The position numbers and the translations under genes were made by a program. Under the pieces are notes generated by a model. That model saw nothing but the letters and a program-made list of their open reading frames with translations. It searched no databases and was not told the DNA's origin. DNA of 64,000 nucleotides. It comes from a virus (lineage: Duplodnaviria > Heunggongvirae > Uroviricota > Caudoviricetes). This document shows, piece after piece, positions 1 to 64,000 of this stretch. The DNA lies in the IMG/VR virus record IMGVR_UViG_3300031566_000011, positions 17,625 to 81,624 of that record; one strand, written 5' to 3'. How positions within the stretch are numbered: position 1 is the first letter of the stretch; every line of letters starts with the position of its first letter.

Positions 1-627
1 TTATTGTTAAATAAAATTACATCTGCACAAAGTGCTACTTATGAAATGATTGACTTAGCTACAAAAATAGATGTTGAATCGTTTATTGAAAGTAATGCAA
101 GAATGGATTTTGCTGCTAAATTGGCGACCATGATAACAACTGGAACTGGTGTTAAAGAGCCTATGGGTATTATGACAGATACACTTGTAAATACAATTAA
201 TTCAATTAAAACTGATGAATTTTCAGTAACTGATATTTCTGCACTTATAGAGCAAATTCAAGCAGCGGGTCCACAATATGATGCTGGTTCAAAATTTATG
301 TTTAATTATAACACTTTACATAAGTTAAGACTTACACAAAATGGTATAGGTGATTATTTATACTTAAATCATCTTTCTGATGCTGTTCCTAGCACATTAA
401 TGGGTTATCAATTTATTACTAATAATAATATGGATAATATTGCCACAGGCAAACATCCAATAATTTTAGGTAATTTTAGTAGATATTTCTTGTTATACAG
501 AAAACCTGCTGTAACTTTAAGTATTGATGAAAATCAGGCTGATGGATATTACACATTCTTTTTTAGAAGCTATGCAGATTCAAGAGTAATTAATGATAAA
601 GCGTTTTATAAATTAAAGATGGCGTAG
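1..627 (+). CDS. major capsid protein, HK97-fold, C-terminal part (5' end lies upstream of window)
   Basis: Open frame runs from nt 1 with no start codon. C-terminal region (…PIILGNFSRYFLLYRKPAVTLSIDENQADGYYTFFFRSYADSRVINDKAFYKLKMA) resembles HK97-type capsid proteins. It is followed by a strong terminator and the head/tail module. Confidence 0.5.
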   Translation, partial: LLLNKITSAQSATYEMIDLATKIDVESFIESNARMDFAAKLATMITTGTGVKEPMGIMTDTLVNTINSIKTDEFSVTDISALIEQIQAAGPQYDAGSKFMFNYNTLHKLRLTQNGIGDYLYLNHLSDAVPSTLMGYQFITNNNMDNIATGKHPIILGNFSRYFLLYRKPAVTLSIDENQADGYYTFFFRSYADSRVINDKAFYKLKMA

Positions 628-640
628 TAATGTTTTTTTT

Positions 641-674
641 GTGTGGATGAAATATTCCACACAAATTTTTAATA
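641..674 (+). terminator. rho-independent terminator after capsid gene
   Basis: Hairpin TGTGTGGA-tgaaatat-TCCACACA followed by AATTTTT. Confidence 0.5.
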
Positions 675-692
675 ATAATAAGGAGATTTGTA

Positions 693-1094
693 ATGTATAA
701 AAATTTATCAAAATATATAGAAGAAGTAATTGGATTAAATGGTGTAGCACTTAGTGCAGATACAACTACTGCTGGGGAAACAATAGATTTGCAAGGATTT
801 AAATCTGTTGCTGTTGTCTTAAAAGTTGATGCTTTTACACTAGGAGATGTGACTTTAATACTAGAAGATAGTGATGAAGCTACAACAGGATTTGTTGCAG
901 TTGATCCTGATTTTCTAACAAGAGCAATCGCAGGAACAAAGATTGTTACCGCAAACACAACAGAAAGAATAAGTTATATAGGGAATAAAAGATATTTTAA
1001 AGTTTCGGTGATAACTGCAAATTCTGCTGATCTATATGTAAGTGCATTGGTTATTAAAGGTGATCCAATATCTATCCCTACACTAGAAGCATAA
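693..1094 (+). CDS. hypothetical virion protein (possible head decoration/Ig-like)
   Basis: 133-aa ORF directly after capsid gene with RBS AAGGAG. Beta-rich composition. No recognisable motif. Confidence 0.3.
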   Translation: MYKNLSKYIEEVIGLNGVALSADTTTAGETIDLQGFKSVAVVLKVDAFTLGDVTLILEDSDEATTGFVAVDPDFLTRAIAGTKIVTANTTERISYIGNKRYFKVSVITANSADLYVSALVIKGDPISIPTLEA

Positions 1095-1427
1095 TTGGAG
1101 TTCAATATGAAAAAATTAAAGATTGAAGGAATAACTATTGATAGACAATTTTGGAGCTGGGGGAATATAAGAAAAGGTGAGACCGTATCCTTGCTTGAAG
1201 ACATTGCTAACTTAGTTGTAAAAAGGGGTCATGCTAAACTAGTGAAAGAAGATCTAGTTATAGAAGAAGCTAAATTGGAAGAAGAGGATGAACTAGAAGT
1301 TAAAGCTAGGCTAAAAAAAGAAGCTAATTTAGAAGAAGAAGCTAATATAGAAAAAGATAAAAAGGAAGATGATAAAGATAAGAAAAATCAATCTCCTAAA
1401 CAAATAAAAAAAGGGAGTAAAAAATAA
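1095..1427 (+). CDS. hypothetical protein with E/K-rich charged tail
   Basis: 110-aa ORF tightly packed in the structural operon. Low-complexity EEEAKLEEE…KDKKEDDKDKK C-terminus. Confidence 0.3.
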   Translation: MEFNMKKLKIEGITIDRQFWSWGNIRKGETVSLLEDIANLVVKRGHAKLVKEDLVIEEAKLEEEDELEVKARLKKEANLEEEANIEKDKKEDDKDKKNQSPKQIKKGSKK

Positions 1428-1699
1428 TGAATAAAATAAAACTAAGTTTATTGTTTATGTTTATTTTTTCTAGTTTTTGTTTTGCTGCAAAAAATGTAGA
1501 TAATTATTTTGAAAAACCAGGCTGGGGTAACAATGATAATGTTCTTTATATTGGTGGGACATTAAAATTTGCAGTTGATTTAGATACTACTTCAGCTCCT
1601 GCTTCTGTTGGAATTATTGGTATTGATAGTTCTTATGATATGTATATTTCTACGGGAATCTTAGCTGGTGATTGGGCTAAAATTGGATTACAAACTTAA
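1427..1699 (+). CDS. hypothetical small protein with N-terminal hydrophobic/signal-like segment
   Basis: 90 aa. N-terminus LSLLFMFIFSSFCFAA. ATGA overlap with the previous gene. Confidence 0.3.
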   Translation: MNKIKLSLLFMFIFSSFCFAAKNVDNYFEKPGWGNNDNVLYIGGTLKFAVDLDTTSAPASVGIIGIDSSYDMYISTGILAGDWAKIGLQT

Positions 1700-1715
1700 T
1701 TATTTCAATATTTTT

Positions 1716-1757
1716 AGGGGTGGGAATTTCCCCATCCCTTTATGTGTTATATTTTTT
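1716..1757 (+). terminator. GC-rich hairpin plus T-run
   Basis: AGGGGTGGGAATTTCCCCATCCCT near-palindrome followed by TTATGTGTTATATTTTTT. Confidence 0.4.
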
Positions 1758-1769
1758 AAAGGTTAAATT

Positions 1770-2606
1770 ATGATAAAAAATTATAAAGTTTTAAATCGCA
1801 CAAAAGAATTACCAATATCTTTAACTGAATTAAAGCAATATTTAGTATTTATTGATGTTGAGGATACTACTGAGGATGCATATCTGACTGATTTGATGAA
1901 TGTTGCGATTAAATTTATAGAAGATTATACAGGTAAAGATTTAACTTTTAAAAAATATTATGCTTATACAAAAACATTTCTTACAGAAGATACTAGATTT
2001 ATATTAGAAGGTATTAAGGTTAAAAAATGTCCTGTTGAAAGTATTGATAAAATTGAATATATAGACAATAGTGGTGTTTTAAATTTAATTGATGATGACA
2101 ATTATTATCTAATACCGAATATGGATTATTATTCATATATAAAATTTTCAGAATATCCAAGTGTTAAAGATATATTTAATAGTATTCAATTAACATTTAA
2201 TGCAGGATTTGGATGGATAATTAATACAATATCAAGATTAGAAGACGTTGTTACTGTTGAAACATTTAATGATAACTTTTTAGAATCTGGACAAAAAATC
2301 TTAGTTAGCAATATTGATAAAGCAATATTTAATGGAATTTTTGAAATTGATACTATTGTAAATAAAACTACTTTTACATACAAAGTTACAGTCCCTGATG
2401 GTGAAGGAGCTGGTTTTACAGAATCTGGAAATGGTGAGTTTATGGTTATTAATGTTATTCCAGAAGTTTTTTTATTAACAATTAAAAGATTAGTTCTTTA
2501 TTTATATGAAAACAAGGGCGATTGTCCTAATTCTGATATTATGGCATATTTAGATAAATTCTTATTTAGTGAGAAGATAATGGGGTTTGGAATCTATGAC
2601 ATGTAA
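1770..2606 (+). CDS. head-tail connector / gp6-like DNA-packaging protein with C-terminal extension
   Basis: N-terminus (LTELKQYLVFIDVEDTTEDAYLTDLMNVAIKFIEDYTGKDL) matches the pattern of phage head-tail connector (gp6/gp15-like) proteins. 278 aa. Confidence 0.35.
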   Translation: MIKNYKVLNRTKELPISLTELKQYLVFIDVEDTTEDAYLTDLMNVAIKFIEDYTGKDLTFKKYYAYTKTFLTEDTRFILEGIKVKKCPVESIDKIEYIDNSGVLNLIDDDNYYLIPNMDYYSYIKFSEYPSVKDIFNSIQLTFNAGFGWIINTISRLEDVVTVETFNDNFLESGQKILVSNIDKAIFNGIFEIDTIVNKTTFTYKVTVPDGEGAGFTESGNGEFMVINVIPEVFLLTIKRLVLYLYENKGDCPNSDIMAYLDKFLFSEKIMGFGIYDM

Positions 2607-2988
2607 CACAAGAATAAAACAAAAAAAAAAAGAATATTGTATAGGAGATTTTAAGCATACATGTAAAGTTTTAAGACAAATTAATAGACAAACTAATAAT
2701 TTAAAAGCTGATAGCATACAATATTTGGATGATATAATTTTCACAACTAAATGTAGATTAGAAACTGCGAAAGGGGTTGTTTATATTGATGGAATTGCGA
2801 CACTTAATGAAAGCACACATAATATTGTAATGAGATATACGGATAAGATAAAACATTCATACTTTATGGAAATTAATAACGAATATTATGAAATAAAAAA
2901 TATTACAAATTTGAATGAAGAAAATAGACTTTTATATTTAAAATGCGTTAAAAAGGGATCTAAAACAATAAAAGGAAATCATAAATAA
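2587..2988 (+). CDS. hypothetical head-tail joining protein
   Basis: 133-aa ORF in the connector/neck gene block. Overlaps neighbours by a few nt. Confidence 0.25.
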   Translation: MESMTCNTRIKQKKKEYCIGDFKHTCKVLRQINRQTNNLKADSIQYLDDIIFTTKCRLETAKGVVYIDGIATLNESTHNIVMRYTDKIKHSYFMEINNEYYEIKNITNLNEENRLLYLKCVKKGSKTIKGNHK

Positions 2989-3446
2989 TGAATTTTGCAT
3001 CATCGGGACTACAACCAGAAACTTTAAAAGATTGGCATGTTATAAATTTACCGATTTTAAATAAAAGAAATGTTCCTTTACGTTTACGTGCAGGTTTGGA
3101 TCAAGCTGCAAATTTTGTTAAACAGGATTTATATAAAAAGTTAAGTAATATTAAAAGAAGAACAGGAAGACGATATGTTATAGATGGAAAGGTTCATATT
3201 GCTTCTAGTGTGGCTGGAAATGAATATCCAGCAGAATTAAAAGGACATTTAAGAAATAGCATTAATATAAAAGTAGAGGGTGTAGATGAATTCCAAGTTT
3301 TTTCAAATTCCAGTGAAGAATATGTAAATAAGTTAGAAAATAGTCAAAGACATTATTTAAAAAGAAATATAGAAGAAAATAGAGATATAATAAGAAAAAG
3401 AATACATGATGCGATAATAAGAGGTATGAAGGATGGTATATTTTAA
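2988..3446 (+). CDS. hypothetical neck/tail-completion protein
   Basis: 152-aa ORF. Its position between connector and sheath genes is typical of neck proteins. Confidence 0.25.
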   Translation: MNFASSGLQPETLKDWHVINLPILNKRNVPLRLRAGLDQAANFVKQDLYKKLSNIKRRTGRRYVIDGKVHIASSVAGNEYPAELKGHLRNSINIKVEGVDEFQVFSNSSEEYVNKLENSQRHYLKRNIEENRDIIRKRIHDAIIRGMKDGIF

Positions 3447-4612
3447 TGTTATCTAGTCAAGTTAGTAATCATTTAAAAGAAATATTACCTAAATATGCAG
3501 ATTTATTCTCAAAAGTTGTTGAGGTTTCTAGCGTTAATTATGTTATTGAAACAGATATCACTACAGTTACTTGTGTAACAGATGAACTTCATTATTTGGA
3601 ACAAGAATATCAAGAATATGGTGATGAATTATCTACAGAAGATAGATATATTTATCTTTCAAATGTCTTAGTTGGTAATAAAATATTATCAATAGAATCT
3701 GTATCAGGTATTGCTACTATAGAATTAGAAAATAGACATAGTTATGCTAATTATTTAACAGATATTTTTTATATACAAATAATAGATTCTGATGAAGAAG
3801 CAGTAAATGGAAGATTTAAGGTTTCAGAAGTTATAGATAATTATAACATAAAAGTTATTTTAGATACTAATTATACAGGAACTCCCACTGGTAATATGTT
3901 TTTTTTAGAAGAAAATAATTCAAAGGGATATGAGGGATATCATAAGGTTACTGAAATAGTAGATGATAAAACATTTAAGTTTGTATTGCCTTTTATTATT
4001 AATGGAGATGCTTTTATTGATAAATTTCGTGGAGATTATATAAAATGCCATGTAAGAATATTTGTTAGCGGATTTTCAAGTTTAAGAAATTTTATAGCTT
4101 GTGTATCTAAAAGTTTAAATGATGAATTTGTTGAAGAGGGAAAATGGAAGTGTGGTGTAATCGTAAATCCACCAATTGCATCAAAAAGTGCATATTCTAA
4201 TTCTGATAGCATGATGGGAACATTGAGGGTTGATGAATATAGGCAAACAATAGTTCAAAATATGAATATTGTAATGATGTGTCCTCTGCGAGATGAAACA
4301 TCTGGTATGTTAATGAATGAAAGATTACAAATATTAAGATCATATGTTTTATTATTAGCAGGAAGAGAGTTGGAAAGACCTTCTTTGTATGAGGGAAATT
4401 CTTTAATCCAACCAGTATATATTGGAGAAAATATTAATGAGGAGAATGATGCTTATTGTATCTATTCTTATAATTTTCAATCAATATATGAATTATTAAA
4501 TAAAGATGTATATTTAGGTAATAGAAATTATTATCCAATTACGGAATTCACAAATAGATATAAAGATAAACTAAATGTGAATATATTAAAAGAAGATAGG
4601 AGTATAATATGA
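3446..4612 (+). CDS. hypothetical structural protein preceding sheath
   Basis: 388-aa ORF. ATGA/ATGAG overlaps with flanking genes. Confidence 0.25.
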   Translation: MLSSQVSNHLKEILPKYADLFSKVVEVSSVNYVIETDITTVTCVTDELHYLEQEYQEYGDELSTEDRYIYLSNVLVGNKILSIESVSGIATIELENRHSYANYLTDIFYIQIIDSDEEAVNGRFKVSEVIDNYNIKVILDTNYTGTPTGNMFFLEENNSKGYEGYHKVTEIVDDKTFKFVLPFIINGDAFIDKFRGDYIKCHVRIFVSGFSSLRNFIACVSKSLNDEFVEEGKWKCGVIVNPPIASKSAYSNSDSMMGTLRVDEYRQTIVQNMNIVMMCPLRDETSGMLMNERLQILRSYVLLLAGRELERPSLYEGNSLIQPVYIGENINEENDAYCIYSYNFQSIYELLNKDVYLGNRNYYPITEFTNRYKDKLNVNILKEDRSII

Positions 4613-6183
4613 GTGGAACACAAATAGCGAGTAATCCAGTAGTTAATTTTGCTAATAACGGGGCATCAGGAGTTACTGCATCCCCTATGGTAAAAGCATT
4701 GATCGTAAATCAAAAGTCGGCATCAGGCACAGCCATTAGTGGTAAGCTTTATTCAAATATTAGTAATGATACTAATATTTATGAAGGATTATTTGGAAAG
4801 AATTCTATAATGAGTGCATGTATTAAATCATTCAAGGCTATTAATAAATATAGTCAACTTGATGTTATTTCATTGGATGACAATGTTGGTGGTGTTCAGG
4901 CAACTGGAAATGTAACATTCACTGGAACAACAGCAGGTGTTGCTGGAACAATTTATGTTACTATTGGTTCTAAAAAAAAGCATAAATATACATTAAATGT
5001 AGCATTTGGAGCTACACCAGATCAAATTGGAGATGCGTTAGCTGCTGCAATATTAGCAGATACTTATGCTCCTTTTACTAGTGTAAATACTAGTGGTGAT
5101 GTTGCTATAACATTTCTACACAAAGGAACAATAGGAAATAATATTTCTGTCCATGTTGAAGGTTCTGTAACTGGAATAACATTAGCGACAACTGCTTTTG
5201 CAGGTGGTGCTACTGACCCAGTTTTAACAACTTTATTCGATAATATAGATAGCATTAAATATAAAGCAATTATATATCCTTGCACTTATGATTTGGATGT
5301 TTTGGAAACATTAGTAGAAAGTAGAGTTGATTATGACAATATAGATTTAGCTGGTGTTGGATTTATTTCAAAAACAGATTCTAAGGCTAATTTAGTAACA
5401 TTGGGAGAGGCATATAATTCAAGAGCTTTAATTATTCATGGAAATGAAGTAAATAACAATACATTATTTAAAGGGTCAACTATTAAAGAATTTGATGATG
5501 TTATTATTACAAATTTTGTTGCTATTGATTTATTAAGATTGACACCAAATGCAGTTATTGGAAGTGGATATATAGCTAGTGTTGAATTAAATGATAATAT
5601 AGGTGGTCCTTCTTTGGCTTCATATCCATATTACAATACACCGTTATTTGATCTACCAGTTATTGAGGATGGTGATGGATTTACAAGAAGTGAAGTTAAA
5701 GAATTAAAAGATGCTGGTGTTTTTGTAATGTCTAATAATGTTGCAGGAACTACTCTTATAACAGATCAAGTAGTTACAACATACAAAACTAATGCTCTTG
5801 GTATTGTAGATGACAGTTTTAAATATTTAAATTATATAAGAACATACAACGAAGCAACAGCATATCAATTTACACGACTTAAAGCTGAATTAAATACAAG
5901 ATTAACACAAGGAACATCTGTTGCTGGGTATTCAGATATAAATGAAGTAGGAATAAAGGCTATAATGAAAGATTCTTATATAGAGCTTAGCGGTGGAACA
6001 TATTACTTATGTCCTAGAGGCATTAGTAGTGAAACTGGAAAAGATATAATTAAAGAATATGAAAATAATTTAAGTATTAATATATCTTACACTACAGGCA
6101 TAATAAGTATTTCACAAATATTGCCAATATTGGTTCAAGCAAGAATAATTAATGTTATATCTAATTTAACATTTAACATTTAG
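4609..6183 (+). CDS. tail sheath protein
   Basis: 524 aa. Position immediately before a small tube-like gene, chaperone and tape measure. Size and Gly/Thr/Val-rich composition typical of sheath proteins. Confidence 0.45.
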   Translation: MSGTQIASNPVVNFANNGASGVTASPMVKALIVNQKSASGTAISGKLYSNISNDTNIYEGLFGKNSIMSACIKSFKAINKYSQLDVISLDDNVGGVQATGNVTFTGTTAGVAGTIYVTIGSKKKHKYTLNVAFGATPDQIGDALAAAILADTYAPFTSVNTSGDVAITFLHKGTIGNNISVHVEGSVTGITLATTAFAGGATDPVLTTLFDNIDSIKYKAIIYPCTYDLDVLETLVESRVDYDNIDLAGVGFISKTDSKANLVTLGEAYNSRALIIHGNEVNNNTLFKGSTIKEFDDVIITNFVAIDLLRLTPNAVIGSGYIASVELNDNIGGPSLASYPYYNTPLFDLPVIEDGDGFTRSEVKELKDAGVFVMSNNVAGTTLITDQVVTTYKTNALGIVDDSFKYLNYIRTYNEATAYQFTRLKAELNTRLTQGTSVAGYSDINEVGIKAIMKDSYIELSGGTYYLCPRGISSETGKDIIKEYENNLSINISYTTGIISISQILPILVQARIINVISNLTFNI

Positions 6184-6215
6184 TTTTAGATTATAGTAAA
6201 TATAGGGAGTAAATA

Positions 6216-6605
6216 ATGTCAGATAAAAAAACAAAAGTCCTGAGGAAACTAGAAGTGAATGGATTGTTGGTTTCCCCAGTTCCTAATAGTTTCAATTACA
6301 CATCAAGTATAGCACCAACAACTGTTAAAAAGTATGCAGCAGGAATTGGAGTAGATGCTATTGTAGAAGAAAGAAATATTGAAGAAGGGGTTGGTGAGTT
6401 AAATTTTAAAGTATTTTCTACTATATCTAATGAAAATACTATTGTTGCAGCACAGAATAATGCCTCAGATAACACTGTCCAAGCTACTTTTGAAACAGGT
6501 GATGTGAAGATTTTTAAAGATGTTGCGATTGAAGGTAAACCATCGTTTGGGGAAGGAACAGAAAATTCTGTTGATATTAGTTGTAGATTTGGAAGCGTAA
6601 ACTAA
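6216..6605 (+). CDS. tail tube protein
   Basis: 129-aa ORF between sheath and chaperone, as in the P2/Mu FI-FII-E-T order. Confidence 0.4.
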   Translation: MSDKKTKVLRKLEVNGLLVSPVPNSFNYTSSIAPTTVKKYAAGIGVDAIVEERNIEEGVGELNFKVFSTISNENTIVAAQNNASDNTVQATFETGDVKIFKDVAIEGKPSFGEGTENSVDISCRFGSVN

Positions 6606-6626
6606 AAAATAAAAGGAAAATAAAAT

Positions 6627-7103
6627 ATGTTTGAATATAATTTAATAAAACCAGTAGAAAATTTAGGAATAGAACAAAAGTCAATATTTATAGTAGAACC
6701 AAATTCTTTAATGGAAGAAGCATTAGATGTATTACAAAGTGTATATGCAAAGGGTGTTTTTTCTGTAAGTAAGGGGTCAAGTAATAATTCTAATGAAAAA
6801 TCTGATCCTGAGAAAGCGTTTAATGACTATCAAGATGAGCAAGAACGTTTAAAAAATATAAGCGATAAACAATTGGAATTTGAAAATAAAGAAAAAATTA
6901 ATGGTTTAAGTTTAATATTTAGTGTCTGTGGAGAACTTAAAAAAGCAAAAGATGCCTTTAAGTCAATATTAACAAATCAGCAATGCACATTTTATGATAG
7001 AAATAAACAACAAAAAATAAACCAAGGGTTTGTATCTGACTTGGCTCCAAAAGACTTCAACAATTTAATGTATGGATATTTTAACTATTTTTTGGAACTA
7101 TAG
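6627..7103 (+). CDS. tail assembly chaperone (gpE/G-like), 0-frame product
   Basis: 158-aa acidic protein immediately upstream of the tape measure. Ends 6 codons after a T_TTT_TTG slippery heptamer. Confidence 0.45.
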   Translation: MFEYNLIKPVENLGIEQKSIFIVEPNSLMEEALDVLQSVYAKGVFSVSKGSSNNSNEKSDPEKAFNDYQDEQERLKNISDKQLEFENKEKINGLSLIFSVCGELKKAKDAFKSILTNQQCTFYDRNKQQKINQGFVSDLAPKDFNNLMYGYFNYFLEL

Positions 7104-7282
7104 AATTATATTTCAAAGTAAAGGATGATTTATTAAATCATAAACTACATTTAATACATAATTTTGAGGGCGGAATTTCATTAGAATATTTAAATAAAAT
7201 ATCTTGGGTAGAATTGTTTGAGTTGTTTGATGTTTCTAGAAATGTTGTAGAAGAGATAAATAGAAAAATAAAAGATAACTAG
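6627..7282 (+). CDS. tail assembly chaperone -1 frameshift extension product (gpE+E'/GT-like)
   Basis: The -1 frame is open from 7085 to the TAG at 7280-7282 (LFFGTIELYFKVKDD…EEINRKIKDN). It begins at the slippery site T_TTT_TTG 7088-7094 and fills the otherwise gene-less 230-nt gap before the tape measure gene. Confidence 0.35.
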
Positions 7283-7335
7283 TAAGAAATAAAAAAATAA
7301 AGCTGGCTTGAAATAATAATTAAAAAGGATTAACA

Positions 7336-9402
7336 ATGATAGGACAAAGTAATTATACAGCTAATTATACATATAAATTGGGCGATCAGTTTAGTAAACA
7401 ATTAGATAAAATTAATAATTCTATTGCTAATCATAAAAATTTATTAAATCAAACTAGTGGTGCAACAAAACAATACAAAAAAAATACTCAACAAATGGCA
7501 CAAGCGTCTAACGAAATAGTCAATTTAAATGGGAGAGTTATATCTTCCATGAACCCTATGACATTAGCAATTACAAGGGCTGGCGAATCAGTTAAGAAGT
7601 TAGGACAAGCAGGAGATGAACTTTTACCAGTTTATAATGAGATTAAGCATGGTTTTATTTTCCCCACCATAGATGGTATGTCAATGTTTAGCGATAAACA
7701 AAAACAATGGACAAAAGAGACAGAACACCAAGTTCAAAGAATGGCTGTTTCTTATATACGTGCTGGAATGGTAGTTGGTAAAATTGGACAAATTTTTACT
7801 ACAGCAGTTACAGCCCCAATAGTTGGTGCAGGTATTATAGGTACTAAATATTTAATGCAGGAGCAAGAGTTTTTAGCAGCATTAGAAATACATTTAAGAG
7901 ATAAGCAAAAAGCTGTAGAGTGGGAAAGAAAAATAGCAATGTTTGCGGCAAAAACAACAGCAACAGCAGGTGAATCTAGGTTAGCTTTCATGCATATTTT
8001 ACCACACATGAAAGATATGGGCATTGAGGGTATGATGAAACAATTTGAATATTTACAAGATATAGCAGCTGGATCAATAGGAGCTAATGTAAAGGATCTT
8101 GCAATTGTAGTGGCAAAAGCAGCTTCGCTAGGAAAAGTAGATCAACTAGTTTTGAAACCATTTAGAACAATGGGTATACCTATTATGAAATATATGGCAG
8201 AAGCATTTAATATTGAAGATATAACAAAAATTCCAGAAGCAATAAAGAAAGGGGAGGTTACGTATAAGGATTTACTAAAAACTTTACAATATATGGGTGA
8301 AAATATTTATAAGGGTGCAGATGAAAGAAAAGCATCAACATTAGCTGGTAGATGGTCTGTTTTTGCAGAAGGAATACAGATGATGACTGGATCAATAGTT
8401 GATACTTTATATAAAACTATTAAATTAGATAGTATTTTCAAGCGAGTATCAGATAAAGTCTATAGTATTGTTGATCAGTTAAAAGATGGAAATAGTTCAA
8501 TAAGTAAATTTTCTTTAGCCTTAATTGGTGCAGCTGCAGGTTTTGGACCATTAATGATGGCATCTGGAACATTGCTAGATATGTTTGGGAATTTAACATT
8601 AATGGCTATGGGTATGAGATTTGCCAAAAAAGGTAGTTTATTGTTTGGTATAAATAAATTTTTAGCAGGATTTGGTGCTATTGTAATGGTTATTGGAAAG
8701 ATTGGATTGTTAAGTGGTGCTTTATGGGGATTGCATTATGTAGTAACAAAAACTATAAATAAACCAAATCAATCTTTTGGTGACTGGTTAATTATTTTTG
8801 GGAGTGCAGCATTATCTATTAAAATAATATCTAAATTAGCAGGTAGTTTGCTAGTCTTAGTTCCTATTTTAAAGAATATATTCTTGTATGGTCAGATTTT
8901 ACAGGGAATGTCTTGGGCAGGCATATTTGCTTCTTTCCCAATAGCAACCATTACTATAATAACAGTTGCTATTCTTGGATTAGTATATGCTTTAATGAAA
9001 TTAGCTAAATGGGTTGAAACTTCTCCAAGTAAAGTTGCACAAGGAACTAGAAGTATGATTGGGAATACTAACATTAAAGATGATTATAAAGATACAAAAA
9101 TTGGTGGAGCTAGTTTTTTGAAAGATGTTAGTAAAGGCATTTTATTTAATCCATTCAAAACTCAATCAATGGGGAATACATTTGAAACACATTCTCCTCA
9201 GATGTTAAGCAAAAAAGAAGAGATTTTAAAAACAGGAATGATGCAAGGTTTTTTAAGGAATGATAATTCTCAAAAAGAAACTATTGTTAAGATAGTAGTA
9301 GAAGATAAAAATGGGAAAATAAAAGAAGTAAAACAAGATGGTAAATCAATAGGGTTTGAAGGTTGGAGCAATAGGGGAGATTATGGTTTTTTACAATCAT
9401 AA
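7336..9402 (+). CDS. tail tape measure protein
   Basis: 688 aa. Coiled-coil N-terminal half and multiple hydrophobic segments (…LIGAAAGFGPLMMASGTLL…, …FLAGFGAIVMVIGKIGLL…) typical of tape measures. Position after the chaperone. Confidence 0.65.
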   Translation: MIGQSNYTANYTYKLGDQFSKQLDKINNSIANHKNLLNQTSGATKQYKKNTQQMAQASNEIVNLNGRVISSMNPMTLAITRAGESVKKLGQAGDELLPVYNEIKHGFIFPTIDGMSMFSDKQKQWTKETEHQVQRMAVSYIRAGMVVGKIGQIFTTAVTAPIVGAGIIGTKYLMQEQEFLAALEIHLRDKQKAVEWERKIAMFAAKTTATAGESRLAFMHILPHMKDMGIEGMMKQFEYLQDIAAGSIGANVKDLAIVVAKAASLGKVDQLVLKPFRTMGIPIMKYMAEAFNIEDITKIPEAIKKGEVTYKDLLKTLQYMGENIYKGADERKASTLAGRWSVFAEGIQMMTGSIVDTLYKTIKLDSIFKRVSDKVYSIVDQLKDGNSSISKFSLALIGAAAGFGPLMMASGTLLDMFGNLTLMAMGMRFAKKGSLLFGINKFLAGFGAIVMVIGKIGLLSGALWGLHYVVTKTINKPNQSFGDWLIIFGSAALSIKIISKLAGSLLVLVPILKNIFLYGQILQGMSWAGIFASFPIATITIITVAILGLVYALMKLAKWVETSPSKVAQGTRSMIGNTNIKDDYKDTKIGGASFLKDVSKGILFNPFKTQSMGNTFETHSPQMLSKKEEILKTGMMQGFLRNDNSQKETIVKIVVEDKNGKIKEVKQDGKSIGFEGWSNRGDYGFLQS

Positions 9403-9423
9403 TCTAAATAATTAGGGGTTTTT

Positions 9424-10740
9424 ATGCCAAATTTAATGCGTAATTTAATATATGATTTACAAACTGCATCATTTAATCGTGTCGAGTTTGCCTTTTCTAC
9501 AATTGAAGAAAAAGGTGGGATGGAAAGGATTATACATTCATTCGTAAATAGCACAAATATTGTTACACAAGATGTTGGCTTAGTTCCTATGGAAATTAAA
9601 ATGAAAATTAATTTTACATATAAAATAAATGGGAGTGGATCTGAAATTTCATATGAACAAAGAAGAGATCAACTGGTTAATGAATTATTAAAAGAAGGAT
9701 CAGGACTGCTAAATCATCCTATATATGGATTATTACCAGCTGTATGTTTACCATATAACCTAAATAATAATATATCAAATATAAATAATCCTGATTTTGA
9801 AGTTACCTTTATAATAATAACTCCCCAAGAAGACTATTTATCTATACCAAAGTATGAGCAGTATAGCAATGAATCTCAAAAACAAAATTTTGCAGAAAAA
9901 TTTGAAGAAAAATATAAAATTAGTAAATTTAAAAAAAATATAGATGTTGCTAAAAGCAAGGTTAATAATGTTTTAAATAACGTAGAAGATTTTACACGTG
10001 GTGTTACAAAAATTAAAAACAACATCAATGAATTTAATAATGATATAAATAATTTTAAAAGCAAAATTGATGCTATTATTGTAACTCCTGCATTATTAGT
10101 TAATAGCTTAACAACTACATTTGATAATATAAAAGATATAGTTGAAAATCCTTTAGATGCTTTTAATGTATATAATAATTTATCTAAAACTTTTTATATT
10201 GTAGATATTGATAAAGAAGTTGAAAATGGAGAAATAAATGTAAGCTTAAACCAAAAATATGCAATAAACAATGAAGAAGCATTGGAACGTATTAATAATG
10301 ATATAGCTTTAAGTGATTTAATAGATGTTTATTGTTTTAATGCAGGACTAGAATCTTTATTGGAATATTCATTTGAAAGTATAGATGAAATTATTGATAT
10401 TAAAAATAAAATAAATGAAAAATTTAATGCTTATTTTTCAAGAACAAATGATACAAGCAAACAAGAATATGGATATACTTATGATAATACATTAGATCCA
10501 AGTATTATTCAATTATTACAAGACTTGTCTATATTTTTTAATAAATATTTCGATATATTATTATTAAATTCAGTAAATATAATAGAAATAGAAGTCCAAA
10601 ACATGAATCTTTATAGTCTTGTTTATTCATTATATGGTAATTTAAATTATAAAGATTTAATTTTAAAGCTAAATCAAAATAATATATCTAATCCTAGATT
10701 CATGGCTGGGACATTTAAGGTTATAAAAGAGTTAGAATAA
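9424..10740 (+). CDS. baseplate-associated protein (Mu gp43 DNA-circulation-like by position/size)
   Basis: 438 aa directly after the tape measure. Assignment by synteny with Mu/phiCD119-like myophages only. Confidence 0.25.
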   Translation: MPNLMRNLIYDLQTASFNRVEFAFSTIEEKGGMERIIHSFVNSTNIVTQDVGLVPMEIKMKINFTYKINGSGSEISYEQRRDQLVNELLKEGSGLLNHPIYGLLPAVCLPYNLNNNISNINNPDFEVTFIIITPQEDYLSIPKYEQYSNESQKQNFAEKFEEKYKISKFKKNIDVAKSKVNNVLNNVEDFTRGVTKIKNNINEFNNDINNFKSKIDAIIVTPALLVNSLTTTFDNIKDIVENPLDAFNVYNNLSKTFYIVDIDKEVENGEINVSLNQKYAINNEEALERINNDIALSDLIDVYCFNAGLESLLEYSFESIDEIIDIKNKINEKFNAYFSRTNDTSKQEYGYTYDNTLDPSIIQLLQDLSIFFNKYFDILLLNSVNIIEIEVQNMNLYSLVYSLYGNLNYKDLILKLNQNNISNPRFMAGTFKVIKELE

Positions 10741-12011
10741 TGTTAAATTTAGTTATAAATAATGGGAAAATTTTAGAATATAAAAGTTTATCAGTAGTAA
10801 AAAGTATTGATAATATTTGTGGTGGATTTGAGGTTATTTTAGATAGTAAAAAACAAATTGGAGCATCATTATGGGAAAGCTCAGGTTGTGCAATCAATAT
10901 AGACGGAATACCAATTTTAGCAGGGTTCATTGACCAATTTATAGGGAAAACAAGTAGAAAGGATGAGGATATTGTATTAAGGGGAAGAGATAAAACTTCA
11001 TTTGTTGTTGACTCTGATTTATCTGTTAAAAATACAACAGCTACTGGAAAAGATAACAAAGTTTACTTGGTTAGTTTTCTTAAAGAAATGTTAAAAAATA
11101 ATGATCTTGATTTTATTGATGTTATAAATAATACATTCCCACAAGAAAACTTAAGTATGAGCAAAGATAGTATAACTGCTGATATTGGGGATAATATTTT
11201 TAATATAATACAAAAGTATTGTTACTTCAATAAGGTTGTTTGCACGTCTGATTTTAATGGTAATATTTCACTAGAAAGAGCTGGAAGATTTAAAACACAA
11301 ACATCATTATTATTATTAGATAAATTAAATAGTAGTAATAATATAATAAATTCTGATGTAAATTTTGATTTAACAAAAAGATATGGTAAATATATAGTAA
11401 TGTGTGAGGGAAGTAGTGGGCTTGATAGCATAATTGATGATGTGAGTAGTGGTGAGCTAGGATGGGAATCAATATCAGGTAAAAATACTTATACAAATGG
11501 ATTTGCTATAGATAAAGAGATTAGCTTAAACAAAAAAAAAGTAATCTTATTAAACAAAGAAGCAACGCCAGAAGAATGTACAGCTATGGCAGTATGGGAA
11601 ATGAATTTAGCTAAAAAACGATCGTTTAGCTATAACTGCGTATTGGCTGGATATAAAGACAATAAAGGGTATCCTTGGCGTCCAAACACATTAGTTGCTG
11701 TTAATGATACTAAATATGGAATAAGTGGTCAAATGTTGATTACAAGCGTAAGATTCATATCTAGTAGAGAAACTGGATATACTACAGAGTTAAGCCTTAC
11801 ATATCCAGAGTCATTTTCTCTTTTATTAAAACCAGAAAAGAAAAAAAGTGGCAAAGGTGATTCTGAGTTTTTTTTAGTTGCAGAAGATAAGGTTTTCTAT
11901 AATGATGGAGATATTCCAGTAAGAAAATATAAAGAAGAGTATTGGGAAGCAACCGTTGGAAAAAGCAATAAAGAGACTATTGCCAAAAGAAACTCAGGAA
12001 GTATAGTTTAA
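10740..12011 (+). CDS. baseplate hub protein (P2 gpD / Mu gpP-like)
   Basis: 423 aa. Position and size match late control D / baseplate hub. ATG overlaps the previous stop. Confidence 0.35.
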   Translation: MLNLVINNGKILEYKSLSVVKSIDNICGGFEVILDSKKQIGASLWESSGCAINIDGIPILAGFIDQFIGKTSRKDEDIVLRGRDKTSFVVDSDLSVKNTTATGKDNKVYLVSFLKEMLKNNDLDFIDVINNTFPQENLSMSKDSITADIGDNIFNIIQKYCYFNKVVCTSDFNGNISLERAGRFKTQTSLLLLDKLNSSNNIINSDVNFDLTKRYGKYIVMCEGSSGLDSIIDDVSSGELGWESISGKNTYTNGFAIDKEISLNKKKVILLNKEATPEECTAMAVWEMNLAKKRSFSYNCVLAGYKDNKGYPWRPNTLVAVNDTKYGISGQMLITSVRFISSRETGYTTELSLTYPESFSLLLKPEKKKSGKGDSEFFLVAEDKVFYNDGDIPVRKYKEEYWEATVGKSNKETIAKRNSGSIV

Positions 12012-12529
12012 TGCTCGAAAATATGATACAGACAATTCGTAAACAAATTACAAAACTTATCTTCATTGTTAGATATGGGAAAATAAATAATGAAAAAGAA
12101 TGTTGGGGAACATATTTATATAATGAAAAAATAGTTAAATATATTACTCCTTATGGATTTTTTTGTAAACCAGAAAATAATGGGGTTGGTATAGGTTTTC
12201 ATGTTAATTCAAATAATGACAAACCTGTAAGTATACCACTAAATATACAATTATTTATGGATATAAAAAGTGGCGAAGTTGCAGTTGGAATCCCAAAGTT
12301 TAATTCTAGATTACATTTCAAGGCAGATGGTAGTATCAATATAGAATCAGACAAAGTAATTAATATTGTAGGTTCAAGTGTCAATATTGGTGGGGAGGGT
12401 GGTGATCCAATAGCCAGAAAAAATGATGCGATAATTGGTCAAGTAACTGTCCCAGCAGGGGCTGGTGGAACATATCCTATAATAAATGGTAAAATAAATA
12501 CAGGAAGTGCTAAAAATAATTGCACATAA
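12011..12529 (+). CDS. baseplate spike (gpV-like)
   Basis: 172 aa with Gly-rich C-terminal segment (…GGEGGDPIARKNDAIIGQVTVPAGAGGTYPI…). Position after the hub. Confidence 0.35.
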   Translation: MLENMIQTIRKQITKLIFIVRYGKINNEKECWGTYLYNEKIVKYITPYGFFCKPENNGVGIGFHVNSNNDKPVSIPLNIQLFMDIKSGEVAVGIPKFNSRLHFKADGSINIESDKVINIVGSSVNIGGEGGDPIARKNDAIIGQVTVPAGAGGTYPIINGKINTGSAKNNCT

Positions 12530-12986
12530 AGGATTTTACATGGAAGAATTTCAAGATATTTATTTAGAAGTAACAGAAGATGGATATTATGATATTGTTA
12601 TAGAAAATGGCGATATTAAACTAGATAGTAGTTTAGATAGCACGGTAATAACAAAAATTGGTACTGATAGTAGGGTGAGTGAAAAAATCATGTCTAATCC
12701 AATGAGTAGAGGTGGATGGATAGGTAATTTATATTTTGATAATACAAATAATGAGTTTACCAGCCAAACATGGGTCGCAATGTTAAAAAGAGATGTAAAA
12801 TCTGAGTTAATTAAAAGTGTAAAAAATTCACTAAATTCTTTAACTATCGATGGATCAATTAAAAATGTAGATATTAATATTATAAATAAAGGGAATGGCG
12901 AATATGAATGCTATGCTTCATATTATATTAACAATATCCCAACAAATAAATCGTTTATAATATGGAGTGAAACAAGATGGCAATAA
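12507..12986 (+). CDS. baseplate wedge protein (gpW/gp25-like)
   Basis: 159 aa. Position between spike and J-like gene. Confidence 0.3.
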   Translation: MLKIIAHKGFYMEEFQDIYLEVTEDGYYDIVIENGDIKLDSSLDSTVITKIGTDSRVSEKIMSNPMSRGGWIGNLYFDNTNNEFTSQTWVAMLKRDVKSELIKSVKNSLNSLTIDGSIKNVDINIINKGNGEYECYASYYINNIPTNKSFIIWSETRWQ

Positions 12987-14299
12987 TTTTCCCTAACAAT
13001 AAACAAGAGATAGACAAATTAAGAGCTAATTTTAAAAATCAATTATCAACAATTAATCCATATAAAGAAGGAACATTTTTAGATGCTATAATTAAATCAT
13101 TAGCTCTTAATTTTAGTTTAACTTATGAATATTTTAAAAATAATATATTTAATAATATTTTACCTTTTAATCCGAAAGGCGAATGGGCTGAATACTGGGC
13201 GGATATATGGGGATTAGATAGAATACAAGCATTAAAATCTTCTGGATATATCAACTTTACTGGTGAAAAAGATATAAATATTCCCATAGGAACAAACGTG
13301 ATAGATAATGATGATAATTTATATACAACATTAGAAGATGCAACTATTGCACAACAATTCATCAACATAACATCATTAACACAAATTGGTGGCGTGGCTA
13401 CAGCTGTTACTTCAAGTGATCATAATTTATCTACTGGAATGGTTGTTACAATAGCATATGTAAATGAATATGAATATATAGGTATAAAAACTATCACAGT
13501 TACTAAAAGTGATGAATTTACTTATAATGTTATATCTACTGCCACAACTCCTGCAACTATACAACCTACATATGCAAGTATACAGTTATATTTAAATGTA
13601 TCAAGAATTGCGGCTGAATCTGTTGAAGTTGGAATAGATAAGAATTTAGTAGCATTTACAAAATTAACATTATTTCCTACAATTTTAGATGTTGCCGAAA
13701 ATGCTTATGTTGATGGAGGTGGTTTTTCTGGTGGTAGAGATTTAGAGACTGATGATGAGCTAAACTTAAGAACAAATCAAATTTGGGGTAAGCCGATTCC
13801 TGCTTTTAGCGAAGGATATATAAATAATATTATCCAAAATGAATTTGGTGCTAGTCGTGTTTGGACACAACCAGTTACTCCGAGTGTAGGACATTTTACT
13901 ACATATTTTATTTATACATATAATGATAATAAATTTTTGCCAACATCTAATGATCTAGTTGAATCAAAAGATTTACTAATATCAAAAAAGCCTGCAATAT
14001 TACCAAGTGTAAATATACATGTAGCAGCTCCAACACCTATTGATGTTGATTATACTTTTACAAGTTTAACACCAAATACTCCAGAAATGCAAAAAGCCAT
14101 AACTGATAATTTAAAAAAGTTTCATTATGATTATGTTAATGTAGGTGAAAATATCACACGAAAAGCGTATGAAGTGGCTATACAGAATACTTTAGATGTT
14201 AATGGTCAAAGCATTACTGAATTTACATTATCTTTACCTTCTGGTGATATAACTATAAATGATGATGAAATTGGAAAGCTAGGAACTATAACTTTTTAA
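12977..14299 (+). CDS. baseplate J-like protein
   Basis: 440 aa. Order V-W-J typical of P2/Mu-like baseplates. Confidence 0.35.
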   Translation: MAIIFPNNKQEIDKLRANFKNQLSTINPYKEGTFLDAIIKSLALNFSLTYEYFKNNIFNNILPFNPKGEWAEYWADIWGLDRIQALKSSGYINFTGEKDINIPIGTNVIDNDDNLYTTLEDATIAQQFINITSLTQIGGVATAVTSSDHNLSTGMVVTIAYVNEYEYIGIKTITVTKSDEFTYNVISTATTPATIQPTYASIQLYLNVSRIAAESVEVGIDKNLVAFTKLTLFPTILDVAENAYVDGGGFSGGRDLETDDELNLRTNQIWGKPIPAFSEGYINNIIQNEFGASRVWTQPVTPSVGHFTTYFIYTYNDNKFLPTSNDLVESKDLLISKKPAILPSVNIHVAAPTPIDVDYTFTSLTPNTPEMQKAITDNLKKFHYDYVNVGENITRKAYEVAIQNTLDVNGQSITEFTLSLPSGDITINDDEIGKLGTITF

Positions 14300-14315
14300 A
14301 AAAAAAGGAATTTTA

Positions 14316-15809
14316 ATGCAAGAATTAGAAACTAGAAGGATAGATAAATATACTTATTATGGAGGAATTAACACAGGAAGTTCTTCTTCACAGATTGTTT
14401 ATAATGAAAAATTAAATAGAATATATATCCCTAATTCAAGTCTAAAGAGAATAGATGTTTGGAATAAAGATGGTGTTTTTTTATTTCATTTTGGTTCTTT
14501 TACAGGTTCATCTTTATATTGTGATAAAGATGATAATGGAAATATTTATATTACTGATTCATATTTTTCTTCTCCTGACTATTATCATTACATTAGAGTT
14601 TATGATGAAGATGGAAATCATATTGCAGATTGGGGTGGTATAGAAGGTAGTGGTGATTCTAAGTTTTGGGGTTTTCAAGGATTATCAGTATATGAAAATA
14701 ATTTATATGTTATGTGCTACCAAACTGCTGTTTCTATAAGTGCATTACAAATAAAAGTTTATGATTTAAGTTTTGTTTTTAATAGAAAGTTTAATTTAAC
14801 TTATTCAGGTGGTAGTGGTTTTGGTTTACAAAATTTAGCGATATATAATGATTATTTTTATTCGGTTGATAGATTCGCATATAAGGTTTACAAAATTGAT
14901 AGCTTAGGTGTGGAAGTAAAAAATATTGGTTCTATGGGTGATGGAATTGCGGAGTTTAATTTTCCAAATACGTTAAAATTTGATAGCAAAAACAGGTTAT
15001 TTGTTACTGATTTAAATAATGAACGTTTGCAAATATTTGATGAAAACTTAAATTATTTAGACCAAATAAGCGAAACAAGTTTAAATGTGAATTTTCAATT
15101 AAAAGTTCCAAGAGCATTTAATATGTTTATAGATCAAGATGATAGTTTATATGTTATGCGAGATGCTTCTGCGGTTGGCGAACCAGATCTTAATATATTT
15201 TTATATTCTTTTGAATATAATATAAATGATTATATTTCAAGTTTAGCAAGTTTATTCCCTAACGGATTTGCTTGGATACAAAAAAAAATAATAAATTCTA
15301 GTTTTTATAAATTATTAAAAGCTATTTCTTTTTCATTTTTTGATTTAGATAAAAATATTACAAATATTTTAAATGAAATAGATATTAGTAAAACTGAAAT
15401 ATTTTTAACAGATTGGGAGAAAAAACTTCAACTTCCTAGTGAATATATAGATATCGCAGATACAAAGGCACAAAGAAGACAAAATATTTTAGCTATATTG
15501 AGAAGTCATATTGTATATACAGAACAAGACTGGATAGATATTGCTAAAATATTAGGTTTTGATATTATTGTAAATGATTTATATGAAATTTCTTCATTTC
15601 CATGGACGTTCCCTTTTATATTTGGTGGTACAGATGAAGAAAACGCATTTACGATTGTTGTTACATTTCTGAATATTGGAGAAAGTAATTTGGGTGCTTT
15701 TCCATGGACATTCCCACATACATTTTATGATGATACAACTAAATATGTAAGAGGTATTTTTGATATGATAAAGCCTGCTTATATAAACATTCTTTATAGA
15801 TACGAATAA
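14316..15809 (+). CDS. baseplate/tail-fibre-associated protein (gpI-like position) with NHL/beta-propeller-like repeats
   Basis: 497 aa. Repeated YxxD/beta-strand segments in the N-terminal half. Confidence 0.3.
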   Translation: MQELETRRIDKYTYYGGINTGSSSSQIVYNEKLNRIYIPNSSLKRIDVWNKDGVFLFHFGSFTGSSLYCDKDDNGNIYITDSYFSSPDYYHYIRVYDEDGNHIADWGGIEGSGDSKFWGFQGLSVYENNLYVMCYQTAVSISALQIKVYDLSFVFNRKFNLTYSGGSGFGLQNLAIYNDYFYSVDRFAYKVYKIDSLGVEVKNIGSMGDGIAEFNFPNTLKFDSKNRLFVTDLNNERLQIFDENLNYLDQISETSLNVNFQLKVPRAFNMFIDQDDSLYVMRDASAVGEPDLNIFLYSFEYNINDYISSLASLFPNGFAWIQKKIINSSFYKLLKAISFSFFDLDKNITNILNEIDISKTEIFLTDWEKKLQLPSEYIDIADTKAQRRQNILAILRSHIVYTEQDWIDIAKILGFDIIVNDLYEISSFPWTFPFIFGGTDEENAFTIVVTFLNIGESNLGAFPWTFPHTFYDDTTKYVRGIFDMIKPAYINILYRYE

Positions 15810-15835
15810 AGATTTAAATAAATATTGGAGGAAAA

Positions 15836-17290
15836 ATGAAACAAATAGCGACAATGGCAGTAGGAAGTGTATTACCTGCTAATCCAGAGTTTAATGGATT
15901 CGTTAGCGAAACACAAAATGCAATAATTTCTGGCGGTATTTCGCTTGACGAATCAGACGTAACACAACTAGGAAAATCAATGGCTAACTATGTTGGTAAT
16001 GCTGATTATTATGCTTGCACTGGAACTGCGAATACTTATACATTAAGTAGAATTGGACCATTCAAGAACTCTACTACTTATTTTACTGGTATGAAGATAA
16101 GATTTAGACCAAACATAAATAATACAGGGGCATCAACTGTTAATGTTGTAGGAATAGGTATTAAAAATTTAAAGAAAACAGATGGAATTACTGATTTTGT
16201 AAATGGTGAAATATCTACTTTATATGATTATGAATTTGTATATGATGGCACAAGTTTTAGTTTAAAAAGTAATGGATTCTTAGAAGGAAATTTTGTTTCT
16301 CCTGATTTGTTCAAAACTAATTTATTTGATAATGGTGGTATGCAAATTTATCAAAGAGCATCTCCACATACATTAGTAAAAGATGTATATGGATTTGGTG
16401 TTGATAGATGGGCTGGAATGGTAACTGGAACAGCTGTAAATGCTGGAACATTGAGGCAAGCTACTGCATCAACATTAAACAATAGTGGCTATTCTGCTCT
16501 ATTTCAAGATGTAACTTTAACAGGAACGGGAGTAGTATATTTTAGACAAAGAAGAGCTAGTCAAACAGCAGTAATGCTAAAAAATCAAAATGTATCTATA
16601 CAATTTAATGTTTATCACGATGTTGGTTCACCTGTTAATTATACTATATATGTTCGTAAAGCGAATGCTTTAAATAATTTCACAACTACAACAAATATTG
16701 CAAATAGTGGAGCAATTTCTATTAATACTGCTACAGATACTAAGATAGAGTATAAAAATGTGGCATTAGGAGATTGTTCTAATGGACTAGAAATAGAAGT
16801 TAAGATTGAATGTGGAGCGATAACTACAAAGAATTTTGAATTTGCAAACGCAAAATTAGAAATAGGGACAAGTGCTAGTAATTTTATAAACAAAGATTAT
16901 AATGAAGAATTGTTAAATTGCAAATTTTATTATAAAGAATTAGTAATTGGTATGGGAGGAACTCCTATTGATGGATCTGCTGGTGGATATGGATATGGAA
17001 CAACACTTGTAGAAGATATAGCTATAAATATGGCAAAAGCTCCTATTGTCGTTGATGGATTATCAGGTTCAGTTGGAACTGCTACTGTTTATTTGAGTGG
17101 AGGAACTCCTCCAATAACAACTCTTATCTTGCCACATAATGCTGGTGGAAATGATATTGCAAACATAACCGTGGATACAACAATAAGTTATATAACTATT
17201 TCTTATTACTTAGGTGATGCATACAGAACATCAGCAATTGTTTATGGTATGAGATTTAATGGATTAGTTAAATTAAATTCAGAATTATAA
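15836..17290 (+). CDS. tail fibre protein
   Basis: 484 aa. Gly/Thr/Asn-rich beta composition. Position after the baseplate genes. Confidence 0.35.
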   Translation: MKQIATMAVGSVLPANPEFNGFVSETQNAIISGGISLDESDVTQLGKSMANYVGNADYYACTGTANTYTLSRIGPFKNSTTYFTGMKIRFRPNINNTGASTVNVVGIGIKNLKKTDGITDFVNGEISTLYDYEFVYDGTSFSLKSNGFLEGNFVSPDLFKTNLFDNGGMQIYQRASPHTLVKDVYGFGVDRWAGMVTGTAVNAGTLRQATASTLNNSGYSALFQDVTLTGTGVVYFRQRRASQTAVMLKNQNVSIQFNVYHDVGSPVNYTIYVRKANALNNFTTTTNIANSGAISINTATDTKIEYKNVALGDCSNGLEIEVKIECGAITTKNFEFANAKLEIGTSASNFINKDYNEELLNCKFYYKELVIGMGGTPIDGSAGGYGYGTTLVEDIAINMAKAPIVVDGLSGSVGTATVYLSGGTPPITTLILPHNAGGNDIANITVDTTISYITISYYLGDAYRTSAIVYGMRFNGLVKLNSEL

Positions 17291-17306
17291 TAAAAAGGAG
17301 TAAAAA

Positions 17307-17801
17307 ATGATTTATTTATATAATTACGATAAATATACTTTAAAATATATAAGGACAATTGAACTTGAACAAATGCCAGATAATTATGAATTTTGCACGT
17401 TGACATCCCCTATGTTTCCTGATCCATATTTACCTAATGAGGTTTCTTTTTTGTATAGACCAGCGACGGATGATTGGGAGAATATCCCAGCTCCACCTCC
17501 TCCAAATCCTACAGTAGAATTGGAAAGATTAAAACCTTTTAAAAAACAAGAAATTTATTGTAGTATGATTGATATTATGAATGCATCTTATGGTGAACAT
17601 TTTTCTTTAGCTGTGGTTTTGATTTTATATGAAGCATCACACCTATTTATGGATAATACAAGATATACTTCTTCTGATAAAGCAATAATGATATCTTTTT
17701 TAGATAGCACGGTTGATAAATATAAATTATTTTGTGCAGAAATTGACGCTTTAACTACATTAGAAGAATTACAAAATTATACTTATGATTTTAATTCTTA
17801 A
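17307..17801 (+). CDS. hypothetical protein (possible tail-fibre assembly/chaperone)
   Basis: 164 aa immediately after the fibre gene. Confidence 0.2.
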   Translation: MIYLYNYDKYTLKYIRTIELEQMPDNYEFCTLTSPMFPDPYLPNEVSFLYRPATDDWENIPAPPPPNPTVELERLKPFKKQEIYCSMIDIMNASYGEHFSLAVVLILYEASHLFMDNTRYTSSDKAIMISFLDSTVDKYKLFCAEIDALTTLEELQNYTYDFNS

Positions 17802-17873
17802 ATAAATAAATTATTAAGCATTTGACGATAGCAAGCAATTTAAACGATTTAAAATAATTATAGGAGTAAATGT

Positions 17874-18224
17874 ATGTCAAACAGAACAACAACAACCATA
17901 GTATTGAATAATGTAACCACAGAGTATATTATAAAGTTAGATAGCAGCCAAAGAAGCACTAAAGAGCTGATGATATATAATGGTTCAAATTTTGATGGTG
18001 TAGTATTGAAATTAGGAAGAAGGATGAAATCGTTAATGGAAGATGGTGTAACTCCACTAGCATTTACAGATGTGGTTGCTGCTGGAACAGAAACACCTCA
18101 AGAATGGACTGTTTCGGGGGCTGGATATTTGATTAGTGAATTATATAGAAGTGGAGAATTAAAACTTTATCTTTCAGGAGCACCGACCGCTAGCACAGAT
18201 GTAATAATAGGATTATCTTATTAA
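17874..18224 (+). CDS. hypothetical protein
   Basis: 116-aa ORF with RBS (TATAGGAGTAAAT). Confidence 0.25.
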   Translation: MSNRTTTTIVLNNVTTEYIIKLDSSQRSTKELMIYNGSNFDGVVLKLGRRMKSLMEDGVTPLAFTDVVAAGTETPQEWTVSGAGYLISELYRSGELKLYLSGAPTASTDVIIGLSY

Positions 18225-18430
18225 TATAAAAAGGATTAACAAATGATAGTAAAAATTTTAAGCGGGTATGTGAGTCAGTATAGTTCACAATGGATGATGT
18301 CTTTCAGCACAATGCTACCACCAATTATCACTCAATGGATTTTAGCTTTCGGTTTTTGGAATGATGGGGGGAAATGGGTAGATAGTCAATCTTGGAATGA
18401 TTAGCATAAATACAACAAGGGAGAAATAAA

Positions 18431-18940
18431 ATGCCAAGGAATCAAACTGGTATATCTAATGGGGAATCTGGTTTAAGTGTAAGAAACAAACTGAATTCTA
18501 CTAATAATTATATATCCACCTATATATATGGGGAAAATGACTATTGTTATTATAATGGAAATTTTTATACTTCATTACAAGATAATAACATAGGACATCC
18601 ATTAAACGATGCTGCTTGGTGGTATTATAATGTAGATAATAAAATATCAACAACATTTGGGATAGAAACAAAAATACTAGATAGTTTTGATAAGGCAATA
18701 GGAGATGGTGTTTTTTATGAATATAAAATTAAGGATATTAGTGGTAATGTTAGAGCAGGTAATATTACATTAGCTTGGGACGTTGGGGTTGGAAGTATAC
18801 AACCAAATCATGTATCTGCACAGGTAGGAGACACAAGTGCTGCTGTATTTCAGTATGAGATAGTTGGTAATGATGTTATATTAAGAGTAGTTTCATCATC
18901 TGCAAATTGGACATTTACTGCTTTAAGGAGGATTGTGTAA
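18431..18940 (+). CDS. hypothetical protein
   Basis: 169-aa ORF with RBS (AAGGGAGAAATAAA). Confidence 0.25.
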   Translation: MPRNQTGISNGESGLSVRNKLNSTNNYISTYIYGENDYCYYNGNFYTSLQDNNIGHPLNDAAWWYYNVDNKISTTFGIETKILDSFDKAIGDGVFYEYKIKDISGNVRAGNITLAWDVGVGSIQPNHVSAQVGDTSAAVFQYEIVGNDVILRVVSSSANWTFTALRRIV

Positions 18941-20586
18941 TGAAAAAAATATTATTATTGAGTTTAATATTTTTATGTTTTATTGTTACTTTAAATGCAG
19001 GACAAGATTGGGAAGATAAAGAATTTTTAGGAACAACTACTTTTCAAAAACAAATGACTGTAAATGGAGATATAGTTTCATCTGGAACGATTACTGGTAC
19101 AACTATTCTTGGAGATGGTTCAGGTCTTACTGGTGTGATTCATACAGAGATAGATCCAAAAGTTGGTGCGAATACATTAAATTACCTCTCCAGATGGAAT
19201 GGTAGTGCTTTGATTGCAAGTGGACTCATTGAGGTCGGTGGAAATTTTGGAATAGGGTTATCAAATCCTACAGGATCAAAACTTTTCGTGCAGGGGAACA
19301 GGATTGCTTTAAGGAATACATCTGCAGGGGGTCTTGTATCATACAGAGTTGAGAATCCTGGAACTAGTGGAATTACAGGAATACAGTTCGTGAAAGAAAC
19401 TGATTATGATTATCAAGTTCTTGGTAGAAGTGCAGACTTTAGAATCAGAGATGTGTTCTATTCTAAGGATATTGTAACAATTGAAAAAAATTCATTTGCG
19501 AATATGTTATACATAAATTCAGCTGGTAATCTAGGTATAGGAACAACCACTCCTAGTTCTAAGTTACATGTTTTGGGGGACATAAAAGCAGAATATGGAG
19601 TAATTGCAACTACTGGGACTTTTTCAGATACTATAATTGCAACTGGCACGCTTTACAGCGGTTCAGATTTAGACATTTCTGGTGCAGGCACAAGGCTAAT
19701 TTGGTATCCAAAAAAAGCTGCATTTAGGGCTGGTAGAGTTAGTGATGACAGATGGGATGAGGTAAATATTGGGACAGACACTATCTCAATGGGTTATAAT
19801 TCAAAAGCAACAGGTGAATATGCAGTTGCCCTTGGAATGTATGCATATGCAACTGGTAGAAAATCTCTTGCTTTTGAAGAAGCTACTGCAAGTGGAATTT
19901 CTTCTATTGCGATAGGTGATGAATGTGAGGCTAGCGGAAGTCGTGCAATTACTTTTGGCGGATCAGATAACACCGCAAGTGGAATCCAAAGTATGACAAT
20001 TAATGGAACAAATAACGACGCGAGTGGAATTAGTGCTACAATTATTAACGCAGAAAATAGTATAGCAGAAGCTAATTATTCAACTATTTTCGGTAAATAT
20101 ATGTATCTGACCGATACTTCTACAAATACTTTTGTTTATGGTTTTGCATCTAGCACCCAAGCAATAACATCTCCAAATTCTTTTTTACTATTTCCATATG
20201 GTGAAACGGGGAAAGTTGGAATAGGATTAAAAGACCCTGGTGCAACATTACATCTAAATGGCACATATGCCGACACTGCTTCTGCAACACAAATATTATA
20301 TTCAACAGACACAATATCAGTAGATAGTAGCTATGTAAATGTTGTCTCTACTGGCGGAGCGGTTGCGGTTGTAGGAATATCTACCACAACAGTCGTGGGC
20401 GGTCAAATAATTGAAATTTGGGGCACTAATGACACAGACACAATCCAAATAGACAGCTCCGCAACAGTCGCTTTAAATTCTGGGGTTTCGTATGTTCTTA
20501 AAAAAGGATACAACATTTCTTTTCGGTATATTGAATCGATCGGAAAATGGTGCGAAAGAAGCAACAGGAATGACAATGTTATTTAA
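18907..20586 (+). CDS. fibre/receptor-binding-like protein with N-terminal signal-like hydrophobic segment
   Basis: 559 aa. N-terminus MKKILLLSLIFLCFIVTLNAGQ. Gly/Thr/Ser-rich repetitive beta composition. Confidence 0.3.
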   Translation: MDIYCFKEDCVMKKILLLSLIFLCFIVTLNAGQDWEDKEFLGTTTFQKQMTVNGDIVSSGTITGTTILGDGSGLTGVIHTEIDPKVGANTLNYLSRWNGSALIASGLIEVGGNFGIGLSNPTGSKLFVQGNRIALRNTSAGGLVSYRVENPGTSGITGIQFVKETDYDYQVLGRSADFRIRDVFYSKDIVTIEKNSFANMLYINSAGNLGIGTTTPSSKLHVLGDIKAEYGVIATTGTFSDTIIATGTLYSGSDLDISGAGTRLIWYPKKAAFRAGRVSDDRWDEVNIGTDTISMGYNSKATGEYAVALGMYAYATGRKSLAFEEATASGISSIAIGDECEASGSRAITFGGSDNTASGIQSMTINGTNNDASGISATIINAENSIAEANYSTIFGKYMYLTDTSTNTFVYGFASSTQAITSPNSFLLFPYGETGKVGIGLKDPGATLHLNGTYADTASATQILYSTDTISVDSSYVNVVSTGGAVAVVGISTTTVVGGQIIEIWGTNDTDTIQIDSSATVALNSGVSYVLKKGYNISFRYIESIGKWCERSNRNDNVI

Positions 20587-20600
20587 GGAGGCAATTTAAA

Positions 20601-22007
20601 ATGAAAAAATATTTATTAAGTTTACTTTTTATAGTTTTACTTTTCTCAAATTTATTGGCGGTTCAAGATGGAACAGGAAACGATGTTGTAGACATAACTA
20701 AATATAGTGGCACACCTGTTAATTATATTAGGAATAACGGTGGATTTTTGGAAAGTCTATTTAATGGCACTTACCGCAATATAGGAATGCAACCGCCAAA
20801 TTTAGTTTATGTTTTTGATAATTCAGATCTTCCTGAAGCTATTGGAGGTGTAATAGACTTGGTTGATAATATTAGGTATATTTTTCCACGAGGTGAGCAA
20901 ATTACAATTACTGATAAGTTAAAATTAGGGGAAGGAACATATATTGAGCACGCCTCAATTTCAACTAATTCATCAATTGAATTTGCAAATGGAACTTTGT
21001 CATTATTAACTCAAATTCAAGATTCTAGTTTGATTTATACAGGCACAGGTAGTTTTCTGTCAACTGCCGATACAGGTGCTCAAATTATCCGTCTATTAAG
21101 ATCTAGGATAACATGCACAAACGGAGTAATATTTGATTTATCTACTACGATTCCAAGCGGAATATTCATATTTGATCAATCATCAATATTGGCTGCTGAG
21201 GATATTGGCACAATTGAAGGAATGGGGTTTGTTAGTTCTATATCAAGATTTATCAATTTTGGAGATGGTCTAAAATTAGTAAATAATTATCAAGGAATAG
21301 ACATAAACACCTTACAAATGCAACAAGGTTTAAATAATTCAATTAAGCATATAGATATTTCTGGAACATGTCAGCAATTAAGCATTCGAAATTTTTTAGG
21401 CAAACCGAAATCTAATGAAAAAATATTTTATTTGAATCCTAATTTAGCTTATGAAGGTATCGTTGTTGCAAATTGCCCTATTGATTTAAGTGAAAGTGGC
21501 GTTGATAATACAAATATTTTTGATACTGGAAGTTTAGACAATACTAGCATAGGAGTTAAATTTACTGGAAATGTTAATATTCCTGATTCTAAAAAGTTTG
21601 TATCAATGTATTATGTTGGGTTATCTAGCGTTACAACTTCTAACCCTACGCCTCAAAATTTTGTTACAACGTGGCAGGAAAACAACCTAGAGAGATTTAC
21701 TTCTGTGTCTACTGGGACAGTTACATATATCGGCGTTGAAAATATTAATGTTATTGTTAGTTTAGACTTGACGATTTCTGTTGCAGCTGCATCTTCTTGG
21801 AGTTTTTATCTTTATAAAAATGGTGTTCAGATTTCTAATTTTCCTTATAATTTTGATATTACAATTCAATTAGCAGGTAATAAAATTCATGTTTTCCCAA
21901 AGGCAAATGTTAATTTAAAAACTGGAGATTATTTAGAAATAAGAGTAAGTGGAAACAACAGCACATTAACAACATACGATGGTCAGGGCTATATCTGGCA
22001 GTTATAG
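20601..22007 (+). CDS. fibre/depolymerase-like protein with N-terminal signal-like hydrophobic segment
   Basis: 468 aa. N-terminus MKKYLLSLLFIVLLFSNLLAVQDG, paralogous to the previous gene's N-terminus. Beta-rich. Confidence 0.3.
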   Translation: MKKYLLSLLFIVLLFSNLLAVQDGTGNDVVDITKYSGTPVNYIRNNGGFLESLFNGTYRNIGMQPPNLVYVFDNSDLPEAIGGVIDLVDNIRYIFPRGEQITITDKLKLGEGTYIEHASISTNSSIEFANGTLSLLTQIQDSSLIYTGTGSFLSTADTGAQIIRLLRSRITCTNGVIFDLSTTIPSGIFIFDQSSILAAEDIGTIEGMGFVSSISRFINFGDGLKLVNNYQGIDINTLQMQQGLNNSIKHIDISGTCQQLSIRNFLGKPKSNEKIFYLNPNLAYEGIVVANCPIDLSESGVDNTNIFDTGSLDNTSIGVKFTGNVNIPDSKKFVSMYYVGLSSVTTSNPTPQNFVTTWQENNLERFTSVSTGTVTYIGVENINVIVSLDLTISVAAASSWSFYLYKNGVQISNFPYNFDITIQLAGNKIHVFPKANVNLKTGDYLEIRVSGNNSTLTTYDGQGYIWQL

Positions 22008-22091
22008 ATATAAATATTGGTTGTGGGTTTTGAGGTGTTTATAATTTAATGTTAAATTTAGTAAAATAATAAAAGGATGGTATTTTAGTAT

Positions 22092-22520
22092 ATGGTTAAT
22101 TTTCCAGACGTTGTCAATTTATTTTTATATAGAGAAGTATTTACTGCAAAAAGCACAATAGGTAAATTATATCTAAATGGAAAAGCATTTTGTTATACTT
22201 TGGAAGATGTTGTAAGAGCAGATGGAATAAAGATACAGGATGAGACAGCTATTCCAGAAGGTGTATATAAAGTAATTCTAAGCATGTCTAATAGATTTAA
22301 AAGAATAATGCCTTTATTATTAAATGTGCCTAATTTTAATGGTGTTAGAATGCATGGAGGAAATAAATCAGAAAATACCTCAGGTTGCCCTCTTCTTGCC
22401 TTTAAAAAGCTAGATAATTATACAATATATAATTCAGCTGAGAGTTTGTTAACTGAGTGTTTGCAACGACAAGATAAAAAATTAGATATATTATTGACAA
22501 TTCAAAATAAAAAATTATAA
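22092..22520 (+). CDS. hypothetical protein, possible cell-wall hydrolase (endolysin candidate)
   Basis: 142 aa. Motifs YTLEDV…IPEGVYKV…NVPNFNGVRMHGGN…TSGCPLL recall a small phage-associated peptidase-like family. Lies just upstream of a holin-like gene. Confidence 0.25.
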   Translation: MVNFPDVVNLFLYREVFTAKSTIGKLYLNGKAFCYTLEDVVRADGIKIQDETAIPEGVYKVILSMSNRFKRIMPLLLNVPNFNGVRMHGGNKSENTSGCPLLAFKKLDNYTIYNSAESLLTECLQRQDKKLDILLTIQNKKL

Positions 22521-22542
22521 TAAATATATTAAAGGAATTAAA

Positions 22543-22848
22543 ATGAAAAAAAATCTTGAAAATACTAGTATAAAAATAGGATTAAAACCAACTTTATATG
22601 TTGCATCTCTTATTTCTATAGGTATATTTTGGTTGCTTATCTTTATTGGCAAAGGATACTCACAAAGATTAGTAACAGCTGAAAACTTAGGAATAAAAAA
22701 TCAAAGATTGGTAACAGAGAGTAGAATAGAAAGAGCAATTTTAGGAGAAAAAATTGACACTCTTGTTAGAGGTCAGGAAGATATGGGAGAAAATTTAGAA
22801 AAAATTGTTGGATATTTAATGGAAAATAATAAAAAAACGGAGAAATAA
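22543..22848 (+). CDS. holin-like small membrane protein
   Basis: 101 aa. One strong TM segment (LYVASLISIGIFWLLIFIG) and a charged C-terminus. Confidence 0.3.
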   Translation: MKKNLENTSIKIGLKPTLYVASLISIGIFWLLIFIGKGYSQRLVTAENLGIKNQRLVTESRIERAILGEKIDTLVRGQEDMGENLEKIVGYLMENNKKTEK

Positions 22849-22851
22849 ATA

Positions 22852-23250
22852 ATGAGTTGGTTTCTAAAAGAAAAAGAAAAATATAAATATAAAGTTTTGG
22901 AAGACATATATTATGTTTCTAAAAGATATAGCAAAACAGTAAAAGTAGAAAAAGGATTTAAGTCAGATGGTGCTACTGGTGCTAGGGATATTTTTGGAGA
23001 CGTTACAGTAAAGATAATTGGAACAAAAAACACACGGCTTGTATCAAAAGCATTTTTAATACATGATAAACTTTGCGATACAGGAAAATTTTATGATGGC
23101 ACGTTATGTCCTAATTGGAAAGCATCACAAATATTATCTGATATTTTATTAGCAGAGGGACATAAATACAGAGCTAAATATTGGTTCTGGTCTACTTATT
23201 TATTTGGTGGTGGATTGGCTAGAAAAAATGGTATGATAAACTTAAAATAA
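22852..23250 (+). CDS. DUF1353-like phage protein
   Basis: Motifs GFKSDGATGA…AFLIHDKLCD resemble the conserved DUF1353 pattern (TDGAS…HD). Confidence 0.3.
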   Translation: MSWFLKEKEKYKYKVLEDIYYVSKRYSKTVKVEKGFKSDGATGARDIFGDVTVKIIGTKNTRLVSKAFLIHDKLCDTGKFYDGTLCPNWKASQILSDILLAEGHKYRAKYWFWSTYLFGGGLARKNGMINLK

Positions 23251-23275
23251 TTTAATCAACAAAATAAAACCGTTA

Positions 23276-23926
23276 CTAATTTTTTAATATTTTTATAGAT
23301 GATGGATAATTAACTAATTGATATAATTCGTTACACAAAGATCCATTGTATATAACAGTATTTTTATATTTAACAGGTTCAGGCTTATCTTGGTGAATAT
23401 GCCCACAAATAATATATTTAGGTGCTATTTCATCCTCGTCAAGCATCTTTTTTAATATTTCACAACCAACTTCTTCTCCTTTAGAAGTTTTATCTAAAAT
23501 TTGATAAGGTGGTGCATGTGTTATTAAAACATCTACATCTTTTGGAATATTATTAAATTTCTTCTCACGTCTTTTTTCGTCTGCCATAAAAGCCCAATTA
23601 TTAAATGGCTTGCTCCAAGGCGTTCCGTAAAACTTAACTCCATCAATAACTACTTCCATATCTTCTAAATATACAATATCATCTTCTAATAAAATCATTT
23701 TTGTTATTGCTAATTCTTGAAAACAAACATCATGATTTCCTGCTACAACTATTATATTTTTATATTTATATTTTATTTTGTTTAATTCATTTAAAACTAT
23801 ATAGAATTCACCAAAAGATCCACTCTTTAATATATCACCAGCGATTATAAGCACGTCTCCTGAGGGTAAATTTAGTTCGTGCAATGGTTTAATCATATGT
23901 GTATCTGAAATAGCTATTATTTTCAT
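23276..23926 (-). CDS. calcineurin-like metallophosphoesterase
   Basis: MKIIAISDTHM…GDILKSG…VAGNHDVCF…GHIHQD: canonical MPE motifs I-VI. Confidence 0.6.
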   Translation of the reverse strand: MKIIAISDTHMIKPLHELNLPSGDVLIIAGDILKSGSFGEFYIVLNELNKIKYKYKNIIVVAGNHDVCFQELAITKMILLEDDIVYLEDMEVVIDGVKFYGTPWSKPFNNWAFMADEKRREKKFNNIPKDVDVLITHAPPYQILDKTSKGEEVGCEILKKMLDEDEIAPKYIICGHIHQDKPEPVKYKNTVIYNGSLCNELYQLVNYPSSIKILKN

Positions 23927-23929
23927 ACT

Positions 23930-24142
23930 TTATTGATTCCTTTTGTCGATAGATACTTGTATTAAATGTTTATAATCTTCTAAATTTTCACATTTATAAA
24001 TATCTTCAAGTTTTAAATATATTCCTAATTTTTCTTTATCTTCAAAATATTTAAGTCTTTCCTTCTGCATATATATAAAATTCGTAATAAAAATATTACT
24101 TTTCTTAAAGTTATACAAAATATTGTTAAACATTTCATCCAT
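23930..24142 (-). CDS. hypothetical protein
   Basis: 70-aa ORF, 4-nt gap to the downstream MPE gene. Confidence 0.25.
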   Translation of the reverse strand: MDEMFNNILYNFKKSNIFITNFIYMQKERLKYFEDKEKLGIYLKLEDIYKCENLEDYKHLIQVSIDKRNQ

Positions 24143-24309
24143 AATAATTTCTCCTTTAATTAAAAAAGTATATGGCAGTCTTTTAAATTTTGACTTTTAA
24201 ACCCTTAACGATACCAATTCCAGAACAAGGACGAACCTTGAACCTATCGCATCCATGTTAAGCTGAATGTGGGAATGCCTTACGACTATACTTTAAGTAT
24301 TTTAATAAA

Positions 24310-26298
24310 CTAAAATTCATCCTTAATATCTTCTAGTTTATATGTTTTTTCGTTATATTTCAGATTAACAACTACACCATCCGTAGCCTTGCCTAATGAT
24401 TTATTTTTTAATTTATTTACAAGCATTTGTGTTATTTTTGATAATGGTGCAATGCCTTTATCAATAACCTCCCTTTCCCGATGAATACATATACCATAAT
24501 CGGCTTTTGACCACCAAGCATGGCTTCCGCTAGCATCTTTTATGTGAGGAATTTTTAGTATTTCCTTATTTTCGTTATCAACCTTTATTTGTGCATTTGG
24601 CATCTTTGAAGGATGAACCACAATCGCCACAAAAATATTATGTTTCTTTGCAAAGTTCCTAAGTTCAGTTAGCATATTTTCTATATGTTTATGCTCTTTA
24701 TCTGTTGGAGTTTCTAACATATTATAAGGATCTATAACTAGATTATTAATACCATATTTTTTTATTTGTATTTCTGCCTTTTCTAGTATCTCTGTAACTG
24801 ACCAAGTTTTCTCAGTGTCTAACATATATATATAATCATTAAAATAATCAATAGATTTTAAAACATCATCTTTTGTCATGGAGTTTTCACAAACTTTTTT
24901 AAGATAATTAAATATCCCAACTTTTCTACCAATGAATTCATTACTTATATTAAAATCACAAAGATTCTTTATTAGCATAAACTTTTCTGTTATAACACAA
25001 TTTTTATTGATATAACCATCATCAAACAAAGAAAAATAAAGATTATCATTATCCTTTAAAGATATATCTTTTATTTTAAGTCTACTTATACATGGTGCGA
25101 ATTTTTTTTCTTTATACATTTCTGCAAAAGAAGAAAAATGATGCTTACTTGTAGTTTCAAAGCTACATATTAAACTTTTATGCCCATGTTGTTTTATTAA
25201 ATTAAATAAAAGGTTATCCATAAAGAATGATTTACCTCTTGAAGGATGCCCTGTCAAAACCATAACATATTGTGGTTTTATTGTTAACCATTTATCTACC
25301 GAATCCCATCCAGTCAAAAACCCTTCACCATAACCAGATTCATAATAATCCATAATACTATCTTTTATTTCAGACATAGTGACTATTCCATCTGTTGGAA
25401 GAAATTTTGAACTTTCGTGTAATTCTTTTAAAGCCTTCCCTGTTTCATCATAACATAAAAGTTCATTGGCATCTTTATATTTATCAGGAGATGTTAAATA
25501 ATCAATAAATCCCCAATCGACTACTTTACATTTTGTCTTGCCCTGAGGTAAACGTAATAATAAATTATTTTTTATTTTTCTGCCAATTTCATCATTATCG
25601 GTAGCTATAATAAACTTATCAAATTGTTCTAACCATTCCCAGCAATTTTCAATACATTCTAATTTTGTTTCAACACCACCAATAGGGATAGACACAGCTG
25701 GGATACCAATCTGTGCATAAGACAATGGCTCTATTTCTCCTTCGGTAATTGTTAACTCTCTTGTCCCTACTGGTATTTGATCCATTCCATAAAATATTTT
25801 TTTTGAATTTGGAGATATTCTATATTTTGATTTTCCATCCTTTGTAGGTTTTTTATATTTTATGCTTACTATCTCGTTATTCCAATAATAAGGAAATAAA
25901 ATTTCTTTATTACTATTGCATTCTATTTTATATTTATCCACAACAGATCTTGATATTTTTCTTTTTTCAAAATATTTATATAAAATTTCCTTTTTATCGA
26001 TAGGTGTAATGTCTGTATCTTTTAAGGTAGGTTTTATGTATTCTTTTTTATAATCATTATAATGTTGTTTAACTACATTTGTATCATAAAAAACTTTTCC
26101 TTTGAATATGCCACAATGATGACATTTATATACTACACCATCAGAAACAAATGTTACAGATAAACAAGGAGTTTTTTTATTTGAATCAGATCTTGTATGT
26201 GAACAATTTGGACAAATATACACACCATTTTGTTTTATTAAATTACCATGTCTATCTTTAATATTTAGTTCTAATAATTCATTTTCCCATTTCACCAC
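24310..26298 (-). CDS. bifunctional DNA primase-helicase (DnaB/T7 gp4-like)
   Basis: N-terminal Zn-finger CPNCSH…CHHCG. Central TOPRIM-like segment. C-terminal Walker A LTGHPSRGKSFF with DnaB-like helicase motifs. 662 aa. Confidence 0.65.
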   Translation of the reverse strand: MVKWENELLELNIKDRHGNLIKQNGVYICPNCSHTRSDSNKKTPCLSVTFVSDGVVYKCHHCGIFKGKVFYDTNVVKQHYNDYKKEYIKPTLKDTDITPIDKKEILYKYFEKRKISRSVVDKYKIECNSNKEILFPYYWNNEIVSIKYKKPTKDGKSKYRISPNSKKIFYGMDQIPVGTRELTITEGEIEPLSYAQIGIPAVSIPIGGVETKLECIENCWEWLEQFDKFIIATDNDEIGRKIKNNLLLRLPQGKTKCKVVDWGFIDYLTSPDKYKDANELLCYDETGKALKELHESSKFLPTDGIVTMSEIKDSIMDYYESGYGEGFLTGWDSVDKWLTIKPQYVMVLTGHPSRGKSFFMDNLLFNLIKQHGHKSLICSFETTSKHHFSSFAEMYKEKKFAPCISRLKIKDISLKDNDNLYFSLFDDGYINKNCVITEKFMLIKNLCDFNISNEFIGRKVGIFNYLKKVCENSMTKDDVLKSIDYFNDYIYMLDTEKTWSVTEILEKAEIQIKKYGINNLVIDPYNMLETPTDKEHKHIENMLTELRNFAKKHNIFVAIVVHPSKMPNAQIKVDNENKEILKIPHIKDASGSHAWWSKADYGICIHREREVIDKGIAPLSKITQMLVNKLKNKSLGKATDGVVVNLKYNEKTYKLEDIKDEF

Positions 26299-26335
26299 GT
26301 TGCACCTCTTTTTAAATCATTTTTTAATACATTGT

Positions 26336-27454
26336 TTAACTAATCCTCATTGGTGATACAATATTTAAATAATTATTATTTTCAATATTTTGTGTTAACA
26401 TAAAAGGATTGATAGACCCATTATAGTTTAATATAATTTCATTTGAAACTGAATTTTTTAAAAAATCTAAAATATATTCAATTTGATAAGATATTTTTAA
26501 TTCATCACCATTATAATTTACATCCATTTCTTCATTGAAACATAGGTTTGACATAGAAAGTGATCTGCTTTCAAATATAACCTTATTATCTTTAAATGTT
26601 GCTATCATTTGACCTATTTGTGTTTGTTCTTTTACTATTAAACTTCTTCTATGAATAGATTCAAATACTTGTTTGTTTATAATTATTTTTTCATTAAATT
26701 TCTTTGGAATCATGCTTGTAATATCTGGGAATTTCCCATCTATTGTTTTTGTAATAAATATCGTTTCTTCTATATTAAATATAATATTATTATTTTTTTT
26801 AATAATAGATAAATCACCTTTAGTTTTCGATAAAAGTTTCAATAAACTCAAACAGCTATTTGTTCCAATAATAAAAACTTCATTTTCACCATTATAATTA
26901 ATGTTGTTTTTAATTAAAGATATCACTCTACCATTCGTCGCACATGTTTTGATTATGTTTTTATTTATATCAAAATTAATACCCATTAAATTATATCTTG
27001 ATTGATCGACAGATACAGCATAAAGGGTTTTTCGTATCATATCTGATAGCATATCTACATTCATTTCAATCTTATTTGAATTATCGTCATGTTGAATAAT
27101 TGTATAAGTAAATTCTTCTGCACTACTTCCCTTTAATGAAAACTTTGATTTTTTATCACTTATTTTTAAATTATATTCATTGTCACTTTTTACAATAATG
27201 CTATCATTAGAAAACGAATTTATTATTTCAAAAAGCTTATTTGCTGGTATACACATATCTAAAGGTTCTTCTATAATTGCATTACAATATGTAACTAATG
27301 AATCTATCGGATTGCTTGCAGTTATTTTTATCCTATTTTTCAAGCACTCAATTAACACATTTTGTGACATAATTGCTTCGTTTTTGCTTAACGCTATAGG
27401 TATTATTTTTTCTAATTCCTTTAAAAATTCTTTTTTATTTAATGTTATTTTCAT
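26336..27454 (-). CDS. DNA polymerase sliding clamp (DnaN-like)
   Basis: 372 aa. N-terminus MKITLNKKEFLKELEKIIPIALSKNEAIMSQNVLIE follows the DnaN pattern (MKFTIEREHLLKPLQ…). Size matches a three-domain clamp. Confidence 0.45.
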   Translation of the reverse strand: MKITLNKKEFLKELEKIIPIALSKNEAIMSQNVLIECLKNRIKITASNPIDSLVTYCNAIIEEPLDMCIPANKLFEIINSFSNDSIIVKSDNEYNLKISDKKSKFSLKGSSAEEFTYTIIQHDDNSNKIEMNVDMLSDMIRKTLYAVSVDQSRYNLMGINFDINKNIIKTCATNGRVISLIKNNINYNGENEVFIIGTNSCLSLLKLLSKTKGDLSIIKKNNNIIFNIEETIFITKTIDGKFPDITSMIPKKFNEKIIINKQVFESIHRRSLIVKEQTQIGQMIATFKDNKVIFESRSLSMSNLCFNEEMDVNYNGDELKISYQIEYILDFLKNSVSNEIILNYNGSINPFMLTQNIENNNYLNIVSPMRIS

Positions 27455-27469
27455 ATATTCTCCTATATT

Positions 27470-28138
27470 TTAATTATTTTTTAAAAAACATAATCTATCC
27501 AATCCAATAGAAATTTCAAAATTATTTATATTATTTTCAAAGTCATTCCTTAAAGACATACTACACACTTCTAAACCATTTATTATAATATCAGTAGTTT
27601 CAAGTGAATATTTAGGTAATCTGTCTGATAATTCCATTTCTACTTTATATTTACTAAATTCATTTTCATAAAAACTAAATATAAACTCTTTTAATATGTT
27701 TGGATAATCCGCTTTTGTTGTATTAGAGTATAATAATTGAAATTCTAATTGATAAAATTCTTTTAATCTTATGTTTTTAAAAGTTTTATCTTGTTCGTTT
27801 CTGAAAGATTTTCCAGATTGCCAAACACATAATGGAAGTTTAGCTTCATAATGTTTTAATAAATATTTCGCAATATTATAGCTCCCCTTTGTTGTTTCTG
27901 GTCTTAAACAAAAATCCTCATTAGTTTCAAATATATAATTTTTTTCTAAAAAATATTCATTATCTATACTTTCCTTATCTTGCAATAATGACGTTTCTAT
28001 TTGCCTAAAGTCAATTGCTTTATTTAATCTAAATAATTTATTTTTCAATTCAATTGATATATTTTTTATAAGATATTCTCTATTGAAAATATCTTTTTCA
28101 TCATAAAAAACAAATCCATTATTATTTATATTTTGCAT
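27470..28138 (-). CDS. class II aminoacyl-tRNA synthetase-like mini-protein (GlyRS-like catalytic core fragment)
   Basis: CLRPETTKG…KLPLCVWQSGKSFRNEQDKTFKNIRLKEFYQLEFQ matches GlyRS (alpha2-type) motif 2 (LRPETAQG…KLPF…IGNSFRNE…IRVREFTMAEIE). ISIGLDRL resembles motif 3. Only 222 aa and no anticodon-binding domain. Confidence 0.45.
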   Translation of the reverse strand: MQNINNNGFVFYDEKDIFNREYLIKNISIELKNKLFRLNKAIDFRQIETSLLQDKESIDNEYFLEKNYIFETNEDFCLRPETTKGSYNIAKYLLKHYEAKLPLCVWQSGKSFRNEQDKTFKNIRLKEFYQLEFQLLYSNTTKADYPNILKEFIFSFYENEFSKYKVEMELSDRLPKYSLETTDIIINGLEVCSMSLRNDFENNINNFEISIGLDRLCFLKNN

Positions 28139-28158
28139 ACATTACCTCTTTATTTTTT

Positions 28159-31100
28159 TTATTGATAATACTCTATTCCTTCAACATCCCCAGAATTACA
28201 ATTTTCACAGTAATCTATCAATCCTTTTACCATAGTGCCACATTTAGAACACACACTAAATTCTGGTGATATAACAATTTGAGCAGTATTTGTATTATCC
28301 CATGTTTTTTTAACTAAATTATATATTGATTCTTTTGAAGGAAGATTTTCCCCAACAAAAGCATGTATAATTGCACCTGCTGCAATTAATGAGTGAAATT
28401 TACTTTGTTTTTCTATTCTTTCTGTTATCGGCATATCAATTGATGCATTAAAATGTATACTGTTGGTGTAATAATATGTATCAAGATCATCCCCCTTTAT
28501 ATAATTTTTACTTATTGGATATTCTTTTAAATCAACCTTAGCAAGTCTCCTAGATGTAGATTCTGCTGGCGATTCTTCTATTACACATTTTAAGCCAAAC
28601 TTTTCTGTAAATTTTTTTGTCTTTAAAAACATATTTGTAATAATTTTAATTCCAATTTTAAATGTTTCATCATCTTCATGTAATTCTTTTTCAGTTAAGA
28701 ACTGGACACATTCATTTAATCCTATTACACCAAATATGTAAGATGCAGAATTAAGATCAATATATGGAAACCCATCGCATGATGGTTGTCCTACATTATA
28801 CATAGGTGATCCTTTTGTGTCAAACATTTTTTGAATAAATTTTCTTTTTTGTATATGTGCATTCATTGCAATATCCATAGAAATTAAAATATCATCTATT
28901 GCTTCTTGTATATTTCCTTTTCCTGCTCTATATGCAGCCTGTGCAAGATTTATTGTTACATTTTGAAACCCACAATATCTCATATGTTCTGGATTTGAAA
29001 TCATAAGCATATCTTGTTTATTCTTCTCATCTAATGTCGTGCGGAGTCTACAGCAGGAAGATAATGTAATAGCATCTCTATCAAAAATAAAATATATAGA
29101 ACCATTTTTACTAGTAACTTCACAAGCAAAATTTAATAATTCTTTTTCATTTTCACGTTCAAAACTATTTTTTGTTATATGTAGGTCTATTTTTGGAAAT
29201 TCGAACAATCTTCCATTTTTATCACCAATCATTACTACTTCCATAATAGCTTTTGCGAACATTTGCGATTCTTTTTCATATTCAAAATATGTTTTCCCAG
29301 TGTATTCTCCTCCTTGTCCAATAGCCTGAACACAGCTCAAACTTTCGGGAATACCAGTATGTAGATTAAAATCAGTGAATAATGTATTATGTGCAAATAA
29401 TCCACACCCTAATAAAAAATTTTCATGTTCCCTAACAGAAATATCATAAACATATTCATCCTGTTCAGTGCTTTTATTTATACTAATTACTTCTAACGGT
29501 AATAATTTAATAGATTTTTCTATGTTGGTTATTAGTGTCTCCATTAAATTAATTTGGTTTTTTATTATTGTTTTTGCCATTTCAAATACTTTATCATTTT
29601 CTATATCTCTCATACAAAAGTTTCTATTAAATGTGTTTTGTAATGTATTTTTTGAAATATTATCAAATAAGTATAAATCCTCAAATACTTCCTTAATATT
29701 CTGTTTATTTATTTTAGTTGAATAAGATAAATATTCTTTAATAGCTTTTTTTGTTTTATCATATATTTCGTTTAATCTATTTTCTTTTATTTTATAACAT
29801 TTTAATGATATTTTACTTTTATAAACATTTTTTATATCTATTTTTAAATGATTATAATTATATTTTAATTGATTATAATTTTTTGTATTATTTATTTTAT
29901 GAGAATTAAAATTATTTAATAATTCATTTTTTTTATCATTATGCCTTTTTAGTAAAAAATCTATTTTATCAAAATTATCTATTCCTATAGTTAATCTATA
30001 TTGTTTTTTACTCTTTTTTACTAATTTATTATTTATAAATATATTTTTTTTAGGATAAATAATATCTTGCCTAACATTACATCCTATTTTTGAAAATGCT
30101 AAATGTAAATGCTTGGCTAAAATATTAGATACAGTAGAGCAACCAATCCTATTTTTACAAACCCATCCATCCCCTGATAAATATCCAGAAATAAAACTTT
30201 TAACAATATGTTTATTATTAAATAATATACAAGATGGGATTTGTTTTTCATAAACTATATTTCCAAACAAATTACAAAACAATATTCTTGCAAGTTTGTT
30301 TGATAATGTAACTTTATTTTTTTTTATAGATGCTTTTTTACCGAAAACATTGAAGAATAAATTTGAGATTATGGTTTTCATCTTTATACCTTCGAATATG
30401 TGTATTTCTATTGAATTGTCACATTCCCCACCATCTGCAACATACATGCCAGCCAATAATGCAAAATCATCATCAATATCTATAAACCTTTTTATTATAC
30501 CAATTTTATGTTTTTTATACCAAATATGAGTATTTGTATATTCAATTTCATCAATATCTTCTTTTGGAACATAATTCAATAAATCTATTTTTGGTATTTT
30601 TTTATTAATATCAAAATTAATATGACTTAAAAAATGTTCAGGCATAGAATTTGGATTGGTTTCATTTATTTTGCTATTTTTATCAATACTAAATAAACTG
30701 TGGTCTTCAGTAACACTTGTCTTTATTCCATTAGCACAAGTAATGTCTACTAATTTATTTTTTCTTTCATGTTTAACTGCCCCATAAATATCAGATAAAA
30801 CACATTCACCAGTTTCTTTGTTTAGACTAATCGCTTTATACTTATTTATATCATTCTTATTATCAAATTTATTATAAAATTCTTCTATGGTTGGAATTTC
30901 TATTTTTTGCGTAATTGTATTGTAAACATAAATAGTTTCACATCCTTTAATTGATTGCCCACCTCTAGAAAAGGCATTCTGTGACAAACTAAATACTAAA
31001 TATTGTGCTTCTTTTAACATTTCTTCATATGTCATACCAACTAAATATGGGGCATAAGATATGTTCACATATGATAACCCTAGTGCTCCTGCATAATATG

Positions 31101-33036
31101 CCTGCATAGATGCCAAGAATGTGTTTATATGACCTGTTAACGTATGTGCATGTTTTGCAGGTGAGGATTTTGTAGAAATATTATGTAAATCTAATCCATA
31201 TTTTTTTATATACTCAATAGAGTGAGCTCCACAATTATGTAATAACAACCCATTACTAGCAAACAATCCAGTTTCTGTTGTTATGTCATAAACAAAGTCT
31301 CTTTTATAATCAACTTCTTTAATATTTCTAACTAAATATGTGTCATGAAAAACTTTATTATCACAGAAAATAAAACTATTATTATCTATATGTTTTGATA
31401 TTTTATAAGACTTAGAAAATAGATGTTTTTTATCTTCTGATATATTAAAAGTTAATCTATATAAAGGATAATTAGCTTTAATTTTTGAATTTTTATAAAA
31501 CCCAACATAATTCAAGTTTGATTTTATTCCATTGTTTGTTAATATTTCTTGCATTTGTGATAATAAAACTTTTGAAGTTAATCTAATATTAATATTTGTA
31601 GAACTATTTTTTATAGTATTGCCTTTAAAGTTTTTAAGAGTTCCTTCTGCATCTATAACTCCATTAATTAAAGCAAATTGTTCATTTAATGATAACTCAA
31701 AAACATTGTTTGGAAATTGTCTTTGATATTGATAATATCCTAATGTTAATGTTTTTAATAAAAAATCTCTAAAACTTTTTTCATATATTCTAAAATATTT
31801 TTTCTCTTCATTATATCCAAATGAAATTTCTTTATCTATAAAGTATTGTTTAATGTTTTTTATATTTTCAATCCCAGTAACTGTTATATCATTATGGTTA
31901 AAACTTCCATCTCCTATAAACATTCCTAAAAAATAGCAAAAATCTTCGTCAAATTTTATTGTTTTGCCTTTAATTAAAACTTCTTTTTGTGTTTTAAAGT
32001 TATTTGTGTTAAAATTTTGCTCTATTAAAAAGTTATTTATTTTTACATCTTTTGCTTTTAATTCTATTATATTCGTATCAAATGTTTCAAGTTGGCTTTT
32101 AAATTGTCTATTGCAGTCTTTACATTTATAAGCCCTAGTATTTTTTATAATATTTTTATTACCATTTCTGATAACATTATTTGATTTACAATATTTACAT
32201 TCTGGCATATTAAAAGTATTTTTTTTAACTAACATAGAATGGTTTTCTGTCAATGTAACACTTTTTCCATTTAATGTTTGAATACTTAACATTCTTTTAT
32301 TGTTGTTTTTTATTTTTGTTACAAAATTAAGTGGTATAAATTTATTTTTCTCATAAATTTGGTATCCAATAGTTTTTTTTCTAAATATTCCTTCCTCAAC
32401 TTCTAACTCTTCTTTATCAATAGAATCGTATAAATTTTCCATAGAATATGATTTTATATTATTATTAATATCTTTTATAATAACGTGTTCATTATCTGGA
32501 AAACAATAAATTTTTTGGGGTGTTCCTAAATCATGTAAATGTATTCTACCTTTCAAATGTGCTTCTTTAACTTCTTTTGAAAATACATTATTTAAACCAT
32601 ATTGTTTTAATATTGTTTCTGATATTGCCATATTTACAGCTTCTGGATTATTCGCTACTATATTGCTATTTTCGTTGCTTTTATTAAACATTAAGTCTTC
32701 TATGGAATGTTTAGGCATCAAGTATGAGTCTTGTTGTTCTAACTGCTTTAAAAGTCCCATATCTAACAATTCATTATTAACAAGTTCTCTTATTAAACTT
32801 GTAGATAATGTTTTTATTCCAGAATTTATAATTTTCTCCTGTACTTTATGAGAAATTTCTATTGCAATATCTTTTTTTATATTGCTTTCTTCTCTTAAAA
32901 CTTCGACTATTTTATTGCTATCAAAACCTGTTAATTCATAATCAACTTCATCTTCTACTAATAAAACATTATCCGTACTATCTGCTTTATTATTTTTTTT
33001 CTTTTTTACTTTAATTTCTTTTATTTTATCTTCCAT
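28159..33036 (-). CDS. nrdD: anaerobic ribonucleoside-triphosphate reductase NrdD interrupted by two inteins
   Basis: N-terminal ATP-cone. NrdD signature HLKGRIHLHDLG. C-terminal Zn-ribbon CSKC…CENC. Extein sum is about 682 aa. Two insertions begin with Cys and end with HN followed by C/T. Confidence 0.85.
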   Translation of the reverse strand: MEDKIKEIKVKKKKNNKADSTDNVLLVEDEVDYELTGFDSNKIVEVLREESNIKKDIAIEISHKVQEKIINSGIKTLSTSLIRELVNNELLDMGLLKQLEQQDSYLMPKHSIEDLMFNKSNENSNIVANNPEAVNMAISETILKQYGLNNVFSKEVKEAHLKGRIHLHDLGTPQKIYCFPDNEHVIIKDINNNIKSYSMENLYDSIDKEELEVEEGIFRKKTIGYQIYEKNKFIPLNFVTKIKNNNKRMLSIQTLNGKSVTLTENHSMLVKKNTFNMPECKYCKSNNVIRNGNKNIIKNTRAYKCKDCNRQFKSQLETFDTNIIELKAKDVKINNFLIEQNFNTNNFKTQKEVLIKGKTIKFDEDFCYFLGMFIGDGSFNHNDITVTGIENIKNIKQYFIDKEISFGYNEEKKYFRIYEKSFRDFLLKTLTLGYYQYQRQFPNNVFELSLNEQFALINGVIDAEGTLKNFKGNTIKNSSTNINIRLTSKVLLSQMQEILTNNGIKSNLNYVGFYKNSKIKANYPLYRLTFNISEDKKHLFSKSYKISKHIDNNSFIFCDNKVFHDTYLVRNIKEVDYKRDFVYDITTETGLFASNGLLLHNCGAHSIEYIKKYGLDLHNISTKSSPAKHAHTLTGHINTFLASMQAYYAGALGLSYVNISYAPYLVGMTYEEMLKEAQYLVFSLSQNAFSRGGQSIKGCETIYVYNTITQKIEIPTIEEFYNKFDNKNDINKYKAISLNKETGECVLSDIYGAVKHERKNKLVDITCANGIKTSVTEDHSLFSIDKNSKINETNPNSMPEHFLSHINFDINKKIPKIDLLNYVPKEDIDEIEYTNTHIWYKKHKIGIIKRFIDIDDDFALLAGMYVADGGECDNSIEIHIFEGIKMKTIISNLFFNVFGKKASIKKNKVTLSNKLARILFCNLFGNIVYEKQIPSCILFNNKHIVKSFISGYLSGDGWVCKNRIGCSTVSNILAKHLHLAFSKIGCNVRQDIIYPKKNIFINNKLVKKSKKQYRLTIGIDNFDKIDFLLKRHNDKKNELLNNFNSHKINNTKNYNQLKYNYNHLKIDIKNVYKSKISLKCYKIKENRLNEIYDKTKKAIKEYLSYSTKINKQNIKEVFEDLYLFDNISKNTLQNTFNRNFCMRDIENDKVFEMAKTIIKNQINLMETLITNIEKSIKLLPLEVISINKSTEQDEYVYDISVREHENFLLGCGLFAHNTLFTDFNLHTGIPESLSCVQAIGQGGEYTGKTYFEYEKESQMFAKAIMEVVMIGDKNGRLFEFPKIDLHITKNSFERENEKELLNFACEVTSKNGSIYFIFDRDAITLSSCCRLRTTLDEKNKQDMLMISNPEHMRYCGFQNVTINLAQAAYRAGKGNIQEAIDDILISMDIAMNAHIQKRKFIQKMFDTKGSPMYNVGQPSCDGFPYIDLNSASYIFGVIGLNECVQFLTEKELHEDDETFKIGIKIITNMFLKTKKFTEKFGLKCVIEESPAESTSRRLAKVDLKEYPISKNYIKGDDLDTYYYTNSIHFNASIDMPITERIEKQSKFHSLIAAGAIIHAFVGENLPSKESIYNLVKKTWDNTNTAQIVISPEFSVCSKCGTMVKGLIDYCENCNSGDVEGIEYYQ
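29386..30942 (-). mobile_element. intein 2 in NrdD (519 aa) with LAGLIDADG homing endonuclease
   Basis: Begins …GGQSIKG|CETIYVY and ends …GLFAHN|TLFTDF. LAGLIDADG motifs FALLAGMYVADGGE and KSFISGYLSGDGWV. Confidence 0.7.
31234..32505 (-). mobile_element. intein 1 in NrdD (424 aa) with LAGLIDADG homing endonuclease and C2C2 zinc finger
   Basis: Begins HDLGTPQKIY|CFPDNEHV and ends …GLLLHN|CGAHS. Internal LAGLIDADG motifs FCYFLGMFIGDGSF and FALINGVIDAEGTL. Zn finger CKYCKS…CKDCNRQF. Confidence 0.7.
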
Positions 33037-33055
33037 TTTACCCCACCATCTTTAT

Positions 33056-33826
33056 TTATTTTTTAAAAAATTCTACAAACTTTTCGTTTCCATATTGATT
33101 TTGTGTTAAATCAATAATTTCTTGTATTGAATAATCTTGTTTCTTTACTTTGTTTGATTTTATGAAATCCTTGCATCCAAACCCACACGCACCTGTAATA
33201 GTTCTATACATTTTTATCATTTCTTCAAATGTTACAATTGTATCTAAATTCATGTCTTTATATTCGCTTGTATCACGATTAGATACTTTATATATCCAGT
33301 CTTCTTTTGCTTGTTTTAATGTTTCTCCGTGCGAGTATATTCCATCTTTTTTTATACAAACACCATCTTCAAAATAATATATTTCTATATCTTTTTGTTT
33401 TCGTTGTTTGATTACTTTTTTTCTAACACCATCAAAAAAACTTAAATATTCGTCTTTATATAAATAAATATCACCATGAAGTTTTTCAATATGATCAAAA
33501 TTATTAGGAATATTTATTATTTGGTTATTACTACAATAAAAACCATAACCAATTTCTTGTGGGCATCCTTCAAAACTTGTTAATTGGTTATTGCCACAAT
33601 TAAACCCACCACCAATTTTTTTAGGGCATCCTTCAAAACTTTTAATTTTGTTATTACTACAATCAAACCAACCACTAATTTTTTGTGGGCATCCTTTAAA
33701 ACTTGTTACTGGGTTATTCCTGCAATTAATATTTCCGTGATAAATCTTGCCTTGTATATCTTCATTCCCTTCAATTACATGCCACCAGTAACCAAATTCG
33801 CCTTCTTTATATTTGTTATTTTCCAT
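33056..33826 (-). CDS. Cys-containing LRR-like 22-aa tandem-repeat protein with conserved C-terminal domain
   Basis: Four repeats of CxNNxLTSFEGCPxxIxGxFx (CRNNPVTSFKGCPQKISGWFD / CSNNKIKSFEGCPKKIGGGFN / CGNNQLTSFEGCPQEIGYGFY / CSNNQIINIPNNF). The C-terminal domain is paralogous to the partial gene at 63851-64000. Confidence 0.4.
   Translation of the reverse strand: MENNKYKEGEFGYWWHVIEGNEDIQGKIYHGNINCRNNPVTSFKGCPQKISGWFDCSNNKIKSFEGCPKKIGGGFNCGNNQLTSFEGCPQEIGYGFYCSNNQIINIPNNFDHIEKLHGDIYLYKDEYLSFFDGVRKKVIKQRKQKDIEIYYFEDGVCIKKDGIYSHGETLKQAKEDWIYKVSNRDTSEYKDMNLDTIVTFEEMIKMYRTITGACGFGCKDFIKSNKVKKQDYSIQEIIDLTQNQYGNEKFVEFFKK
33466..33721. repeat. approximately 66-bp coding tandem repeats (4 copies)
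   Basis: DNA-level periodicity visible (…aaacccaccaccaattttttt agggcatccttcaaaact…). Mirrored as a spurious repetitive + strand ORF 33584-33865. Confidence 0.55.
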
Positions 33827-33940
33827 TATTATTTAATCCTTATTTTTTTATTTTATATATCTTAAAATTTGGATAGTTTATTTGCAAATTAAAATCATCA
33901 ACATTATTACTTGCAATAATATCTAAAGCAATAAATTTCA

Positions 33941-34450
33941 TTAAATATAAATTTCTTTAACCATATTATCTATTCCAACAACATCAAAACAACAATTTAT
34001 ATGATTTTCACTACAATATTCTCCATTATGCAAATGTCCGTGGATATTTATAGTAGCTTGACGACCATTACTCCTTAATTGATCTGGATTAATAGTATTA
34101 AAATGTAAAGGTTCATGGCTAAAATAATATTTACCAATAGATAAACCACCTAAACATTTAAAGTATTTCACATAAATATCTTTTATTTTTTTTGATGTAT
34201 CATGATTGCCTAAAATAAGAGTTATATTACCGTTTAGTCTACTAATAATATTTTCTATTTTTTCATAATCACTACCATAAGCAAAATCCCCTAAATGTAT
34301 CACCTTATCATTTGGTTTTATTTTTTCATTCCATTTTTTGATTATTGCCTCGTTCATTTCCTCAATAGACTTATATTGAGATCTATGAAAAGTAAGTATT
34401 TTATTGTGATAAAAATGAGTATCACTAACTATTTTTAATATTTTATTCAT
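33941..34450 (-). CDS. calcineurin-like metallophosphoesterase
   Basis: VSDTHFYH…HLGDFAYGSD…LGNHD…HGHLH motifs. 169 aa. Confidence 0.55.
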   Translation of the reverse strand: MNKILKIVSDTHFYHNKILTFHRSQYKSIEEMNEAIIKKWNEKIKPNDKVIHLGDFAYGSDYEKIENIISRLNGNITLILGNHDTSKKIKDIYVKYFKCLGGLSIGKYYFSHEPLHFNTINPDQLRSNGRQATINIHGHLHNGEYCSENHINCCFDVVGIDNMVKEIYI

Positions 34451-34683
34451 TTAGTTTCTTTAACATAATCAGTATTTCGCAATAATAACTTAATTTGATT
34501 AATTATTTCATCATTTGTCAAGTTGCCTTGTTTTGGTAAATTGGCAACATCACAAAATTTACATGAATGAGTGCATCCTTTCAGAGTGCTTACGGTCAAT
34601 AACCACTTATCTTTATAATCTACTAAATGATTCCAAATTATACGTGGATATTCTGTTTCCATGATTTCTTTATTTATCTTCAT
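34447..34683 (-). CDS. nrdG: NrdG-like radical-SAM activase, N-terminal half only (78 aa)
   Basis: CTHSCKFC = CxxxCxxC radical-SAM cluster motif. Aligns with the first ~75 residues of T4 NrdG. The Gly-rich SAM-binding half is absent. Stop overlaps the MPE start. Confidence 0.45.
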   Translation of the reverse strand: MKINKEIMETEYPRIIWNHLVDYKDKWLLTVSTLKGCTHSCKFCDVANLPKQGNLTNDEIINQIKLLLRNTDYVKETK

Positions 34684-34698
34684 ATATCACAACCTTTT

Positions 34699-35229
34699 TC
34701 ATTTTTTTTTGCATAGAAAATTTACATAATCAATTTCATCATTTAACATTTTTTTCAGTGAAGTATAAATTGGAGGAGTATATATAAATTCAGAATCTGC
34801 TTTATTAAACTCTATATTTATTGCTGCATCTAAATCACAGATAATTGTATTATATATTTTTTTGTTTACAACATTATGTTCCAAAACATCTAAAATCAAA
34901 TTTTTAAGATTAATTTTTTTAAGACTTAACCTTACAATCCTTAAAAATATAGGAAGTTTTTTTGATCTTAAAAGTGCTATATACATATTTTCTTCTTGGT
35001 TATCTTTATTGTCCATTTTAATATTATATTTTTTTATACATTTCATGCCAAATAATTTATTTATATTTTTTATTTTATGATTTAAAATTAATATAAATTC
35101 ATTATATATCTGCGAATCTTCTCGTGTTGTAAACAGATCACACTCATCCTTTTTAAAAAATATTAAATCTTTTACTTGCATTATAATATCACCACATATT
35201 TGTTCTTTAATTTTCTCTATTCTTGACAA
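34699..35229 (-). CDS. hypothetical protein
   Basis: 176-aa ORF in the minus-strand early/replication block. Confidence 0.25.
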   Translation of the reverse strand: MSRIEKIKEQICGDIIMQVKDLIFFKKDECDLFTTREDSQIYNEFILILNHKIKNINKLFGMKCIKKYNIKMDNKDNQEENMYIALLRSKKLPIFLRIVRLSLKKINLKNLILDVLEHNVVNKKIYNTIICDLDAAINIEFNKADSEFIYTPPIYTSLKKMLNDEIDYVNFLCKKK

Positions 35230-35339
35230 CTTTCAAACATTTCAAAATTAACCACTTTTCCACATTTTACGCAAATATCGCAAATATATGTTCTATTTTT
35301 AGGCTTTTTCAAAATAGTTTCTATCATAGCCCCATTCAT
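35217..35339 (-). CDS. small zinc-ribbon protein (40 aa)
   Basis: MNGAMIETILKKPKNRTYICDICVKCGKVVNFEMFESCQE with RBS AAAGGTAAAG. Two CxxC pairs. Not in the ORF track because it is below the 60-aa cutoff. Confidence 0.25.
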   Translation of the reverse strand: MNGAMIETILKKPKNRTYICDICVKCGKVVNFEMFESCQE

Positions 35340-35508
35340 TTTACTTTACCTTTGAATGCTAGTTTTATGTCTTCTAAGCATGTATATTATGTATTATATC
35401 TTGGTTCAAACTTATGATTATTTTTCGAACATAATTGAAAAAACATAATTTCAAATCTCCTTTTAACCATTATTTATTTTAATTTATTTTTCAGGGTTTG
35501 TCAAATTT

Positions 35509-36057
35509 TTATTTAGAAAAGTTTATTTGGCAGTATTTTCCTATCATAATAGCATCATAAAATTCAATATCCTTTTTAAAACCACCTCTTTTTTTCCTTT
35601 GACAATAATTTTCTAATAAATATTCTTTATCCATGATAACGAATGATTTATCTTGAACTATAATCTTCTTTAATGATTTGAGCTGAGCATTATTTTTATC
35701 TAAATAATCTGATTTTTTAATAATACAATCAAAATGTTCTTTCCAATGCTGTGGCGTTACCATGCTATAATCAATATTTAATGTTTTAAAAATACTTTCT
35801 ACCCATCCAGCACTATACCCAAACTTAAACGAACTTACAGCCCCATTGTTAGGCATAGAGTGGACTTTTTCTATACAAGCATAAATATTACTATAATCCG
35901 AAATAAACCCTAACAACTCGCCACAAAACTCTTTAATGCTATCTAATTTTCTAAAGTCTATGTAATGTCTTGGATTCTTTTCTTTATCATAAAAAAAAGA
36001 ACATCCACCTTTATCGCCAATATCAACGCCAATATATAAAGTTTTATTATTCATAAC
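35509..36057 (-). CDS. RuvC-like / RNase H-fold nuclease (Holliday junction resolvase candidate)
   Basis: From the internal Met the protein starts MNNKTLYIGVDIGDKGGCSFF, resembling the RuvC/YqgF N-terminus (GIDPG…). Track ORF starts 22 codons earlier (35509-36123). Confidence 0.35.
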   Translation of the reverse strand, partial: VMNNKTLYIGVDIGDKGGCSFFYDKEKNPRHYIDFRKLDSIKEFCGELLGFISDYSNIYACIEKVHSMPNNGAVSSFKFGYSAGWVESIFKTLNIDYSMVTPQHWKEHFDCIIKKSDYLDKNNAQLKSLKKIIVQDKSFVIMDKEYLLENYCQRKKRGGFKKDIEFYDAIMIGKYCQINFSK

Positions 36058-36240
36058 AATAAACTCCTTATATTTAAAATATGCAATACAAAAATACTTA
36101 ACGAGAAAAACAATACTCCACATATTATTTTTTCATTTTTTGTGCTTGGATATTTCTTTAATTCATAAGCAAATGATATAGAAAATAAAGTATACAAAAT
36201 TAGAAATATTATTTTAAATATCATTATAATCGTATCCTTA

Positions 36241-36681
36241 TTATTTCTTTTTATTAATTTTGATTTTAATACTTTTCAATAAAGACAAAGCTTCATTTTG
36301 ATTTTCCATCATTTTATTAATATTTTCAGCATTAAGTTGTGTTAAAAATTTATCTGGAACATAATCAGGAGAATAAAAATTAATATAACATACTTCACTA
36401 TTTGGTTTTTTATCTATAAGTATATTTACTTTAATATCATCACCTATTTTATAATATTTTGAAAATTCTGTTTCAAATCCTTCTACCCAACCTTCCCATT
36501 TATCCAACCATTCTGTCCATCCTTCCCATCCATTATTTTTTTCAAGATCTAATTGCTGTATATAATCTTTTATTTTGTCTATTTTAATTTCTAAAATTTT
36601 ACTTTTTTTCTTTTTCCCAGATGTTTTTTTTTGAATAATATCTAATACTTTCCCCTCAAAATGCTTAATAAATTTATACAT
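36241..36681 (-). CDS. hypothetical protein (Trp/Glu-rich)
   Basis: 146-aa ORF. WEGWTEWLDKWEGWVEGFETEF repeats. Confidence 0.25.
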   Translation of the reverse strand: MYKFIKHFEGKVLDIIQKKTSGKKKKSKILEIKIDKIKDYIQQLDLEKNNGWEGWTEWLDKWEGWVEGFETEFSKYYKIGDDIKVNILIDKKPNSEVCYINFYSPDYVPDKFLTQLNAENINKMMENQNEALSLLKSIKIKINKKK

Positions 36682-36730
36682 TGTTTTTCCTTTTGTTTTT
36701 ATTGTTAATTATTATATTAAAATATAATTA

Positions 36731-36982
36731 TTATATATATATAAGTTTTTTTATTTTTTTTACATCTCTATTAATGCAAGATTCGTTATCATATATTAGG
36801 GTTAGAGAACATTTATTTTTGAAATTAAAAACTAAATGAAACATTTGTAAATCAAATTTTTTTTTAGATAACTCATCATTGCTTATTTTTTCTTTATAAA
36901 AATAAACTATTTCATCAGTTCTTATATGTTTGTCTCCTATAGCAATAAATTCTTCTTTACATTTTGGTTCTGGTATCCTCAA
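36731..36982 (-). CDS. hypothetical protein
   Basis: 83-aa ORF. Confidence 0.2.
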   Translation of the reverse strand: MRIPEPKCKEEFIAIGDKHIRTDEIVYFYKEKISNDELSKKKFDLQMFHLVFNFKNKCSLTLIYDNESCINRDVKKIKKLIYI

Positions 36983-36994
36983 TTTAAAGCTCCT

Positions 36995-37339
36995 TTATTT
37001 TTTTACAACACTATAATCTTTAATATCTTTTATAATATCATTTTTATATGTTTTTAAAATATTAATAATTTCATCCTTGCCTTTATTGAGGTTAATTTTA
37101 ATATCTTTTATTTGAGTAACACTGTCGTCTTCTATTTTTAACTGTAATACTTTACTAAAAGCATCATCTAATGTTCCATAATATCCTTCTGTTTTATATT
37201 CCTGTTCTAGGCTTTCATCTTTTACCTTTTTTACTATACATAATTTTTGTATTCTAAATCCATGCCTATCTAGTCTTTCTATTATATAGTTTTTTAATTC
37301 AATCTTAAGCATCTCTTTTTTTAACTTTTCTGTTGACAT
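36995..37339 (-). CDS. hypothetical protein
   Basis: 114-aa ORF. Confidence 0.2.
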   Translation of the reverse strand: MSTEKLKKEMLKIELKNYIIERLDRHGFRIQKLCIVKKVKDESLEQEYKTEGYYGTLDDAFSKVLQLKIEDDSVTQIKDIKINLNKGKDEIINILKTYKNDIIKDIKDYSVVKK

Positions 37340-37450
37340 AAAAACTCCTTATTTTTTAAAATAGCATACCCTGTAAAAACTATTGTTGATAAAAGGAGGT
37401 GCTCAAAAACCAACATAATTCTTACAGGGGATTTATTGCTAAATTAATTT

Positions 37451-37732
37451 CTATTTTATAAATAATACACTATCTTGATTTACTATTACATACTCTTCAT
37501 TTTCAATCTTGATACTTTTTTCTGAATATTTTTCAAATATTACTATATCTCCAATTTTAACTTGCATATCAATTGGTTCTCCATTAGAATCTGTTTTCCC
37601 AGTGCCAACTAATATAACTTCACCTTCGTGAGGTTTTTCTTTGCTTGAATCTGGAAGAAATATTCCATTTACTTTTTCTTCTACTTCTTTTACTTTTATT
37701 AAAATATTATCATTTAACATTGTCCCTTTCAC
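37451..37732 (-). CDS. groES: co-chaperonin GroES/Hsp10 (or T4 gp31-like)
   Basis: MLNDNILIKVKEVEEKVNGIFLPDSSKEKPHEGEVILVGTG…GDIVIFEKYS…VIVNQDSVLFI matches the GroES pattern along its whole length. Confidence 0.7.
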   Translation of the reverse strand: MKGTMLNDNILIKVKEVEEKVNGIFLPDSSKEKPHEGEVILVGTGKTDSNGEPIDMQVKIGDIVIFEKYSEKSIKIENEEYVIVNQDSVLFIK

Positions 37733-37745
37733 ATAATGCTCCTTA

Positions 37746-38039
37746 TTATTTTACTTCATAATTCCCTTTTTGTCTATCTTTTAATTCACCTTTTTTTGAT
37801 TTATTCCAATTTAATATTTTACTAAAATATCCTACTATTCTAGTTATACCTTCCATAACTATAGGCTCTCTTCCGTTTAGGACAGCCACAATATCAGCTT
37901 GACTTTTATATTTAAGTTTATTTTTATGTATTTTATACTTACATTGTGTGTTTTTGTTTAATACTTTTATAATATTATCTTTTTCTTTTGTTATTTCAAT
38001 ATAATCCAAATTTCTTAAGAAATCTACATTCATTACCAT
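37746..38039 (-). CDS. hypothetical protein
   Basis: 97-aa ORF. Confidence 0.2.
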   Translation of the reverse strand: MVMNVDFLRNLDYIEITKEKDNIIKVLNKNTQCKYKIHKNKLKYKSQADIVAVLNGREPIVMEGITRIVGYFSKILNWNKSKKGELKDRQKGNYEVK

Positions 38040-38056
38040 TTCATATCTCCTTTTAA

Positions 38057-38734
38057 TTATACAATATTAAACTTATTTCTTCTCCACATAGTATTTGTTA
38101 ATACCAATGGATAATTTACATTTACTGAATGTTCACAAGCAGCTTTAACCGCTGAACAACATTTTTCTTCTATAAGCATATCTATATATCTTGTGGCATA
38201 TAAACTACCATAAGCAAAATGACTTCCATCCCCTATAGCTATATATTCATCTATTTCGGTTACAGCCCCACCGCAACCAATTTGAAATAATTGATTTTTA
38301 TATGCAATTAATAATTCTGACTGCATATTTTTTGCACCATCGCAATATATTAACCTATCATTCTCATCTAATATTGAAAATATTCTTGGTCTTATGTGAT
38401 TAACAACAAAATCATAATCAAATTTATAAATATTTTTTTCCAACATTATCGTATTTGATAATTCTTTTTTTATATTAATTTTATCTTTAAAACCAATCTC
38501 ATCTACCTCATCTAACTTATCTGTTGGGATAATATCATAAATTGATTTTAAAATTGAATGGTCAGTCCAATTACCTACCATTCCTATTAATAAATGTTTA
38601 TTTTGTTTGCTTCTAAATATTTTATAGTTATTTTTATTTCCTATTAAGTTTGTTTTTAATCCTCCATAAGTTAACTGAGAATCACATGCCATCCAAACAC
38701 TATTTGAACTTTTAACTGCCACTACTACAGACAT
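38057..38734 (-). CDS. HslV/proteasome-beta-like Ntn-hydrolase peptidase
   Basis: From the internal Met: MSVVVAVKSSNSVWMACDSQLTYGG…LIGMVGN… and …IAIGDGSHFAYGSL resemble HslV (TTIVSVRRNG.VVIAGDGQ…IAIGSGGPYA). The N-terminal nucleophile is Ser, not Thr. Confidence 0.4.
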   Translation of the reverse strand: MSVVVAVKSSNSVWMACDSQLTYGGLKTNLIGNKNNYKIFRSKQNKHLLIGMVGNWTDHSILKSIYDIIPTDKLDEVDEIGFKDKINIKKELSNTIMLEKNIYKFDYDFVVNHIRPRIFSILDENDRLIYCDGAKNMQSELLIAYKNQLFQIGCGGAVTEIDEYIAIGDGSHFAYGSLYATRYIDMLIEEKCCSAVKAACEHSVNVNYPLVLTNTMWRRNKFNIV

Positions 38735-38932
38735 CTTTTCTCCTTTACATTTATTATTATTATTTAAAAAATAAAACAATAGCATAATTTTTAAAAAATA
38801 TTCCATAAAAACCTAATTTATTACTATTACGATGAAAATCTTTTGATATTTTAAACTTAAAACCAATATCAAATGAATTATTATAAATTTTAATACTAAT
38901 TTTATTAAATTTTACAATCATTTTTTATACTT

Positions 38933-39376
38933 TTAAAATGGTATATCTTGATCTTCTGCCTCGTCCGCAATATTCCATTTATCTTTTTTTGTTTCTTGTT
39001 TGGAATTAATATCATTTAGTACAGGTTCATTCTTTATTAAGTTTTGAATTCTATAAACAATTATTTCAGTGAATGTTCTTTCTGTATCTGTTTTATCAAT
39101 ATATTTTCTTGTTTGTATCTTCCCTTCCAAAAATACAGGGTTTCCTTTTTTAAGTTTATCTGTTAAATTTTCAGCCTGTTTTCCATTTAATGTAAAGTTT
39201 AGAAAATGTGTTCTATCAACCCACTCTCCTGTTGTTTGATTTTTATAGTTATCATTGACAGCTATACATCCATTTAAAACACTTCCTCCATTACTAAATG
39301 TTTTCAACTCACAATCTTTTATTAACCTTCCTGTTAATTGAACACTATTAATGTTCGGCAATCTAATCTCACTCAT
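38933..39376 (-). CDS. ssb: single-stranded DNA-binding protein
   Basis: OB-fold-like core and acidic C-terminal tail …EDQDIPF (SSB signature D-D-D-I-P-F). Start taken at internal MSEIRLPN. Confidence 0.7.
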   Translation of the reverse strand: MSEIRLPNINSVQLTGRLIKDCELKTFSNGGSVLNGCIAVNDNYKNQTTGEWVDRTHFLNFTLNGKQAENLTDKLKKGNPVFLEGKIQTRKYIDKTDTERTFTEIIVYRIQNLIKNEPVLNDINSKQETKKDKWNIADEAEDQDIPF

Positions 39377-39392
39377 TTTATTTCTCCTTTTT

Positions 39393-39668
39393 TTATACCA
39401 TATTAGGCATTGAATTACCATCACAACCATTTTTATCTGATTTAACATTTTCTGGATTTATACCATCTCCAATAACTTCTATCCTACCATCATCAAACCA
39501 CATCACTTCAAGTAGCTTTCCATCATCGCCAAGCCCAGGGTTAATTGCATATTGAGCACATCCATATAAATGATAACATTTACCAGTAATTATTCCTGTA
39601 TACCCAGTAATTTTATCTCTACATTTTTTGCCTAATAACTTTAAATGTTTTTCTAGTCTTTCTCTCAT
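39393..39668 (-). CDS. hypothetical protein
   Basis: 91-aa ORF. Confidence 0.2.
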   Translation of the reverse strand: MRERLEKHLKLLGKKCRDKITGYTGIITGKCYHLYGCAQYAINPGLGDDGKLLEVMWFDDGRIEVIGDGINPENVKSDKNGCDGNSMPNMV

Positions 39669-39696
39669 TAAATTTCTCCTTTTTTTTTAAAATTTA

Positions 39697-40065
39697 TTAT
39701 TTCTTCTTATTGCTTCCTTCAAATTCTTGATCTTTTGGTTTAAATATATCCCAAAAAAATACCTTAGTTTCTTTTGCTTGATTTAATTTAGAATATGCCT
39801 CACACTTCAAGCATCTAACTTTTGTGTAAATATATCCACCATTTTGAGCTTTATTTATTTCGAATCTAAACATTCTCTCATCTTCATTCCTACAAACATT
39901 ACATCTATTAGGAATGTTTGCTTTTAAAAATGGTGCTAATTTTATAAAAATTTCATTAATATCTTCTCCTCTGTCATCAGCAGAAACTTGAAAAGTATTT
40001 CCAGCTATATTTGATTGAATTTTAATTTCCATACATATCTCCTTTTTTATATTTATTTTTATCAC
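39697..40065 (-). CDS. hypothetical zinc-ribbon protein
   Basis: CNVCRN…CLKCE motif. 122 aa. Confidence 0.25.
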   Translation of the reverse strand: MIKINIKKEICMEIKIQSNIAGNTFQVSADDRGEDINEIFIKLAPFLKANIPNRCNVCRNEDERMFRFEINKAQNGGYIYTKVRCLKCEAYSKLNQAKETKVFFWDIFKPKDQEFEGSNKKK

Positions 40066-40144
40066 CTTTTTTCACATTATTATTTTTAGTATTTACAAAT
40101 ATTATAATTCAATAAAATACAAATGTCAAGCATTTTCTTTATGA

Positions 40145-40900
40145 CTAATTAAATCCATAATGACTAGTCATATTATTATTTTGTTTTTTGTTTTTTTCAC
40201 ACAAACATTGATTTACATACTCTTCACATTTTGTTTTATTGAACAAAGTAATAGGTCTTATATATATATCCCATTCTGTGCCTTTCCATTTTTCATACTT
40301 GAATTTTATCATATCAAGTATTTCTTGTTCTGTGAATTCTTTTAACCTTGATAAAATATTAGCAATGTTTTGTCCTTGAAATCTATACTTAGTGCCTTTT
40401 AGTTCATTAATATAATCCAATATATTTTTAGCACTTTCTAATGTTTCGTTCTTAACATCACTATATATATTATTTTTAGTATTTTGTAATTCAATGTTTT
40501 GTTTATTAGTATTTAATTGGGTCTGATCATCCATCGGTGGAACATCCATAGGTGGATGATCCATAGGTGGAAAACCACCCTCTGGACAATTAGCCTCTTT
40601 ATCCTTAAGGATTGGCTTTTCGTATATGTTATAAGTATATTCAAAAACACCCTTTATTCCTTGTTTGCGAATAATTTGTAAATACCCATATTTTTTTAAT
40701 TCTTTCAATGTATTTTTTAGTGAAGTTTCATTTTCTTTCATAATTGACACTAACCCATTTATTGAGTAATCCCAATCTTCAGGAAGACTTAACATAACTG
40801 AAAGCAACCCCTTTGATTTTAAAGATATGTTTTTATCTTTTAAATGATAATTTGACATAACCGTAAAATTGTTCGTTTTGTTTACCTTAAATACTGCCAT
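40145..40900 (-). CDS. replication initiation / replisome-organizer protein (DnaD-like winged-HTH)
   Basis: N-terminus NNFTVMSNYHLKDKNISLKSKGLLSVMLSLPEDWDYSINGL and C-terminal …YIRPITLF…KCEEY match the phage replisome organizer/DnaD-like pattern. Pro-rich PPMDHPPMDVPPMD linker. Confidence 0.45.
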   Translation of the reverse strand: MAVFKVNKTNNFTVMSNYHLKDKNISLKSKGLLSVMLSLPEDWDYSINGLVSIMKENETSLKNTLKELKKYGYLQIIRKQGIKGVFEYTYNIYEKPILKDKEANCPEGGFPPMDHPPMDVPPMDDQTQLNTNKQNIELQNTKNNIYSDVKNETLESAKNILDYINELKGTKYRFQGQNIANILSRLKEFTEQEILDMIKFKYEKWKGTEWDIYIRPITLFNKTKCEEYVNQCLCEKNKKQNNNMTSHYGFN

Positions 40901-41005
40901 AATAGCTCCTTTTTTACTTATTTATTATTTTTTAATATTTTTATAGAATATATATTATTTATTTTATTTCAAAAAGTCAACAAAAATACCTTTATTAAAA
41001 AACAC

Positions 41006-41034
41006 TTGACATTTTATAAAAATAGTATTATCAT
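41006..41034 (+). promoter_or_regulatory. sigma70-like promoter for rightward accessory operon
   Basis: TTGACA - 17 nt - TATCAT in the divergent intergenic region. Confidence 0.35.
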
Positions 41035-41065
41035 GTATAAAAATAAGATTATAAAAAGGAAAATT

Positions 41066-41554
41066 ATGCAACCAAAAGAATTACAAGTTTTATATAATGG
41101 TTTAAAAGATAACGGTATAAAGTTTTCAGTATTTTTTGATAAAAGTAAAGATAACATTTTCATGTTAGTTCAAGAAAGTTTTAATTATTGGATTTTATTT
41201 AATATTAATAAAAAGATAAAAAACAAAGTAAATATATCAAAAATATTTTATGAAAAAGGAAGGCTTTTTTTAGAGATTAACGAAGATTCAAAGGTATTCA
41301 TAAATATAGATAAAGAGTTTTTAAAAGAAATAATTTCAGAATATTCAACAAAAAAGGATATATATCTTATATCAAAATTCTTAAACAGAACTGTTTTTGA
41401 TGTAATATTAATGATAATTAGTGGATTAAATTATACAATAGAAAATGATACTATTTTTATAGAATTAGAAGATATTTATAATTTTATAGATATAAAAACT
41501 GAAGAAAAATCTTTTCGTAAGGAATTCACTTGGGAACAATTAATAAAAAAATAA
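41066..41554 (+). CDS. hypothetical protein
   Basis: Start moved to ATG 41066, preceded by AAAGGAAAA. The track ORF begins with TTG inside the promoter. Confidence 0.3.
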   Translation: MQPKELQVLYNGLKDNGIKFSVFFDKSKDNIFMLVQESFNYWILFNINKKIKNKVNISKIFYEKGRLFLEINEDSKVFINIDKEFLKEIISEYSTKKDIYLISKFLNRTVFDVILMIISGLNYTIENDTIFIELEDIYNFIDIKTEEKSFRKEFTWEQLIKK

Positions 41555-41799
41555 TCATTGTTGATATAAATCAACTTTATAGTATATTTAGTATGTTTTC
41601 ACAAACTCTAGATCAAAGTAATATCTTTTTAATTCAGTATAATGATTTTATTTCTATGGTAGTTTGTGGTGCATTTGACAGATTCTTTACTTTTGACTAT
41701 TTTTTCATGAAAGATAATTTACTATATTTGTGTGATTGTGAAATAATTGATGATAAATTTAAAAAAATAAAATGTTTTAAAATTAAGGACAATGAATGA
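41530..41799 (+). CDS. hypothetical protein
   Basis: 89-aa ORF. Confidence 0.2.
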   Translation: MGTINKKIIIVDINQLYSIFSMFSQTLDQSNIFLIQYNDFISMVVCGAFDRFFTFDYFFMKDNLLYLCDCEIIDDKFKKIKCFKIKDNE

Positions 41800-42212
41800 G
41801 CAAAGAAGAACTAGAAAGTAGATACATTAAATTACATAATGAAATAAAAAGCAAAGAACAAGAATTATTTAAACTAGAAAAACAAATAAGAATATTGTAT
41901 AATAATGGTATTAAATTTAAAAGAATAGAATGCTTTAAACAATGTTTCTATTATTTCAATATAGAACAATTAATGCCTAATATTCAGGAAATATATCCTA
42001 AAACTAAGTTTTATAAAAAAGAATTAGATAAAAAAGCAGTTAAGAAATATATATCTAAAAATAAAAATAAATATTCTTTTTTGTATAATAAAAAATTAAA
42101 ACAGTATTTAGAGATAAGAAAGTTTTTATGTGTTTCTGATAAGGAAGTATTAGATTCTATCACAACTAAAAGAGAAAATTCTTTTAAAATAAAAATAAAG
42201 GATCATCAATGA
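41796..42212 (+). CDS. hypothetical protein
   Basis: 138-aa ORF, ATGA overlaps. Confidence 0.25.
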   Translation: MSKEELESRYIKLHNEIKSKEQELFKLEKQIRILYNNGIKFKRIECFKQCFYYFNIEQLMPNIQEIYPKTKFYKKELDKKAVKKYISKNKNKYSFLYNKKLKQYLEIRKFLCVSDKEVLDSITTKRENSFKIKIKDHQ

Positions 42213-43165
42213 AAATAACAGAATCAAAATTAAAGGATGTTATACTTTTTAGGTTAAATCATACCGAACAAGAAACTTTAGAGTTTTTTAGTATAAAATC
42301 TGAATCTTTAAATAGATATATAAGAGAAGCTAAATCTAGGGATATTGTAACAAAAAAACAGATACAATCACTTGACTTATGTAATAAATTAAGTGAGAAA
42401 GAGTTGTATTTAATGCTAAAGAATAAGCATATAGATCAAGTATATAAAACAATAGATATAGTTGGTTCAAAAGATAAATATGTTAAATTTGCTGCCATGT
42501 CTGACACTCATTTTGGATCAAACCATACAGATCCAAGCTATTTTTTAAGTTGTGTTAAGTTTATAGAAGAGCAGGGATGTAGTTTTTTAACTATTGCAGG
42601 AGATGTAACTGAGGGGATGTCTGCTAGACAAGGTCATTGTTATGAAGTCACACACTTAGGATACGAGGCACAAAAAAGGCATTCAAGGGATATGTTGTCA
42701 AATATAAAAATTCCTACCTATATTATTGATGGAAATCATGATAGATGGTTTTTAAAAGCAATTGGAGCTAACATTGTTAAAGATATATCAGAAACTTTAA
42801 GTAATGTTGAATATTTAGGATCTGATGAAGGTGATATAAATATTGATAATATCAAAATAAAAATGTGGCATGGTGGTGATGCAAGCAGTGCTGCATATAG
42901 TTGGAGATTGCAAAAATTAGCATGTAATGCTTTTGAGAATGGGACAATAAAACCTAACATACTATTAGCTGGGCATGTTCATAAGATGGGATATATTTAC
43001 GAAAAAAATATACATTGTGTATCTACAGGAAGCATACAGAAGCAATCTAGCTGGATGAAAGGAAAAGTCTTGACAGCTCATACAGGATTTTTTATAATTG
43101 AGTTTAGATATAATGATAAAGGCATTGTATCTTTTAAACCAGAATGGTTTCCATATTATAAATAA
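42209..43165 (+). CDS. metallophosphoesterase (possibly Mre11/SbcD-like)
   Basis: AAMSDTHFGSNH…IAGDVTEG…DGNHDRW…GHVHK motifs. 318 aa. Confidence 0.5.
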   Translation: MKITESKLKDVILFRLNHTEQETLEFFSIKSESLNRYIREAKSRDIVTKKQIQSLDLCNKLSEKELYLMLKNKHIDQVYKTIDIVGSKDKYVKFAAMSDTHFGSNHTDPSYFLSCVKFIEEQGCSFLTIAGDVTEGMSARQGHCYEVTHLGYEAQKRHSRDMLSNIKIPTYIIDGNHDRWFLKAIGANIVKDISETLSNVEYLGSDEGDINIDNIKIKMWHGGDASSAAYSWRLQKLACNAFENGTIKPNILLAGHVHKMGYIYEKNIHCVSTGSIQKQSSWMKGKVLTAHTGFFIIEFRYNDKGIVSFKPEWFPYYK

Positions 43166-43220
43166 TAAAATTATAGAAGACATTGAATGTAAACTAGAAA
43201 ATAGTTAAGGAGTTTTTAAA

Positions 43221-43283
43221 ATGTCAAATATTAAATTGATACAAGGAAATTGCTTGAACAAGATGAAGGATTATTTAATATGA
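43221..43283 (+). pseudogene. N-terminal remnant of a native N6/N4 DNA methyltransferase
   Basis: MSNIKLIQGNCLNKMKDYLI* parallels the MTase N-terminal pattern (ITLWQGDCLEEMKR in the next gene) but stops after 20 codons. Confidence 0.4.
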
Positions 43284-44095
43284 CAGACAAAGGAGATTTG
43301 GGTTTGCCAACACCTCAGATTACTCTATGGCAAGGCGATTGTTTAGAGGAAATGAAACGTATCCCTGATAGATCAGTGGATATGGTGTTGACAGACCCTC
43401 CATAGCTATATGGAACTACGGCTTGTAAATGGGATTCTATAATATCACTTAAGCCTATGTGGGAACATTTAAATCGCTTGATTAAACCTAGTGGTGCTAT
43501 CGTTATGACAGCTAGTCAGCCATTTACTACCACAATGATAGCGTCTAATATGAAAATGTTTAAGTATTGTTGGTATTGGGAAAAAGAAAGAATTACAAAT
43601 CCTTTACAATGTAAAAGACGTGCTGGTAAAACAATAGAGGAATGTGTTGTTTTTTATAAGAAGCAACCAACATACAATCCTATACGCAGAATACATAAAG
43701 GTAATTTAGTAAAAAATACACCAAAGGGCACACACACTAAAACAAGTGCTTTAAACAAATTAAAAGTTACACCATATATCGACAATGGAACAAGGTATCC
43801 TACACAGATTATTAAATTTAACAGGGATTTAAACAAACTCCATCCTACTCAAAAACCAGTAGCACTAATGGAATACCTAATAAAAACATACACTAATTCT
43901 GGTGAAACAATCTTAGACTTTGCAATGGGGAGCTCCACTACGGCAATCGCTTGTCTCAACACTAAGCGAAGTTTTGTAGGTATTGAAAAAGATGAGCATT
44001 ATTTTCAAGTTGGAAAAGACAGATTAGAAAAACATTTATTAACACTTGACTACACACCCAAAATAAGCTATAATCAAGTAAATAAAAAATTATAA
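43281..44095 (+). pseudogene. DNA methyltransferase (N4/N6 beta-class, PF01555-like) with in-frame TAG replacing the Tyr of DPPY
   Basis: MTDKGDLGLPTPQITLWQGDCLEEMKRIPDRSVDMVLTDPP-TAG-LYGTT…HPTQKP…LDFAMGSSTT…. Single open frame except TAG at 43405-43407. GC-richer than surrounding DNA. Confidence 0.5.
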
Positions 44096-44274
44096 GAGGT
44101 AATATGCTTGAAATAGAAGTATTAAATTTAATATATAAGGTATTTTGGTTTTACAATATTATATATACATTTAAATACTGGGAAGGAATTGAGCATAAAT
44201 TATTTAATTTATTTGTTCCTTACGCTTCAGTTTATGACTTGATTATGAAACTTGGAAAATTTTAAATAAATATC

Positions 44275-44302
44275 TTGACAAATAAATTATAATATATATA
44301 AT
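44275..44302 (+). promoter_or_regulatory. sigma70-like promoter upstream of tRNA-like RNA cluster
   Basis: TTGACA (44275-80) - 16 nt - TATAAT (44297-302). Confidence 0.4.
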
Positions 44303-44358
44303 TGTATATAGATGTTGTTTTATATATTTTCCAAATCATTGGCGTATAATAGAGATAC

Positions 44359-44407
44359 TTCGTCTGATAAACGACAGGTCGTAGGTTCAAATCCTACTAG
44401 ACCACCA
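44359..44407 (+). tRNA. tRNA-Ile(GAU)-like 3' half (positions 27-76)
   Basis: TTCGT-CTGATAA-ACGAC anticodon arm (loop CUGAUAA, anticodon GAU), variable AGGTC, T arm GTAGG-TTCAAAT-CCTAC, TAGACCA + CCA. Confidence 0.5.
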
Positions 44408-44434
44408 AAGTCTATAGCTCAGGTTGGTAGAGCG
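44408..44434 (+). tRNA. tRNA-Ile-like 5' half (positions 1-26)
   Basis: AAGTCTA-TA-GCTC-AGGTTGGTA-GAGC-G. D arm almost identical to the bacterial tRNA-Ile D arm. GTCTA pairs with the TAGAC of the preceding piece. Confidence 0.45.
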
Positions 44435-44530
44435 GTAAAGAGTTCTCTATTATATTGCTATATGGGTTGGAATTTTTTAAAATTAAAAGATAGATAGTGT
44501 ATAATACAAACACTTTAAAAATAAATATAT

Positions 44531-44685
44531 TGTGCAGTGGAGAAATTAGTAGCCTCTTATTGATTCGGTGTTAAGTTGCAACTAACTTGCAAGATAGAGT
44601 AACCTCTGGAACGATGAAGCTGAATACCTCTATGCCGAAGGTAAGATTCAAAGTCAGCGAGTGGGTGCAATTCCCACCTGCACAT
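44531..44685 (+). ncRNA. tRNA-like RNA A (about 155 nt) with about 90-nt insert in the anticodon region
   Basis: 7-bp closing stem TGTGCAG/CTGCACA, D-arm-like GAGA-AATTAGTAG-CCTC, T arm GTGGG-TGCAATT-CCCAC. No contiguous anticodon hairpin. Internal hairpin TTGCAA-CTAAC-TTGCAA. Confidence 0.35.
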
Positions 44686-44712
44686 AATATTTATAATAAC
44701 TCGCCAAGAAAA

Positions 44713-46070
44713 CCGCATGTTCTTTAGACGTGCGGATGAATTGGCGTATTTCTTTCAATTTTTGATGTATTTAAGCACTTAAAAACATTTTTTGCATAAA
44801 ATAACAAAACAACAAGGAAGTCAAGATGTTTGTTAGGTATAATTACCGATTAAAACCAACGCCAGAGCAAGACCAACTGCTACGTCAAGTGGCAGGTAGT
44901 CAACGTTGGCTTTGGAATCACTTTCTTGCACAAGAAATAAAGCAATATAAAAAAGATAAATCGTTTAATTTCTACAATAAAAATGCAGCATCTTTACCAA
45001 GTCTTAAAAAGGATTATGAATGGTTAAAAGATGGACCATCTCAATCCTTACAGCAGACTTTGAAGGATTTGAATAATGCATTGAGTAATTCATTCAAAAA
45101 ACCAGAGCGTGGCTTCCCTAAATTTAAGAAGAAGAAAGAATTTAATGAGACCTTTCGTGTTGTTCAAACCCCTGAGAAATGGAAAGGCAAATACGGACAT
45201 ATCTATATAGATATACCTAAAATTGGTAAAGTGAAATGGAACTACCATCGTTCTTTACCAAATACCTTTAGTACTGCTACTGTATTGCTTGATGGAGATA
45301 AGTGGTATATTAGCATAGTTATAGATGTAGAAACAAAACAGCCTGTTGATATAAAAAATATAAATCAAGTAGTAGGAATTGATTTAAATAGCAAAATGTT
45401 GGTTGTTACATCAGATGGAGAACTAATAGATAACCCTAAGTTCTTCAAACAACAAAAACAACGCATTGCCAAAAAGCAACGCCAAATAAGCAAGAAAACA
45501 AAAGGTTCAAATAGATACAAAAGAAAACAAAAAGAGCTATATAATGCTCATAAAAACGCAAGACATCAAAGAACCAATCATTTACATCAAGTCTCAAATC
45601 AGATAACCAATGATTATGATTTGATTTGCACAGAAGACCTAAACGTAAAAGGAATTCAACAATTTAATGGCACTATAGTTAATGATGCAGGATGGTCCAG
45701 ACTGTTAGAAATGATAAAATATAAATCTTTGTTGAAGGGTAAGCATATGGTACAAATACACCGTTTTGCACCCTCAAGTAAGACTTGCAATCATTGTGGA
45801 ACAATGAAAACCATTAAGTTATCAGAAAGAACATATAGTTGTGAAAATTGTGGAACTACTTTAGATAGGGATATAAATGCCGCACTAAATATACGTGATT
45901 GGGGTTTGTTTGATTTTAATACTCCTGGGACGGGAGAAATTTACGGACGTGGAGATACCTCTGTTGGGGTAGATAAGTCAGGACACTTACCTACTAGATA
46001 CGTATCATTGAATCGTCAAAAGTTCCAAAGCAATATGTCTTTGGAAGCCAAGTGATCTTTAGTCGCTTGG
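44713..46070 (+). mobile_element. IS200/IS605-family tnpB-only element (IS1341-like)
   Basis: LE hairpin CCGCATG-TTCTTTAGA-CGTGCGG (44713-35) and RE hairpin CCAAGTGA-TCTTTAG-TCGCTTGG (46048-70) share the loop motif TCTTTAG. They enclose tnpB. Confidence 0.45.
44826..46055 (+). CDS. tnpB: TnpB (OrfB) RNA-guided nuclease family protein
   Basis: MFVRYNYRLKPTPEQ… N-terminus. RuvC-like core. C-terminal Zn finger CNHCG…CENCG. 409 aa, typical IS605 OrfB. Confidence 0.8.
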   Translation: MFVRYNYRLKPTPEQDQLLRQVAGSQRWLWNHFLAQEIKQYKKDKSFNFYNKNAASLPSLKKDYEWLKDGPSQSLQQTLKDLNNALSNSFKKPERGFPKFKKKKEFNETFRVVQTPEKWKGKYGHIYIDIPKIGKVKWNYHRSLPNTFSTATVLLDGDKWYISIVIDVETKQPVDIKNINQVVGIDLNSKMLVVTSDGELIDNPKFFKQQKQRIAKKQRQISKKTKGSNRYKRKQKELYNAHKNARHQRTNHLHQVSNQITNDYDLICTEDLNVKGIQQFNGTIVNDAGWSRLLEMIKYKSLLKGKHMVQIHRFAPSSKTCNHCGTMKTIKLSERTYSCENCGTTLDRDINAALNIRDWGLFDFNTPGTGEIYGRGDTSVGVDKSGHLPTRYVSLNRQKFQSNMSLEAK

Positions 46071-46108
46071 TAGTTCACATGCACTTGAAATATAACTAAA
46101 GGAATATT

Positions 46109-46369
46109 ATGAAAAAAAATAAAAAAGAAATATTAAAAAAAATAACAAAAACAGAAGTATTTGAAAATATCAAGAAGGCTATTTTTCTTGGTGTTATTAT
46201 TAGCTATATTTTATATTATACAGGAAATAAGAATTCATTAGATATAAAGAGTATTATTAAATTACAGGCATTTATTTATTGTTTAGATGTATTTATAGAA
46301 TATAATATAAAATATATCATTGCGATATATTCAACAATAAAAGAAAGTTTATATATTGATAAAGAATAG
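46109..46369 (+). CDS. hypothetical small membrane protein
   Basis: 86 aa with TM segment AIFLGVIISYILYYTG. Confidence 0.25.
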   Translation: MKKNKKEILKKITKTEVFENIKKAIFLGVIISYILYYTGNKNSLDIKSIIKLQAFIYCLDVFIEYNIKYIIAIYSTIKESLYIDKE

Positions 46370-46409
46370 GATTGTAGCTCAATGGTAGAGCATTACACTG
46401 TTAATGTGG
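46368..46409 (+). tRNA. tRNA-Asn(GUU) 5' fragment (acceptor-5', D arm, anticodon arm; no T arm or 3' end)
   Basis: AGGATTG-TA-GCTC-AATGGTA-GAGC-A-TTACA-CTGTTAA-TGTGG. Canonical through the anticodon arm, then runs into the methylase fragment ORF. Confidence 0.4.
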
Positions 46410-46742
46410 TGGTTGAAAACTAACAAAGATGGTTCTCCCTTCTTTGGAATAGGATATTATGCCAAGTCAAACCAAGAAGTTTGTTTATTAGCCGTAAAAG
46501 GGAAGGGGCATTCTTTAGTCAAATCAAATAGCGTGTCAAGTTTTGTTAGTACAAACAGAACTAAACATAGCGAAAAGCCACAAATATTCAGGGATAAAAT
46601 TGTTGAGCTGTTCGGTGATTTACCACGAATAGAACTTTTTGCCAGACAAAAGACAGAAGGTTGGGATGCATTAGGATTTGATATTGATGGAAAAGACATA
46701 AAAGAAAGCATACAACTACTTGCACAAAATAAATCTTTGTGA
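46404..46742 (+). pseudogene. MT-A70-family adenine methyltransferase, C-terminal fragment
   Basis: …GIGYYAKSNQEVCLLAVKGKG…KHSEKPQIFRDKIVELFGDLPRIELFARQKTEGWDALG matches the MT-A70 C-terminal pattern. The DPPW catalytic N-terminal half is absent. Confidence 0.45.
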
Positions 46743-46794
46743 TATATTGAGTGTGTTATATGGAAACCAACAATCACAAGGAGCTTGGGATGAT

Positions 46795-46899
46795 ATGAAG
46801 AAAATATTATACGATTTAAAAGAAATCTTAATAATATCGGTAATTTTAGCTTTAGCAATCGTCTATTGTTATTTAAAAATTAAAGGATTAAAATTATGA
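46795..46899 (+). CDS. small hydrophobic peptide (34 aa)
   Basis: MKKILYDLKEILIISVILALAIVYCYLKIKGLKL with RBS AAGGAG. Confidence 0.2.
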   Translation: MKKILYDLKEILIISVILALAIVYCYLKIKGLKL

Positions 46900-47023
46900 A
46901 AAAGATTTAGGATTTATCAAATATTTAATAAAGGAGAAAAATAGTATCTTAGTTTTCTAAAAAAAGGAGGTTTTAACTGCTTATGAAAATCCAACAAAAT
47001 CAAAAGAAATCGGTTGAAATCGC

Positions 47024-47224
47024 TTGCTTTTTAACCAGAAATGTAGTATATTTAAGGAGTGGAATATGAAAGTCATAAAGGTAACGAAAGAGTATTTCCA
47101 GACGGAAGACGAGAAAGTTTACTTCTTCGAGCCTTTGGAAAATGAAATATCCGTTGAGGATATGCAGAAGATTGTTGATGCAAACGAAAAGCTAGTTAAG
47201 GATTTGAAAGATGGAAGTAAATAA
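47024..47224 (+). CDS. hypothetical small protein
   Basis: 66-aa ORF with RBS AAGGAG. Overlaps the start of the following methylase gene. Confidence 0.25.
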   Translation: MLFNQKCSIFKEWNMKVIKVTKEYFQTEDEKVYFFEPLENEISVEDMQKIVDANEKLVKDLKDGSK

Positions 47225-47972
47225 AATCTACTGTGAAAACTGCATTGATACTATGTCAAAAATGCCAGATGGTTTTGTTGATGTAATAGTAACAAGTCCA
47301 CCTTATGACGGATTACGAACCTATAATGGATATTCATTTCCATTTAAGGATATTGCAAAAGAATTATTTAGGGTAACAAAAGATGGCGGCGTGGTTGTTT
47401 GGATTGTTAGCGATGCAACTGTAAAAGGTAGTGAAAGTGGAACAAGTTTTAGACAAGCATTATACTTTAAAGAGATTGGATTTAATTTGCACGATACAAT
47501 GATGTATAAAAAGATAAACTATATTCCATTAACACATAATAGGTATGAGCAGGAGTTTGAATATATGTTCGTTTTTAGCAAAGGGAAGCCTAAAACCTTT
47601 AAACCTATAATGGTTGAGTGTAAAACAAAAGGAAGGAAAACAAATGGTAGAACATTTTATCAAACAAATAGCCAAAATACGCCAACAAAAGGACATAAAA
47701 ACGATGCAGTAAAAAAATATAAGCAAAAGGGAAATGTTTGGGAAGTACCTACTAATGCAGGGACAAAAGGACATCCTGCACAATTTCCAGAACAATTAGC
47801 AAACGACCATATCCTTTCTTGGAGCAATTATGGAGATTTAGTTTATGACCCATTTATGGGCAGTGGAACAACTGCAAAGATGGCTATCCTAAACAAACGA
47901 AATTATATCGGTAGCGAAATATCAAAAGAATACTGTGAAATTGCAGAGAAGAGAATAAATGAAAATATATAA
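47211..47972 (+). CDS. DNA methyltransferase (N6-adenine/N4-cytosine, beta class)
   Basis: SPPY (…VDVIVTSPPYDG…), HPAQFP, DPFMGSGTT motifs in beta-class order. 253 aa. Confidence 0.7.
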   Translation: MEVNKIYCENCIDTMSKMPDGFVDVIVTSPPYDGLRTYNGYSFPFKDIAKELFRVTKDGGVVVWIVSDATVKGSESGTSFRQALYFKEIGFNLHDTMMYKKINYIPLTHNRYEQEFEYMFVFSKGKPKTFKPIMVECKTKGRKTNGRTFYQTNSQNTPTKGHKNDAVKKYKQKGNVWEVPTNAGTKGHPAQFPEQLANDHILSWSNYGDLVYDPFMGSGTTAKMAILNKRNYIGSEISKEYCEIAEKRINENI

Positions 47973-48576
47973 AATCACAGAAGCAAGCGAATATTTGGGA
48001 GTGTCAATCAATACACTAAAGACACTTGCCAACAACGGAAAGATAAAGTCTTTCAAGACTACTGGAGAGCATAGGCGTTTTCGTAAAGATGATTTAGACG
48101 CTTATATGGGTGTCTAGAGAGAGAAGCAAGAAAAGTTGACTGTGATTTATGCCAGATGTTCTACAGCCAAGCAGAAAGAAAATCTTGAACGCCAGAAAGA
48201 TAGACTAAGAAAGTATGCTGAAAATAAAGGATATAAATTTATCCTGATTGATGAGATTGCGAGTGGGATAAACGAGAAACGAAAAGGCATACACAAACTT
48301 ATTAAGTTATGTTTTGATGGTAAAGTTGAACGCATCCTGATTGAGTATAAAGATAGACTTGCAAGATTTGGATATGAATATCTTGATGCTATTTTCAAGA
48401 ATTTGGAAATCACGGTTGAAGTCGTTGAGACAAAAGAAAAGAGATATGAAGAAGAATTAGCAGAGGATATTATGAAAATTCTTACCTGTTATTCCGCTCG
48501 TTTTTACGGAAGAAGGGGCGGTAGAAAGAAGAAAAATACGGTTGAAAATGAGCCCGACGAATCTAATGGAATTTAA
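47959..48576 (+). pseudogene. IS607-like TnpA serine recombinase (MerR-type HTH + resolvase catalytic domain) with in-frame TAG in linker
   Basis: MKIYKITEASEYLGVSINTLKTLANNGKIKSFKTTGEHRRFRKDDLDAYMGV-TAG-REKQEKLTVIYARCSTAKQ…. One frame, TAG at 48116-18. GC-richer patch. Confidence 0.5.
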
Positions 48577-48591
48577 AAAGGAGGTTTAGTT

Positions 48592-48771
48592 ATGGCATAT
48601 TTAATTATGTTAGCAGTTTTTGTATTAGTAATTTATTTTGGATATAAAAAAATAAACTATATGAAGGAGGATGTGCTTATTGATAAAACGGTGAAAGATT
48701 ATGATACTAGTAAAAGACAACAAAAAAAATTAAAAAAAATCATTAAAAAAACAAAAAAACAAGGAGATTAA
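48592..48771 (+). CDS. small membrane protein (possible NfeD-like partner)
   Basis: MAYLIMLAVFVLVIYFGY… single TM segment, Lys-rich tail. Immediately upstream of the SPFH gene. Confidence 0.25.
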   Translation: MAYLIMLAVFVLVIYFGYKKINYMKEDVLIDKTVKDYDTSKRQQKKLKKIIKKTKKQGD

Positions 48772-48775
48772 ATAA

Positions 48776-49966
48776 ATGCTCAATTCAACAAAAGTAAAAA
48801 TAATAGTTGTAGTTACGGCTATTTTTCTAGCTATTTTTGCAGGCAAAATTTTCGAAACAAATAATTCAGGTTACTATCTAATCAAACAAGCAGCTTTAAC
48901 TGGAAAGGTATCTGCTATCAATAGGACAGGAGTAATTTTACAGGCATTTGGTAGTATTTTCAAATATCAGTTATCAGGGATGTATCATTTTTCATCAAGC
49001 AATCTAGATGGTGGAAGCGGACAAGAATCAGACCCAATTACTGTGAGATTTAATGATGGTGGAACAGCTGATGTTTCAGGGTCTATTAAATTTAAGTTGT
49101 CATCAAATAATGATAATCAAAAAGAATTACATGAAGATTTTAAAAGTTTTAGGGCTGTTCGTGTTGATTTAATTAGACAAGTAGTTGCTGAAGCATTAAT
49201 GCAAACTGCTTCTATAATGAAAGCAGAAGAATCGTATAGTTCAAGACGTGCTGAATTTACGGCATTAGTTGAAGACCAAATTAAATATGGTATTTATGAT
49301 ACTGAATTAATAGAAAAAATTACAAAGGATGCGGAAGGTAATGATTTCATTAAAAGAAGTGTAAAAATAATATATGACAAAACTGGAAAGCCTATTATTA
49401 GAAAACCTTCACCATTTCTTAGATATAAAATTGAAATTCTTCAATTTGTAATAAAAAATCTAGACTTTGATGCTACTATAGATAACTTGATTGCTAAAAA
49501 GAAAGAATCTGAACAACAAAGAGTTGTAGCAAGAGCAAATGCGGAAAAAGCAAAACAAGATGCTATCACAGCTAAAGAAGAAGGAAATGCTGCGATTGCG
49601 GTTGCAAAAGCAAAGAAAGAAGTAGAGAAAATTGAAGCGGTTACAAATGCTATGAAAGAATATGAGGTTGCTAAATATAACACATTAAAAGCTAAAGAAG
49701 AAGCGAATGCAAGATTGGTTAAACAAAGAGCAGAAGCAACAGCTAATAGACTTCTTGTGCAAGCAGGATTAACCCCTAAAGAGAGAGCGGAGTTTGCAAG
49801 GGATACTGCTATAGGTGTTGCAAAAGCAACAGCATCTTTCCAACCAGCACCAAATGCACAAATTGTTGTATTAGGTGGAAATGGTAAGGGCGGAGCTATT
49901 AGTCCATTCGAAATGCTAAACTTAAAAGCTATGAATGATATGCTTAAAAGTAAAAAGGTTTCATAA
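48776..49966 (+). CDS. SPFH/band-7 (flotillin-like) membrane protein
   Basis: N-terminal TM segment, SPFH core (…RAVRVDLIRQVVAEALMQTA…), Ala/Lys/Glu coiled-coil repeats. 396 aa. Higher-GC codon usage. Confidence 0.55.
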   Translation: MLNSTKVKIIVVVTAIFLAIFAGKIFETNNSGYYLIKQAALTGKVSAINRTGVILQAFGSIFKYQLSGMYHFSSSNLDGGSGQESDPITVRFNDGGTADVSGSIKFKLSSNNDNQKELHEDFKSFRAVRVDLIRQVVAEALMQTASIMKAEESYSSRRAEFTALVEDQIKYGIYDTELIEKITKDAEGNDFIKRSVKIIYDKTGKPIIRKPSPFLRYKIEILQFVIKNLDFDATIDNLIAKKKESEQQRVVARANAEKAKQDAITAKEEGNAAIAVAKAKKEVEKIEAVTNAMKEYEVAKYNTLKAKEEANARLVKQRAEATANRLLVQAGLTPKERAEFARDTAIGVAKATASFQPAPNAQIVVLGGNGKGGAISPFEMLNLKAMNDMLKSKKVS

Positions 49967-49980
49967 TTAATATATTATTT

Positions 49981-50140
49981 GGATATGTGGCGAAATAGGT
50001 AGACGCTAGTTGCGGTAAGATAGAACGTCTGGAAGTGTTGAATCCGAGAGCTGTTTCATGCGAAACTTTCTAACATGTTAAAATCCAGTATCTGGATACG
50101 AATCGACTATCATGCAAGGTGCAAATCCTTGCCATATCCA
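49981..50140 (+). ncRNA. tRNA-like RNA B (about 160 nt) with about 92-nt insert in the anticodon region
   Basis: Acceptor GGATATG/CATATCC+A. D arm GCG-AAATAGGTAGA-CGC (tRNA-Leu/Tyr-like). T arm CAAGG-TGCAAAT-CCTTG. Split anticodon stem AGTTG…CGACT. Insert shares AAGATAGA…CTGGAA…TGAA motifs with RNA A. Confidence 0.35.
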
Positions 50141-50166
50141 TTATTTAATAAAAAAGGAGAAATAAA

Positions 50167-50536
50167 TATGAATATAAGTTTGATGATTTATTTAGTAGGT
50201 GCAATGCATGGAATATGTGGTATTTTTACAGTTTTAAGTCTCTTGTTCTTTATAGGATTAATTATAGGAGCTGTATGTATTGACGATAGGGAGGAACTTA
50301 ATTGGATAAATAGCTTTCATTGGTATAAAAAAATCATTATTGGATTTTTATGTTTTTTTACTATAGCCTTCATGTTGCCAAGTTCTAAAACTTTATCTGC
50401 TATGTATTTAATACCTAAAATTACATCAAATGAGCAACTTAATAAAATACCTGAAAAAGCAGTGCATATTTTAAATTTAAAATTCAATCAATGGATTGAC
50501 GAGTTAAGTCCTAATGGTGACAATAAAGATGAATAA
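50167..50536 (+). CDS. hypothetical membrane protein
   Basis: From the internal Met: MNISLMIYLVGAMHGICGIFTVLSLLFFIGLIIGAV… with two or three TM segments. Track ORF 50075-50536. Confidence 0.3.
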
Positions 50537-50670
50537 TTTTATATTGTAAAAAATATGTGTAGTTAAATGAGTAAGTTAAAAATAAAAAACAAATAAAACA
50601 ATAATTTCAATATCTAATGATACTAAAAAGATATTTGAATATATTATAAATAAATTAGAAGGGGGATAAA

Positions 50671-51120
50671 ATGTCTACCAATAACACAAAAAAAGATTCA
50701 TTAAATACACAAATTGGGGGAAACCATTATTTAAAACTTAAAATGCAACCAATAGACTTTATTGTTAAAAATAATATTCCATTCATAGAAGCAAATATAA
50801 TTAAATATATAAGTAGATATGGTAATAAAAACGGCATAGAAGACCTTAAAAAAATAAAACATTATATTGAATTATCCAAACAACTCTCAATAAAAGATTA
50901 TTCGAAGTTTGTTATTTTAGATGAAATTAGAAAAGAATCTATAAAGCATCTTATAAACAATGCAACTGAGTATTGCGATATTAATAAATTTAGTGAAAAA
51001 CAAAAATTTATTATTTTGAAAACATGTTTATCAATATTAGATATTGAAAATAAATTTATTTTATATAAGTCAATAGATATTGTTGTTAATAATTTAATAG
51101 AAGAATACAAGGAGAAGTAA
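50671..51120 (+). CDS. hypothetical protein
   Basis: 149-aa ORF with RBS GGGGGATAAA. Confidence 0.25.
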   Translation: MSTNNTKKDSLNTQIGGNHYLKLKMQPIDFIVKNNIPFIEANIIKYISRYGNKNGIEDLKKIKHYIELSKQLSIKDYSKFVILDEIRKESIKHLINNATEYCDINKFSEKQKFIILKTCLSILDIENKFILYKSIDIVVNNLIEEYKEK

Positions 51121-51123
51121 TTT

Positions 51124-51309
51124 ATGGAAAATAATATATTTATTCATCAATTTCTAGATAAATGTAAGTGTAAAAAATATTTTAAAAAAAAACTTTCAAA
51201 ATTTATAGACATTATGTTCCAAAGTGAAGATTTTAATCCATTACTGATAGAATGTATAGAATTTTTACTGAAATACTTCAACTTATCATATAAATTAGTT
51301 AAAAAATAA
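51124..51309 (+). CDS. hypothetical protein
   Basis: 61-aa ORF. Confidence 0.2.
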   Translation: MENNIFIHQFLDKCKCKKYFKKKLSKFIDIMFQSEDFNPLLIECIEFLLKYFNLSYKLVKK

Positions 51310-51311
51310 AC

Positions 51312-51662
51312 GTGAAAAATAATTATAATTTTGAAGCAGATTATATATTAAAATCACCAACAGATAATTGTTATTTAGTATATAAATATAAAAAAAAATT
51401 CATACATGGTATTTGTTTCTACAAGGAAGAGTCTCAGGAATACTATATAATAATACTAAATGACATCTTTAATCATGCTTCTTTGTCTTCAATATCAATC
51501 CCAATATCTTCATTGAATAAAAAGTATTATATAATGTTTGGCGATAAATATATACAAGACTTTTATCCAAAAATATATAATAAATTACAAAAAAAGAAAA
51601 AATTAGTATATTATAGAGATAACCAAGAGGAACAAATCTATGAAGAATATAGGAAATTTTAA
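51312..51662 (+). CDS. hypothetical protein
   Basis: 116-aa ORF. Confidence 0.2.
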   Translation: MKNNYNFEADYILKSPTDNCYLVYKYKKKFIHGICFYKEESQEYYIIILNDIFNHASLSSISIPISSLNKKYYIMFGDKYIQDFYPKIYNKLQKKKKLVYYRDNQEEQIYEEYRKF

Positions 51663-52023
51663 ATCAAAAAAAATATATTATTGTAGGCTTTGTGGTATAA
51701 AGTTTTTTAAAACAGATGTTAGTAAGAATAAAGGAAATTATTGTAGCTTAAAATGTTATTATAAATCTCATGTTGAAAAAAATCATTGTATTATATGTGG
51801 TGAGAATATAACAAATAAAATACATAATTATATTGATAAGAATTGGGATAATATAATAAAATGGGATTGGAAGAAATTTAATTATGTTGTTAATATTTTA
51901 ATGATTAAACATTTTTATTTATGTGATAATTGTTTATATAATGCAAGCATGATCGGGATACATACATCCGCTATGCGTAGACGAAGAATAAAATATTATA
52001 ATAAAAACTTGACAGAAAGTTAA
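51640..52023 (+). CDS. hypothetical Cys-rich zinc-finger protein
   Basis: CRLCG…CSLKC…CIICG…CDNC. 127 aa. Confidence 0.25.
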   Translation: MKNIGNFKSKKIYYCRLCGIKFFKTDVSKNKGNYCSLKCYYKSHVEKNHCIICGENITNKIHNYIDKNWDNIIKWDWKKFNYVVNILMIKHFYLCDNCLYNASMIGIHTSAMRRRRIKYYNKNLTES

Positions 52024-52067
52024 TATAATTATATATTCAATATAAATAAATATTTAAAGGATAATAT

Positions 52068-52805
52068 ATGAGCAAAAATGAATGTATAAAAATAAACCAT
52101 ATATATAATGATGATTGTGTTAATATAATTAAAAATATTAAAGATAATGATGTAGATTTAATAGTAACAGATCCACCTTATGGCGTAGAATATGATAATA
52201 ATAAACTTTATAATGATAGCAAAAATCATGTGTTTTCTAAAGACCATATAAATTTATGGTTAAGCGAAATGTGTAGGGTTTTAAAACAAGGTAGCCATAT
52301 TTATATCTTTATTCCTACCTTAGAGGTTGATAAGTGGGTATATAATGTTAAAAAATATTTTGAATTTAAAAATATTATCACTACACAGACATATACATCT
52401 AATAGATATTTAAAAAATAACTTCAGTTTCATTTCTCAATTTGTAATTTTTGCATCAAAAGGAAAGTCAAAACCATTAAATAAGATAGACTTTATAAAAA
52501 CATCAAACTCATGGTTGAAAGATAAGCGAAATAATAATCCCAAAGAATACACATATCAATATCCTAATTTTATACAGGATATTAGAGCAAATATTAAACC
52601 AAATAGGCAATTAAAATTACAGCATCCTAACTCAAAATCAATAGATTTATGTGAAAAATTCATATTGCTTTCTTCTAATGAAAATGATATAGTATTAGAC
52701 CCTTTTGCTGGAAGTGGGAATATATTAAAAGCTGCAAAAAATGTTAATAGGAATTATGTTGGCATAGAACAGAGTAAAGAAATATTTGATAAAATAAAAA
52801 TTTAA
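52068..52805 (+). CDS. DNA methyltransferase (beta class N6A/N4C)
   Basis: DPPYG (…VDLIVTDPPYGVEY…), HPNSKS, DPFAGSGN motifs. 245 aa. Confidence 0.65.
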   Translation: MSKNECIKINHIYNDDCVNIIKNIKDNDVDLIVTDPPYGVEYDNNKLYNDSKNHVFSKDHINLWLSEMCRVLKQGSHIYIFIPTLEVDKWVYNVKKYFEFKNIITTQTYTSNRYLKNNFSFISQFVIFASKGKSKPLNKIDFIKTSNSWLKDKRNNNPKEYTYQYPNFIQDIRANIKPNRQLKLQHPNSKSIDLCEKFILLSSNENDIVLDPFAGSGNILKAAKNVNRNYVGIEQSKEIFDKIKI

Positions 52806-52867
52806 AATAGGATATTATTAATGTTTGGAGATTTTGTAAATTTAATCCTGAAAATAAGGAGTAAAAG

Positions 52868-53056
52868 ATGGGATTAATAATGTTAATTATTATATCTGTA
52901 ATAATATTTATAGCAATAATGCTATGGTTAGATTTTATTGTTAATCCATATCATCTAAGGTTGAGGGTAAATGGTAATTCTTGTGTTGGATGGATTGGTG
53001 GTGGCTGGTTGTTTGGAAAACGATGGGCAAAAACAAATAAAAGAGTTCGGTGCTAA
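52868..53056 (+). CDS. small membrane protein
   Basis: MGLIMLIIISVIIFIAIMLWLDFIV… single TM segment. 62 aa. Confidence 0.25.
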   Translation: MGLIMLIIISVIIFIAIMLWLDFIVNPYHLRLRVNGNSCVGWIGGGWLFGKRWAKTNKRVRC

Positions 53057-53449
53057 ATTTTTGCAGGCAGACTGTGATGGTGTAAATATTGAAATTATAG
53101 AAATATGAGGTGTCTTTATGCATATGGGAAATAAAAAAACTGATTTACATTCAATCCTCAAGTTAGGATTCACAAATATAAATTCAGATACAGAAATTAG
53201 AGAAATGATAATTTGTGGAAAGAAAGATTATAAATATTCAAAAGATTTATTTTTCCAATGCGAAAAATGAATAATTTTCAATTACAATTTTTGGTTATTA
53301 TTGCATTGAAATTGACAAATAGAATTTTCAAGAGGATCTTCCCCCGTATTAAAATTCATTTAAATTTTAGCATAATTAAAATATACTATAAAAATATCTG
53401 ATATATTAAAAATTATTACAATAAACTAAAATTATATAGGGAGTAAAAT

Positions 53450-55573
53450 ATGAGTTTTGATCTTATGGGAACATTAAGCAATACTTCTCTAAATAAAAAT
53501 GAATATATTACTATTTTTGAATTATTATCTAATAGTATAGAGTCTTTTCATTTAAGAAAAAACGTTGACGAAAAAATAAATCAGTTATTTATAAATATCA
53601 CTTTATCAGAAGGAGATTTTAAAAGACATAATGATGCTCTTTTTTCTATAGAATTTCAGGATAATGGTATCGGATTTAACAAAAAAGAATGGGCAGCTTT
53701 TTGTACTCCAAATACAACGAATAAACGGTTGTTTCATTGTAAAGGAATAGGAAGAATTCAATTTTGGCATTATTTTGAAAATGTTAAAATAGACAGTAAT
53801 TATGAAGAAGAGAAAAAAAAATTAAACTTAAAAACTAACATTTTAGATAATTATACAAATGTAGATAATCTAAGCCAAATAAAAGAAATTGATCAGTCCG
53901 AAAATTTAAGCACAACAATTATTCTTTTAAACCCTAAAATTTATATCAAATATGCTGAATTTTTTCAAAATTTAAAAGGGATGATTCTTTCTATGTTTTT
54001 AGTTAAATTAGTTAGATTAAAAGATTCTAATATTGATTTTTGTATAAACATTAATAATGAAATAACCATTAAGCCTGAAGATGTTCCCATAGTTTTTAAA
54101 AATAAAGCTATTGAAGTTTTTTATAGAGATATTTATACAACAGATAGGATTGCTAAGAAAGAAAATTTTAATGTTGATATTTATAAAATTGGAAAGGATA
54201 AACTTAAATTAAGCTCAAAATATGCTAAAGGACATAGTGTTTTTTTATGTGTAAAAGATATTGCCGTAAAAAACATAATAAATGAATTTGTTAATAAAAA
54301 TGTTGTAACAGCAGATATTGATGGATTTTATTTTTTAATATTTGTTAGTGATATCCTAATAAATGAAAAAAATGGTTTTTTAGAATCAAAATTAGATGTT
54401 ACTCGATATTCTTTTAATATAAAAAAATCAATTGACGATGTTGAAAATGAGTTTGGCTTTGAAGAAGGGAGTAATGAAGTTATCGTTGAAAACGATATTG
54501 TTGAAAGTTTAGAAAAATTATTTGAAAAAGAAGAAATTTTTATATTTGATAAAAAACAAAAAGAAGAAATAATGAGAGAATTAAAAGAAAATTTTTGTAT
54601 AAATTCAGATGTTATTAAAAATTCTAATATTAGAATAAAATATGGGGAAGACCCAAAAACTGTTGCAAGTAGAATTTATAAACATTTCGCAGATAATTTA
54701 GTTAATACGTTTGATAGTGTAGTAAATATAAAAGAAGAAATAGAAAAAATAGATGTTAATCCTTTAAATGAAAATTGGCGTGAAGAAATAGAAAATAAAG
54801 CGCAAAATTTAGCGAGATTAAATAATAAAGAATATAATTTATTAACTATTTCAGAGCTAATGGAGCGTTTGTGTAAGGAAAAGCTTTTAGAAAAAGCAAT
54901 AAAAGGTGAATTAGCCTATGAAAAAAATGATAACAATAAAGATGAAAGTATAATTCACAATTTATTTTTTAAACAAAAATCTAATAGTTTAATAGAAAAA
55001 AAACATGATTTATGGATGTTCAACGAAGAATTTAATTATTTCAACTATATTTCTTCAGATAAAAACTTAAGGTCTATCGTTGACCCAGATACAAAGGACA
55101 AAATTTTTGATTTTAATGATGAAAAATATCGTAAAGTATTTAATGAGTTGGGATTATCTGAAACTTACGGGGAAAAACATCGTCCAGATATAGCACTTTT
55201 CCATGAAGGGGATTCAATTGTTTTAATTGAATTTAAAGCTCCCGAAATAAAACTTCAATATCATACAAGCCAATTAATAAATTATGCAAGAATAATGGCA
55301 AATTTTATGGCTGATAAATATAAATTAATTTATAAAAAATATTATTTATATCTTATTGGTGGAGATTATGGATTATTAGACGATAGATTTAAAATAAATA
55401 AATTAATTGATGGTAGATATTTTGATAATGGAGAAATTTTAGATTTTAATTCAAACTCTAAGATTGCATCATATTATATCGAGTTAATGAAATATGACAA
55501 TCTTGAAAGATTGGTGAAAGTTAAAAATGACTTTTTTAGAAAAAAATTATTAGGGGAAGATGAGGTAAATTAA
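53450..55573 (+). CDS. GHKL-family ATPase fused to C-terminal PD-(D/E)XK nuclease-like domain (MORC/DUF3883-like)
   Basis: N-box FELLSNSIESF and G1 box FQDNGIGF near the N-terminus. C-terminal HRPDIALFHEGDSIVLIEFKAPE is a PD…(D/E)XK motif. 707 aa. Confidence 0.55.
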   Translation: MSFDLMGTLSNTSLNKNEYITIFELLSNSIESFHLRKNVDEKINQLFINITLSEGDFKRHNDALFSIEFQDNGIGFNKKEWAAFCTPNTTNKRLFHCKGIGRIQFWHYFENVKIDSNYEEEKKKLNLKTNILDNYTNVDNLSQIKEIDQSENLSTTIILLNPKIYIKYAEFFQNLKGMILSMFLVKLVRLKDSNIDFCININNEITIKPEDVPIVFKNKAIEVFYRDIYTTDRIAKKENFNVDIYKIGKDKLKLSSKYAKGHSVFLCVKDIAVKNIINEFVNKNVVTADIDGFYFLIFVSDILINEKNGFLESKLDVTRYSFNIKKSIDDVENEFGFEEGSNEVIVENDIVESLEKLFEKEEIFIFDKKQKEEIMRELKENFCINSDVIKNSNIRIKYGEDPKTVASRIYKHFADNLVNTFDSVVNIKEEIEKIDVNPLNENWREEIENKAQNLARLNNKEYNLLTISELMERLCKEKLLEKAIKGELAYEKNDNNKDESIIHNLFFKQKSNSLIEKKHDLWMFNEEFNYFNYISSDKNLRSIVDPDTKDKIFDFNDEKYRKVFNELGLSETYGEKHRPDIALFHEGDSIVLIEFKAPEIKLQYHTSQLINYARIMANFMADKYKLIYKKYYLYLIGGDYGLLDDRFKINKLIDGRYFDNGEILDFNSNSKIASYYIELMKYDNLERLVKVKNDFFRKKLLGEDEVN

Positions 55574-55596
55574 ACTCATCATTAAAAACAAAAACT

Positions 55597-56998
55597 ATGA
55601 ACAATAAATTAAACCTAACCGATAACGAAAAACGAGACATTATAAAATATTTAGAACAAGGTAAACCTTTGCCTGAAAAATATCGTTTTTTACTTTTTGA
55701 TAGTGACCGAGAAGTTGAGCTTTTATGGAACGGCAAAACTGATGAGGTAGAAAATACAGTTCTGCCTTTTCAAACTATCGAACATATTGACGAACCACGA
55801 AGCGAAGAAAAAATCACTAATCAATTTGAACTTTTCGACTCTTCAGGAAGACAGATAAAAGGTTGGACGAATAATTCAGTCATCCTCAAAAGATGGTGAT
55901 CTTATAGCTGATTTCTTTTGTGGTTCAGGCACAACATTAGCAGTGGCGGAAAAGTTAGGCAGAAAATGGATTGGCACAGATTTAGGTAGATTTTCTATTC
56001 ACACCACAAGAAAAAGAATGATCGGAGTCCAAAGAGAACTCAAAAATAATAGTAAAAATTTTAGAGCATTTGAAATTTTAAATATTGGTAAATATGAACG
56101 AGAAAAATTTTTGACTGTGAATGAAAATCTTAGAGAAGAAGAAAAAAGAAAGCAAAGAGAAAACAAAGAAAAAGAATTTATAAAACTTATTTTATCAGCC
56201 TATAAAGCAGAGCCGATAAATTCATTTAATAATTTTGTTGGAAAAAAAAGAGATAGATTAGTGGCTGTTGGACAAATAGATACTCCTATTACAAATAATT
56301 TTTTGCAAGAAATAGTTAGTGAGTGTATGGATAAGAAAATATCAAAAGCGGATGTCTTGGGTTTTGATTATGAAATGGGGATAGATTTTGAATCAGCAAA
56401 AAAGATGGGTATAGATGTGCAGTTCAAAGTTATCCCAAGAGAAGTTTTTGATAAAAAAGCAGTAGAGAAAGGGCAAGTGAAATTTTATGATGTTGCATAT
56501 ATCGAGGTCAAGCCAATTATTCGTGGACAAGTCAATGCAAAGGAAATCGCAATTGAGCTTGTTGATTTTTCGGTTTTTTATAATCAAGACAATACAGGAG
56601 AAGTAGAACAAAAATTGAAAGCTGGCGGCAGTAAAATCATTATTGAAAATGGACAAGTTATTAAAATTTCTAAAGATAAACAAACTGATATAATTTCTAA
56701 AGAAATTTTAACAAAAAAATGGACAGATTGGATTGATTATTGGTCAGTGGATTTTAATTTTGAAAGCAAAAAAGAAATTATCCGTGTTATTGACGAAAAA
56801 ACTGGAGAAGAAAAAGAAGAATGGACGGGTAGTTATATTTTTGAAAACGAATGGCAATCGTTTAGAACAAAAAAAGATCGAACATTAGAACTTATTTCAT
56901 CTTTTAAAGAAGTTTCAAAAGGAAAGAGAAAAATTGCAATTAAAGTAATAGATATTTTTGGAAATGATACAACCAAAATAATAGAGGTTAATATATAG
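55597..56998 (+). pseudogene. Type III Mod-like adenine methyltransferase with internal out-of-frame deletion (DPPY region lost)
   Basis: ORF1 (55597-55899) has the Mod-like N-terminus …ELLWNGKTD…LPFQTIEHIDEP…KGWTNN. The other frame resumes …KDGDLIADFFCGSGTTLAVAEKLGRKWIGTDL (motif I) and a long C-terminal tail ending …IDIFGNDTTKIIEVNI. The catalytic motif IV is absent and the frames abut at about 55880-55895. Confidence 0.5.
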
Positions 56999-57017
56999 TG
57001 GTTAAAGGATTATATTT

Positions 57018-57191
57018 ATGGCACTACACAAAGACTTTCCAAAAAATAAATTTCAAATATTAGATCCATCAATTAGATGGTTTCCTGCTGATGAAGATTT
57101 AAGAAAAGAAAAAGGTTACGAAAAACTTTTGCCTCCTTTCGTGCCAGAATTACGAAAACAAGTGGCTGATTGGCGAAAACGGAAAAATTAG
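57018..57191 (+). pseudogene. short N-terminal fragment of a helicase/restriction-subunit-like gene (remnant)
   Basis: MALHKDFPKNKFQILDPSIRWFPADEDLRKEKGYEKLLPPFVPELRKQVADWRKRKN*. Resembles, from memory only, the N-termini of helicase subunits encoded after such Mod genes. The ORF ends after 57 aa. Confidence 0.2.
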
Positions 57192-57269
57192 CCTAAAATG
57201 TAATTATAAAGATGGAAAATTAGTTTGAAAATTGGATAATAATTATAAAACCTATTAATACAAAAAATC

Positions 57270-57773
57270 ATGATGGAGAAAAAAATGTCTTTAATACTTT
57301 ATACCTTTTTATTATTTTGTGGCTTACAAAGCTCTTTAATGCTTCCTAATTGGCACATTACGCCTGAGCAAGACACGCAACTTGAATGTAATGTTGATGT
57401 TTTTGATTGGGAGCTTTTATTAGATGCTTTACAAGATAAGGAATCTGATAATATTCCTAATGCAATTAATGTTATAGAAGATGCTGTGGGAATATTACAA
57501 ATAAGACCAATATATTTAAAAGATATAAATAGGATTATAGGATATAAAAGATATACATTAAAAGATAGATATGATATAATAAAATCAAGAGAGATGGTAA
57601 GGATATTTTTTTCATATTATGTAGATGATGAAAATATAAATGAAATTATTGCTATGCACTGTTCTGGACCAAAAGGAAAAGAAAAGTTAAAATATAATAA
57701 GCTCGTGATGCATTATGTTGATGATGTTTTAAAGATAAGAAATAAATTAATTATGGAGAATAAAAATAAATGA
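57270..57773 (+). CDS. hypothetical secreted protein (weak lytic-transglycosylase-like motif)
   Basis: Signal-like N-terminus MSLILYTFLLFCGLQSSLM. …IEDAVGILQIRPIY… loosely resembles the SLT E-S/GLMQ motif. Confidence 0.25.
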   Translation: MMEKKMSLILYTFLLFCGLQSSLMLPNWHITPEQDTQLECNVDVFDWELLLDALQDKESDNIPNAINVIEDAVGILQIRPIYLKDINRIIGYKRYTLKDRYDIIKSREMVRIFFSYYVDDENINEIIAMHCSGPKGKEKLKYNKLVMHYVDDVLKIRNKLIMENKNK

Positions 57774-58828
57774 TAAAATTAATTCATGGTGATTGTTTAA
57801 ATGTTTTAAAAAAGATTGAGAGTGAAAGCATAAACTGTGTAATAACTTCACCACCTTATTGGAATTTAAGAGATTACCAAACAGATTTATGGGAAGGTGG
57901 AAATATAGACTGCGATCATAAAATACCAATTAACGAAGTTGATCCTAAAAATCCGCAAGGCACAAGCCATAATGTAAGATTTATCAAAGAAAATTGTTAT
58001 AAGTGTGGTGCTAAAAGAATAGATAAACAAATTGGATTAGAGTCTGATTTTAGAACATATATTATAAATTTATGTGATATTTTTGATGAGATTAAAAGAA
58101 TATTAAAAAAAGATGGGACATGTTTTGTTAATTTAGGTGATACTTACATGAATAATAGTAGTTATTCAAACAGTGGCAGGCAAGGTTATGGTAACGATAA
58201 AATAGGAATGATTTATAAAAAAGACAATAAGGTATCCGAAAAATCTTTATGCTGTATCCCAGATAGATTTAAAATTGAGATGGTAGATAGAGGATGGATT
58301 TGTCGTAATGAAATTATTTGGAAAAAACCTAATTCTATGCCAAGTTCCGTAAAAGATAGATTTACATGTGACTTTGAGAAAATTTTCTTCTTTACAAAAA
58401 GTAAAAAGTATTGGTTCAAACAACAATTAGAACCATATGTAAAACAAATTAATAGATGGGGTGGAAATAAATTAAAATCAAATGGAAAAAGTGATTGGGA
58501 TAACGGAACTGGACAAAATACTTATAGATATAGAAATTTAAGAACAAATGATAATGGTAGAAATAAACGATGTGTATGGAGTATCCCAACACGTCCTTTT
58601 AAAGGTCAACATTTTGCAACTTTTCCAGAATTACTTATTGATCCAATATTGAAAGCTGGATGCCCAGAAGATGGAATAGTTTTAGATTGTTTTTTTGGTG
58701 CAGGCACAACAGGTGTAGTAGCTAAAAAACAAAACAAAAGGTGTATAGGAATAGAATTAAATAAAGAATATATTAAAATTGCCAAGAAAAGAATTAAAAA
58801 TACACAGGTTCAAGAAGAATTATTTTAA
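57770..58828 (+). CDS. DNA methyltransferase (beta class N4C/N6A)
   Basis: SPPYW (…INCVITSPPYWNLRDY…), HFATFPELL, DCFFGAGTT motifs. 352 aa. ATGA overlap with the previous gene. Confidence 0.7.
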   Translation: MIKLIHGDCLNVLKKIESESINCVITSPPYWNLRDYQTDLWEGGNIDCDHKIPINEVDPKNPQGTSHNVRFIKENCYKCGAKRIDKQIGLESDFRTYIINLCDIFDEIKRILKKDGTCFVNLGDTYMNNSSYSNSGRQGYGNDKIGMIYKKDNKVSEKSLCCIPDRFKIEMVDRGWICRNEIIWKKPNSMPSSVKDRFTCDFEKIFFFTKSKKYWFKQQLEPYVKQINRWGGNKLKSNGKSDWDNGTGQNTYRYRNLRTNDNGRNKRCVWSIPTRPFKGQHFATFPELLIDPILKAGCPEDGIVLDCFFGAGTTGVVAKKQNKRCIGIELNKEYIKIAKKRIKNTQVQEELF

Positions 58829-59094
58829 TGGCTAAAACAACATATGCAAATCTTAAAAAGCTATATACTAGATATAAAATAGCTTTAATATTGCAAAATA
58901 TGCGAGAAAAAAATGGTGCTGAGATAAAAGATGTATCACGATTATTGAAAGTTCCAATTGGAATATTAAGGAATACAGAAGATGGTAACATATATATCAC
59001 TTATGATATAATAAAAAAATATTGTGATTTATTTAATATAGAAATAAAAAGTCATAGATTCTTATCAAAATTTAATGAAAATTTAAAAATATAA
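58828..59094 (+). CDS. XRE-family HTH regulator (possible controller protein)
   Basis: …ALILQNMREKNGAEIKDVSRLLKVPIGILRNTEDGN… HTH_3-like pattern. Start overlaps the methylase stop. Confidence 0.4.
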   Translation: MAKTTYANLKKLYTRYKIALILQNMREKNGAEIKDVSRLLKVPIGILRNTEDGNIYITYDIIKKYCDLFNIEIKSHRFLSKFNENLKI

Positions 59095-59108
59095 AGGAGA
59101 TTAATAAC

Positions 59109-59279
59109 ATGGTAAAAGAAATATTCTTTTTCAGTGATGATTTACAAGAAAGATTAGTTGAAGATCAGATTGATGAGCAAAATTTGGAAGACTTTAAGCA
59201 ATGGCTGATATTAAAAGGCTTTAAAAACGAAATAAAAACAAGCCATTTAAGTAAATATTTAGATGAGGTTTTTAGTTAA
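59109..59279 (+). CDS. hypothetical small acidic protein
   Basis: 56-aa ORF with RBS AAAGGAGATTAAT. Confidence 0.2.
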   Translation: MVKEIFFFSDDLQERLVEDQIDEQNLEDFKQWLILKGFKNEIKTSHLSKYLDEVFS

Positions 59280-59497
59280 TATTTTATTTCTCCTTATGTA
59301 TTTATACTTGAAAGGTATATTTTAATATCTCGCAAGTATAAATATTTTAACATAATTATTAATTATCTTTTTTATATTTTTTTAATATTAATACCTATAT
59401 AATTTAAAACTTTCCTTATTACAAGGCACTAATTTTTTTTAATTTTTGTTTTGTTAGCATTACAACTCCTTTTTGTTTTTTTATTTATTAAAAATAG

Positions 59498-59779
59498 CTA
59501 TCCAGTTAATTCTACTGACAATTCTTCCTTTATATCATTTTGTAATTTTTTGGATAATTCTATAAATTTAATTTCTTTACTTTTAGTATTGTTTTTATTC
59601 CATATTCTTATAGAATTAATTTTTAATGACTCAGGATCTACTCTTGAGCCATCTATTTCTGGATCTTCATCCCATGTATATAAATCTTCATAAGAATAAT
59701 TATTTTCATGGCATATCTGACAATCCCTTTCTCTTTTAAAATCTTTGCTAAATAATGTTAAATCTGTAAATGTTTTCAT
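59498..59779 (-). CDS. hypothetical protein downstream of helicase-nuclease
   Basis: 93-aa ORF, 12-nt gap to the helicase gene. Contains C..C..H motif (CQICHEN). Confidence 0.3.
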   Translation of the reverse strand: MKTFTDLTLFSKDFKRERDCQICHENNYSYEDLYTWDEDPEIDGSRVDPESLKINSIRIWNKNNTKSKEIKFIELSKKLQNDIKEELSVELTG

Positions 59780-59791
59780 TTTTTATTCCTT

Positions 59792-62700
59792 TTATTTTAT
59801 TTTATTCAATATTTTATTTATTTCTTCGTCTTTATTTATATACCAATCTCTCGGATGAATATTTATAATATTCCAACCATTTGATGTGAAAAACATTGAT
59901 TTATAATAATATTGTTCTAGTATACTATTATTTTTATTAGTATTCAAGCAAAAATCTATTCCTAAAACATATTCTTGTTTCTGTTTATCGTATATCGCTA
60001 AATCAATTTCACTTTTAGAAGATCCCAACCCTGAAAATATGCAATATTTATCTTTATCTAAATGATTTAATATATCTTCACTCATTGTTTTTACAATATC
60101 ATCTTTTTTAACATCAACAATATCAAATCCAGATATATCATTTAAAATCACATTAGATAATTTAGTATCATTGTTTGAAATTGCAAAACAATATTGTAAA
60201 TATTTTTTCAATAACCTAGGTGCTAAGTTTTCATTTTTTATTTGTAATTGATTAGGATAGATAGAAGTCACAATATAAATCTTTTGTTTAGCTCTTGTGA
60301 TTGCTACATTTAATCTATTTATTCCACCATCTTGATTAAATGTCCCAAATCTATTATACATCATTCCTTCTCCATCTGGTGCATATCCTACTGAAAATAT
60401 AATAATATCCCTTTCGTCGCCTTGGACATTTTCAATGTTTTTTATAAAAATACTTTTATCTTCATTGTCTTTAATTTTAATTAATTCTTTTTCATAGAGC
60501 TTTTTAAATCCAATATCAACCAATGCCATATCTTCTAATTTATCTATAACTAAATCTCTTTGTGAAGAATTAAATGTTATAATACCTAATGTTTCATCAT
60601 TTTCTCGTTCTTTAAGTATCTTATAAACCAAATCAGCAATTCTTTCGGCTTCTGCCTCGTTTTGCCTTTTTATCCATTTACCATCTATCTTTATCACTTC
60701 TATAGGAGCATGATTTATTTTTAAACTAGGACAAACTTCTAATTTGCAATCATAAAAAGAATGGTTAGAAAAATCTATAAGTTCATTATATTTTGATCTA
60801 TAATGATAATTTAAATGTATGCTAGGATAATTTATTTTTGCAATATCTAGTAAACTTTCTTGTTCAACTGAGGCAATCATTTCTTCTTCATCATCAATTT
60901 CTTCTTTAATTTTGCCAACCTTGTTAGGCTGTAATTGCTTGTCATCACCAGCAATTATTATTACTTTACCTCTGTATATGCTAGGTATAGCTTCCTCAAT
61001 AAACATTTGTGAGGCTTCGTCAAACACAATAACATCAAACAAGTTTTCTTCTAGTGGGAATATATTGGATACATTCTCTTGATTTAATAACCAACAAGGG
61101 AATCTGTTAAAAACTTCATCTTTGAAATTTGTAATAAAATCTCTAATACTCCATAATTGTCTTTGTTTTCCTGCTTGATAAGTAAAATTTTTACTATATT
61201 CATTATTATTTTCAGCACCTAATATGAAGTTAGTTGTTAATCTATTCTTTTTATCTTTAAGCATTTTTAAATCTTGGATAATAAAATTTGTTTGTTCACC
61301 ATTGGATACTTTATATTTTCTTTCTATTGCTTCTATATGATGATTTAAGAATATGTCAATAAAATTATCAACATTAAATTCAAACTCATCCACATCACAT
61401 TTATAACAAATTTCTAAAATATGTTTTATATCATCCTCTACAACACCAGCATCCCAATCAAATAAAGATTTAAATTTTTTGTATGCTTCGTGCATATTAC
61501 CAGCATGTTCCATTGTTTTAAATATATTAAAAACTTCTTTATCCATACCATCCATACATACCTCTAAAGAATATTTATTATCAAATATTGTGTTATAAAT
61601 ATTTACAACATCTGTTAAGTTTTTATAGTTATTTTTGTATGTATTATAATCTTTTTTACAATTAATAACTGCTTTTAATATAAAATTTAACAACTTATAC
61701 CACTTAATACCTTTTAAGCTACCCTTTAAAAGCCCATAGTAAGCTCTGGTGAAGATTATTTTCATTCTATGCTTATTATCCTTCAAATTATAATAAACAT
61801 CCTTAAAGCCTTCATATGACTTTGTATTTGAATATGTAGTTAATTCTACATTTGAGCTATTTAAAGTATTTAAGATTTTGTCTTTATTGTTTATAAATTC
61901 ATTTTTTTTAATTAAATTGAAATCATCCTTTATATATTCGAAGCACGGATTATCTATTAAATTTTTCTTATATTGTAAATAAGGAAATAAATATTTGTTT
62001 TTTATATTTTTTATATTATTCTTTAATGTCTCAAAATTTTTATTTTTATATAAATTTAATATTGAGTCATAATGTGTATCCCCAGCCCTGTCTTGTATAA
62101 ACTCTTTATAAAATCTAAATCTTGGATCTTTTACATTTTCAATTCTATCTGTAATTAAATATATTTCTTTTAAATACAAATCCAATATCATCTCATTGTT
62201 AATGCAAGATAGAGCATTTTCTAATTCTTTTTCATTTTTTTGAATTTCAATTTCTAGTGCATCTATTTCTTGTGACGCTTGATAATTTACTTTATTTCTA
62301 ATATTTAAAACCTTTTGATAAAACTCTTTTTTTCCTTTAAATATATCCGTTATATAGCAAATCTTATCTTGAATAACATTTAATCTATTATATACCACGT
62401 CTAAAGCTGATTTTTTTTGTGAGACCATTAGCACTCTTTTCCCCTTAGCTATATGAGAAGCTATTATATTCACTATAACTTGAGACTTCCCAGTTCCAGC
62501 TGCACCATATATTACTAAGTTGTTTTGCTTATGCGTTTCCTCAACTACTTTATTTTGACTATAATCTAACTCGTTTAAATATAATGGTTTTTTATACAAA
62601 GTATTACATTCCTGTTTTTCATCAGTTGTTACTATTAATTTTCTAAGAGCATCGCTTGTTAAATTTTCTTTATTTTCTAATTCTTCGTAGTCTTCATAAA

Positions 62701-63475
62701 TAGAATTAGAAATTGGGAATTGCCCTAAAACACAATGATTCTTAAAAATAAGTTCATTATTTTTATAAACAGGAGTTTCTTTTTTTGTGTAAGGAATAAA
62801 AGTTTCTATATCATCTCTAACACCAGTATCTTGTATATCTATTCCTAGTTCTTTGTAATAATCTAAAACATTCTTTATAATATCACCATTGAAGTCTAAT
62901 AGATTATCAAAAGATCCTCCATTGATATTTAATTTTATTCCATTATAATGCTCATATCCCTTTATAAATACTTTATTGTGAAGAATATTTTGTGATGAGT
63001 TTATATTTTTTAAATTCCAATCAAAACCGCTCTTTATAATCTCTACTGGGAATAAGAATAAAGGACATCTAATAAATGTTCCATCTCCTAAACACCCCTC
63101 AACAAAAGGATAGCCAACATATAAATTATAAATACCTGTTTCTTTAAGTTTATTATCAACTTCTCGTTTTAAAGATTTTATATTATTATCTAATGCTTTT
63201 ATGGTTTCATCTTCTTTATTTTTAGAGTTAAATAAATGTATGATACTATCTTGCCTATTTATAATTTTTGGTAATATATTTTGTATTTCAGAATTTTTAT
63301 GATACAATAAACTTAAATCAAATGCTTTTGTATTTATAATACGATTTGACTTTAAGCTACGATTTCTACCATCAATACTAATTAATCTTTTTTTATATTT
63401 TTCAAGTATTCCTTTCATTATACACCCACTATTTTTTTTATATTTATTCATTATTCCCACTTTAAATTTTAGCAA
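59792..63475 (-). CDS. SF1 (Upf1/DNA2-like) helicase with C-terminal PD-(D/E)XK / DUF559-like nuclease domain
   Basis: Walker A VIYGAAGTGKSQVIVN. Motif VI-like NRLNVAITRAKQKIYIVTS. C-terminal …SEIDLAIYDKQKQEYVLGIDF…GWNIINIHPRDWYINKDEEINKILNKI endonuclease-like tail. 1227 aa. Confidence 0.6.
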   Translation of the reverse strand: MLKFKVGIMNKYKKNSGCIMKGILEKYKKRLISIDGRNRSLKSNRIINTKAFDLSLLYHKNSEIQNILPKIINRQDSIIHLFNSKNKEDETIKALDNNIKSLKREVDNKLKETGIYNLYVGYPFVEGCLGDGTFIRCPLFLFPVEIIKSGFDWNLKNINSSQNILHNKVFIKGYEHYNGIKLNINGGSFDNLLDFNGDIIKNVLDYYKELGIDIQDTGVRDDIETFIPYTKKETPVYKNNELIFKNHCVLGQFPISNSIYEDYEELENKENLTSDALRKLIVTTDEKQECNTLYKKPLYLNELDYSQNKVVEETHKQNNLVIYGAAGTGKSQVIVNIIASHIAKGKRVLMVSQKKSALDVVYNRLNVIQDKICYITDIFKGKKEFYQKVLNIRNKVNYQASQEIDALEIEIQKNEKELENALSCINNEMILDLYLKEIYLITDRIENVKDPRFRFYKEFIQDRAGDTHYDSILNLYKNKNFETLKNNIKNIKNKYLFPYLQYKKNLIDNPCFEYIKDDFNLIKKNEFINNKDKILNTLNSSNVELTTYSNTKSYEGFKDVYYNLKDNKHRMKIIFTRAYYGLLKGSLKGIKWYKLLNFILKAVINCKKDYNTYKNNYKNLTDVVNIYNTIFDNKYSLEVCMDGMDKEVFNIFKTMEHAGNMHEAYKKFKSLFDWDAGVVEDDIKHILEICYKCDVDEFEFNVDNFIDIFLNHHIEAIERKYKVSNGEQTNFIIQDLKMLKDKKNRLTTNFILGAENNNEYSKNFTYQAGKQRQLWSIRDFITNFKDEVFNRFPCWLLNQENVSNIFPLEENLFDVIVFDEASQMFIEEAIPSIYRGKVIIIAGDDKQLQPNKVGKIKEEIDDEEEMIASVEQESLLDIAKINYPSIHLNYHYRSKYNELIDFSNHSFYDCKLEVCPSLKINHAPIEVIKIDGKWIKRQNEAEAERIADLVYKILKERENDETLGIITFNSSQRDLVIDKLEDMALVDIGFKKLYEKELIKIKDNEDKSIFIKNIENVQGDERDIIIFSVGYAPDGEGMMYNRFGTFNQDGGINRLNVAITRAKQKIYIVTSIYPNQLQIKNENLAPRLLKKYLQYCFAISNNDTKLSNVILNDISGFDIVDVKKDDIVKTMSEDILNHLDKDKYCIFSGLGSSKSEIDLAIYDKQKQEYVLGIDFCLNTNKNNSILEQYYYKSMFFTSNGWNIINIHPRDWYINKDEEINKILNKIK

Positions 63476-63541
63476 TTTTTTTAGCTTCGTCGCTAGAAGA
63501 AGTTGTTATTAAAATTATGCAGTAAATTGAATTCATTTTTT

Positions 63542-63676
63542 CTTATTTGAACCAGCATCATTATTGTTTTGTTTTATTGGTTTAAGATGATCTGTTGGTT
63601 TAATTGTTTTTGATTTTAGATTTTCAGCATATTCAATAACATCTGAATGTTTTTTGTTTTTTTTGTTTGGCATAAC
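63542..63676 (-). CDS. small Lys-rich basic protein (paralogue 1)
   Basis: MPNKKNKKHSDVIEYAENLKSKTIKPTDHLKPIKQNNNDAGSNKK. Shares a K.P..HL.PI motif with the next ORF. Confidence 0.3.
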
Positions 63677-63687
63677 TACATCCTTTA

Positions 63688-63820
63688 TTTTTTTTTATTT
63701 GAGCTATTAGTAGATCGTATTGGATTTAAATGACTAACTGGTTTTTTAGTTGTTGGATTTGTATTTACTCCATTTTTAATAACTGATTCTGATATTACCA
63801 ACTTTTTTTTATTATTCATC
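63688..63820 (-). CDS. small Lys-rich basic protein (paralogue 2)
   Basis: MNNKKKLVISESVIKNGVNTNPTTKKPVSHLNPIRSTNSSNKKK after strong RBS GAGGAGGAAACAG. Track ORF 63685-63885 starts earlier. Confidence 0.3.
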
Positions 63821-63850
63821 TGTTTCCTCCTCATTTTTTTTATATTTTTA

Positions 63851-64000
63851 TTTCTTAAAAAACTCTTTAAATGTATTACTTCCATACTGGTTTTGTGTTA
63901 AATCAATAATTTCTTTTATTGAATACTTTCGTTTTTCCACATTATTTGTTTTTATAAAATCTCTACATCCAAACCCACAAGCCCCAGTTATTGTTCTATA
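63851..64000 (-). CDS. paralogue of LRR-like repeat protein (C-terminal part; continues beyond window)
   Basis: Encodes …TITGACGFGCRDFIKTNNVEKRKYSIKEIIDLTQNQYGSNTFKEFFKK*. About 80% identical to the C-terminus of the 33056-33826 protein, and the DNA is alignable. Confidence 0.4.

Follow-up and report, generated by a model that had tools for sequence, protein, structure and literature searches.

The window analysed here is a stretch of 64,000 nucleotides from the IMG/VR virus record IMGVR_UViG_3300031566_000011, and it encodes a tail sheath, a baseplate hub and wedge, a tail fibre and a primase-helicase, all signs of a tailed (myovirus-like) phage. We recovered the four open reading frames (ORFs) that the original prediction had placed at this locus (53450-55573, 55597-55899, 55943-56998 and 57018-57191), all of them on the + strand. 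The first, encoding 707 amino acids, is preceded at 7 nt by a GGGAG ribosome-binding site (RBS) and is separated by 23 nt from the next ORF on the same strand. The 707-aa gene lies within a run of same-strand genes, and the DNA of the locus is AT-rich. A blastn search detected no relatives of the region among deposited phages; three other contigs carry the locus, and since all of them are 100% identical to the window, they give no independent sampling. The features of the locus are the following.

53450..55573, + strand: GHKL ATPase-nuclease gene, 707 aa, intact; paraMORC3-like, with the architecture of VcSduA
53450..54034, + strand: GHKL (Bergerat) ATP-binding domain (about aa 1-195), with N box, G1, G2 and G3
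54035..54454, + strand: beta-rich middle (transducer/S5-like) domain (about aa 196-335, limits approximate, from the secondary structure of the model)
54455..54979, + strand: helical linker (about aa 336-510, limits approximate; helices at 347-506 in the model)
54980..55570, + strand: PD-(D/E)xK nuclease domain of the HsdR-N/RecB type (about aa 511-707)
55597..55899, + strand: Mod N-terminal remnant, 100 aa; codons 1-93 homologous, then 7 out-of-register codons to a TGA
55868..55875, + strand: deletion junction, from the sequence, its three-frame translation and tblastn coordinates
55868..56998, + strand: Mod C-terminal remnant, equal to residues 324-699; ORF 55943-56998, 351 aa from a GTG
57018..57191, + strand: type III Res stub, 57 aa

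The 707-aa ORF is intact, and its product joins a GHKL ATPase to a C-terminal PD-(D/E)xK nuclease by way of a transducer-like middle domain and a helical linker. The motifs on which the original prediction was based are all present in it (FELLSNSIES at aa 23-32, DNGIGF at 71-76, HRPDIALF at 577-584 and IEFK at 593-596). The residues of the ATP site, namely, E24 and N28 (N box), D71, G73 and G75 (G1), G99 and G101 (G2) and T155 (G3), are invariant or nearly so in alignments of 20 and 39 sequences. Since these columns are invariant even though the aligned members are 17-42% identical to the 707-aa protein, the motifs are conserved, and are not chance strings. The conserved residues of the nuclease part are E499, H503, W522, E526, D580, E594, K596, Q608 and Y612, and the 707-aa protein keeps all the catalytic residues (E24, N28, D71xGxG75, G99xG101, T155, D580, E594xK596 and Q608xxxY612). 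Family-level scans were needed, since profile searches with the single protein were nearly empty: the 707-aa protein alone had no match in PADLOC, PHROG or NCBIfam, in Pfam it gave no match to HATPase_c and only a sub-threshold one to HSDR_N, and a PDB sequence search with it returned only marginal matches to Hsp90, topo VI and HsdR. The isolated C-terminal domain was matched by HSDR_N with an E-value of 1.3e-5, and its D..ExK..QxxxY motifs align to EcoR124I HsdR, bearing out the C-terminal nuclease that had been proposed from the letters. At the structural level we found both a Bergerat fold and a transducer domain, as 255-278 residues of the model, transducer-like middle domain included, align to the ATPase modules of MutL-N, MORC2/3 and SMCHD1. 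DUF3883, which had been suggested for this protein, appeared in no scan. An identification as rIIA was rejected, as there was no PHROG match and the BFVD rIIA entries matched the GHKL part only, with TM 0.22-0.30.

As compared by published description and not by sequence, the family of the 707-aa protein fits paraMORC3. Iyer, Abhiman & Aravind (PMC2292703) described paraMORC3 in 2008 as a standalone protein of Proteobacteria and Bacteroidetes combining GHKL, S5 and an RE-fold nuclease, and linked paraMORCs to restriction-modification operons. Going by that description, both have GHKL at the N-terminus, its ATP motifs intact, followed by an S5-like middle and a C-terminal RE-fold domain (RecB/HsdR-like) with E-D-ExK, and both show a sporadic distribution, mostly in Proteobacteria and Bacteroidota, in which the gene is often standalone and sometimes in a restriction-modification operon. 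However, the 707-aa copy resides in a phage probably infecting Patescibacteria, and the hsdS-X-hsdR slot and type ISP adjacency of its relatives (see below) are not spelled out in the available text of PMC2292703. The MORC-type label of the original prediction does not hold in the strict sense, since a regular expression for the MORC S5 motif GhXhhpXXRhl matched none of 39 family members; the family further differs from MORC (strict) and MutL in its nuclease domain and in having no SF-II helicase operons. The combination of GHKL and PD-(D/E)xK is also that of VcSduA, a type I-D GHKL Shedu protein of Vibrio cholerae, with which we compared architecture rather than sequence. VcSduA protects alone, and either E27A or K557A abolishes the protection (PMC12137116). 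In contrast to Shedu, the nuclease of the 707-aa protein scores HSDR_N and not SduA_C/DUF4263 (PF14082), which matched neither the whole protein nor its isolated domain, none of 39 full-length relatives at E<=0.01, and 2 of 20 isolated domains weakly, with a best E-value of 0.0027; thus, any transfer of the VcSduA mechanism is by analogy. The Shedu models of PADLOC did not match the family either.

An exhaustive search returned 3,591 cluster representatives of the family, overturning the impression of rarity given by a word-indexed search (28 relatives). The members are found mainly in Proteobacteria and Bacteroidota and are annotated merely as 'hypothetical' or 'ATP-binding protein', the family being absent from PADLOC, PHROGs and NCBIfam. 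Relatives of the gene are carried as cargo by prophages, conjugative elements and chromosomal islands, near Abi, toxin-antitoxin and integrase genes, and tblastn found no homologue in 50,697 deposited phage genomes. Restriction-modification operons of several types contain or adjoin a family gene in 26 of 78 genome loci. The gene fills the slot X of hsdM-hsdS-X-hsdR operons in L076, L080, L124, L136 and L148, other copies adjoin type ISP/IIG, MmeI-like and type II systems, and in one locus the homologue is flanked by genes for a methyltransferase and a BsuBI/PstI endonuclease, the genes overlapping one another. The slot between hsdS and hsdR is also where PrrC is found, an ABC-ATPase-like anticodon nuclease triggered by inhibition of the type I enzyme; PrrC/'rlo' genes resemble the relatives of the 707-aa gene in this position only, the proteins being unrelated. 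From the hsdS-X-hsdR slot and the other adjoining systems, the GHKL nuclease could be a PrrC-like second-line 'guard' of restriction-modification enzymes, with a phage copy that is partnerless or monitors a host enzyme. However, we consider such a role unlikely, since two thirds of the loci have no restriction-modification neighbour, a specific protein-protein interface is hard to square with such heterogeneous partner types, VcSduA needs no partner (PMC12137116), and defence genes cluster in any case. With no recurrent partner gene in about two thirds of the 78 genome loci or in any of the 10 prophage-like loci, the 707-aa protein is most likely autonomous.

Downstream of the 707-aa gene, the N-terminal piece of a methylase (Mod) aligns with residues 1-95 of the L016 Mod (699 aa) at 86% identity (82% at the nucleotide level), and tblastn places these residues at 55597-55881 in frame 1 and residues 324-699 at 55868-56995 in frame 2. 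The frame of the C-terminal piece is open from 55871, its first in-frame start being the GTG at 55943, with no obvious RBS. The junction carries a microhomology of 8 nt, CGAATAAT, that may be assigned equally to the left homology, as its end, and to the right one, as its start. About 228 codons (residues ~96-323), with motif IV DPPF, motifs IV-VIII and the specificity domain, have been lost out of frame. Motif I (FxGxG) is kept in the C-terminal remnant as DFFCGSGTT at 55910-55936, as are about 300 aa of conserved C-terminal sequence; the remnant is 83-88% identical to full-length Mods (~700 aa) that precede Res, and the PADLOC model MTase_III (PDLC03633) matches it over positions 304-616 of 616 with an E-value of 3.8e-52. 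Only positions 174-214 of the 221 of the N6_N4_Mtase profile remain, and no reading frame of the remnant contains both motif I and motif IV. This agrees with the earlier view of a Mod-like methylase killed by an out-of-frame internal deletion that took the catalytic core and left two pieces in different frames, which abut or overlap. The deletion is internal and the catalytic motif is gone, as had been proposed, but the loss amounts to ~228 codons instead of about 200, and the motif in relatives is DPPF instead of DPPY. A conserved split methylase was not found: in at least 17 related loci, and also in L016, L020, L071 and L072, one intact Mod is directly followed by one intact Res. Candidates for a split Mod were rejected, as the 324-326-aa 'MIGVQ...' proteins are contig-edge artefacts, L070 has an independent break at different positions, and the split in L019 is a run of N.

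As suspected, the 57-aa ORF is the start of a larger gene that was cut off: over its first 54 residues it matches the N-terminus of the 890-aa ResIII + RE_endonuc protein of L016 at 84-85% identity. The homology ends at 57190, and tblastn detected no further Res homology elsewhere in the window, the helicase and endonuclease domains being gone. Thus, compared with an EcoP15I-like type III system (Mod2Res), the Mod in the window is frameshifted and lacks residues ~96-323, so that methylation by it is impossible, and its Res keeps 54 of ~890 codons, so that restriction is impossible as well. The relic and the intact type III systems have the same Mod-then-Res order and share 83-88% identity at the protein level and ~79-82% at the DNA level, and the nearest intact relatives are in Patescibacteria genomes. 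Judged from these sequences, a single type III mod-res operon gave rise to the downstream pieces. As the Res stub follows Mod, the cognate nuclease of the dead Mod was Res, and not the 707-aa protein, to which the original prediction had given that part. That the locus was once a single MORC-type restriction-like system, now decayed, with the 707-aa ATPase-nuclease as restriction component and the now-dead Mod as its methylase, could be argued from their 23-nt spacing on one strand, from the methyltransferase-containing restriction-modification genes that adjoin the family in 26 of 78 loci, from the homologue overlapping a methyltransferase and the BsuBI/PstI endonuclease, and from the paraMORC link to restriction-modification operons made in PMC2292703. 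We nevertheless consider it improbable, since Mod has the stub of its own Res directly 3', the intact relatives of this Mod-Res pair all lack an upstream GHKL gene, no type III Mod was found beside a family gene in 95 other loci, and the MORC S5 motif is absent. The earlier idea of a restriction-like system survives in a softer form, in that the family is often inside or beside restriction-modification operons (26 of 78 loci), and the adjacency of the 707-aa gene to a restriction-modification cassette, which repeats the pattern of a third of its relatives, may be meaningful. With this third of the relatives inside such operons, dependence on, or monitoring of, a restriction-modification system is conceivable.

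No extra stop codons were found in the relic, and its overall dN/dS is ~0.03-0.06 versus relatives, with saturated synonymous sites and a shifted composition. Since the synonymous sites are saturated, this low dN/dS is for the most part a record of the time before the deletion occurred; together with the absence of extra stops it fits recent decay, and continued constraint is also compatible. The fragments might be kept as dominant-negative decoys that poison a homologous type III enzyme of the host, in line with the survival of those stretches of Mod that are best conserved (the first 95 aa and the last ~375 aa) and of the Res N-terminus, with a native start for each, with the lack of secondary stop codons and the low dN/dS, and with host-like relatives that are 83-88% identical. 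However, we regard this as very improbable, since the deletion spares motif I but takes motifs IV-VIII, and so runs through the Rossmann fold and not along a domain border, the C-terminal piece has no obvious start or RBS ahead of the GTG at 55943, the low dN/dS is mostly inherited as noted, and no second phage among the related loci has the same arrangement. The simplest view of the Mod-Res relic is that of a non-functional remnant in decay.

Other methylases lie nearby, in keeping with the count of at least four in the original prediction: five methyltransferase ORFs were found within 14 kb (43457-44095, 46404-46742, which is MT-A70, 47211-47972, 52068-52805 and 57770-58828). Shedu activity can be suppressed by DNA modification (bioRxiv 10.1101/2023.08.10.552793). 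Accordingly, the nuclease could be an offensive tool of the phage, degrading unmethylated DNA of the host or of competitors while phage DNA is shielded by its at least five methyltransferases, and the 707-aa gene is indeed intact, with a strong RBS, in a same-strand gene run. However, the zero count of homologues in the 50,697 deposited phage genomes, and the carriage of relatives as cargo of mobile elements and islands near Abi, toxin-antitoxin and integrase genes, which is the signature of a defence gene and not of a core phage function, make this explanation a doubtful one.

On balance we favour, with moderate confidence, two separate things side by side in an accessory region of the phage genome: an autonomous nuclease of defence or exclusion type carried as phage cargo, and a dead type III relic. 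The domains and catalytic residues of the former are observed, and its most likely mechanism is drawn from analogy: the protein would dimerise through its ATPase domains, as GHKL clamps and VcSduA suggest, ATP binding and hydrolysis would gate the C-terminal nuclease, and the gated nuclease would cut foreign DNA. As for the relic, a type III mod-res operon would have been captured from a bacterium and would then have suffered two deletions, an out-of-frame and microhomology-flanked one of Mod residues ~96-323 (motif IV and specificity region), and one of all of Res after codon 54. We give little credence to a reading in which the family is a restriction-modification-coupled sentinel, and the phage copy acts, along with the Mod and Res fragments, in counter-defence or inter-phage conflict rather than being junk. 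If it were true, the insertions at hsdS-hsdR, type ISP, IIL, II and (here) III systems would be functional, and the phage copy and fragments could, for example, sense or poison the homologous type III enzyme of the host.

The genes at this locus belong to kinds already known, of which they are a new example; they make no new kind of system and do not overturn current ideas. A large, little-studied family with the architecture of a validated anti-phage nuclease is now seen carried by a phage, and our survey of this family, a third of whose copies are in restriction-modification operons, turns a prediction of 2008 that was never followed up into a testable lead. In the type III relic one sees cleanly, and in a form that can be dated, how a phage took up a host restriction-modification system and later lost it. 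The same relic suggests that Patescibacteria are the likely host of this phage, and to our knowledge few phages are known for that group.

All four open reading frames (ORFs) reported at this locus are present on the plus strand, where the original prediction had placed them:

53450-55573, plus strand, 707-aa ORF
55597-55899, plus strand, 100-aa ORF
55943-56998, plus strand, 351-aa ORF from a GTG, in a reading frame open from 55871
57018-57191, plus strand, 57-aa ORF

At 27% G+C, the surrounding 64 kb is AT-rich. Its gene products include proteins of the tail sheath and of the baseplate hub and wedge, a tail fibre, a primase-helicase and one NrdD-like protein, and the window is therefore part of a tailed phage genome. 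The locus also turns up on three more metagenomic contigs, but these match the window with 100% identity over 7-20 kb and so carry no independent information. Judged from its sequence, the locus consists of an intact paraMORC3-like GHKL nuclease, with the architecture of the Vibrio cholerae defence protein VcSduA, beside what is left of a type III restriction-modification operon of host origin.

Scanned alone, the 707-aa protein matched only HSDR_N, below threshold, and nothing in PADLOC, PHROGs or NCBIfam. Across 20 aligned full-length homologues, of 22-42% identity, the N box (E24, N28), G1 (D71, N72, G73, G75, F76), G2 (G99, G101, R102) and G3 (T155) residues are invariant, as are D580, E594 and K596. 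A further alignment, of 39 members at greater distance (17-25% identical), retains E24, N28, D71, G73, G75, K92, G99, G101, E499, H503, W522, D580, E594, K596, Q608 and Y612, all of which are present in the window's protein. Of the 20 members, 15 matched HATPase_c and 13 HSDR_N. When the C-terminal domains were scanned in isolation, that of the window protein matched HSDR_N with an E-value of 1.3e-5 (25.6 bits; gathering threshold 25.1), and those of 15/20 relatives matched it too; only two of the 20 matched SduA_C (DUF4263), weakly. In the domain profile, D-ExK-QxxxY aligned with the EcoR124I HsdR nuclease. The ATPase comparison gave the following values.

ATPase comparison (two columns, unlabelled)
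TRAP1/Hsp90: 15.1; 316
SMCHD1: 14.7; 274
MORC2: 13.1; 278
MutL: 12.4; 255
topo II/IV ATPase: 12-13; 224-277

Based on the conserved motifs and profile matches, the protein is a GHKL ATPase followed by a transducer-like domain, a helical linker and an HsdR-N/RecB-type PD-(D/E)xK nuclease. It appears to be catalytically intact, and its gene has a GGGAG ribosome-binding site upstream of the start codon. The domain calls of the original prediction therefore stand, but its label 'MORC-type' does not, since the MORC-specific S5 motif is found in 0 of the 39 members.

A word-indexed search returned 28 relatives of this protein, and an exhaustive profile search 3,591 cluster representatives at E<=1e-3 (1,357 at E<=1e-30), nearly all of 660-750 aa. 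Named members, from Bacteroidota and Proteobacteria, are labelled 'hypothetical protein' or 'ATP-binding protein', and a one-genome-per-species scan gave 215 matches, mostly in Proteobacteria and Bacteroidota, with other phyla scattered. No homologue was found among 50,697 deposited phage genomes; about ten full-length copies lie on prophage-like IMG/VR contigs. A 134-aa fragment (P0421), 95% identical to the C-terminus of the 707-aa protein, has been deposited as 'Candidatus Paceibacterota'.

Iyer, Abhiman and Aravind 2008 (PMC2292703) described 'paraMORC3' as a GHKL module plus an S5 domain, with a RecB-like RE-fold nuclease at the C-terminus that carries E-D-ExK motifs; they reported it as prevalent in Proteobacteria and Bacteroidetes and, in many cases, as a standalone gene. 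The present family agrees with this published description in architecture, motifs, distribution and context. VcSduA, a single gene that protects against phages, encodes a GHKL ATPase joined to a PD-(D/E)xK nuclease of the DUF4263 type; its E27A or K557A substitution abolishes protection, signs of abortive infection are absent, and similarly organised proteins were 'previously annotated as paraMORC3' (Adams et al. 2025, PMC12137116). Gu et al. place GHKL-Shedu proteins under type 1D (bioRxiv 10.1101/2023.08.10.552793). The window protein has the layout of VcSduA (E24, K596), and Shedu may be the fold nearest to its nuclease. It fails the DUF4263 profile test that defines Shedu. On the basis of this likeness in layout, we propose that its mode of action is most likely that of VcSduA, with a dimeric, ATP-gated clamp in control of a DNA nuclease, and we file it as paraMORC3-like rather than as a demonstrated Shedu member.

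Downstream, the 375-aa frame open from 55871 matched N6_N4_Mtase over the last 41 positions only (the motif I region) and the PADLOC type III methyltransferase model over positions 304-616 of 616 (E 3.8e-52). Its closest relatives, 83-88% identical and from Patescibacteria-type metagenome bins, are full-length unless a contig end intervenes. Mapped onto the 699-codon methyltransferase subunit (Mod) of the related locus L016, window 55597-55881 corresponds to residues 1-95 in one frame, and 55868-56995 to residues 324-699 in the next (82% and 79% DNA identity, respectively). The 8 nt CGAATAAT (55868-55875) may be assigned either to the left block, as its end, or to the right block, as its start; hence the loss was a seamless, microhomology-flanked deletion of ~228 codons with a frameshift. 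Motif IV (IDPPFDV) was lost together with the variable specificity region; motif I (DFFCGSGTT) is retained. Thus, Mod is dead as originally claimed, and the estimate of about 200 lost codons including DPPY was right in substance. Since the cut lies within the Rossmann fold, off any domain border, an accident is favoured over a designed truncation.

Over residues 1-54, the 57-aa ORF shares 84-85% identity with the beginning of the 890-aa ResIII + RE_endonuc protein encoded after Mod in L016; DNA homology ends at 57190, and no further homology to this restriction subunit (Res) was found anywhere in the window. The 57-aa ORF, already suspected to be a truncated gene, is thus a stub of the type III Res. 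Therefore, the cognate nuclease of the dead methylase was Res and not the 707-aa protein, contrary to the pairing first suggested. The whole relic (55585-57190) is 79-82% identical in DNA to contigs with proteins labelled Patescibacteria, Magasanikbacteria or Portnoybacteria. Taken with the 134-aa fragment, this identity points to a Patescibacteria (CPR) bacterium as the probable host of the phage.

The split methylase is not a conserved gene pair, an alternative the original prediction had raised: at least 17 of 25 IMG/VR loci have an uninterrupted Mod and then an uninterrupted Res, directly or after a small inserted gene, and so do L020, L071 and L072. Proteins of 324-326 aa beginning 'MIGVQ...' were ruled out as split Mods, being gene calls at contig edges, as was the split in L019, a scaffold gap of N. 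L070 (324-2505) has a break of its own, with Mod residues 3-170 and 339-699 in different frames, an unrelated 117-aa ORF between them, and NYN and WYL genes in place of Res. L016 (9951-9953), like L017 and L018, the three being Patescibacteria-like contigs, has an in-frame TGA in an otherwise intact 699-codon Mod where all relatives have Glu (YIFEN*WQSF), which could be a nonsense mutation or recoding under an altered genetic code. Given the L070 break and the L016 stop, decay is common in this Mod family; the window's arrangement is unique. The Mod-Res gap in relatives is a variable insertion slot (L016 10105-10926; L020 5715-6227; L071 1164-1839), occupied by Bro-N in L016-L018, by one ORF of 170 aa in L020 and by a pair of small ORFs in L071; Res directly follows Mod in the window and L072.

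Compared at the DNA level, the relic is saturated at synonymous sites against every relative so compared (pS 0.60-0.72), and its pN (0.07-0.09) is slightly higher than that between intact pairs (0.04-0.08). Its overall dN/dS, with synonymous sites saturated, is 0.03-0.06, and its GC3 is 0.19, versus 0.32-0.38 in Patescibacteria relatives and 0.137 in the neighbouring 707-aa gene. The low dN/dS and this GC3 suggest that the cassette was long under purifying selection in an AT-rich lineage, phage or unsampled host, and that its inactivation was recent relative to its divergence from the relatives. The fragments may still be under constraint, though nothing requires it.

The 707-aa gene and the Mod remnant lie 23 nt apart on the same strand, and the family generally tends to sit in restriction-modification loci, as would fit a single unit of nuclease and type III cassette. 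However, the upstream GHKL gene is absent in all intact relatives of the Mod-Res pair, no other family member was found beside a type III Mod in 95 other loci, and the nearest homologue (41% identity) is solitary. One unit is hence the less likely reading, and nuclease and cassette more likely came independently into the phage accessory region.

Six relatives' loci were looked up individually: two hold solitary chromosomal genes, and the others lie in an integrase/Prim-Pol island, directly after an MmeI-like enzyme and beside MazEF, on a Bacteroidota conjugative element, and between an N6 methyltransferase and a BsuBI/PstI endonuclease with overlapping genes. Ten prophage-like loci have repressors, integrases, Abi_2, AbiC, PIN and toxin-antitoxin genes as neighbours, with no recurrent partner. 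When flanking ORFs were clustered for 78 genome loci, restriction-modification genes lay within 3 kb in 26. Pfam confirmed the order hsdM-hsdS-[family gene]-hsdR in L076, L080, L124, L136 and L148 (in each, the family gene lies at about 5001-7100), and type ISP/IIG enzymes followed by the family gene in L101, L107, L108 and L133. The hsdS-hsdR slot is that of PrrC in the classical prr locus. MmeI-like neighbours form a cluster across 4 loci (represented by L074, Pfam-checked), and D12 methyltransferases one across 3 (L098, likewise). Therefore, the family is usually standalone cargo of islands and mobile elements, and about a third lies inside restriction-modification operons of several types. 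Its interest lies mainly in this embedding, in its being uncharacterised and missing from defence databases, and in its carriage here by a probable Patescibacteria phage.

The accessory region contains five methyltransferases together with TnpB, an Hhe/ProA-like helicase-nuclease and a small resolvase. DNA methyltransferases crowd it over 43457-58828, and the helicase-nuclease lies just beyond:

43457-44095, N6_N4 methyltransferase
44826-46055, IS605-type TnpB
46404-46742, short MT-A70 ORF of 112 aa, which may itself be truncated
47211-47972, N6_N4 methyltransferase
48136-48576, small resolvase
48776-49966, Band_7 protein
52068-52805, N6_N4 methyltransferase
57770-58828, N6_N4 methyltransferase
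59792-63475, minus strand, 1227-aa protein with DUF4011, SF1 helicase (AAA_11/AAA_12) and MTES_1575 nuclease

Similar to the anti-phage proteins Hhe, ProA and PDC-S37 (PADLOC E 1.4e-120; NCBIfam ProA, below its cutoff, E 5.7e-129), the 1227-aa protein gives the phage its second defence-type gene, 2.6 kb away from this locus. In the 1625-aa ORF at 28159-33036 (minus strand), NrdD-like anaerobic ribonucleotide reductase is matched over residues ~1254-1621 only; for the first ~1250, the possibilities include inteins or a fused domain. Directly after the Res stub, a 167-aa ORF (57270-57773, plus strand) carries a lipoprotein-like signal peptide, matches SLT (lytic transglycosylase) weakly (E 0.029) and runs 4 nt into the start of the next methyltransferase.
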